Shown in pieces: positions 1 through 35,501 of a stretch of DNA of 35,501 nucleotides (within the stretch, counting starts at the first letter, position 1; each line of letters starts with the position of its first letter). The notes under the pieces were generated by a model. It saw nothing but the letters and a program-made list of their open reading frames with translations, searched no databases and was not told the origin of the DNA. Both the position numbers and the translations under genes were made by a program. The stretch lies in assembly GCA_002269645.1 (NCBI GenBank), contig NIVC01004768.1:1-35501 (forward strand), written 5' to 3'. This stretch comes from Macrostomum lignano. Its lineage: Eukaryota.

Positions 1-11
1 AAAAGCATTGT

Positions 12-105
12 TTTATTATTGTTGCAATAATTCTAAGACACCTACTTTACGAGGCGTAAGTAGTCTATAAAGCGCATTTTTTCATTCACCGGAAACACGT
101 TTATT
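12..105 (-). terminator. Two candidate polyadenylation signals (AATAAA on the minus strand at 100-105 and 12-17) for the minus-strand NP[IL][TL]G-repeat gene
   Basis: TTTATT at 12-17 and 100-105 on the plus strand, downstream of the candidate terminal exon. Confidence 0.4.
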
Positions 106-169
106 GCCAGATTTATATCGCCACTCGTTGAGCTTCTCAGAAATTGAGTAGCTGCTGCAGTTCTTTCGG

Positions 170-189
170 TCAGCGGTTCGAAGCGGCAT
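170..189 (-). CDS. Candidate terminal coding exon of the minus-strand NP[IL][TL]G-repeat gene (…DAASNR*)
   Basis: CTAAT branch-like motif and TGTAG acceptor; phase 1 matches the donor of exon 740-844. An alternative acceptor near 250 would give DSGYKCTVTVN*, so the end is unresolved. Confidence 0.3.
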
Positions 190-290
190 CTACAGTGTAT
201 GCGTGTTAATCGAAAATTAGTTGACGGTAACAGTACACTTGTATCCTGAATCTGCCATGTACATGTATTTTTCGAAAAACTTGTGCCCCA

Positions 291-695
291 AAATCCAAAA
301 TCCAAATCCTGAATCCCAAACCCTAAATCCCAAATCCTAAATCGCAAATCCTGAATCCCAAATCCTGAATCCCAAATCCTGAATCCTAAATTCTCAATCC
401 CAAATCCAAAATCCCAAATCCTTAATTCCAAATAATGAATCCCAGATACTGACTCTCAAATCCTAACCCTAAATCCCAAACCCTAAATCCAAAATCCTGA
501 ATTTCAAATCCCAAATCCTGAATCCCAAATCCTGAATCCCAAATCCCAAATCCTAAATCCCAAATCCTGAATCCCAAATCCTGAATCCTGAATCCCAAAT
601 CCTGAATCCTGAATCCCAAATCCAAATCCTAAATCCCAAATCCTAAATCCCAAATCCTGAATCCCAAATCCTAAATCCCAAATCCTTAATCCCTA
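291..695. repeat. Intronic minisatellite, ~14-bp unit AATCCCAAATCCTG built from 7-bp subunits
   Basis: Tandem array read directly; explains ORFs 42-431 (N-terminal part) and 422-625. Confidence 0.95.
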
Positions 696-739
696 ATTCA
701 AGGTCGGACCACCTGGTTAAAAAGACTACCACAACGTAC

Positions 740-844
740 CGCTCTCTGTCCGCCTCCCAGAGTTTGTTGTCTTCATCTCGTGATTGATTTCATAGCTGGA
801 AACTCCGTCTCCGGTCAGCGGGTTGGCCCTGCTGTGTTGCCGCT
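740..844 (-). CDS. Coding exon of NP[IL][TL]G-repeat gene: (E)RQHSRANPLTGDGVSSYEINHEMKTTNSGRRTES
   Basis: CTCAG acceptor, G|GTACGT donor, 105 nt, phase 1/1, open frame; joining to the upstream exon recreates the QQER motif also seen in exon 4408-4536. Confidence 0.6.
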
Positions 845-1029
845 CTGAGGGTCAGCCGCCAGTTGTATTTGACTCATGAAATCGACTCGCGTCTTCGATC
901 GTGTTTCTCGTGACTTTTATTTATTGTACATTTTGTGTATTGATCAATCTCAACCCCTCACCATTCACCCGCTGAATATTTATTGTCAGAAAATTTAAAT
1001 TCGCGCCAAGGCAAGGTCAGAGGGCGAAA

Positions 1030-1700
1030 TCAGGCAATCGCAACCCGATTCATCAACCAAACCCCAAACTCTCAGCCAATCGCAACCCTCATCAACCGAA
1101 CCCCAAACTCTCTCAGCCAATCGCAACCCCTCATCAACCGATCCCCAAATTCTCAACCAATCGCAACCAAATTTATCACCCAAACCCCAAACTCTCAGCC
1201 AATGGCAACCCTTCACCAACCAAACTGCAAACTATCAGCCAATTGCAACCCTTCATCAACCAAACCCCAAACTCTCTCAGCCAATCGCAACCCTTCACGA
1301 ACAAAACCCTCAGCCAATCGCAACCCAATTCAACAACCAAACCCAAAGTCCCAACAAATCGCAATCCTTCATCAACCAAACCCAAAACTCTCAGCCAATC
1401 GCAACCCCTCATTAACCGAACTCCAAACTCTATGCCAATCGCAACCCCTCATTGTAGTGCTCATGCGAGCCCAATTTATATGTACATCGGCCTTGCGTAC
1501 AATTCATGCACTTCAAGTGCGGCGATTCTCCACCCCCCACTCTGGTGGCGTGATTTTATTCCATAGTCTGAAAATAAATAAATATCGATCAGCCCACCTA
1601 GCAGGGCTTCACCTTTCGTCTCAGCACACTCCGGCTCTTCTTACTATAGCCATTACACTTATCAACCAGACCTAAACTCCCAGCCAATCGCAACCCCTCC
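1030..1700. repeat. Intronic minisatellite, ~40-42-bp unit CTCAGCCAATCGCAACCCCTCATCAACCGAACCCCAAACT (main array 1030-1450, stray copy 1660-1700)
   Basis: Tandem array read directly; explains ORFs 983-1675, 995-1219, 1176-1412 and 1243-1566. Confidence 0.9.
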
Positions 1701-1889
1701 AATCTCACCATTGGTCAGCGGCCTCTGCCTGTCAGCATATCCGTATATCGGATCCCACTCAACTCCAAAATCGCCACTCCCAGATATGATGTCTCTATGA
1801 GCTGAAATGGGAAATTAGTTGCTGCGCAAATTTGTTCTTTTTCGTTTTTTTCTCTGCACCTGCCCAACCCCGTCCCCCTGAAAACACAC

Positions 1890-1982
1890 CTTGTTGGATC
1901 CGTGTCTTCCCAGGCCGCCCGTTGGGCCGCAGATCTTCGGGATAATCCGCAGAGCCGCCACTCAGATTCAGCGGGCTGTCAG
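1890..1982 (-). CDS. Coding exon of NP[IL][TL]G-repeat gene: (S)DSPLNLSGGSADYPEDLRPNGRPGKTRIQQ
   Basis: Pyrimidine-rich acceptor ...CCCTCTCCGACTCGCAG, donor AAG|GTGTGT, 93 nt, phase 1/1, open frame. Confidence 0.65.
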
Positions 1983-2099
1983 CTGCGAGTCGGAGAGGGT
2001 GGATAAAATTATGGGTTTCACTGGCCCATTCTCAATGCTCTTGAATTTATGGGAACTCTAAGTAGAGATTTTAGATACTTTTTTGAGTAGCTCTCTTGG

Positions 2100-2610
2100 G
2101 AAACCGCAAATGGGATCTTCGGTAACCAACAGATGGCATCTTCGGTAAGCAACAGATGGCATCTTCGGTAAGCAACAGATGGGATCTTTTGAAACTACAG
2201 ATGGAATCTTTGGAAACAACAGATGGGATCTGCGGAAGCTACAGATCGAATCTGCGGGAACTACAGATGGGATCTTTGGAAACAACAGATGGGATCTGCG
2301 GAAGCTACAGATAGAATCTGCGGAAACTACATATGGGATCTTTGGAAACCACAGATGGGATCTGCGGAAGCTACAGATAGAATCTGCGGGAACTACAGAT
2401 GGAGTCTTCGGAAACCGCAAACGGGATCTTTGGAAACCACAGATGGGATCTTCGGTAACCAACAGATGGGATCTATGGAAACTACAGATGGGATCTTCGG
2501 TAACCAACAGATGGGATCTTTGGAAACTACAGATTGGATCTGCGGAAGCTACAGATAGAATCTGCGGAAACTACAGATGGGATCTTTGGAAACCACAGAT
2601 GGGATCTTGG
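2100..2610. repeat. Intronic minisatellite, 22-bp unit (ACAGATGGGATCTTTGGAAACT family) with a 66-bp three-unit higher-order repeat
   Basis: Tandem array read directly; the 22-aa periodicity of ORF 2179-2640 reflects the 66-bp period. Confidence 0.9.
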
Positions 2611-2657
2611 AATCCCCAAATTTGGGAACCGGCAAAATGACCCCTCGCCTGACTCAC

Positions 2658-2741
2658 AGTCCTTCCTTTTCGAATCCACCCGAGAGAACAGCTTCACCTC
2701 GGCTCCAAGATTTCCCTCTCCCAGAATAGGATTCCGATCGT
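2658..2741 (-). CDS. Coding exon of NP[IL][TL]G-repeat gene: (D)DRNPILGEGNLGAEVKLFSRVDSKRKD
   Basis: Acceptor TTCTTCAACTTGCAG, donor T|GTGAGT, 84 nt, phase 1/1, open frame. Confidence 0.75.
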
Positions 2742-2916
2742 CTGCAAGTTGAAGAAATGTTTGGTTACCTCTTTCAGTTGACAATTGGAAATTTTAGGTT
2801 GAAGCATTCAAAATTTTAGCAGATGAAGCCATAAGAGCTTGGGCAATCAAAAACACCCTTGCCTCATACTACTAAGTAAGTAGCTTAAATGTTTTACTTG
2901 AATTTCTTTCAAAAGT

Positions 2917-4273
2917 AGACAGGGGGCTAGCAGGGGACAACAGGGGGCTAGCAGGGGACAACAGGGGGCTAGCAGGGGACAACAGGGAGCTAGCAAGGGA
3001 CAACAGGGGGCTAGCAGGGGACAGGGGGGCTAGCATGGGACAACAGGGAGCTAGCAAGGGACAGAGGGCTAACAGGGGACAGGGGCTAGCAAGGGACAGG
3101 AAGCTAGCAGGGACAACAACAGAGGGCTAGCAAGGGACAACAGGGGGCTAGCAAGGGACAACAGAGGGCTAGCGGTGGACAGGGGGGCTAGCAGGGGACA
3201 GGGGGGGCTAGCAGGGGACAACAGGGGGCTAGCAGGGGACAACAGGGGGCTAGCAGGGGACAGGGGGGGGCTAGCAGGGGACAGGGGGGGGGCTAGCAGG
3301 GGACAGGGTGGGCTAGCAGGGGACAGGGGCTAGCGGTGGACAGGGGGCTAGCAGGGGACAGGGGGCTAGCAGGGGACAGGGGCTAGCGGTGGACAGGGGG
3401 CTAGCAGGGGACAGGGGGCTAGCAGGGGACAGGGGGCTAGCAGGGAACAGGGGGCTAGCAGGGGACAACAGGGGGCTAGCAGGGGACAGGGGGCTAGCAG
3501 GGAACAGGGGCTAGCAGGGGACAACAGGGGGCTAGCAGGGGACAGGGGGCTAGCAGGGAACAGGGGCTAGCAGGGGACAACAGGGGGCTAGCAGGGGACA
3601 GGGGGGCTAGCAGGGGACAGGGGGGGGGGCTAGCAGGGGACAGGGTGGGCTAGCAGGGGACAGGGGCTAGCGGTGGACAGGGGGCTAGCAGGGGACAGGG
3701 GGCTAGCAGGGGACAGGGGGCTAGCAGGGAACAGGGGGCTAGCAGGGGACAACAGGGGGCTAGCAGGGGACAGGGGGCTAGCAGGGAACAGGGGCTAGCA
3801 GGGGACAACAGGGGGCTAGCAGGGGACAGGGGGCTAGCAGGGAACAGGGGCTAGCAGGGGACAACAGGGGGCTAGCAGGGGACAGGGGGCTAGCAGGGAA
3901 CAGGGGCTAGCAGGGGACAACAGGGGGCTAGCAGGGGACAGGGGGCTAGCAGGGGACAGGGGGCTAGCAGGGGACAACAGGGGGCTAGCAGGGGACAACA
4001 GGGGCTAGCAGGGGACAGGGGGCTAGCAGGGGACAGGGGGCTAGCAGGGGACAACAGGGGCTAGCAGGGGACAGGGGGCTAGCAGGGGACGGGGGCTAGC
4101 AGGGGACAACAGGGGGCTAGCAGGGGACAAGGGGCTAGCAGGGGACAACAGGGGGCTAGCAGGGGACAGGGGCTAGCGGGACAGGGGGCTAGCAGGGGAG
4201 CAGGGGGGGGGCTAGCAGGGGACAGGGGGCTAGCAGGGGACAACAGTGGGCTAGCAGGGGACAGGAGGGGGGC
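2917..4273. repeat. Intronic G-rich minisatellite, 18/21-bp unit GGGGGCTAGCAGGGGACA(ACA)
   Basis: Tandem array of ~1.35 kb read directly. Confidence 0.97.
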
Positions 4274-4407
4274 AATGAGTAGAAAATAAAAAGCAAGGAA
4301 ACGAGTCAGTCAGTTGAAGAAAACATTGAAACTACATAAAACTGCAGTGTCGCAGAAGTGAGAATTTCTCTCAGCATATTTTATTGTATTATCGCCCGCG
4401 CGCTCAC

Positions 4408-4536
4408 CCCGCTCTCGAGTGGCCCTTTTTGTCCGCTCCTGCTGATAGCCAAGTGTCAAACCGTTTTCCTCAGAAGGAGTCGCTGTCGCTTTCTTGTTGG
4501 TTAGGCCGGTGATGGGATTCCGATCCTGATCGATGG
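4408..4536 (-). CDS. Coding exon of NP[IL][TL]G-repeat gene: IDQDRNPITGLTNKKATATPSEENGLTLGYQQERTKRATRER
   Basis: Acceptor ...TTAAACTCTGCAG after a pyrimidine tract, donor G|GTGAGC, 129 nt, phase 1/1, open frame; DRNPITG matches DRNPILG in the next exon. Confidence 0.75.
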
Positions 4537-5549
4537 CTGCAGAGTTTAACGAGTAAAGGAATTAAAGAGAACTCTTGCTAATAAATATGAAAATGGGGGA
4601 AAGACACATCCACATTGTAAATGCATATTTAATCTTTAATATTTAGCTTTCGTCAAAAGTTAGTCCAGTTTTAGTATATATTAGAGCTGCATAAGTAATA
4701 TTAATTACTATATGAAGCGGCTGTTTCTTATAATTAAACGCAATAAAAGACAAATGATTTAATTTACCTCGAGATCGGTTCATTTTCAATATCAGCGCGA
4801 TGATGGTTGTAAATGAAAAATTTACGAAGTATAGAACTTTTATACTGTATGGGGTCTTTTACAATTCTCTAAAACTGACACCTAGTAGTCTAGAAATTCT
4901 TATTTTATAGAGTTGAACCTCTAGCTCGTATATAAAGTATACACTTGGAAATAGTTCGTTTTTTTACAAAAATGTGCCGCTCTCTCGATTAATATTGGCT
5001 CACAATTGGTTAGAGGTGAGAAAGGAGAAGTGTGAAAAAAAGCCTCATGCGGAGCACAGGGGGGGGGGGCGGCAGCAGTTGGAAAACTTTAACAGTGTGG
5101 CTTTGAGAGTGAGCTTCGCGGGAAACAGCTGGAGAGCAGGCTCTTACATGTACATGCGGTAATAGTGGTCTAGTGAAGGTACATGTTAGTTGGAGGAAGT
5201 GGAGACTGCATGGGGAAACAACTAAATTATATGAGCTGCTACAGGCTTGGTATAATTGCTAGCTGCAATCGTGTCATTGAGTATAGTGAGTATAAAACTT
5301 TGAGCTCAGCTTTTCAGAATGTATATGTACATGTAAATACGCGCATGTAATACATGCAGATTTTGCTTTAAGAATTAAACATATTTATATGGCATGTTGA
5401 GTGCATTTTCTTCCTAAAATTTTAAATTAATACACAGATTTTAGATTGTGTACATAAGTTCGTTCGGACATGTACATATATTTAGCCGCCTATTTTTAGT
5501 TCGACAGCATTAATAACCTCAGATGCTTTTACGTACATCAAATCACCGG

Positions 5550-5550
<1 letters not shown>

Positions 5551-5606
<56 letters not shown>
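5551..5606. repeat. (CAA)n microsatellite, the (TTG)n 3' tail of the RTE-type LINE
   Basis: About 18 units, 16 nt beyond the LINE ORF stop codon at 5623. Confidence 0.9.
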
Positions 5607-7341
5607 GAATACGCGTTCAGCGTCACAGGGCGCGCTTCAAAGCCAGGTCGCGAATGAATGCCACGCCGCCGGCCGAATCCGGGGCGCCGGCGTCAGCCAG
5701 CAGGCAGTCGACGAAACGCCGAGTGCGCGTCTGCCCCCGCCGGTAGGGTGCCTGCAGCGTTAGCAGCAGCACCTCCTGCACCGGCTGTGGGCAGTACGAC
5801 TCGGCGCGGATGATGTGGCCTGCCAGCTGGAGTCGCCGACGGCGCAACAGGTCGCTTGGACGGACCAGGCCGGCGCGGCGATATAAAGCCGCGCTGGTCA
5901 CTCGCTCGTAGCCGATCCTGAAGGCGGCGCGCAGCAGGCCAGCATGCGCCGCGTCAACTTGTTGTTCGAGCGACTCCGTCAGCGTCCAGGTCTCGACGTT
6001 GTACAGCAGGTCGGTCTCGATTACCGCCTGGAACAACGCTGCCTTCTGGCGGTCAGGTACCTGCAGGACTGCAGGACTGCCCTCACAGAACGAAAGGCAG
6101 CCCAGGCAAGCCCGCGGCGAAGCCGCAAATCCTCGCGGACGCCGGGAACCAGACTGCCGAGGTAGACGAACTGCTGACAACGCGGAAACTGTGTCGCCTG
6201 TCCATCAGCACCTCGACACAAAATCGCAGCCTTGATGTCGTCCGGCACGCAGAGCACGACGGTCCTCTGCGTGTTGACCACCAGGCCGACACTCGCCGCA
6301 ACAGCAACTAGCTTGTCCAGTTGTCGCTGGGCGCCATCGACAGTTGAGGACAGCAGGGCGGGGTCGTCGGCGTAGCCAAGCAGGCTGAGCCGACTCTCCG
6401 GTTGACGTCGACCCACGCGTCGCCGCAACAGAAAGCCGTCGTCGTTGGTAGGAAGAGTGGTCCGCAGCACCCAGTCAAGCATCAGAACGAACAGGAACGG
6501 CGCAGGCGTATCTTCTTGAAGCACTCCGGAGGATGTCTCAAAGAAGTCCGATAGGCCGTCCGGTGTTGAAACAGCAGCTTTCGGATCACGGTACATCGCC
6601 ATGATGGCAGAAATCAGCTACTCTGGCACGTTGTACGCACGGAGCATCTTTGGGAGCACAGATCTGGCGACCGAGTCGAATGCCTTGTTGAAATCTATGA
6701 AGATAACAATCAGGATCGACTGGCGTATCCGTACTTCCTCAATTACTCGCCGAAGAGCCAGGATCTGCGTCACTGTGCCGCGATGGGGCCGGAAGCCGTT
6801 CTGCTCAGGACGCAGGTACTGATTCAGCACGGGCTGCAACCACGATAGCAGAATCCGGTTGAATAACTTCGCAGCGCAGGACTGAAGGCAGATACCTCGA
6901 TGCTCCTCAAGCCTCGTGGTGCTCGGCTTCTTAGGAACTGCGACGATATGTGCGCCGTGATCCATTTGTTGGGTGCCTCCTCACCGAAGAGTACGCGATT
7001 CATCACTCTGGCGACCTCACTGGCCACATAGTGGATGCACAGCGCCTCAATGGGCACCTCGTCCGGATTCAGCGCTTTCCCGCCCGGTGACTGTTGGGCG
7101 AGCCTCTCACAACGTTGGGTGTGCTGACTGGTACTAGGCTGAAGCTCTCTTCTGCCGGCAACGGCACCTCCGGCGACAGCGTCAGACTGTCTGGCAGCGG
7201 ATGTGGCGGCGTGTTGACAATGGCGGCGAAGAACTCACGCAGCTCGTTCCTGCGTTCGTCCGCGGTGTCGCCTGTCAGGTTTAGCGGAAAGCTTTCGCCC
7301 CGTCAAAGCATTGATAGCCGACCAGGCCACGCGGCTCTTAC
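5551..7341 (-). mobile_element. 5'-truncated, inactivated non-LTR retrotransposon (RTE-type LINE), reverse transcriptase and C-terminal region
   Basis: Frame pieces 6824-7057, 6618-6965, 6021-6602 and 5623-6180 carry RT motifs QNGFRPHRG, FIDFNKAFDSV, GVLQEDTPAPFLF (decayed from GVLQGDTLAP), YADD, FVYLGS and the RTE-like C-terminus RRRLQLAGHIIR with no CCHC finger; frameshifts; simple-repeat tail; no endonuclease part. Confidence 0.92.
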
Positions 7342-7352
7342 GCTCTAACTAA

Positions 7353-7408
7353 ATCACGAACGTGATGGGTTTCGGCCTTTTCGGCCACCTTGCGGGAAGC
7401 CTTCGGGC
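7353..7408. other. Cluster of four back-to-back hairpins
   Basis: ATCACG-AA-CGTGAT (7353-7366), GGCC-TTTTC-GGCC (7374-7386), CC-TTGC-GG (7388-7395), GCC-TTCG-GGC (7399-7408). Confidence 0.6.
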
Positions 7409-8140
7409 CTCAGGTCTCAGAAATAAATCAATTAGAGTCCTGGCCCCCCACTCCTGTCAGATGGTCAGCCCCATGGTAGCTTGATCTGTGGCGAGCAGTC
7501 TAGGTCCTATAGCTAAGAGAGGGACAACGAGAGACATGCAGGGAGAATTTTGAAAGTAGAGATCAGCTATTCCGCAGATTAACTAACCCGCTGCCACCAG
7601 CCCGTGCGTCCTGGCTCACCAAACCGGGACTTTCGAAATCGGGCTTCCGACTAGAAGGGGCTTAGCGCTTACCTGCCAACTAGTGTCTTTTTGCTGTCAA
7701 TCTCGAAGTCATAGCCGATGATAAGGGACATTGCTGGGACTCGATCGCATTGGCCATGCAGGTACAGAGGGGGACTTGTGCAGGGGATTCTTGCAGTAGC
7801 GAGACTATGGGGTAGCTACATGTACTATTATATTGCTAAATACGAGGAATTGTAATCCACAGTGACGGAATCGGCTTAGTGCTTCGCAGCTGTAGGCCCG
7901 GGATGATGCTGTCACAAACTTGGTAAATAACTAGCAGGTGCGATGATCTTAATCTTGATGATCGTAGCTGTCGACCGGGGGAATTCGTCCTTGATGATGA
8001 TGGGGGAAGTCGCGATCCGGGGATCAAGAGACGACGTAGAGCTCCGGGAACCAGAAGTTGTGCACATGACTCGAGCAAGTGGTTGGCTGGGTGACAGGTG
8101 ACCGGCCAAGTTGAAGTCCGAGCGGGCCCAAAAACGCCGG

Positions 8141-8276
8141 TTTTATAGCCGCCAACTGGACCGCAATTTGTTATAATGGAACACCTCGACGCTGATTGGC
8201 TGAGCCGATTTGTTATAACTGACGTCAAATTTTCTGATTGGCTGAGCTTGTCTGATTGGCCACTCAAACTCACGTG
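8141..8276 (-). promoter_or_regulatory. Pol II promoter-like module facing left: TATA box, three CCAAT boxes, CRE and E-box
   Basis: TATAAAA on the minus strand at 8141-8147; RGCCAATCAG cores at 8195-8199, 8237-8241 and 8255-8259; TGACGTCA at 8220-8227; CACGTG at 8271-8276. Confidence 0.65.
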
Positions 8277-9407
8277 ACCAGAAGATCCTATCAGTTCCCT
8301 CGGGGCCCATAGCCTGCTGTTAGTAGGCTAGCAAGTTTGGAGCCCATGTGCGAGCGTGAAATTTGGAAAAAAATTGCCTCCTCATTGTAGCGAGCAACTC
8401 TAGCTGGTTGTTGCGAGTGTTAGTTAGCCACTCAAAAAGGTGGAGAAATAGAATGTGGCTGTGCCTGTATATTTATTGTCTGGTAGAACACTGATTCCCG
8501 GTTCATTGAGTGCGCGTTGGGATGTGCTCGAGCAGAGGGAAGTGGATAAGCTGGATGGCGGTCACGGAGTGCAAACTAGGTGCCCGAACTGCCTGCTGCG
8601 CATGCTACACTCATCATACGCTCTAACTAAAACGTGTATAAGAACTAAAATTACGCGTCAGCTAATTTAACTAATCGTACTATATATTAGCCTTGTACTT
8701 GTATACAACAGTATAGACATTCTAATTGACCGCAATCGCCAAGGATCACTCTTTACGCTACCCCTAAACCCCATGTAGACGTAGGATACCATAACTTAAG
8801 TTCTTACCCAGATGGTACATGTGGCTTGCTGAGCCAAAAGTGAGCCGATTTTTTTCGACTCAAGGCGAGTAGTGAGTGCTTTACGATAGAAAAGGACAAG
8901 GCGTGTATGTAAAAACTGTGATCATAGCATCCTCTCTAAGGCTAACTGCATTAGTTTACGCATTTTTCAAGCATTAAACAAAAATGAACGTTTATAGACT
9001 TTGTTGTATTTTTCCGGCTTTGAGACGTAATGTACGAAATTAATTGCGCGACTTTAAAGTCTCGAATTATGTATATTTCCGGCCGATATATGTCGATGTG
9101 ACCGCGTCGTAGCTAATTCCTTCAAATTTAGTACGACTTTATATCAAAAAAGCTAGTACTAAAATAATAGTACTACTAGACTAGGGTAAAAAAATGTTTC
9201 TTAGTTTAATTGCTGCATACTTTAGTTAGGCTACTTACGCTTCTAGTGCTATGTATGCTATGCCATCCCATCTAGTTGCGATTTTTTAATTTTATAATTT
9301 ACTGATCTTGTTCACTACAAGTATTTTTTTTGTTTATCTTGCTGAAAGTGAAAATTGGAAATAAGTTAGGCCTACTAAATTCATTTATTTATCTCTGGTC
9401 TTAGTAT

Positions 9408-10859
9408 GGTATAAGACCAAGATGGCCACACACCAAGATGGCCACAACATTGAATCTCTTTGGCTCTGCTCTCTTTTTATCATTAATTAGCAACATAGTA
9501 GCTATTGTTATATTAATTAATATGTTTAATCAATCATATTCATAAATACTGATGCAATAATAGATTTGAAACTAATTACCTATAATACAAAAACTTTATT
9601 TTTTCAGTGTTTATGCCAATTTATTCCCTATCATTGATTACATCTATCAAATCTATCACTATCTGTTTATTAATGATATAGTGCCTAAGAAGTACTTAAG
9701 TAATAACTATTTTTATGCACAAATACTGTATTTCTTAGAAAAGCTTATGAAAACTAAATATTTTGTTTAAACGTTGTGATCTATGACTATAAAAATTATT
9801 TTTGGGAATTATTATTTTGGTAAAATTATGCCAATTCATAGTATAAATAGGAGCCCAGATTGGGCCAGGAAAAATAAATCGTGTCCGTTTGCTGCCTCTT
9901 GGTTTCAAATAAGCAAACCTAGTTCGTTCAAACATTGAAATCATTATTCACAGTATTCTAAACACTTAGTTATTTGCTAGAGATTGAAATCCTCACATTG
10001 AGAGCATTAAGATCCGCTAAAAAGCGAGAATCGCCTCAGGGCAGGAAAACATTAGAAAATAGTGAATTCACCTCAGGGCAGAAAAACCGCTTCATAGCGA
10101 GGGAAAGTTGCCTTAGGGCAGGGAAAATATAAAGCTGTGACCCTCTAATCCTGGGAACGCCAGGACTAAGAGATATATTTAAGAGTAGACAGTGCCAATA
10201 GACTGCTCAGGCAAAAGGTACAGTATATGTACAACCGCTACCATTAGATAAGTAGATGCTACCAATATAAGTAGATAAGTAGACGCTACCAATATCAGTA
10301 GTACATTTATGCAAAAATACATTAAGTAGAAAGACAGAATTAATACACCTGTAACAGCTTGGTGGCAGCGAGTAAAGCTAAACAAAAGAATAATTAAGAG
10401 CCCTGGGACAGCTTTTAGTAACAGCAGTGGGGTATTATTAAGAAGGAAGAATCCCCTTGTTACAACTTTGGTAGCATAACGGTAGAATTCTCATAGAGAG
10501 CCAAAAGGCCTAGTATATTAAGAAACCATTGCTTGCTACTAGGGCCTAATGCTATACAAAAATTAAGATAAATATACAACAAGGCAAGGTATTTATTTTG
10601 TGTTAGGCTACTTGCTTGGTGTAGTGAATAAATATATATAGGTCAAGCTATAATAAAAGCTAAAGCCAAAGGAATGACTATAATATAGGGCATAGGGGCC
10701 TAATATAATACAATTCCAATATAGCATCTTTTTAGCATCTATTTCTCTAATTATTACCAATAGGAAATAAGTGAAATATATAGACCTAGGCTTATTATTA
10801 TCTATTTAGACACTTAGAGCTATGGCCATCTTGGTATGTGGCTATCTTGGTCATGCACC
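9408..10859. mobile_element. Non-autonomous DNA transposon (Mutator-like/MULE most likely), 1452 bp
   Basis: 37-bp TIRs matching at 32/37 (GGTATAAGACCAAGATGGCCACACACCAAGATGGCCA) with an internal tandem motif; perfect 8-bp TSD CTTAGTAT at 9400-9407 and 10860-10867. Confidence 0.8.
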
Positions 10860-11042
10860 CTTAGTATCATATATCATCTTTGACTTTTAGTATTTTAAGG
10901 GTAGGCCTAGCTATGCCAGAAATTTCTAGCATATATATTTGGGTTGGCAATTGAAAGTTGACATTTAGTTGGTGTAGCATATCATATTCAATATAAGAAA
11001 TCATAAAAACTTGGCATATAGGCCTATTGCAGTAGGCCTAGG

Positions 11043-11615
11043 GGTCACCAATCACTTCGTCTTCAGCAATAGGTCACTTCAGCGACAGTCACTTTGGCAA
11101 CAAGTCACTTCGGCGACAGTCATTTTGGCGACACATTTGGATCACATCTGAATTAACTTATAATTTGTATCTTATTTTGACAATGCAAAGCAACACCCAT
11201 AATTGCCTATTTGTTTTGAGCTTGTCTTTGTTTGACATTTTAATGCGTGTTTATTTTGCTTTCTTTATTTCTGCAATGGAGTGACACAGTATATGTGCCT
11301 GTACATGCCAATATGCCAAATAAATTTATAACAATACTTATAGTACTATATAATGCAAGTCAATTTGTTTTGTACTTTATTGTATTTATCGTAAGCATTA
11401 ATAACAAAATACTAAAAATTTGTATTGCTTTTTTAATAAATCTAGATAAATCACACTTTTTAATCGTGAAGTTTCATTTGCAAAAATACATCCTTCAGCT
11501 GTTATTAATTGTCGCCAAAGTGATCCAAATATATCGCTGAAATGACTGTTGCCAAAGTGACTTGTTGCCAAGTGATTGTTGCCGAAGTGACTTGTCACCA
11601 AAGTGATTGTAACTT
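11043..11615. mobile_element. Foldback/MULE-like MITE with TIRs built of tandem ~15-bp units (GTCACTTCGGCGACA)
   Basis: Array at 11043-11133 is mirrored by an inverted array at 11509-11613; GGCCTAGG flanks both sides (11035-11042, 11616-11623) as a probable TSD. Confidence 0.7.
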
Positions 11616-11822
11616 GGCCTAGGCCCTTAGTATTTAACTTCATATATAAAAAGCTTTACAAAAAGCATTCAATTTAACAAACATTTTCTCTAGGCTCTAG
11701 CCCATTGTCAATAAGGTGTCCAGTATAAGCCAGAGTTTTTTAGTCAAAATTTTAGGTGTATGCCAAGTATGCATGCCAAAAATTAGAAATTTAATTTATA
11801 ATTAAGTATAGGCCTAGCCTAG

Positions 11823-12390
11823 CCCATTTCAATTAAAAAAAATTTGGCAAGACACTTTGGGAAAGTGAATTTTAAGTTTAAATAAATGTACACTTTAGCA
11901 AAAGAAAATGACCAGTTTGGCAAAAAGATGGACTATGTATATAAATTGCAAATATACCACTTTGGTGATTGAAGCTTTTAAGAAACTGTTCATTGCTGTA
12001 AATTATTGGTAGTTAAAAAATTAAAACTCATGACTTAGCTCATAGCTAGGTTATGTGTGCAATTTATCAATATGCAATAAATAGATAGGATGATGATATA
12101 GATTTTTTAATTTCTAGTTTCTAAAACTGTATTTTGAAATCTTGCCATAATAGAATGGCAACTAATAAAACAAGTTAATTAAACTGCGACAGAACAAAAA
12201 TATGTCACAATAAAATTTGTCTTTATAAAGTTTCTCATTTTTCTTTTTAACTTTCTTCTAAGACAAAAATTCTTTAGCAGAACTTGGAGCAAATCTTTGG
12301 CCAAAATGGTCAACTTTAGACAAATAGTCACTGAAAGTATTTTTTGCCATTATTGACTTTTGCCAAAAATTCTTTCACCAAAGTGGGTTA
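11823..12390. mobile_element. Degenerate third inverted-repeat (foldback-like) element
   Basis: TTTGGCAAAA/CACTTTGG motifs at 11820-11970 are mirrored by TTTTGCCAAAA/CCAAAGTGGG at 12290-12390; ends and TSD are not clean. Confidence 0.3.
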
Positions 12391-13252
12391 AAACCCTATA
12401 ACTTAATATATGCCAAAATTTCAAAATTGTGACCTTACTGTTTTGCACTGCAAAAATAAAGGGCCTTTTTTGTTTCAATAATCAAGGACCCTTTTCCCTT
12501 GTTATATTTGGCGTTTATATACATTATAACAAAATAAGTGTTGTGTCTATTATTTTAAAATTTATATCAATTTATAATCATACAAAAAGCTATTTCTTTC
12601 GTGTGATTGTGGTCCTATATTAAGTTGATGCCATGTATTTTTGTAACTTGTTTTTTTATAGGTTTTATATACTATTGTTTGCTTTAAAGATTTCTTTGGT
12701 AGTATAGTTAATGTTTTTTTTATTTTAGTTTCAGCTAGTATATTAAGGTTTTACAAATCCGATAGGAAATTAGCAAAATGTTGAAGTTAGCCAGCCAAAG
12801 ATGGTAGTTATAGTACCCTATATTTTATATCCACATGATATAATAGGTGGAACAACAAAGTTAAATGGCCTATGAATAAGAATGATATCCAAATATATCC
12901 CTTTGACTTTGTGCAATAATAAGAACATATCCGAGTAGCTTTGTTTTGTTTGGTATTTGGCATTTTTTAAAGCTGCTTTTTGGTTCAAAAATGACTTCTA
13001 AGTGCTTAAATTCATGCTCTGTTTCTATGTTCTGCTAAACATTTATTAGTGACTAGCAGCAAGTCAATAGTAGTTTCTTGAACTTTGAAGACACTATCAG
13101 CTCTGTCTAGTGATTGTATAATACCAGTGTCCTCATTTCATCCACTTGCTAATGAACTCTGGGATCTGGTATACCTTGCATGTCTTCTGCCTAGTGGTCT
13201 CTTGTTGCCCCTCTTTCTCATCATTAGACCAACAGATTAATCAGCAACTCAC

Positions 13253-13506
13253 CAGGCTTTTTCTGGGGCTTAGTTTCTTCTGAAACTTGTTAACTTCCGC
13301 TTGTAACTGGGCAGCCTCCTTGTGCAGTTTTAGCAGACATAACTGCTTCTCTACCTCCGCTAGCTCATTGTCCAGGCTGCCAGCTGCACCAGATGCTAAT
13401 CCACCAGGTCCCAGAGTGCCCACAAGCATCCTACTTGGTGTGTGCCAATTGGTGTGTTGCCAATAGAAATGGCTGGGTGAATCCCTAGGTTGTGCCCAAG
13501 CATGTT
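13253..13506 (-). pseudogene. CpG-decayed coding-exon-like fragment ending in a coiled coil (…LDNELAEVEKQLCLLKLHKEAAQLQAEVNKFQKKL…), probably transposon cargo
   Basis: TTCAG acceptor, CTG|GTGAGT donor, 84 open codons; no family recognised. Confidence 0.3.
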
Positions 13507-13842
13507 CTGAAAGGTATCATACACTTCACAGTCAAAAATCTGTATTCTCCTTATTTTGGGATGTAAAAAATGCACAGGCACCCTGTTGTTTGTATTGTCT
13601 GTATTATTTCCTGGGCGTATCATCTCAGTGTCCACAAGCTGAAAAAGCCTGGAGAAGCCCCCAAGAAATGCTCTAAAGCTGTTTTCAGAGTTTTTTTTCA
13701 AATTTGTCCCAATATCAGCAATGCCTACCTTTTTGTGCGAACCATATTTTCTGTACAGTTTTATACAGTTGTTAAAAATTATACTTTTCTATCTGGAAAA
13801 AGTCGAAAAAAATTGCGCAGGAGCCCTGTTGTTTGCACTTTT

Positions 13843-14366
13843 GACTTACTTGACTTGGCTGCAGGAAACAGCGAGGAGGCGTTGCCGCCCATTTCGCTAG
13901 CCCCTGGCGACCACGGGCAGCTAGTGCTGCGGTGTCGCGCAAGGAGTTCCGGTGGCGCCGGTGTCCGCAGCGCGGTCCCCCTCCGGAGAGTCCAGGAGGT
14001 GGACTGTCGCTCGCCCGGTAGCCCTTAGGTAGCGGACGAGCTGGCAGAGATTCTCGGGCCTGAAAACGTCGGAGAGGTCCGGGTTTGGGCCGAGGTAGAT
14101 GAGCCTGTCCTGGGTTAAGGCGGGGCATTCACAGATGAAGTGCTCCGCATTCTGGACACCGGAGAGGCAGAATGGGCATTCCTCACTGCGGATTTTTCCC
14201 TGGAGGTGACGATGCCTGGCAAAGCAGCCATGACCCGAGAGGGCCATGGTAACCGCCCTGATGTCCCTGCGGTTGAGTCCAAGCAGGGCCCTGCGCAGTG
14301 CGGAGGAAGGACAGGGGACAGCCGCGCGGGATTGCCGGCAGTCAGGGGCGTTAGCCCACCTCTCCC
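13843..14366 (-). mobile_element. 5'-truncated non-LTR retrotransposon 3' end (LOA/R1-like, I superfamily), 524 bp
   Basis: ORF end [12 protein letters not shown]…CPFC…EHFICEC (C-terminal CCHC zinc knuckle); short AAGTC-type tail; perfect 13-bp TSD TGTTTGCACTTTT at 13830-13842 and 14367-14379. Confidence 0.88.
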
Positions 14367-14554
14367 TGTTTGCACTTTTACTTTCTGTTAACATTTGGCG
14401 CTAGGATTTTTAAACATAAAACTATGCACACGTGACTGTCGGCTTCAGTTCATGCTGGCCATCCCGATAATACAGGAAGTCCATTCTGTCTGTCTGGTTC
14501 CTAGTACCAGTCCTTTAAGTGACCGCTAGATCTGCTCGCTTGCTTTACTACTAG

Positions 14555-16895
14555 TCAGCTGTTGCTGTGCCGTCACGGCTAAGCGGCATTGGGCAATATG
14601 CAAAAGAATCTTTTACGACAGAACCGGGTCTGTGGGCTCGAATAAGATGCTTCCTTTCAGTTCTAGCCCTCGCTCTACTGTAAGGACTGAAAACATTTTG
14701 CTTTTGAAATCTGCTGTTCTTTTCAGTCGACTTGTCTGTAGAATCCCTTGGCATTTTTGTCCAGGCCTACTATATGAAAGGTCCCGCGATAGTTTCGCGT
14801 CCAGTGATGCTGTGACGTTTTATTTCTTTGTTGCACTATTAGATTCGATTTTCTACCTTTTTGCCTTCTTTGCTATCTGATTCGTGAGAACATCGCTATT
14901 ATCCATATGGAAGATATTGCCTACTCATTTATCTTGAGTAGCTATCAAAGTCATCCCATTATATGTGCCTATATGGGCATTGCTTTTTAGCGCTCACAAA
15001 TTACTTGCCTCTAATCGCCATCGATTACCACCTCCACTAGCCTCCATTATCATTCATTGACATTATACTAACTAATCATCCACTACATTTGTCTGTAAGA
15101 TTCGTTTCTAATCGAAGCATTTACTAGATTCTCTGGTTCTCTGATCTGCTCTGGTCTATAATGATCCACTAGATTGGTCTCTAATGATCCACTAGATTGG
15201 TCTCTAATGATATACTAGATTCGTCTCTAATGATATACTAGATTCGTCTCTAATGATATACTAGATTTGTCTCTAATGATCCACTAGATTCATCTCTAAT
15301 GATCCACTAGATTAATCTCTAACGATCCACTAGATTAATCTCCAATGATCCACTAGATTCGTCTCTAATGATCCACTAGATTTGTCTCTAATGATCCACT
15401 AGATTCATCTTTAATGATCCACTAGATTAATCTCTAACGATCCACTAGATTCGTCTCTAATGATATACTAGATTTGTTTCTAATGATCCACTAGATTAAT
15501 CTCTAATGATCCACTAGATTCGTCTCTAATGATCCACTATATTAATATCTAATAACCCACTAGATTAATTTCTACGAGCGTAATGATCCACTAGATTAAT
15601 CTCTAATGAGCCACTATATTAATATATAATGATCCACTAGATTCGTCTCTAATTATCCACTAGATTCGTCTCTAATTATCCACTAGATTCGTCTCTAATG
15701 ATCCACTAGATTGGTTTCTAATTATTCACCAGATTAGTCTCTAATTATCCACTAGATTTGTCTCTAATGATCCACTAGATTAATCTCTAATGATCCGCTA
15801 GATTAATCTCTAATGGTCCACTATATTAATATATAATGATCCACTAGATTCGTCTCTAATTATCCACTAGATTCGTCTCTAATTATCCACTAGATTAATC
15901 TCTAATTATCCACTAGATTCGTCTCTAATAATCCGCTAGATTAATCTCTAATGGTCCACTATATTAATATATAATGATCCACTAGATTCGTCTCTAATTA
16001 TCCACTAGATTCGTCTCTAATAATCCACTAGATTAATCTCTAATTATCCACTAGATTCGTCTCTAATAATCCGCTAGATTAATCTCTAATGGTCCACTAT
16101 ATTAATATATAATGATCCACTAGATTCGTCTCTAATTATCCACTAGATTCGTCTCTAATTATCCACTAGATTCGTCTCTAATAATCCACTAGATTAATCT
16201 CTAATAATCCACTAGATTAATCTCTAATTATCCACTAGATTCGTCTCTAATGATTCACTAGATTCGTCTCTAATAATCCACTAGATTTGTCTCTAATTAT
16301 CCACTAGATTCGTCTCTAATTATCCACTAGATTCGTCTCTAATTATCCACTAGATTAATCTCTAATTATCCACTAGATTAATCTCTAATTATCCACTAGA
16401 TTAATCTCTAATCTTTCTGTAGATTAATATTTAATCGTTCACTAGATTCGTCTCTAATCCTGCACTAGATTAGATCTGGTCTTTGAATCGCCCAGGAAAA
16501 TCACCGAATCTAAAAAATTCCCATCTTCAAGTTGACGTGAATCGCATTAATTATAGGCTTCAAGGCAATATTATGCGATTTATAGTTTATTAAAGTTATG
16601 CCATATTTGGTATAGTTAATTACAGTTTTACGCTGGATTAGGGATTTATATAGTTTAGAAACTGCATAGGAGCGTACTGGTGTGCCAATTTCGGCACCAA
16701 GTTTAGTCTACTCTAATTAGACCAAGCTTATTTCCTCAGTTGGAATGCCTCTGGAAGGCGGCTTCTTTGGGACATTCAGATTTTTAGGGCCTAGATGTGT
16801 GCTTTTTCTCTTGAATTTATTTATATTTGTTTATAGGCGACCAGTCTGGCGAGTCGAAGGCCCTATATAATAAATTGCGCAGCTTTGAGCTCTGA
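14555..16895 (+). CDS. Putative unannotated multi-exon gene (candidate exons 14555-14679, from 14727, 16740-16796, 16837-16895); product unknown
   Basis: Phase-compatible 47-nt (GTAAGG…TTTTCAG) and 40-nt (GTGTGC…TTTATAG) introns join open frames SGIGQYAKESFTTEPGLWARIRCFLSVLALALLRLVCRIPW and GMPLEGGFFGTFRFLGPRCDQSGESKALYNKLRSFEL*; middle exons unresolved. Confidence 0.3.
15159..16472. repeat. Minisatellite, 23-bp unit AATGATCCACTAGATTCGTCTCT
   Basis: Tandem array of ~1.3 kb read directly. Confidence 0.97.
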
Positions 16896-18800
16896 TTGGA
16901 GTCTGAGTGCGTTGTGATTTTTTTGAAAACGAAGTTAAAGTCTGAAAATGTTTACTGTTGAAGCTTATTGAACTTTTTTTAAATTAGCTAATTTAATTAC
17001 ATTTCAACTAAGCGAGCAAAATACTCAGCGCGTGTTCTATAGCATGATTTAGGAGTCTTATTTAGGAGAATGGCAGGCAGGCAGACCACACTACTCTTAC
17101 ATTAGTTTCGTGGGATTTTACTCTGTCGGCGGCGGGTAACTAACTGGTGTGAGGACTTAAAATGTCGGGGGGGGGCAATGGGGAGCGAGGTGGGCAATCC
17201 ATGCCGCCCCGCCACCGTGCAAATTAATTTGCCTTCTTGGCTTCTGGCTTGCCTGTCTGTCAGCGGCAGGGGCAGGGCTGTGCGGGATGGGAGAGTGTGT
17301 GTATATATATTACATATATACCGGTATAGAAGCAGAGGGGAAGAGAGGTCTGTATGGTCAATTTTTTCAACTCCTCGCTCATGCATCTCGCTTGGGTGTG
17401 GCCTTACTATCGCCCGTAGCTTTATTATCTGTCTCTCTCTCTCTCTCACTCCTACTTTCTCCCTTCTCCCCATCCTAGTTCCCAATCTCGATCCCAATAG
17501 ATGATTGTGTTGTGAGCTACTGACCGATGTTAGCGCCCCTATAATGCTAGGCTTCTTATATCTTTATATCTATTTCTGTTGCTTGAATTGGTACTGGTAG
17601 GCTAGCTGGGATAGAAAGAACTACTAAGGAAACTGTCTTAGGGTCTGCTGTCGCCGCCGCTTCTGCATGTTCTGACACTTCTAATCTCTCTCTCATCTGC
17701 GATTTCTGTGCACCATTTGACCCTTCCTTCTCTCTGCAGCCCTCTCCCTCTCTCTGTAGACCCCCCACTTCGCGTTCCATGCCTTCAGTTCTTTTTCTCT
17801 CTCCTTTTTTAGGCAATGGATGGATAGAAGCGCTTTCCTGCCAGTTGAAGTCGGGCCGAGCGCTATTTCGAAGCCTGTTTTTTAGCATTTTTTTCGTCTC
17901 TCGTTTTCTGCTTTTTAAGGCTCCTCTTGTCTTCCTTACCCGTCGTATGGGCGGTTTTTTTAGTCTTGGTCTCTTGTATTTCTTCTTCTTTTTTGCACGC
18001 CAGATTTTTCTTGGTTTCTTTAGATTCTGCTGGTTTGGCGTGCATTTATTGCTGGAGAGAGAGAGAGAGAGAGTTTTCTGATCTCTTTAGCAGAACCCTG
18101 CAAGCCAATGGGAGTGCTTTGGTTTACTTATTACCTAATGCAATATTCGCCTACGCACACAGTTGGAAGTGCCCGATGACAACTAAAACTGGCGCTATTA
18201 TATAGAGTATGACCAGCAACACACACCCTTGGCATCGAAAGCGCACGAAAGTTTTCTTTTTAAATAAATGTGCTCATCAAAGAAGATCAGTTTGATACAC
18301 GACAGCTACATACAGGCGTGTATCGTTACGTGTATGCAATCCCATCGTTAACTGCTTGTTAAAAGCTCGTCGGGAAGGCATTGTCGGCAGTGTGTAAGTA
18401 GGCCGAAATCAATGGGATTCAGTGCGCGCAGTATGGGAACATTTTTAGTCGATTTCGCTTCTATCTAGACTTTTCCTCCCTTTTTTACCTTGCCCCTTCA
18501 TCCTCATTTTGTTCCTTGCTAACCTAACGTTCTTCTTTCCTAATTGCTTGCTTCTGCTTTTCCCCAACCAATTGTAACCGTGTGTCTGACTGACAGTCTC
18601 TCTGGGTTGGCGGTTGGCTGGCTCTTTACAACTAAAATAAGTTATAAATTCCCAGCACTTGTTCCAATCTGTCCATTCCAGCTGCTTGTCCAACGCCTAG
18701 TTAGCGACAGGAAGGCGCAGATAAATCGAGAGTAAAGTGAAGGGGGGCAATCTCTATCACCTGCCCGCTAACAACAGCTACAATAACAAAGAAAGACAAG

Positions 18801-19730
18801 ATGCGGCCGCTTCTGCTGCCGCTGCTACTATCGCTACTGCTGCTGCCTGTCCGGCCGACTGACGCCGCCGCCACACCGGCCACCTGTCAGTCCGTGTCGG
18901 CCGTTTACGCAGCCAAGAATCTGGACGTACTGCAGGTGCGATACCAGGCCTCGGGCAGTCACCTGGCCGTCTGTCCGGCCCGGCCGGGTCCCTCCTGTTG
19001 CAGTCGGGAGATGGAAACTGCTCTAGAGAATCGGGCCAAGACTGACATGTACCAGGATCTGTACCAGCATCTGGTGCCTCAGAGCACCTCGTTGGCCTCT
19101 CTGCTGACTAGCTTTCAGTCTCTGGCCCTACAGATGGTTAACAATTCCTACACGAAACTGGACACGAGTTTCAAGAGCATCTACGGCTACTCTTATATTG
19201 AGAATAAGCAGCCGTTTCTGCAATTCTTCGAAGGCTTGCGAGCCTACTTGTCCGGCGGACCGGATACTGTGGCCGGAGTTGCCAAGGCCCTGTTCGAAAG
19301 CATCTCCTCTCGGGTGTACGTACTAGTCATGACCAACTATGACATTGATGAGGCCTATCTGACCTGCGTCCGCAGCCGCCTGGACCAGCTAAAGCCTTTA
19401 GGCAACATGCCCGAGCGTATTAGCCAAGAACTTATCCGGGCATTCGTGCCCGCTCGCCGATTCCTGGCCGGGTTGGCCGCGCTGCAGGACGCCGTTCAGA
19501 TGTCCCCGGCCACTCCGCTGCCCGCTCAGTGCCAGAAATCGCAGTTGCGCTCTCGATATTGCGCCTGGTGCGACGGGATTACAAATCTGCAGCCGTGCTT
19601 TGAGCTGTGCTCAGCCTCTATGGCCGACTGTCTCACCCAGTTGGACTCGCTGGCCGAACCATTCGACCAGCTTTTGGACGAGTTGGTCAAGCTGTCCAAT
19701 AAGATCCGGGGTCCAAATAACCTCTACCAG
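18801..19730 (+). CDS. Glypican, coding exon 1 (310 codons; GPC1/2/4/6-dally-like type)
   Basis: Signal peptide MRPLLLPLLLSLLLLP; glypican motifs GSHLAVCP, SCCSREME, YCAWC, PCFELC; cysteines 1-11 of the 14-Cys core; donor CAG|GTAATG, phase 0. Confidence 0.93.
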
Positions 19731-19818
19731 GTAATGGGTTGCTGTAGGCTATCTAGACTTACGGTTCTGCAACGGGGTGTTGTATTGAGTCAATTGTATT
19801 GAGTTTCTATGGTGTATT

Positions 19819-20430
19819 AAGATTCTGGATTGTCAAGATTCTAGGGTGTGAAGATTCTTGGGTGTGAAGATTCTTGGTTGTGAAGATTCTGGGTTGTGAA
19901 GATTCTTGGGTGTGAAGATTCTGGGTTGTAAAGATTCTTGGGTGTGAAGATTCTAGGTTATGAAGATTCTGGGTTGTGAGGATTCTAGGTTGTGAAGATT
20001 CTTGGGTGTGAAGATTCTTGGGTGTGAATATTCTGGGTTGTGAAGATTCTGGGTTATGAAGATTCTTTGGCGTGAAGATTCTGGGGTTGTGAAGATTCTG
20101 AGTTAGGAAGATTGTAGGTTGTGAAGATTCTGAGTTAGAAAGATTGTAGGTTGTGATGATTCTGGGTTGTGAAGATTCAAGATTGTGAAGATCCTGGGTT
20201 GTGAAGATTCTGGGTTGTGAGGATTCTAGGTTGTGAAGATTCTGGGTTGTGAAGATTCTAGGCTGTGAAGATTCTGGGTTCTGAAGTTTCTTAGGTGTGA
20301 AGATTCTGGGTTGTGAAGACCTTGGGGTGTGAAGATTCTGAGTTAGGAAGATTGTAGGTCGTGAAGATTGTGGGTTGTAAAGATTCTTAGTTGTGGAGGA
20401 GATTCAGGGTGTGAAAATTCTGGGGTGTAA
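19819..20430. repeat. Glypican intron minisatellite, 16-17-bp unit GATTCTGGGTTGTGAA
   Basis: Tandem array read directly. Confidence 0.95.
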
Positions 20431-20542
20431 AAAATATAATGTAAAGATTGCGGAGGTTTCAGCCGCTTATTTATATAAGCTTCGCGGACACAGTCGTCAA
20501 CTTTAAAATTTGATTATTTTTTGTCCAAAAACCAACGCGCAG

Positions 20543-22296
20543 GTGCTGGAAAACCTGGGCCTGCGCATCAGCGCCGGCATCATGGACATGCAGGAGCGCA
20601 AGGACCACATCCAGACTGAGGTGGCCAAACTGTGCGGCCCGCCCAAGCTTAAAGCCAATGGCTCGCCTTCCATCGTGCCGCCGCCGCTGCCTCGGCCCGG
20701 CCGAGGTCGCCGACGTCGCCGCCGCGCCTCCATGTTCGGCTGGAACTACCGCAACAGCGATGATGCGCCAGGGCCCAGCAGCCAAGCCCAGGAGCGGCTG
20801 GACGAGCTGGGCCTCACCGCTAAGCGAAGCCTGCCCGCCAGCCGGAGCCTGTTCAGGCCCAGCAGCCTGGCCAAGCGCTTTTGCAAGGCCGACCCGGCCC
20901 CGCCTGGACGCTGCTGGAACGGCACCGACTCCGCCGCTGGCTACACGGCGCCAGCGTCGACGGTAGCGTCGCCAGTAGAGCCGCCTACACTGGCCGTGTC
21001 TCAGCGGGTGGCCAATCTGCGCGCCGCTCACCGGCTTCTAGCCGAGCTGCCTAAAAGCGAAAGCTTTGCCGGCTTCGTCGAGCAGCCGCTGGATCCAACG
21101 CTTAGGGGCCTGCTTAATAAACGCGCCAGAGTGGCGTCTAGCATTGGCAGTTCCGGCCCCAGCCTGACAGACGCTTTGCCTATCGGCGCCGCTACTAGTG
21201 GCGCCGGCCTCGGTTCCGGCAGCGGCGCCGCTCCTCCGCCCGTGCCGGTGGCCCCTCGGCCTCGCCCGCCCGCCGGCGGATTTCCGCGCCGGCTTTCAAC
21301 TCTGCCTCCGCTGACCCGGCCGCCGCCTGCTGGCGTAGTTGATTCTTGGCGTCCGTTGCCGCCAATTCGGCCGCGCCCAGACACGGCCGGGTCCGGCGAT
21401 GCCGCCGGTCCGCCGCCAAGGCCAGGGGTCTGGGTACCCCCGCCTGCAGCCACCCGGGAGCCACCGGCGCCGCCTGCAACCCGCTGGCCACCGCTGCCGC
21501 CTGCGACCCGCTGGCCACCGCTGCCGCCTGCGACCCGTTGGCCACCGCTGCCGCCTGCGACCCGTTGGCCACCGCTGCCGCCCCCGCAGCCGCCCGTTGT
21601 TGACGGAAGCTCCACAGTTGCTCCGCTGCCTTGGCGGCCGCCACCCGTTAACCCAGGCCTCGGCTCCGGCGACGAAGAGCGGCCGCCACCCCGTCCGGGG
21701 TGTTCGTCCCGGCTCTGCCCACCGCCAGCTCTTCCTCTTCATCCACATCCGGCCCACTCGTGCCCGGCGGCGTCTCTTCGGGCGACGGCGAGCCAACCGG
21801 GCCTCCGCCGCCGCCTCGGCCGGTTCCGTCCGGCTGGCCGTGGCCGCCTATCGTCGACGTCGGCGGCGGCGAGACCTCCGGCGACGGTGAATTGCCGCCC
21901 CCAGTGGCGCCGCCTCAGCCACCGTCACCGCCAACCGAGTCCTGGTGGACGCCCCGGCCGCCGGTACAGCCGCAGCCGCCCCGGAAGCCGGCCACCCGCT
22001 GGCCGCCGCAGCCGCCCCGCCAGCCGCCCCGCCAGCCGCCCACCCGCTGGCCGCCGGTCATCCCCGGCCCGCCGCCCGGCGGTGACCTGTGGCTGCCCAA
22101 AGAGCCGGACGATCAAGGCGGAGCGGAGCGCGGCCGCGGCGAAGGCTCCATCCACGGCCCGATGAAGATGACCAGCGCCAAGCGGGCCTGCCCGCCAGGC
22201 TCCCCGGCCTGTCCGGCCTGCCGCCCGCTGGCCGCCTCGGCCGGGACTCTCCTGCTGCTGGCCGGTCTGCAGCGGCTGCTTATGCTGCTGCGCTGA
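20543..22296 (+). CDS. Glypican, coding exon 2 (with a 1-nt frameshift at 21697-21700): end of the Cys core, polybasic site, long Pro/Trp-rich stalk with Ser-Gly sites, GPI-type signal
   Basis: CGCGCAG acceptor in phase 0; LRISAGIMDMQ…LCG, FCK and CWNG give cysteines 12-14; restoring one G joins ORF 20510-22165 to ORF 21700-22296, which ends in the hydrophobic LAASAGTLLLLAGLQRLLMLLR*; corrected protein 894 aa. Confidence 0.85.
21469..21585 (+). repeat. Coding 27-bp tandem repeat in the glypican stalk (PPATRWPPL x4)
   Basis: CCGCCTGCGACCCGCTGGCCACCGCTG units, in frame. Confidence 0.9.
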
Positions 22297-22745
22297 TTTA
22301 GCATCGCATTACTCGAAGCCCCGCTGTGTCTCTCTCTGCCTACTCAAATCTCTCTAATTCTCTCTCGCAGTAATTTCGCTAACTCTCATTCCCTATTCGC
22401 TTAGCTGTTCGTCTTTTCAAAGTAGGCCTCACCGTCACCCCCTACTCCTCAAATCACTTTTGCATTATTGTGTCTTTGTTTTGGTGAGAATGAGCCTGTC
22501 TCTCTCTGTCGCTACCTCATCTGCATCGGATCTAGCTCTGATCCTTTTCATTTTGTTAATTGCTTATTGTTGTTATTATTATTATTATTGTTAAAAAATA
22601 CCTTCAAAAAGATTGCAATCTCCCTCTTCCCCTTCGTTCCCTGCTGCTGCAACTCTTTATACAACACCCTCTCCATCTGTCTGCCTTCATCATGTAACTG
22701 ACACCGAGAGACATCAGATTTAGGGACAGAAAGGATACAACAATT

Positions 22746-22751
22746 AATAAA
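22746..22751 (+). terminator. Candidate polyadenylation signal for glypican
   Basis: AATAAA 450 nt after the stop codon. Confidence 0.35.
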
Positions 22752-23239
22752 TAGCGATTAAATTTTCTAGCTGCTGAGAAGAAGGTTGGCATAAATTACT
22801 TTTTCAAATTATCCTTCTGTCATGTTGCTATAATCTGATCATGCTTGTACAGTACTGCAGACTACCATTCTCGCACGCTTTTTTACTATAATTATTTGTT
22901 GTTTTTTTCACTCTAGTAGTTCATAGCTAGCTGCAAAGTAGTAACCGGCCTGTCTGTTTGATATTGTGTGTTTTGTTTGTTATATTTGTATTTTTCTATT
23001 AAATTATTGTATTAATACGTAAACAACGACAACAAGAACAAACAGATAAATGCCTAAGTGCAATATTTGTCTGGCTCTCAGCGTAGTTCCTCGTGTATAA
23101 TTTCACTTTTTCGTCTTTTTTGTTACTGTCCCATCCCTTTCTTCTCCTTCTCCTCCTAGGTCTCGCAGAGTTTTGAATAACTTACAAAATTTGTTGCATT
23201 TGCATTAGTTGATTCAACCTATTGGTCCTGTCTCCCCGT

Positions 23240-23611
23240 TGTCACCCCCATGGTCCTTCAGCGGGAGCCGCTGCCTCCCCCCCCATGGTCCTTCAGCGGG
23301 AGCCGCTGTCTCCCCCCATGGTCCTTCAGCGGTAGCCGCTGTCACCCCCCATGGTCCTTCAGCGGGAGCCGCTGTCACCCCCATGGTCCTTCAGCGGTAG
23401 CCGCTGTCACCCCCATGGTCCTTCAGCGGGAGTCGCTGTCTCCCCCCATGGTCCTTCAGCGGTAGCCGCTGTCACCCCCATGGTCCTTCAGCGGGAGTCG
23501 CTGTCTCCCCCCATGGTCCTTCAGCGGGAGTCGCTGTCTCCCCCCATGGTCCTTCAGCGGGAGTCGCTGTCTCCCCCCAATGGTCCTTCAGCGCAGTCGC
23601 TGTCTCCCCCC
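23240..23611. repeat. Minisatellite, ~33-bp unit CCCCCATGGTCCTTCAGCGGGAGCCGCTGTCA
   Basis: Tandem array; units carry a CAGCGG-NAG-CCGCTG hairpin, imperfect in the later units. Confidence 0.95.
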
Positions 23612-24137
23612 GGTCAGTCACAATTCTTTTCCATTTGGCCTTGTTGTGACCTCCCAACAGAATTCCTGTATGCATTGGATAGGGCAAGGACAGTCTTTAT
23701 ACAGACTATTTGGACTCAGACATGAATCGCTGTAGTCATTGGCGAAAGTATACGATTCGTTTTCGAACAGAGCACTCGCTGATGTAAGAAGTCTGCACGC
23801 GAATAAACGAGCTTGAATGAGCAATTAAGTTGAGCAGAATAGGTATGCCATAAAATATTAAATGCAGACAGAATTGCCTATAATGTGGTAGGGTTGGCTT
23901 ATTTAGCTCGTGAGCTTTAGAAAGAATGTGTGCAAACTCTTGTTGATGGCACTGGCCATTCTTTGCTGCTTTTGTGGACAGGGGCTCTTAATGACTGTTA
24001 AAAGGTTTTAGTCTTTTTTTCTTGTGTCTTCTGCAAGTTTTACAGCGTCTGCAATAGTTTCTCTTAAATTTGAATCTCTGCTGGCATTCCCTTCATAATA
24101 AATTCCATCGTAGTTTATCCAATGTAGCTTACGAGTA

Positions 24138-24480
24138 GGTAGAGTAGGGACTGCCCCTGAAGAGTCTGAGGTAGAGTAGGGACTGCCCCTGAAGAGTCTG
24201 AGGTAGAGTAGGGACTGCCCCTGAAGAGTCGGAGGTAGAGTAGGGGCTGTCCCTGAAGAGTCGGAGGTAGAGTAGCGGCTGCCCCTGAAGAGTCGGAGGT
24301 AGAGTAGCGGCTGTCCCTGAAGAGTCGGAGGTAGAGTAGCGGCTGTCCCTGAAGAGTCGGAGGTAGAGTAGCGGCTGTCCCTGAAGAGTCGGAGGTAGAG
24401 TAGCGGCTGTCCCTGAAGAGTCGGAGGTAGAGTAGCGGCTGTCCCTGAAGAGTCGGAGGTAGAGTAGCGGCTGTCCCTGA
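24138..24480. repeat. Minisatellite, 32-bp unit GTCCCTGAAGAGTCGGAGGTAGAGTAGCGGCT
   Basis: Tandem array read directly. Confidence 0.95.
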
Positions 24481-25493
24481 AAGGCACAGAGGTTCCATTG
24501 ATTTTGCTGAAAGCAACACGGAAATTCAAGCTCAGTAAGGCTTAGGGAGAAGAGAAGAAAGTGTTTCATTGCTGTAGGGATTTTCTGTGATGCCTCTGCT
24601 TTGTCGATCGCTTGCTAATTATTTATTGCACTGTCGAGTTTTTTCTTCGAGTTGTTTTTGTTTTAATTTTACAACGTGCTCGTCTTTTTAAACTGCTGCT
24701 TTAACTGATTCTTTGAAACGAAGCTTAGTTTGTACTATTATAAATAACTGAGTTCCTTACAACGCGGGGTTTTCGAATATCATTCGAATCTAGGTCTGTT
24801 TTTAACTGTTTGTTTAAACACGTTTTTTGAATTGAGCATATTTGACTGCAGAACAATGGGTCCGATAACTTATGAAATTTTATGGCTGCTTTTTCACAAG
24901 TATTTTTACAATACTTTCCTCAGCTCTCTTTTACTAACTTTATATTATATGCGTACTTCTTGCTAAATCGCACCTTAATTCTATACTGATTATTAATAAA
25001 AATAATTGCTAATCTTTAGTCTTCGAAGCGACTTCATTGTGCGACTTACAATATTGAATTATGTAGGCTACAGTTGATATTGCTGCCTTTTAGTTTCTTT
25101 TTATCACCTTGTTTTGCACAGGTTTTTCTGTTTTTACTATCGATATGATTAGTAATCATGTGCTTTTTGCTATTCTATCTAGCAACGAAGGGTCACTGCG
25201 TATATTATTATTAAAATCTAGCGTATCTTGCTTTGTTTTATTACAAAACAACTTTTTTTAACATTTTTCAAACTTGCAAACACGAGCAAACAAAACAATG
25301 AACCTGCAGCGCTTCGTCTGTAGTGCTTCAAAATAGTAATTCACATGCGGTCAAGCTATATTTTGTTGTTTTATAAACGCCTATTAACTACAAATATATT
25401 ATTACTATTATTATGCATATACCGTCATCCGTTGCGAACAAATATGAAAAAAAAAGCACTTTGTTATTACTGATAATTGTTTTCCTTTTAAGA

Positions 25494-25897
25494 AGAGCCC
25501 ATAAGGACTGATAAAGAGCGGATAAGAACTGATAAGGAGCCGATAGGAACTGATAAGGAGCCGATAAGAACTGATAAGGAGCCGATAAGAACTGATAAGT
25601 AGCCGGTAAGAACTGATAAAGAGCCGATAAGAACTGATAAGAGCCGGTAAGAACTGATAAGGAGCCGATAAGAACTGATAAGGAGCCGGTAAGAACTGAT
25701 AAGGAGCCGATAAGAACTGATAAGGAGCCGGTAAGAACTGATAAGGAGCCGATAAGAACTGATAAGAGCCGATAAGGAGCCGGTAAGAACTGATAAGGAG
25801 CCGATAAGAACTGATTAAGAGCCGATAAGGAGCCGGTAAGAACTGATAAGGAGCCGATAAGAACTGATTAAGAGCCGATAAGGAGCCGGTAAGAACT
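25494..25897. repeat. Minisatellite, 21-bp unit GATAAGAACTGATAAGGAGCC
   Basis: Tandem array read directly. Confidence 0.95.
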
Positions 25898-26530
25898 CAA
25901 AGGATAGTACGCTCGTAGCTTCGCTATGAAAGCCAATCGATAGGCTTTCTTAGGCTGGGGTTCTTGCTTGGCGAATTCCTGCCAAAATGGCATGCACGCA
26001 CTACTCGTATAAACTGCGTGGTACGAGTGTATATGCTGGTTAAGTCTCCCAGAGAGGCAACAAGAATCGGAAAGAAGTTTCTTTTCACAGCAGTATCGTC
26101 AGTTGATCCGCCTAGAGATACTTGTGCGGCCGGCTTAGCCGTTATTGCATTGGGGGGATAAGTGCAGCCGTGTTGCATGGTAATGGCATTTCTCTTCAGT
26201 GCAGACTGGTCGCGCATTCCTGATACTCTCTATCCGGCTGGATTCTCTCCCCCCAATTCCTCTGATCCTCCAGTCTCCCTCCACAGGAATCTGCATCTGC
26301 ACTCAAGGCACGCCAGTTTCCTCTCCTTATTAATTCTTGAATTCTTTCCTCGCAGCTCCTTGGGATTGGAACAAGCCCAAGACAAGCAAAGGCGGGCCGG
26401 TATTCGTGGCAAACTTGGCAACCATTTTTTTGGCGCTCTAAGCCTCTAAAACATCATTGGTGTTCATTTTGGCGAAATGTCTTCAAGTCCTAAATGCGTT
26501 CCTGCGATTCGGATATCCTATTCGGCTTTC

Positions 26531-26995
26531 CTGACACCCATATCAGCCCTACTGACACCCATGTCATCCCCACTGACACCCATGTCATCCCCACTGACAC
26601 CCATGTCAGCCCTACTGACACCCATATCAGCCCTACTGACACCCATATCAGCCCCACTGACACCCATGTCAGCCCTACTGACACCCATGTCAACCCTACT
26701 GACACCCACGTCATCCCTACTGACACCCACGTCATCCCTACTGACACCCATGTCAGCCCCACTGACACCCATGTCAACCCTACTGACACCCACGTCATCC
26801 CTACTGACACCCACGTCATCCCTACTGACACCCACGTCATCCCTACTGACACCCACGTCATCCCTACTGACACCCATGTCAGCCCCACTGACACCCATGT
26901 CAACCCTACTGACACCCACGTCATCCCTACTGACACCCACGTCATCCCTACTGACACCCATGTCAGCCCTACTGACACCCATGTCATCCCTACTG
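26531..26995. repeat. Minisatellite, 21-bp unit CCCTACTGACACCCAYGTCAN
   Basis: Tandem array; stop-free in several frames, giving ORFs 26477-27090. Confidence 0.95.
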
Positions 26996-27449
26996 TAAAG
27001 GGTTTGGCGTTCCTGATTTATTATTTAGGCGCGGCTTTCATTTTTACATTTTTGTTTTACATGAGTTTTCACATTGCAGTGCAGCAATAGATTAATGCCT
27101 GAGGATGGAGTCCAAAGAATCGACAATTTATTTATCGAAATTCTTCAAATAGGAACCATTCGGCGATTGATACGAGTGTAAACGCTTATTTATTTCCAAT
27201 ATTTCCAATTCCACTCTTATAGAGACTGGGTCTCCCATATCTTTATCGACGGCTATACAATTGCTACGAGTATTGGAATTTGATTTTCGCAGCTCAGCCT
27301 CATTCACTCGAAGATTTTCCCCATGGTTTTCATCTGTCCAACGAGGGTTGATAAGGATAGTGCAGCAGACACAATATTGCGTTTAGCCTCCTCTTCAATA
27401 TGAGTAGAAAAACCCTTAAACTTCAGTGGAATACTGCCCTTTTATCAAT

Positions 27450-28187
27450 CAGCGGGTGTTGATTCCCCTCTCCTTGTACACCAGCGGGTGCTGCTTCCCC
27501 TCTCCTTGTGCACCAGCGGTGCTGCTTCCCCTCTGCATTGTACACCAGCGGGTGCTGATTCCCCTCTCCTTGTACACCAGCGGGTGCTGCTTCCCCTCTC
27601 CTTGTGCACCAGCGGGTGCTGCTTCCCCTCTCCTTGTACACCAGCGGGTGTTGATTCCCCTCTGCATTGTACACCAGCGGGTGTTGATTCCCTCTGCATT
27701 GTACACCAGCGGGTGCTGATTCCCCTCTGCTTTGTACACCAGTGGGTGCTGATTCTCCTCTGCATTGTACACCAGCGGGTGCTGCTTCCCCTCTCCTTGT
27801 GCACCAGCGGGTGCTGCTTCCCCTCTGCATTGTACACCAGCGGGTGTTGATTCCCCTCTGCATTGTACACCAGCGGGTGCTGATTCCCCTCTGCATTGTA
27901 CACCAGCGGGTGTTGATTCCCCTCTGCATTGTACACCAGCGGGTGCTGATTCTCCTCTGCATTGTACACTAGCGGGTGCTGCTTCCCCTCTCCTTGTACA
28001 CCAGCGGGTGCTGATTCCTCTCTGCATTGTACACCAGCGGGTGCTGATTCCTCTCTGCATTGTACACTAGCGGGTGCTGATTTCCCTCTGCATTGTACAC
28101 CAGCGGGTGCTGATTCCTCTCTGCATTGTACACCAGCGGGTGCTGATTCCTCTCTGCATTGTACACTAGCGGGTGCTGATTCCCCTC
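27450..28187. repeat. Minisatellite, ~33-bp unit CTGCATTGTACACCAGCGGGTGCTGATTCCCCT
   Basis: Tandem array read directly. Confidence 0.95.
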
Positions 28188-28213
28188 TTATGGCAGCTAT
28201 AAAGAAAGGCCGC

Positions 28214-28479
28214 CTACGAATAGCAGATCATTTGAAATATAGGAGCGTATTTTACCAGGCAATAAGACGGCCATTGGAATTCACCGTTGGGATCGTTAAG
28301 GTTTACAACCTTGGCCGCTAAAAATTGACGCAAGCGTAAACTGTCTCCCTAGACGGCCCGCAGAATGTGCAATGAATTCGTTCAATAATAACGTTGCCGT
28401 AGTCTTTCGAAGCGAAGTAGACCTCTGAAGCTTTGCATTTGTAATGAGACACATCTGGATGCCTAAGCTTAAGCTGCAT
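28214..28479 (-). pseudogene. Cryptic coding-like frame (89 codons if one T is restored in the run at 28320-28324); product unknown
   Basis: MQLKLRHPDVSHYKCKASEVYFASKDYGNVIIERIHCTFCGPSRETVYACVNF / LAAKVVNLNDPNGEFQWPSYCLVKYAPIFQMICYS*; no family recognised. Confidence 0.3.
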
Positions 28480-28756
28480 ACTTGAAAGTTATTGGCTTTT
28501 TAGCTGTTGCCCTGTTTTGCCACGGCTTTGAACTTTATCGAAGTTTGCTAAGAATTCCTTAATCCAGCATTATACAGATAATAAGAGCTTACCCTGCCAT
28601 TACTGCCATCGCATCAACAACTCTTGGCGTGTATGAAGCGGTAAGACTGGGTACGGACTATAATGGCAAATAAATTGGACCTAGTCCGTGTGTTTACCGC
28701 AAAACATGTCATGCATGCTACTGTATATCAGTAGAGCAATAAGTCTTTGGGGGTCC

Positions 28757-29033
28757 TATTTCATTTTTGAGCGGGTGCCATTTCATTTGAGTGGGCGCCA
28801 TTTCATTTGAGTGGGCGCCATTTCATTTGAGTGGGCGCCATTGCATTTGAGTAGGCGCCATTTCGTTTGAGTAGGCGCCATTTAATTTGAGTGGGCGCCA
28901 TTGCATTTGAGTAGGCGCCATTTCATTTGAGTAGGCGCCATTTCATTTGAGCGGGCGCCATTTCATTCGAGTGGGCGCCATTTCATTTGAGTGGGCCCGC
29001 CGTTTCATTTGAGTGGGCGCCAGTTCATTTGAG
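28757..29033. repeat. Minisatellite, 20-bp unit GCGCCATTTCATTTGAGTGG
   Basis: Tandem array read directly. Confidence 0.93.
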
Positions 29034-29379
29034 TATATTGGAGTGTAGTGAAGGGAGATAGTTTTAAGTCTCAATCCCACGATCAGGTATTTGGTCACCC
29101 TCCCCTCTCCACTCTATCCTACTACCCTCTTTCTCACCCCCTCACACTGTAGTGTATTGTAGTTGTTCAAATATCAAAGATCAACACAGTGCTGACTACT
29201 AAAGTTTATATCTTGAGTTTAGGTCTGGTTCAGCTCTTCCGATCCTTTTCAAATAGCTTGTACTAGTAAGATTGAAGTTAATCAGCTCTCCTGTGCCATT
29301 ATTACAAAAATGATTTGACAGTGACGTCTAATCTTTCCCTTCTCCAACTCTCATCCTCTCTTTCCCAACCTTTTTAACA

Positions 29380-30326
29380 CACACTTTACCACCCTTTTAC
29401 CACCCTATTTACCACACTCTATCTACCACACTCTTTCCCACCCTTTTTACTGCAATCTTTATCGAACTCTTTACCACACTCTTTACTACACTTTATCACA
29501 CTCTTTGTCACACTCTTTACCACACTCTTTACTACACTTTATCACACTCTTTGTCACACTCTTTACCACACTCTTTATTACCCTCTTTACCACACTCTTT
29601 ACCACACTTCATCACCCTCTTTGTCACCAGTGGCGGATCCTGGGGGGGGGGCCAAGGGGGCCATGGCCCCCCTCAGCTGCCTCGAAAAAAATTCTGCTCT
29701 TGGCCTTTGGCCCCCTTCTAAGTAAAGAAAGGGCTTGGGCCTTGGGGTGGGTTCCTACTCGGGGCAGTATGAAAAAATTTGGCCCCCCCCTCAAGAAATT
29801 CCCGGATCCGCGCCTGTTTGTCACACTCTTTATCACCCTCTTTACCACACTCTTTATCACCCTCTTTACCACACTTTTTACCACACTCTTTACCACACTC
29901 TTTATCACCCTCTTTACCACACTCTTTAATCACCCTCTTTACCACACTCTTTATCACCTTCTTTACCACACTCTTTATCACACTCTTTACCACACTCTTT
30001 ATCACCCTCTTTACCACACTCTTTACCACACTCTTTATCACCCTCTTTACCACACTCTTTACCACCCTCTTTACCACACTCTTTACCACACTCTTTACCA
30101 CACTCTTTATCACCCTCTTTACCACACTCTTTACCACACTCTTTACCACACTCTTTACCACCCTCTTTACCACACTCTTTACCACACTCTTTATCACACT
30201 CTTTACCACACTCTTTACCACACTCTTTACCACACTCTTTACCACACTCTTTACCACACTCTTTACCACACTCTTTACCACACTCTTTACCACACTCTTT
30301 ACCACACTCTTTACCACACTCTTTCC
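29380..30326. repeat. Minisatellite, 12-bp unit ACCACACTCTTT, interrupted by a MITE
   Basis: Tandem array on both sides of 29628-29816. Confidence 0.95.
29628..29816. mobile_element. hAT-like MITE, 189 bp
   Basis: TIRs CAGTGGCGGATCC / CAGGCGCGGATCC (11/13) with subterminal G-run+GGCC motifs; perfect 8-bp TSD TTTGTCAC at 29620-29627 and 29817-29824. Confidence 0.9.
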
Positions 30327-31014
30327 CACCCTTTCTCTTTCTCACACTCTTTCTCATTTTTTGCCATCCTCTGTTTCCCACCATCTCCTCAGCCTCTCTC
30401 CCACCTTTTTTCTGTCGCCCTTGGTTCCTATTTTCACTTCTTGGCCAATTGTCGCTAGCCTGCAATGTACATGTACGAGGGCAATATTAATTTTTAATCT
30501 AGTTTCTCTTTGTACTACTTCGATGTCTTTCGGTTTCCATCCATTCACCGCAATGAAAGCTAAACAATAAAAATCTCATACGCTAAATTTTGTCTCTATA
30601 TTTCACAAGATTGCTCAGCAATGAACTCCCTCCATGGCGAGTCAAGGGCCGCTCTCGTGAGCCTGCTGCAGGTCGGGGCAACCCCCTTTTGTTAGACTGA
30701 ATTGTTCTCAGCGTTGTAACTCGTACACCAGCCAGCAGAGACTTTAAACAAACCTGTAGCTTTAGTCTCTGCAGCCACCCCTGCGCTCTCTTCTCACACC
30801 CCGAGTAGCCAAGGACTTCAGCGTGTAACTATATGGACTGCATAGTTATAACAGATTGTTTAATTGTTTAATTGAAATTATAGTAGGACTTTTTTTTACC
30901 AGTTTCCAATCCAGATCTCTGTTAGCCTCCATTAGTAGTCCATAAATAATTCGCGCGTGCGCCAGGCTCGGAGACGAGAGATAGGACGGGGCGGTCCCCA
31001 GCTGCAGAATACAA

Positions 31015-31124
31015 GTAAGCTTACGGAGAGAGGCAAAGTTAGACAGAATGAGAACGCTGGGGTCGGACGGGACCCCCCTCTTGGCCAGTTTATTGCTTAA
31101 AATTATTACTTTTTACTACTGCAG
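31015..31124 (+). other. Probable 5' UTR intron of the SLC6 gene
   Basis: CAA|GTAAGC donor and TTTTTACTACTGCAG acceptor 55 nt upstream of the start codon. Confidence 0.55.
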
Positions 31125-31130
31125 ACGATA

Positions 31131-31166
31131 ATGGAACTCCGCTTGAAGAAGTTCATTAAAGATTGA
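31131..31166 (+). promoter_or_regulatory. Upstream ORF (MELRLKKFIKD*) in the SLC6 leader
   Basis: ATG at 31131, TGA at 31164-31166, 13 nt before and out of frame with the main ATG. Confidence 0.45.
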
Positions 31167-31179
31167 AAATTTATTTAAA

Positions 31180-31444
31180 ATGGCCTCCGAGTCAGCTGTG
31201 TCGGACACTGTAGAGCTGGCCGAGCTCGGCGAACGGCCGATGCGGCGTCGGACACTGTCCGAGGACTCGCAGTCGGGCTACTCGGCCAAGACCTGGAACT
31301 CGGACAGCGATCAATTCGAGCAGAATTTCAAAGATCGGGGCGTCTGGAGCAGCAAATTTGACTTCTTCTTTGCCTGCCTCGGCTACGGAGTTGGGATGGC
31401 CAACTTCCTGCGCTTCCCCGGGCTCGTGTTCAAGAATGGCGGCG
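31180..31444 (+). CDS. SLC6 / sodium:neurotransmitter symporter family transporter, coding exon 1 (N-terminus, TM1)
   Basis: DRGVWSSKFDFFFACLGYGVGMANFLRFPGLVFKNGG; donor G|GTGCGT, phase 1. Confidence 0.93.
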
Positions 31445-31451
31445 GTGCGTG

Positions 31452-31637
31452 CGGGTGGGATCCCGCTGCCCCTAGGGTGGGATCCCGCTGCCCCTAGGGT
31501 GGGATCCCGCTGCCCCTAGAGTGGGATCCCGTTGCCCCTAGGGTGGGATCCCGCTGCCCTAGGGTGGGATCCCGCTGCCCCTAGAGTGGGATCCCGTTGC
31601 CCCTAGGGTGGGATCCCGCTGCCCCTAGGGTGGGATT
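31452..31637. repeat. SLC6 intron 1 minisatellite A, 22-bp unit GGGTGGGATCCCGCTGCCCCTA
   Basis: Tandem array starting 7 nt after the donor. Confidence 0.93.
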
Positions 31638-31689
31638 CCAGTAGCCACCACTAGTGGAATCATCTGTCATTTTGGGATCAACTGTCACT

Positions 31690-32188
31690 TGAGATTAACT
31701 GTCACCTGGAATCACCTGGATTACCAGTAATAACTTATCACCCGAGACTACCTATGATAACCTGTCACCCTGGATTACCTGTGATAACTCTAACCTGTCA
31801 CCTGGGATCACCTGTCACCTGGGATCACCTGTCACCTGGGATCACCTGTCACCTGGATCACCTGTCACCTGGGATCACCTGTCACCTGGGATCACCTGTC
31901 ACCTGGGATCACCTGTCACCTGGGATCACCTGTCACCTGGGATCACCTGTCACCTGGGATCACCTGTCACCTGGGATCACCTGTCACCTGGGATCACCTG
32001 TCACCTGGGATCACCTGGGATCACCTGTCACCTGGAATCACCTGGAATCACATGTCACCTGGAATCACCTGGGATCACCTGGGATCACCTGTCACCTGGG
32101 ATCACCTGGGATCACCTGTCACCTGGAATCACCTGGAATCACCTGTCATCTGGAATCACCTGGGATCACCTGTCACCTGGGATCACCA
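31690..32188. repeat. SLC6 intron 1 minisatellite B, 17-bp unit GGGATCACCTGTCACCT
   Basis: Tandem array read directly. Confidence 0.93.
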
Positions 32189-32246
32189 ATGAATTCTGGC
32201 AACCTAAATCATAAAAAAGCATTCCCAACTGCCCTCACTCGAACAG

Positions 32247-32378
32247 GTGTATTCTTCATACCGTATTTGCTGATGGTATTCCTGTGCGTGATCCCCATAG
32301 TCTACCTGGAGATGATTATTGGCCAGTTCTCATCTGCGTCGACTCTGCAGTTCGGGCGAGTCATCCCGCTGTTCCAGG
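32247..32378 (+). CDS. SLC6 coding exon 2 (TM2)
   Basis: (G)VFFIPYLLMVFLCVIPIVYLEMIIGQFSSASTLQFGRVIPLFQ; AACAG acceptor, G|GTGAGG donor, phase 1/1. Confidence 0.93.
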
Positions 32379-32452
32379 GTGAGGTTCTGCGCCTGATGGC
32401 TTTCTTCTAATTGTAGAAGAGGATAAATTATGAATTTTAGTTTTTTTCGCAG

Positions 32453-32596
32453 GAATTGGCTGGGCAATGTTCATCGTGACCTTCTTTACCATAATATACT
32501 ATCAAATTGTGCTGTCCTGGGTTGTGTACTACCTGTTCAGCTCTTTGACGGCCCAATTGCCTTTTGGACACTGCAATAATACCTGGAATACGCCTG
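32453..32596 (+). CDS. SLC6 coding exon 3 (TM3, start of EL2)
   Basis: (G)IGWAMFIVTFFTIIYYQIVLSWVVYYLFSSLTAQLPFGHCNNTWNTP; TTTCGCAG acceptor, G|GTGAGT donor. Confidence 0.93.
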
Positions 32597-33575
32597 GTGA
32601 GTGTGGCTCATCAACAGGGGTGAGGGCGGCTCAGCAACAGGGGTGAGTGTGGCTCGTCAACAGGGGTGAGGGTGGCCTCATCAACAGGGGTGAGGGTGGC
32701 CTCATCAACAGGGGTGAGGGTGGCCTCATCAACAGGGGTGAGTGTGGCTCGTCAACAGGGGTGAGGGTGGCCTCATCAACAGGGTGAGGGTGGCCTCATC
32801 AACAGGGATGAGGGTGGCCTCATCAACAGGGGTGAGGGTGGCTCATCAACAGGGGTGAGGGTGGCCTCATCAACAGGGGTGAGGGTGGCCTCATCAACAG
32901 GGGTGAGGGTGGCCTCATCAACAGGGGTGAGGGTGGCCTCATCAACAAGGGTGAGGGTGGCCTCATCAACAGGGGTGAGGGTGGCTCGTCAACAGGGGTG
33001 AGGGCGGCTCGTCAACAGGGGTGAGGGTGGCCTTATTAACAGGGGTGAGGGTGGCCTTATTAACAGGGGTGAGGGTGGCCTCATCAACAGGGATGAGGGT
33101 GGCCTCGTCAACAGGGGTGAGGGTGGCCTTATTAACAGGGGTGAGGGTGGCCTCATCAACAGGGGTGAGGGTGGCCTCATCAACAGGGGTGAGGGTGGCC
33201 TCATCAACAGGGATGAGGGTGGCCTCATCAACAGGGGTGAGGGTGGCTCATCAACAGGGGTGAGGGCGGCTCGTCAACAGGGGTGAGGGTGGCCTTATTA
33301 ACAGGGGTGAGGGTGGCCTCATCAACAGGGGTGAGGGTGGCTCATCAACAGGGGTGAGGGTGGCTCATCAACAGGGGTGAGGGTGGCTCATCAACAGGGG
33401 TGAGGGCGGCTCATCAACAGGGTGAGGGCGGCTCATCAACAGGGGTGAGGGCGGCTCATCAACAGTGGTGAGGGTGGCTCGTCAACAGGGGTGAGGGCGG
33501 CTCATCAACAGGGGTGAGGGCGGCTCAGAAACAGGGGTGAGGGCGGCTCATCAACAGGGGTGAGGGCGGCTCGTC
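32597..33575. repeat. SLC6 intron 3 minisatellite, 24-bp unit GGCCTCATCAACAGGGGTGAGGGT
   Basis: Tandem array whose first unit overlaps the authentic donor. Confidence 0.96.
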
Positions 33576-33710
33576 ACAGTTAGGGGTTAGTGACGAGTAG
33601 AACTGTTTTCAAGGTCACACACAGTAGCCACAGCGATATATTCGTACAATCAAGATGTTGATAAGTCCTTGTAATTAAAAAATTATTTTAAAAATTTCTT
33701 AACATCGCAG

Positions 33711-33834
33711 GCTGCAGAACGATTTCCCAGTGGAACCTAACAGTTAGTGACGACAAGCACACCATCGCATTTAACAATGGAAGCATCAACGTCACGGATG
33801 TGACAGCTAGAACACCAAGCGAGGAATACTTTAG
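33711..33834 (+). CDS. SLC6 coding exon 4 (EL2)
   Basis: (G)CRTISQWNLTVSDDKHTIAFNNGSINVTDVTARTPSEEYF; second EL2 cysteine, N-glycosylation sequons, PSEEYF motif; AG|GTGAGC donor, phase 2. Confidence 0.9.
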
Positions 33835-33913
33835 GTGAGCATTGCTTGTTTGGATACTAAAGGGTTTCCCCGTTGGATTTTCACGGCTAGTTTTTCCAAC
33901 TGTAATGACTATC

Positions 33914-34360
33914 CAGGTGGATTCCCCTGGCTGGATTCCCCCGGTTTGGATTTCCCCCGGTTGGATTTCCCCCGGTTGGATTTCCCTCGATTGGATTTCC
34001 CCCGGTTGGATTTCCCCGGTTGGATTTCCTCCGGTTAGATTTCCCTGTGTGGGTCTGGTTTTCTCAAAGTGTGGTTTTCCCCCAGTTGGATTTCCCCAGG
34101 TTGGATTTCCCCAGGCTGGATTTCCCCGTTGGATTTCCCTCGTTGAATTTCCACCGATTAGATTTACCCCGTGTGGGTCTCACCGGTTGTATTTCCCCCA
34201 GTTGGATTCCCCCAGTTGGATTTTCCCTTGTGGGTTTCCCTCACTGGGTTTCCCAACTGGGTTTTCCCACTGGGTTTCCCCACTGGGTTTTCCCACTGGG
34301 TTTCCCTCACTGGGTTTCCCAACTGGGTTTTCCCACTGGGTTTCCCCACTGGGTTTCCCC
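33914..34360. repeat. SLC6 intron 4 minisatellites: ~14-15-bp TTGGATTTCCCCGG (33914-34140) and ~13-14-bp CACTGGGTTTCCC (34231-34360)
   Basis: Two related tandem arrays read directly. Confidence 0.88.
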
Positions 34361-34481
34361 TCTGTGTTTTCCCAGCTGTGTTGCCCCGCTTGAATTTCTG
34401 TATTTTAAATGCTAAATTTCTCACACTGATTTTCGCCCTAGATTTCCCAGCTAAAGTTACCTATGTACATCCCTATTTCAG

Positions 34482-34614
34482 GTTCTTTGTTCTGGCCGAA
34501 TCGGGCGACATCGGCATCCTAGGCGAGATCAACTGGCGACTGGCGCTGAGTCTGCTGTTCGCCTGGGCCTGCGTCTTCGTCGTGCTGTTTCAGAGCGTCA
34601 CTTCGCCGAAGAAG
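34482..34614 (+). CDS. SLC6 coding exon 5 (TM4)
   Basis: (R)FFVLAESGDIGILGEINWRLALSLLFAWACVFVVLFQSVTSPKK; ATTTCAG acceptor, AAG|GTGAGC donor. Confidence 0.92.
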
Positions 34615-34705
34615 GTGAGCAACTTTAAATATGATCATATGGGGTGGGATCACCCAAGCCCGAGACCGTGCATCAAGCTAGGGTCACCGTTACCGCAAAC
34701 CGCAG

Positions 34706-34840
34706 GTAATCTACGTGACCGTGGTGGTGCCCTGGCTGCTAATGATAGTGTTCCTGATTGCCACCGCCATGCTGCCGGATCGTTCCATCGGGTTCCGGTA
34801 TTTTCTGTCGCCAAACTGGGACAAGATTAGCCAGGCTTCG
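34706..34840 (+). CDS. SLC6 coding exon 6 (TM5)
   Basis: VIYVTVVVPWLLMIVFLIATAMLPDRSIGFRYFLSPNWDKISQAS; CGCAG acceptor, TCG|GTGAGT donor, phase 0/0. Confidence 0.92.
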
Positions 34841-34845
34841 GTGAG

Positions 34846-35212
<367 letters not shown>

Positions 35213-35257
35213 GTCGAATTTTACTGCAATACAAGCCAGTCTGCATTATCCATCCAG

Positions 35258-35362
35258 ACTTGGACGGACGCATCGTCACAGGCGTTTTACTCAATGGGCC
35301 CCTGCTTTGGCGGCATCATGACTCTGTCCAGCTACAACAAATTCAAGTACAATATTCAAAAG
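35258..35362 (+). CDS. SLC6 coding exon 7 (TM6); gene continues beyond the window
   Basis: TWTDASSQAFYSMGPCFGGIMTLSSYNKFKYNIQK; ATCCAG acceptor, AAG|GTGTGT donor. Confidence 0.9.
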
Positions 35363-35501
35363 GTGTGTTTGTGCCTTAAATTCTGCTATAATTATTCGGT
35401 TGAAAGGAAAGTTCTCGCCAATTCTTGAAAAATATAGTGCAAGGAAAATTTTGAAGTTCTACGAGCGTAAGAACCTTCCATTGCTCGATTGTAAAGAAGG
35501 A

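Follow-up and report, generated by a model that had tools for sequence, protein, structure and literature searches.

The window analysed here is the whole 35.5-kb stretch of Macrostomum lignano DNA. Its minus strand holds, from about position 4909 to position 1, a candidate promoter followed by the seven 5'-most exons of what, judged from sequence, is in all probability a real protein-coding gene of this species' Jupiter/JPT-related family. The features are as follows.

4903..4909, minus strand: TATAAAA box, candidate core promoter by consensus match, some 120 nt 5' of the ATG
4844-4838, minus strand: second TATAAAA, candidate by consensus match
4783-4768, minus strand: exon 1, 16 nt, with the ATG, ATGAACCGATCTCGAG/gtaaat, encoding M-N-R-S-R and the first base of an Ala codon, phase-1 donor
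4536-4408, minus strand: exon 2, 129 nt, phase 1-1, (A)IDQDRNPITGLTNKKATATPSEENGLTLGYQQERTKRATRER, NPITG at 4519-4505
2918..4271, unstranded: minisatellite of intron 2, 18-nt unit, about 70 copies (Tandem Repeats Finder)
2741-2658, minus strand: exon 3, 84 nt, phase 1-1, DDRNPILGEGNLGAEVKLFSRVDSKRKD, NPILG at 2733-2719
1982-1890, minus strand: exon 4, 93 nt, phase 1-1, SDSPLNLSGGSADYPEDLRPNGRPGKTRIQQ, degenerate motif SPLNL at 1977-1963
1801-1709, minus strand: exon 4b, 93 nt, phase 1-1, AHRDIISGSGDFGVEWDPIYGYADRQRPLTN, absent from the original prediction
844-740, minus strand: exon 5, 105 nt, phase 1-1, ERQHSRANPLTGDGVSSYEINHEMKTTNSGRRTES, NPLTG at 824-810
189-90, minus strand: exon 6, 100 nt as sequenced, a further repeat unit, donor TTTCCG/gtgaat
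2094-2612 (22-nt unit), 1029-1452 (40 nt) and 291-697 (7/14 nt): other intronic arrays (Tandem Repeats Finder)

All seven exons have canonical splice sites, the introns are without exception in phase 1, and one repeat unit corresponds to each exon, with all internal exons being multiples of 3 in length; the units therefore arose by exon duplication and can be added or skipped in frame. The original prediction had placed exons 2, 3, 4 and 5 on the minus strand, and their coordinates and AG/GT sites (cag/.../gtgagc, cag/.../gtgagt, cag/.../gtgtgt and cag/.../gtacgt) were confirmed, as was their joining in one open frame into exactly the peptide proposed. The set was incomplete, since the exons at 4783-4768, 1801-1709 and 189-90 were missing, and its junction 1890/844 was wrong, because it jumps over the 93-nt exon 4b (ttcag/.../gtgagatt). 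Skipping this exon also produced the second of the two QQER sequences said to precede the motifs; with exon 4b in place the supported joins read ...RIQQ/AHRDIISG... and ...PLTN/ERQHSRANPLTG. At the 5' end, the phase-1 join of exon 1 (4783-4768) to exon 2 (from 4536) gives MNRSRAIDQDRNPITG, in which NRSRAI is aligned to NRPRRI in a paralogue (P0006, below), and the frame is closed by a stop 25 codons before this ATG, with no earlier ATG. One additional candidate exon (1567-~1487, DYGIKSRHQSGGWRIAALEVHELYARP) was rejected, as it ends in TAA, lacks a phase-compatible donor and gave no tblastn match; a second paralogue (P0004) is collinear over 1709/844 without DYGIKSRHQSGGWRIAALEVHELYARP.

When all six frames of the window were searched for NP[ILVM][TLS]G, the only matches were NPITG, NPILG and NPLTG, the three motifs reported originally, each near the start of its exon. 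Shuffled windows are expected to hold 0.36 motifs, and none of 500 had three on the same strand within 4 kb, a significance that is overstated because the motif was defined after the data had been seen. Codon usage relative to neighbouring genes scored -0.06 in frame, compared with -0.49 and -0.70 in the wrong frames and -0.43 to -1.44 for unique intron pieces, and GC content was 0.56 in exons versus 0.28-0.48 in introns. The placement of the exons between minisatellites was borne out, with the arrays filling the introns and making up 57% of the gene span.

In BLASTP comparisons the 173-aa model, taken as sequenced, matched two M. lignano proteins, A0A1I8HD70 (P0006, 421 aa; E = 9e-34, collinear from residue 2) and A0A1I8H3K3 (P0004, 405 aa; E = 8e-30, 50% identity, collinear), the latter named 'Microtubule-associated protein Jupiter' in UniProt. 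Both are collinear with the entire window model at 38-50% identity, and both come from loci separate from the window gene and 50-60% diverged from it. The common order of units begins with RNPITGL / RDPIAGLG, RNPILG[EQ]GNLG and LRPxGRPGK and continues with RD[IP]I[SA]GxG[DE]FGxEWDP and then NPLTG...S[FY][DE]IN[HQ]E. By exon, tblastn identities were 68% (P0004) and 58% (P0006) for exon 3, 56% and 64% for exon 4b, whose RDIISG corresponds to RDPI[AS]G in the paralogues, and 42-47% for exon 5 against the repeats of both; exon 4 aligns to 'NPLEQPENGNSEADRLRPRGRPGKASIHQ' of P0006 and the equivalent stretch of P0004. Across the junction of exons 4b and 5, P0004 is collinear with zero insertion, while P0006 carries 29 additional residues between the corresponding parts. 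The profile search described below found these homologues, which keep the repeated motif, present 9 times in each paralogue at a spacing of 28-37 residues in the C-terminal halves.

A third protein, A0A1I8I8J6 (P0002), derives from the window locus as represented in a different assembly or haplotype. Residues 1353-1394 are identical to exon 2, exon 3 matches at 100% (tblastn), and exon 6 agrees in 25 of 26 residues. This 1906-aa entry, labelled 'Reverse transcriptase domain-containing protein', is a chimeric automatic model in which the gene is preceded by antisense glypican sequence, pieces of LINE reverse transcriptase and a (GTT)n stretch. A UniRef protein of M. lignano shares 99% identity with the neighbouring glypican exon in the window. 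The description of the gene as hidden accordingly holds only in part: exons 2, 3 and 6 were already in A0A1I8I8J6, which omits exons 1, 4, 4b and 5, and they sit poorly annotated at the tail of a chimera. For annotation, this is how a small real gene whose introns are full of repeats came to be lost, and a proper gene model is obtainable from the paralogues. By sequence comparison, the gene is a member of an M. lignano NPxTG-repeat family comprising A0A1I8HD70, A0A1I8H3K3 and A0A1I8I8J6.

The product has a pI of 9.6, a GRAVY of -1.05 to about -1.4 and neither Cys nor Trp, and its highest 15-residue hydropathy is 0.73, with no hydrophobic stretches. The protein is basic and probably unfolded, with units of about 30-40 residues that open with an Asn/Asp-Pro-x-x-Gly turn (NPITG, NPILG, RDIISG, NPLTG, etc.). 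The predicted disordered short-repeat protein is thus upheld by the basic, very hydrophilic composition and by the collinear repeat paralogues. A neuropeptide precursor, with dibasic sites and Gly, was also considered and dropped, as a signal peptide or hydrophobic N-terminus is absent.

Exon 6 differs from the rest of the model. As sequenced, its reading is split over three frames (AASN, then PLT, then KNCSSYSISEKLNEWRYKSGNKRVSG), and it matches the same-locus model 'AASNPLTGENCSSYSISEKLNEWRYKSGNKRVSG' only when CC at 176-175 is read as CCC and G at 167 as GG; the phase-1 frame otherwise meets a TGA stop after DAASNR. The two gaps are a feature of the window copy, compared with P0004 and P0006, and are either assembly errors or decay; production of the full protein from this copy may therefore be doubtful. 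A first model of the 3' end, which assumed one missing C and a long ORF at 42..431 ('...NPLTERTAAATQFLRSS...' ending in LRLVK and a stop, 191 aa), was ruled out, since P0002 requires a second gap and the frame KNCSSYSISEK..., which runs to the phase-1 donor at position 90. Because the donor of exon 6 is in phase 1, the gene extends past window position 1, and A0A1I8I8J6 has at least four additional NP[LV]TG units to the left of this edge.

If the deletions are genuine, the family would be real and the window copy a decaying or truncated duplicate (a pseudogene, a disabled allele or a homeologue), ending at the TGA after ...RRTESDAASNR with a product of about 179 aa or none that is stable. Besides the stop and the peptide spread over three frames, the position of the gaps, which are separated by just 8 nt and fall in runs as short as CC and G, unlike the classic long-homopolymer error, fits this explanation, and AATAAA at 105-100 could suit an early-ending transcript. 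However, the remaining six exons, 520 nt in total, are undamaged and conserved at the level of the paralogues, the 78 nt past the gaps still encode the 25 of 26 residues identical to P0002, and in the P0002 assembly exon 6 lies in a single frame. The glypican exon also differs by frame-shifting indels between assemblies, with the window version intact, so indel noise between these two assemblies is common here. Decay of this copy is possible on these grounds, and we consider it the less probable course.

To place the family, the window exon peptides alone were used as a profile in an exhaustive search of 1.84 billion proteins, and of the homology searches this alone reached the family. The matches comprised P0002, P0004, P0006 and a beetle protein, P0011 (Dendroctonus ponderosae LOC109543605, XP_019768966.1; E = 7e-4); the remaining six (P0003, P0005, P0007-P0010) were rejected as unrelated repetitive proteins. 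P0011 is an uncharacterised insect protein of 169 aa, much shorter than the flatworm proteins and without their N-terminal unit types; its RNPVTG[QE]G(V)SSW unit occurs four times, at a spacing of about 29 residues. Pfam JUPITER (PF17054) recognises P0011 with 31.9 bits, above the cut-off of 27, over profile positions 273-324 of 359, and hhalign of the flatworm family against this protein gave a probability of 93.6% (E = 2e-7). The resemblance to Jupiter suggested originally was supported in this way. Aligned by hhalign to a presumed Drosophila Jupiter sequence, which itself matches Pfam JUPITER at 383 bits, the motif fell on GNPVTGEGY (probability 49%, E = 1.7e-4). Units of the insect type, NP[IV]TG[EQL]G, are present in the window as NPITG, NPILGEG and NPLTGDG, and as NPLTG once the exon 6 frameshifts are bridged. 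In direct Pfam searches, the window protein (136-, 142- and 191-aa versions) had no match to JUPITER at E<=10 or to any other family, and P0004 and P0006 had no JUPITER match at E<=1. The relationship to Jupiter hangs on a short repeated motif and on the single intermediate protein P0011, and on this evidence the gene is a flatworm addition to the known Jupiter/JPT family, not a new kind of gene.

The overall explanation we prefer, with a probability of roughly 0.6, is a real Jupiter/JPT-related gene whose NPxxG units are multivalent on tubulin. The NPxxG turn would be a short tubulin-binding motif, a string of such turns would bind successive tubulins, and the site would most likely be the luminal taxane pocket of beta-tubulin, after human JPT2, for which binding there by NPPGGKSS-type motifs is reported, and the ciliary lumen protein CFAP213. 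Taken separately, microtubule binding through the motif is what homology inclines us to expect, and binding at the luminal pocket is a tentative suggestion by analogy. Direct microtubule binding has been reported for Drosophila Jupiter and JPT2 only (PMC12773733). JPT2 is a protein of the microtubule lumen whose minimal binding peptide, LNPPGGKSSISFY, is placed in the paclitaxel pocket by AlphaFold3, and taxane-site ligands displace JPT2 (PMC12773733). In CFAP213, two GYNPITGEY loops occupy taxane pockets by cryo-EM, and the authors did not find homologues in 'higher eukaryotes' (bioRxiv 10.1101/2024.12.02.626492). A phmmer search of the PDB with the window peptide gave no match, and an artificial query of GYNPITGEY repeats and two profiles of the repeat unit retrieved no CFAP213 or central-pair chain and no microtubule inner protein from the PDB; the motif and profile matches were chance NPxTGE occurrences in surface proteins of bacteria, together with FG-like repeats. 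The likeness to CFAP213 is therefore resemblance to a published motif, a possible functional analogy and not family membership.

A Jupiter/JPT relative could also use its NPxTG units in a role away from tubulin, for example in endolysosomal Ca2+ signalling, through NAADP binding and phase separation, or in the nucleus. JPT2 is also described as NAADP-binding and phase-separating (PMC12803092), Drosophila Jupiter expressed in HeLa cells gave strong nuclear plus microtubule signal (PMC12773733), and PPGGK*S, the mapped microtubule-binding element of JPT2, is absent from the flatworm proteins. We regard such a role as unlikely, however, because the NP[IV]TG repeat region is exactly what members of Pfam JUPITER have in common with the flatworm family, and because the tubulin-contacting loops of CFAP213 have the same five-residue pattern. 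Moreover, in our own comparison the N-terminal NPITG / DPIAG units (RNPITGL / RDPIAGLG) lie at what we take to be the VLRPPGGGS position of the presumed Jupiter sequence.

Equally improbable in our view is binding to the outer surface of microtubules, as in tau or MAP2/4, where a period of about 30 residues would fit the lattice from outside. The C-terminal spacing in the paralogues is near that of tau, whose repeats are 31-32 residues long, and Drosophila Jupiter was reportedly first described as decorating all microtubules. The only site-level data in the Jupiter/JPT family, however, are those for JPT2, in which proximity labelling, super-resolution radius and taxane-site displacement favour the lumen (PMC12773733). 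That the locus is no gene at all, its open frames and apparent splice sites having arisen by chance among the minisatellites, can practically be dismissed: although the splice sites were originally picked for an open frame and searches of Pfam, the PDB and two word indexes (with the 136-aa spliced peptide and the 191-aa version) gave no match and no transcript-derived copy, it is refuted by the collinear BLASTP homology to the two independent paralogous proteins, and phase 1-1 in all exons and the frame-specific codon usage also stand against it.

Compared with known systems, the window protein resembles tau, MAP2 and MAP4 only in its repeat period, the PGGG of their 31-32-residue repeats being absent from the model and the paralogues. 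Jupiter, JPT1 and JPT2 (PF17054; Drosophila Jupiter, human HN1 and HN1L) are likewise small, basic and disordered proteins with short Pro/Gly turn motifs, and in region 273-324 of the Pfam profile the insect proteins of the family show units of the form NP[IV]TG[EQL]G. The JPT2 peptide LNPPGGKSSISFY has the outline N-P-x-x-G-x-x-S-S-aromatic, as does GNPLTGENCSS[FY] of the flatworm proteins. Unlike Jupiter/JPT, the flatworm proteins lack PPGG and PPGGK*S as well as a Pfam match. PPGG is absent on the strand of the gene in its frames, as the original prediction had it for these exons, and from P0004 and P0006, which like the window protein are basic and hydrophilic; for the window gene this covers the part inside the window, its C-terminus being encoded farther on. 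Where Drosophila Jupiter has one or two NPxTG units, the flatworm proteins have 8-10, and the kinship is profile similarity at the level of the motif, lacking a full-length alignment. The flatworm family is thus a natural variant of Jupiter/JPT in which PPGG is wholly replaced by NP[ILV]TG, in 8-10 copies by phase-1 exon duplication. M. lignano is heavily ciliated, and transgenesis is possible in it.

CFAP213/FAP213, a protist microtubule inner protein of the ciliary central pair, shares the NP[IL]TG[ED] core in its GYNPITGEY loops; window units have the core NP[IL][TL]G[ED]G without flanking aromatics, and one paralogue unit reads NPLTGEGY. CFAP213 is described as helical and structured, with two loops, and is found mainly in protists, whereas the flatworm proteins are probably disordered and multi-repeat. 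Since its loops share the core motif, and JPT2 with its NPPGGKSS is reported to be luminal and taxane-sensitive, the flatworm proteins offer a test of NPxxG as a general ligand of the taxane pocket. More speculatively still, NP-x-x-G turns (NP[ILV]TG of the flatworm and insect proteins, NPPGG of JPT1/2 and GYNPITGEY of CFAP213) might be one ancient, reusable plug of this pocket, and the flatworm family, with its 8-10 exon-encoded copies spaced by about 30 residues, a multivalent luminal staple, the animal counterpart of CFAP213.

The Jupiter-like locus on the minus strand is a real gene, which belongs to a known but thinly characterised family. The four segments of the original prediction (4536-4408, 2741-2658, 1982-1890 and 844-740) are bounded by CAG acceptors and GT donors (gtgagc, gtgagt, gtgtgt and gtacgt), and joining them in an open frame yields exactly the 136-residue peptide that had been quoted. 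The three motifs, NPITG, NPILG and NPLTG, are indeed present and are the sole NP[ILVM][TLS]G matches in six frames of the whole window. In 500 locally composition-matched shuffles of the window, the expected number was 0.36 matches per window, and three matches on one strand within 4 kb were found in 0/500, a significance that is overstated because the motif was picked post hoc. With the neighbouring glypican and SLC6 exons as reference, the codon score of the proposed frame was -0.06; the two alternative frames scored -0.49 and -0.70, and unique intron pieces ranged from -0.43 to -1.44. GC content is 0.56 in exons versus 0.28-0.48 in introns. The description of exons lying between minisatellites was also accurate: tandem arrays fill most of the introns, and make up 57% of the gene span in total and 31% of the whole window.

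Word-index homology searches with the spliced peptide gave no match. An exhaustive profile search was performed with A2, an alignment made of the four window-exact exon peptides and nothing else (cut-off E<=0.001). Ten proteins were obtained, four of which are true relatives.

Relatives found by the profile search
P0002: UniProt A0A1I8I8J6, 'Reverse transcriptase domain-containing protein', M. lignano
P0004: A0A1I8H3K3, UniProt name 'Microtubule-associated protein Jupiter', M. lignano
P0006: A0A1I8HD70, M. lignano
P0011: XP_019768966.1, uncharacterised, Dendroctonus ponderosae

The 173-aa model of exons 1-5, including exon 4b and taken as is, is collinear with the paralogue P0006 from residue 2 (E=9e-34) and with the paralogue P0004 (E=8e-30, 50% identity across 118 residues). 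Nine motifs were counted in each paralogue, with a spacing of 28-37 residues in the C-terminal half. Along the window minus strand, P0002 covers glypican ORFs in antisense, fragments of LINE reverse transcriptase and a (GTT)n run (5606-5550), after which come exons 2 and 3 (identical), exon 6 and four further NP[LV]TG units; P0002 is therefore a chimeric automatic model of this locus, made on a different assembly or haplotype. This public model of 1906 aa extends over window 21854-88 (minus strand), with the (GTT)n microsatellite translated as 'VVVVVVVV'. The LINE-type retrotransposon fragments (5623-6965, minus strand; 7111-7290; 13806-14394, minus strand) lie between the Jupiter-like and glypican genes; their reverse-transcriptase domain, which on P0002 matches Pfam RVT_1, is divided among at least three ORFs, and a Cys/His-rich ORF lies at 13921-14394. 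Two cluster partners, P0012 (825 aa, 'Protein kinase domain-containing') and P0013 (940 aa, 'Integrase catalytic domain-containing'), are larger models under unrelated names that also include the full paralogue repeat region; they may be fused models too. The genome around the locus is rich in repeats, and the gene is mis-modelled in the public protein set.

Exons of the Jupiter-like gene and upstream boxes
4909-4903 and 4844-4838, minus strand: TATAAAA boxes upstream of exon 1
4783-4768, minus strand: exon 1, 16 nt, MNRSR and the first base of Ala, joining exon 2 in phase 1
4536-4408, minus strand: exon 2, 129 nt, NPITG, same sequence in P0002
2741-2658, minus strand: exon 3, 84 nt, NPILG, 58-100% identity to relatives
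1982-1890, minus strand: exon 4, 93 nt, SPLNL as a degenerate motif, alignable to P0004 and P0006
1801-1709, minus strand: exon 4b, 93 nt, RDIISG, 56-64% identity to paralogues
844-740, minus strand: exon 5, 105 nt, NPLTG, 42-47% identity to paralogue repeats
189-90, minus strand: exon 6, 100 nt as is, (NPLTG)KNCSSYS... over three frames, 25/26 residues as in P0002

Exon 1 reads ATGAACCGATCTCGAG, followed by the donor gtaaat, and its phase-1 donor fits 4536 exactly to give MNRSRAIDQDRNPITG; an in-frame stop is located 25 codons upstream. Exon 4b sits in what had been taken as the last intron, between a canonical ttcag acceptor and gtgaga donor, and its product is AHRDIISGSGDFGVEWDPIYGYADRQRPLTN. 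The proposed junction 1890/844 skips this exon, and is in frame because the internal exons are all in phase 1; the second 'QQER' reported earlier is a product of the same junction. P0004 shows no insertion relative to the 1709/844 junction, over which it is collinear, and on this ground a weak extra exon candidate at 1567-~1487 was dropped. Every intron of the gene model is in phase 1, the internal exons measure 129, 84, 93, 93 and 105 nt (exon 6 measures 102 nt with its gaps allowed for), and in each exon a single motif follows the acceptor within a few codons. Phase-1 introns together with one motif per exon are the signature of repeat growth via exon duplication. The donor of exon 6 (TTTCCG followed by gtgaat) is in phase 1 too, and therefore the gene runs on past the window edge.

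Read in phase 1 as it stands in the window, exon 6 gives DAASNR and then a stop, and the homologous peptide runs over three frames (AASN, then PLT, then KNCSSYSISEKLNEWRYKSGNKRVSG). The single-frame 'AASNPLTGENCSSYSISEKLNEWRYKSGNKRVSG' of P0002 is matched only with CCC for CC at 176-175 and GG for G at 167. These gaps might be real, which would make this a genuinely truncated copy, or they might be assembly errors. The glypican exon bears on the choice, since frame-shifting indels also separate the two assemblies there, the intact version being that of the window. We regard a genuinely truncated copy as less likely than not.

The glypican gene occupies 18801-22165 (plus strand), with Pfam PF01153 on its UniRef match. 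The 333-codon ORF that forms its first exon includes a signal peptide, and a long Pro/Arg-rich and GC-rich ORF comes next at 20510-22165. Over 18801-19799, the glypican-like ORF shares 99% identity with P0001, a UniRef entry from Macrostomum lignano, which is a free-living flatworm. P0001 is named 'Conserved oligomeric Golgi complex subunit 7', apparently a misnomer. Compared with the window, P0001 follows frame 3, then 2, then 3 (19424-19600 versus 18936-19274 and 19596-19736) within one unbroken window ORF, and therefore the assemblies differ here by frame-shifting indels. Exons at 31180-35501 (plus strand; for example 'WSSKFDFFFACLGYGVGMANFLRFP') presumably belong to an SLC6-type neurotransmitter:sodium symporter, a family recognised by eye; the introns of this gene are filled with minisatellites whose units measure 22, 17, 24, 15 and 13 nt, and a (TCTA)92 microsatellite lies at 34846-35212. 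The window holds about 31 tandem arrays, many of them minisatellites that are long and fairly regular (such as 15154-16473, 23-nt unit, 57 copies; 32596-33570, 24-nt unit, 41 copies), which produce long spurious ORFs in several frames. In intron 4b, a minisatellite of 40-nt units (1029-1452, minus strand) repeats CCAAT / ATTGG (…GGTTGCGATTGGCTGAGAG…) about ten times in tandem; although this forms a dense CCAAT-box-like series within the gene, it is probably a mere repeat.

The resemblance to Drosophila Jupiter proposed originally held as far as the sequence comparisons went. One paralogue, P0004, bears the Jupiter name in UniProt, and the beetle protein P0011, for which the query consisted of window exons only, scores above the cut-off of Pfam JUPITER PF17054 (31.9 bits, cut-off 27, profile region 273-324/359). 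By hhalign, the flatworm alignment matched P0011 over three consecutive units (probability 93.6%, E=2e-7). Against a provisional Drosophila Jupiter sequence, a lead that was not drawn from a database record (Pfam JUPITER match 383 bits), the unit was aligned to GNPVTGEGY (probability 49%, E=1.7e-4). Neither the window protein nor P0004 or P0006 matched Pfam JUPITER, and PPGG, rightly described as missing from the original exons, is absent from all three. For these two reasons the gene is, on sequence grounds, a Jupiter-like relative via its NPxTG repeat region and a non-member by the Pfam criterion.

The product is basic (pI 9.6) and strongly hydrophilic (GRAVY -1.4), lacks Cys and Trp, and has neither a hydrophobic segment nor a signal peptide. 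In the alignments, conservation is confined essentially to the N/D-P-x-x-G turns and a few following residues. Human JPT2 was reported as a microtubule-lumen resident, with C-terminal LNPPGGKSSISFY as its minimal element for binding (PMC12773733; summary PMC13406575). AlphaFold3 places this peptide in the beta-tubulin paclitaxel pocket, JPT2 is displaced by taxane-site ligands but not by ligands of other sites, and a C-terminal Drosophila Jupiter peptide has related effects (PMC12773733). In CFAP213, a lumen protein of the Tetrahymena ciliary-tip central pair, two loops with the conserved motif GYNPITGEY fill the taxane pockets of adjacent protofilaments, and for 'higher eukaryotes' the authors of that study saw no homologue (bioRxiv 10.1101/2024.12.02.626492). 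These papers make a tubulin role plausible for the N/D-P-x-x-G turns. Alongside the exon structure and homology observed here, we infer binding, its location and its site by analogy: every exon-encoded unit would be a tubulin-binding turn, a chain of 8-10 units could give a multivalent grip on successive tubulins, and the most likely binding side would be the lumen, at the taxane pocket. PDB searches connected the flatworm unit to no solved microtubule inner protein, and its parallel with CFAP213 is confined to the motif that the CFAP213 paper gives. As a natural variant with PPGG swapped for NPxTG and multiplied, the flatworm gene could test NPxxG as a general taxane-pocket ligand.

Follow-up and report, generated by a model that had tools for sequence, protein, structure and literature searches.

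The 35,501-nt contig of Macrostomum lignano analysed here, the whole of which (35.5 kb) is referred to below as the window, contains a two-exon glypican gene (Table 1). By its Pfam match the locus is a glypican gene, as the preliminary description of this DNA had proposed: the Glypican profile (PF01153) scores 255.8 bits over residues 10–446 (E=1.2e-75), where the cut-off is 26.4, and PDB matches include human GPC1 (4acr; E=1.2e-41, residues 21–358), Dlp (3odn; E=1e-37), glypican-2 and glypican-3.

Exon 1 encodes a Leu-rich sequence (residues 1 to ~22; MRPLLLPLLLSLLLLPVRPTDA), recognised by inspection as an N-terminal secretory signal peptide, and, of the glypican core, the N-terminal two thirds, in which 11 of the 14 conserved cysteines lie; its product is identical to that of the public models P0001 and P0002. 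The acceptor that opens exon 2 is the only one giving a stop-free junction (...NNLYQ/VLENLG), and the open reading frames of two related species run continuous across the position of the M. lignano intron. The downstream part of exon 2, read in its shifted frame, is identical to residues 698–894 of P0001. All 14 core cysteines (C29, 58, 66, 67, 189, 244, 254, 257, 266, 270, 277, 341, 424 and 434) are invariant in the three Macrostomum-type sequences, and 12 of them also in comparison with cestode and trematode cores, as is C434-W435-x-G437. The polybasic RGRRRRRR, a putative cleavage site between the alpha and beta subunits of the core, is kept in all three species.

Table 1. Features of the glypican gene, with their positions in the window
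Feature	Positions	Strand	Details
Exon 1	18801..19730	+	aa 1-310; start codon, ORF, GT donor at 19731
Single intron	19731..20542	+	GT..AG, 812 nt; 16-nt x 38 tandem array at 19819-20428 (TRF)
Exon 2, core-frame part	20543..21700	+	aa 311-696; core end, first three Ser-Gly sites, ATRWPPLPP repeats
Candidate furin/convertase cleavage site	20699..20722	+	polybasic RGRRRRRR, aa 363-370
Cys434 codon (TGC)	20912..20914	+	14th and last conserved core cysteine (CWNG); invariant in alignments A1 and A3
Ser-Gly cluster, core-proximal	21206..21226	+	GLGSGSG (S535, S537) in TSGAGLGSGSG; canonical glypican GAG-site position
Ser-Gly site 2	21386..21400	+	AGSGD, S594; G593-S594-G595-D596 invariant
Tandem array, 27 nt x 4.6	21460..21582	+	(ATRWPPLPP)x4; TRF, 95% matches; gap in both relatives
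Ser-Gly site 3	21656..21679	+	GLGSGDEE, S685; aligns to GRGSGDGE and EGSGSGR in A1
Frameshift point, GGGG/T	21697..21701	+	one base absent after 21700 relative to CCGGGGATGTTC (NIVC01000037.1) and CCGGGGGTGTTC (NIVC01000350.1)
Exon 2, shifted-frame part	21700..22296	+	aa 697-894 and stop; Ser-rich run, sites 4 and 5, conserved block, GPI-type signal
Ser-Gly site 4	21775..21792	+	SSGDGE, S723; S723-G724..E727-P728-T729 invariant
Ser-Gly site 5	21871..21891	+	ETSGDGE, S756; S756-G757 invariant
Conserved membrane-proximal block	22084..22185	+	DLWLPKEPDDQGGAERGRGEGSIHGPMKMTSAKR, aa 825-858 (34 aa); holds [ILVM]W[ILVM]P
Stop reached without frame correction	22163..22165	+	product of 850 aa with Arg-rich tail, without GPI signal
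GPI-attachment-type signal (candidate)	22186..22293	+	small residues AASAG, then hydrophobic TLLLLAGLQRLLMLLR; conserved in relatives

Reading frame of the window copy

The preliminary description had taken the gene to encode a protein of 894 aa. Such a product is indeed encoded, in frame, by two other genomic copies in the same assembly (P0001 on NIVC01000037.1 and P0006 on NIVC01000350.1), but the window copy yields it only through a frame change that the description did not declare, a base being lost at a point where the three copies read GGGG-TG (window), GGGGATG and GGGGGTG. The core and the first three Ser-Gly sites lie in a frame that stays open over 20543..22165 and ends as an Arg-rich tail. 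The other frame contains SSGDGE, TSGDGE and the GPI-like end. The exon 2 region is 73% GC and gives long open reading frames in several frames on both strands; for this reason, ORF length was discarded as coding evidence, and the frame was assigned from conservation among orthologues. The window copy as assembled does not encode the 894-aa protein that bears the GPI signal. The public model for the window contig (P0002) has 841 aa, is likewise without a GPI signal, and holds three ATRWPPLPP units, one below the count in the DNA. This 841-aa annotation is probably an assembly artefact or a dead copy, and users of the gene are better served by the two intact copies than by the window contig.

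The loss of one base at a G run may reflect a PacBio consensus error left in the assembly, or else a very recent mutation that inactivated one of the redundant copies. The Mlig_3_7 assembly was made from PacBio reads with Canu and Pilon, and contains 180 Mb of duplicated blocks at an identity of at least 95% (PMC5730564). That the window holds a true, recently frameshifted and redundant third copy, whether as a young pseudogene or as the source of a soluble, anchor-free glypican, is a possibility to which we give rather less than an even chance. The product would lack the last two Ser-Gly sites (4 and 5), along with the conserved block and the anchor, and would acquire an Arg-rich tail of 154 aa. 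The public annotation uses the frameshifted frame, Illumina and RNA-seq reads served to polish the assembly (PMC5730564), and the two further intact copies in this neopolyploid genome could shelter a null. Moreover, about 13 indels separate the window from the genomic copy L001 in 6.7 kb of non-coding flanks, from which it follows that the copies differ by real indels. The coding sequence, however, has no other indel in 2,685 bases: over 3.7 kb, 5 substitutions and the single-base gap are all that separate the window from L001, and downstream of 21701 there are 0 differences, so that a second disabling change is absent there. It should also be noted that the gap falls in a G run within 73%-GC sequence, the weakest spot both for PacBio consensus and for short-read polishing of near-identical duplicates, and that the earlier assembly built from these PacBio data is full of frame errors in exon 2 (P0003).

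Restoration of the frame in the mRNA by a 29-nt mini-intron (21700–21728, with GT at 21700–21701 and AG at 21727–21728) or by programmed ribosomal frameshifting, either of which would still give a GPI-anchored product, was dropped as very improbable, because the two other copies code in frame through the segment (VFVPALPTA or MFVPALPTA) and both relatives have alignable coding residues there; excision would unite the two frames as RPG/SSSSSTSG, the exact junction in the older model P0003, but that junction is most simply a gene predictor's patch over a frame error, and an intron of 29 nt would be far shorter than the average of 1.1–1.4 kb given for this genome (PMC5730564).

The tail and its Ser-Gly sites

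After the last core cysteine, the M. lignano protein continues for 460 aa with 26% Pro and 15 Trp; in the linker proper (residues 540–824), Pro reaches 36%. The preliminary description spoke of a stalk of ~430 aa. The region is exceptionally long and Pro-rich, as stated there, but the Pro-rich linker proper would occupy ~290–330 aa, since a low-confidence AlphaFold2 model assigns the ~70 aa that follow CWNG to helices of the core. The same low-confidence model assigns no secondary structure to residues 503–878 and a helix to 879–893. Computed on an alignment of three sequences, it is poor throughout (mean pLDDT 39.8), so that low confidence in the tail cannot separate disorder from lack of information. 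The rigid polyproline rod of the preliminary description, with its suggested part in morphogen capture or adhesion, is a conjecture to which this model adds nothing. The motifs listed earlier are all present after CWNG (ATRWPP four times, WRP, WVPP, WPWPP and five Ser-Gly sites), and there is no sign that the tail is removed by splicing, an objection the description had itself foreseen, because the open reading frames of the two relatives are uninterrupted and transcript-guided M. lignano models include the tail.

The tails of the two related species have 424 and 436 aa with 25–26% Pro, and their unbroken open reading frames lie on contigs of 2.8–2.9 kb, presumably cDNA, as the missing intron alone would suggest; poly(A) or a spliced leader, sought at the ends of these contigs, gave nothing decisive. 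The dN/dS ratio is 0.19–0.23 in the core and 0.06–0.17 in the C-terminal block; that of the linker, 0.37–0.39, is rough, because dS is ~1–1.5 and the alignment of low-complexity sequence is uncertain. Judged by these comparisons, the long Pro-rich tail is real and conserved. By the same alignments, the ATRWPPLPP array belongs to M. lignano alone and is the result of a recent tandem expansion. The tail beyond CWNG has 14 Trp in M. lignano versus 3 in each relative, and the Trp-rich repeats, being specific to M. lignano, cannot be a conserved functional feature.

The Ser-Gly sites behave differently from the repeats in being shared. In the cluster next to the core, G534-S535-G536-S537-G538 is invariant in three species, and half of the invariant non-Pro residues of the linker fall at the five Ser-Gly site positions; the placement of site 3 shifts between alignments A1 and A3. 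Ser-Gly occurs in the tail 9 times versus 3.8 expected from shuffles of the tail (p=0.008), and acid-flanked Ser-Gly 4 times versus 0.46 expected (p=0.0006), an enrichment over shuffles that holds in all three species. The predicted GAG sites span residues 535–756 of 894 and are not confined to a short membrane-adjacent segment, a departure from the usual layout that does not bear on membership of the glypican family. The dispersal of the sites, as first described, is thereby upheld at five positions conserved across three species, and this conservation argues that the sites may be used. The suggestion that the chains are spaced far from the membrane needs rewording: the first Ser-Gly cluster lies near the core, as in other glypicans, and what is new is the spacer between the cluster and the anchor.

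A strongly conserved part of the tail lies near its end. In the block at residues 825–858, 74% of positions are invariant, versus 53% in the core, and its [ILVM]W[ILVM]P motif, 48–74 aa from the C-terminus, occurs, among the glypicans compared, only in flatworm sequences. The hydrophobic C-terminus reaches a Kyte-Doolittle window maximum of 2.05; this candidate GPI-type end, recognised from its hydrophobicity, is encoded in the shifted frame and by both intact copies, and is absent from the frame in which the window continues.

Comparison with other glypicans

Tail length was surveyed among the best 150 of 550 matches, in which a CW.G motif and a hydrophobic-end filter retained 54 complete glypicans; planarian glypicans lie outside this sample. 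The survey rests on an exhaustive representative search, because word-indexed protein searches with the full protein, the core alone and a profile of four flatworm cores returned M. lignano and its two close relatives only, and thus no named planarian or schistosome glypicans. Among these 54 of the best 150 matches, total length has a median of 611 aa (IQR 579–661), in line with the 550–630 aa given earlier as typical, and tail length a median of 168.5 aa (IQR 151–211); the longest tails are those of M. lignano (460 aa), Spirometra (417 aa) and Calicophoron (374 aa). Whether long stalks are routine among invertebrates, which the preliminary description had named as grounds for giving up its reading, has a divided answer: in this survey they are not routine in general, but they are common to other flatworm glypicans, and the cestode and trematode tails indicate that the feature is therefore flatworm-wide and not unique to M. 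lignano. Searches of the literature for Macrostomum, planarian and Schistosoma or flatworm glypicans, gene ids and run accessions found nothing on flatworm glypican tails.

Like human glypican-1 (PDB 4acr, 4ywt) and other vertebrate glypicans, the M. lignano protein has a helical core with 14 cysteines, a Ser-Gly cluster shortly after the core, and, as a candidate, a GPI-type C-terminus. Unlike them, it has a linker (residues 540–824) with 36% Pro and four extra, dispersed Ser-Gly sites, and its post-cysteine tail is 460 aa against ~150–210 aa in typical glypicans (among the best 150 of 550 matches). In GPC1, the canonical Ser-Gly cluster lies a few tens of residues from the anchor; in M. lignano, because of the long Pro-rich linker with its extra sites, the distance is ~330 residues. 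Drosophila Dally-like protein (PDB 3odn, 6xtz), also an unusually long invertebrate glypican, shares homology of the core. Several survey representatives of 756–776 aa (among the best 150 of 550 matches), which we take to be insect Dlp, have their additional residues upstream of the last core cysteine and tails of only 208–221 aa, whereas the extra length of M. lignano lies entirely in the tail.

Two comparisons bear on the tail itself. In C. elegans LON-2, a glypican with a furin site, the C-terminal region is unstructured, bears GAG chains and is GPI-linked; it measures 86 aa, has two GAG sites, and is active alone if glycanated and anchored (PMC3875644). The corresponding region of M. lignano has ~390 aa and five site positions; by analogy, LON-2 would be the best precedent for the tail as a functional module. 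Among parasitic flatworms, the glypicans of the cestode Spirometra sp. (KAL7062525.1, 870 aa) and the trematode Calicophoron daubneyi (CAL8086319.1, 815 aa) have the long tails noted above, dispersed Ser-Gly, scattered Trp and [ILVM]W[ILVM]P ~53–56 aa from the C-terminus. Their tails differ in having 9–14% Pro versus 26% in M. lignano and no ATRWPPLPP repeats, and of the membrane-proximal block they share just the core with M. lignano. As an analogy only, syndecans and GPI-anchored proteins with rod-like Pro-rich repeats, for instance trypanosome procyclins, display GAG chains or an acidic coat on a non-globular stalk that is extended and rich in Pro. Syndecans span the membrane, procyclins have neither GAG chains nor a globular core, and to our knowledge neither is homologous to the M. 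lignano glypican.

Possible meaning of the long tether

We consider it likely that the gene encodes an intact long-tether glypican of the GPI type, a flatworm-lineage trait, the frame of which is broken in the window copy. The locus would be one of three near-identical glypican copies in the redundant Mlig_3_7 assembly of neopolyploid M. lignano, and its product a GPI-anchored proteoglycan of the heparan-sulfate type. Its 894 aa would comprise a signal peptide, a helical 14-Cys core to about residue 500 with the polybasic convertase site, the core-adjacent Ser-Gly cluster, a spacer of ~290 aa (~36% Pro) with four acid-flanked Ser-Gly sites, the 34-aa block and the GPI signal. The spacer is presumably an extended, disordered, glycosaminoglycan-studded tether, which would keep the core and the canonical cluster of chains some tens of nanometres away from the membrane, with further chains along it in bottle-brush fashion. 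Selection may act on its length, Pro content and Ser-Gly sites and not on the intervening sequence, so that the spacer would be free to absorb tandem-repeat expansions such as the four ATRWPPLPP units. The long tether would characterise the flatworm lineage and reach its extreme in Macrostomum.

It is unlikely, in our opinion, that the long Pro-rich tail is instead functionless, a product of neutral low-complexity slippage in a GC-rich, repeat-prone genome, in which function would depend on nothing but the core, the first Ser-Gly cluster and the anchor, and expansion would be tolerated because the linker is disordered. Tandem repeats do make up 31% of the window and 15% of the genome (PMC5730564); the recent, species-specific 27-nt array and the difference in its unit count between the public model and the DNA fit such slippage, and the linker outside Pro and the Ser-Gly sites is poorly conserved (32 of 195 non-Pro positions invariant). 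Against this, lengths of 424–460 aa and a Pro content of 25–26% are held in three species at a dS of at least 1, the four extra acid-flanked Ser-Gly sites hold their positions, and dN/dS in the linker (~0.38) is below 1. The long tails of the cestode and the trematode and the common motif near the anchor suggest that the feature is old and has been retained.

Glypicans tune Wnt, Hedgehog, BMP and FGF gradients, and textbook models place their sugar chains close to the membrane. The M. lignano protein appears as a modest departure within a known family; with its predicted chain cluster hundreds of residues from the anchor and putative further chains along the tether, its lineage would offer a natural experiment on how tether length and chain placement affect morphogen handling. 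Since M. lignano is a transgenic, regenerating model, the question of tether length is testable in the animal itself. A broader proposal, which we regard as improbable as it stands, is that flatworm glypicans form an architectural subclass, in which a GAG-site tether of 260–460 aa would set the distance of Wnt, Hh and BMP from the cell surface, as a tunable element of positional signalling in regenerating flatworms, and a conserved membrane-proximal module would serve as a specific site of docking or regulated shedding. This module has the sequence [ILVM]W[ILVM]P, which in Macrostomum lengthens to DLWLPKEPDDQGGAE..GEGSIHGPMKMT.

A glypican gene and the frameshift in the window copy

The window is one complete contig, of 35,501 nt, from the flatworm Macrostomum lignano. 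Its glypican locus encodes a genuine member of the family, whose tether is of unusual architecture and is common to flatworms. The two-exon gene, on the plus strand, specifies a protein that matches the Pfam Glypican profile over aa 10–446 (E=1.2e-75), as well as the solved structures of human glypican-1 (E=1.2e-41) and Drosophila Dally-like (E=1e-37). The protein has 14 conserved cysteines, the last of which, C434 in the CWNG motif, is exactly where the preliminary description had started its stalk. The polybasic sequence RGRRRRRR (aa 363–370) is conserved at the position of the glypican convertase site. A protein search identified PAA46627.1 (P0002; BOX15_Mlig034224g1, 841 aa) as the public model for the contig.

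Features of the contig, with forward-strand coordinates
Feature	Position	Strand	Remarks
Weak RVT_1 match	6021–6602	−	E=8e-6, under gathering score
Exon 1	18801–19730	+	310 aa; Leu-rich signal peptide at start
Intron	19731–20542	+	812 nt, GT..AG
Intron array	19819–20428		16 nt × 38, unit AAGATTCTGGGTTGTG
Exon 2 start	20543	+	sole acceptor with stop-free junction
C434 codon	20912–20914	+	last core cysteine
ATRWPP × 4	21460–21582	+	27-nt × 4.6 tandem array, 95% matches
Frame with SSGDGE, TSGDGE and C-terminus	21700–22296	+	
Membrane-proximal block	22084–22185	+	34 aa
Stop of core-carrying frame	22163–22165	+	
SNF ORF piece	32243–32380	+	profile 36–82, E=2.6e-9
SNF ORF piece	34450–34620	+	profile 150–206, E=0.0017, sub-threshold
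Tandem-repeat arrays (examples)	291–697, 1029–1452, 2094–2612, 2918–4271, 15154–16473, 23245–23611, 24137–24481, 25495–25882, 26531–26995, 27450–28188, 29822–30329, 32596–33570, 34846–35212		

The preliminary description gave the protein 894 aa, which in the window is not a continuous frame. Past ~21700 the core-carrying frame encodes an Arg-rich, hydrophilic tail, while a separate frame encodes SSGDGE, TSGDGE and the hydrophobic C-terminus; the sum of 310, 386 and 198 residues needs a frame step at 21700. The 894-aa protein is encoded by two further copies in the same assembly, NIVC01000037.1 (locus L001, product P0001) and NIVC01000350.1 (locus L004, product P0006). Across the 3.7 kb of the gene region, five substitutions and a gap of a single base separate the window from L001, and L004 is ~95% identical. 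At the gap the window reads CCGGGG-TGTTC, L001 reads CCGGGGATGTTC (Met) and L004 reads CCGGGGGTGTTC (Val). With the base restored, the window encodes the same 894-aa protein except for four residues; as assembled, the window copy is frameshifted.

The missing base is, in our opinion, rather probably an assembly error, because it is the single indel in 2,685 coding bases and falls at a G run in a stretch of 73% GC. The Mlig_3_7 assembly (GCA_002269645.1) was built with Canu from PacBio reads, polished with Pilon, and holds 180 Mb of duplicated blocks of at least 95% identity (PMC5730564). It is in such blocks that short-read polishing is weakest. Moreover, P0003, a model based on an older assembly from these PacBio reads, has many frame errors within this exon. 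Both the solitary coding indel and the damage to P0003 speak against a real, recent frameshift in the window copy, a tentative alternative that draws on the frequent indels between the window and L001 in the flanks and on the neopolyploid genome, which could shelter a dead third copy. A 29-nt GT..AG segment (21700–21728), considered as a frame-restoring intron, reproduces the P0003 junction and was rejected because its removal would delete residues coded in the other copies and in the relatives.

Two non-synonymous differences are private to the window relative to both L001 and L004: A399G at 20811 (ELALT to ELGLT) and G529S at 21197. The latter creates an extra TSG in TSGAGLGSGSG, and thus the first Ser-Gly quoted in the preliminary description is specific to this copy and unconserved. 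The tandem array that fills most of the only intron is identical base for base in the window and NIVC01000037.1, the extragenic flanks of which differ by ~1%, and is strongly diverged in NIVC01000350.1.

The tail and its conservation in relatives

At the level of motifs the earlier account was largely right: ATRWPP, WRP, WVPP, WPWPP and the five Ser-Gly contexts are all found in the translation. The 460 residues past C434 contain 26% Pro and 15 Trp. Ser-Gly is enriched in this tail (9 observed vs. 3.8 in tail shuffles, p=0.008), as it is in both related species, and acid-flanked SG occurs 4 times vs. 0.46 in shuffles (p=0.0006). Counting the stalk from CWNG nevertheless includes part of the core, as helices are predicted to ~aa 502 in a low-confidence AlphaFold model; this model shows no structure in aa 503–878, which, given a mean pLDDT of 39.8, is weak evidence. 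The first cluster, GLGSGSG (aa 532–538), lies ~100 aa past C434, the usual glypican position just past the core. The expanded part is the segment from this cluster to the anchor (aa ~540–824), which has 36% Pro, a net charge of +10 and a longest Pro-free gap of 15 residues, and contains Ser-Gly sites 2–5 and a Ser-rich run. It is followed by the conserved block DLWLPKEPDDQGGAERGRGEGSIHGPMKMTSAKR and, directly thereafter, by a GPI-type signal.

Glypicans of two relatives, P0004 (860 aa, SRR28338165) and P0005 (887 aa, SRR30276804), were obtained from public sequencing-run assemblies and show 56–68% identity over the full length. Their ORFs are unbroken on 2.8–2.9 kb contigs and continuous across the M. 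lignano intron position. The contigs are most simply read as spliced transcripts; their ends, when examined, gave no proof of this origin. The M. lignano gene models, guided by the transcriptome (PMC5730564), contain the tail, and neither these models nor the relatives' ORFs show signs of its removal by splicing.

In the relatives the tail measures 424 and 436 aa, with 25–26% Pro. Invariant columns among the three species make up 53% of the core, 43% of aa 435–525 (P0001 numbering throughout), 29% of the linker (526–824) and 74% of the block at 825–858; the corresponding dN/dS values, which are rough because dS is ~1–1.5 and the low-complexity alignment is uncertain, are 0.19–0.23, 0.27–0.28, 0.37–0.39 and 0.06–0.17. 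The block is thus conserved above the core. Pro accounts for 55 of the 87 invariant linker positions, and about half of the other 32 fall at Ser-Gly sites, with invariant positions in GSGSG (534–538), GSGD (593–596), SG..EPT (723–729) and SG (756–757). Site 3 (S685) pairs with GSGD and GSGSG in one of two alignments only. As judged from these alignments, conservation extends to tail length, Pro content and the positions of the five sites, but not to the Trp-rich repeats, on which the preliminary description laid weight: neither relative has the ATRWPPLPP array, an insertion in the M. lignano sequence, and past the CWNG motif M. lignano has 14 Trp vs. 3 in each of them. PAA46627.1 has three ATRWPPLPP units vs. 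four in the contig DNA, so the annotated CDS must omit 27 nt within the array; copies or transcripts may differ in repeat number, or the discrepancy may be a mapping artefact.

The spacer may form a disordered, extended tether with as many as five groups of GAG chains along it, and would then keep the canonical chain cluster and the core well away from the membrane. No result of the analysis supports the rigid polyproline rod suggested earlier. The best precedent for regarding such a tail as a functional module is C. elegans LON-2, whose unstructured tail of 86 aa, when glycanated and GPI-linked, has activity by itself (PMC3875644).

Flatworm distribution of the long tail and the membrane-proximal block

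Exon 1 served as the query in an exhaustive profile-free search of 1.84 billion representatives, which yielded 550 glypicans. Among the best 150, 54 combined a CW.G motif with a hydrophobic C-terminus and were kept; their median total length is 611 aa, and their tails past the CW.G cysteine have a median of 168.5 aa (IQR 151–211). The M. lignano tail is the longest of the 54, with by far the highest Pro content. The next-longest also belong to flatworms: the cestode Spirometra sp. (417 aa) and the trematode Calicophoron daubneyi (374 aa). A sequence similar to the C. daubneyi glypican, counted among flatworms, has a 262-aa tail. In several long representatives (756–776 aa) the extra length is in the core, and the tails are just 208–221 aa. 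Judged by this sample, similar stalks are therefore not routine in invertebrate glypicans, but they are shared within Platyhelminthes. No published description of this architecture was found in the literature; public databases already list the proteins themselves, as hypothetical "Glypican" entries.

The block has an analogous distribution. An [ILVM]W[ILVM]P motif, its kernel, lies 48–74 aa from the C-terminus in every flatworm sequence, including both Macrostomum relatives and the M. lignano paralogue P0044, and at the same C-terminal distance in cestode and trematode glypicans; no non-flatworm carrier was found among the best 150 of the 550 representatives. The block may be a separate functional element, for example a docking or shedding site. 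P0044 (UniProt A0A1I8GT19) is a second, divergent glypican encoded outside the window that shares the block and whose older-assembly model appears frame-damaged. The 1128-aa model P0159 (Sparganum proliferum BHF59384.1) appears to be a glypican fused with a downstream gene.

The remainder of the contig

Tandem repeats, in many unrelated arrays with 4–82-nt units, make up 31% of the contig, in agreement with the 15% reported for the genome (PMC5730564), and yield long spurious ORFs on both strands. Two ORF pieces matching SNF (sodium:neurotransmitter symporter, Pfam) probably belong to an SLC6 transporter gene that follows the glypican gene downstream, as exons with repeat-filled introns between them. 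Upstream, the weak reverse-transcriptase (RVT_1) match looks like a degraded retroelement fragment.
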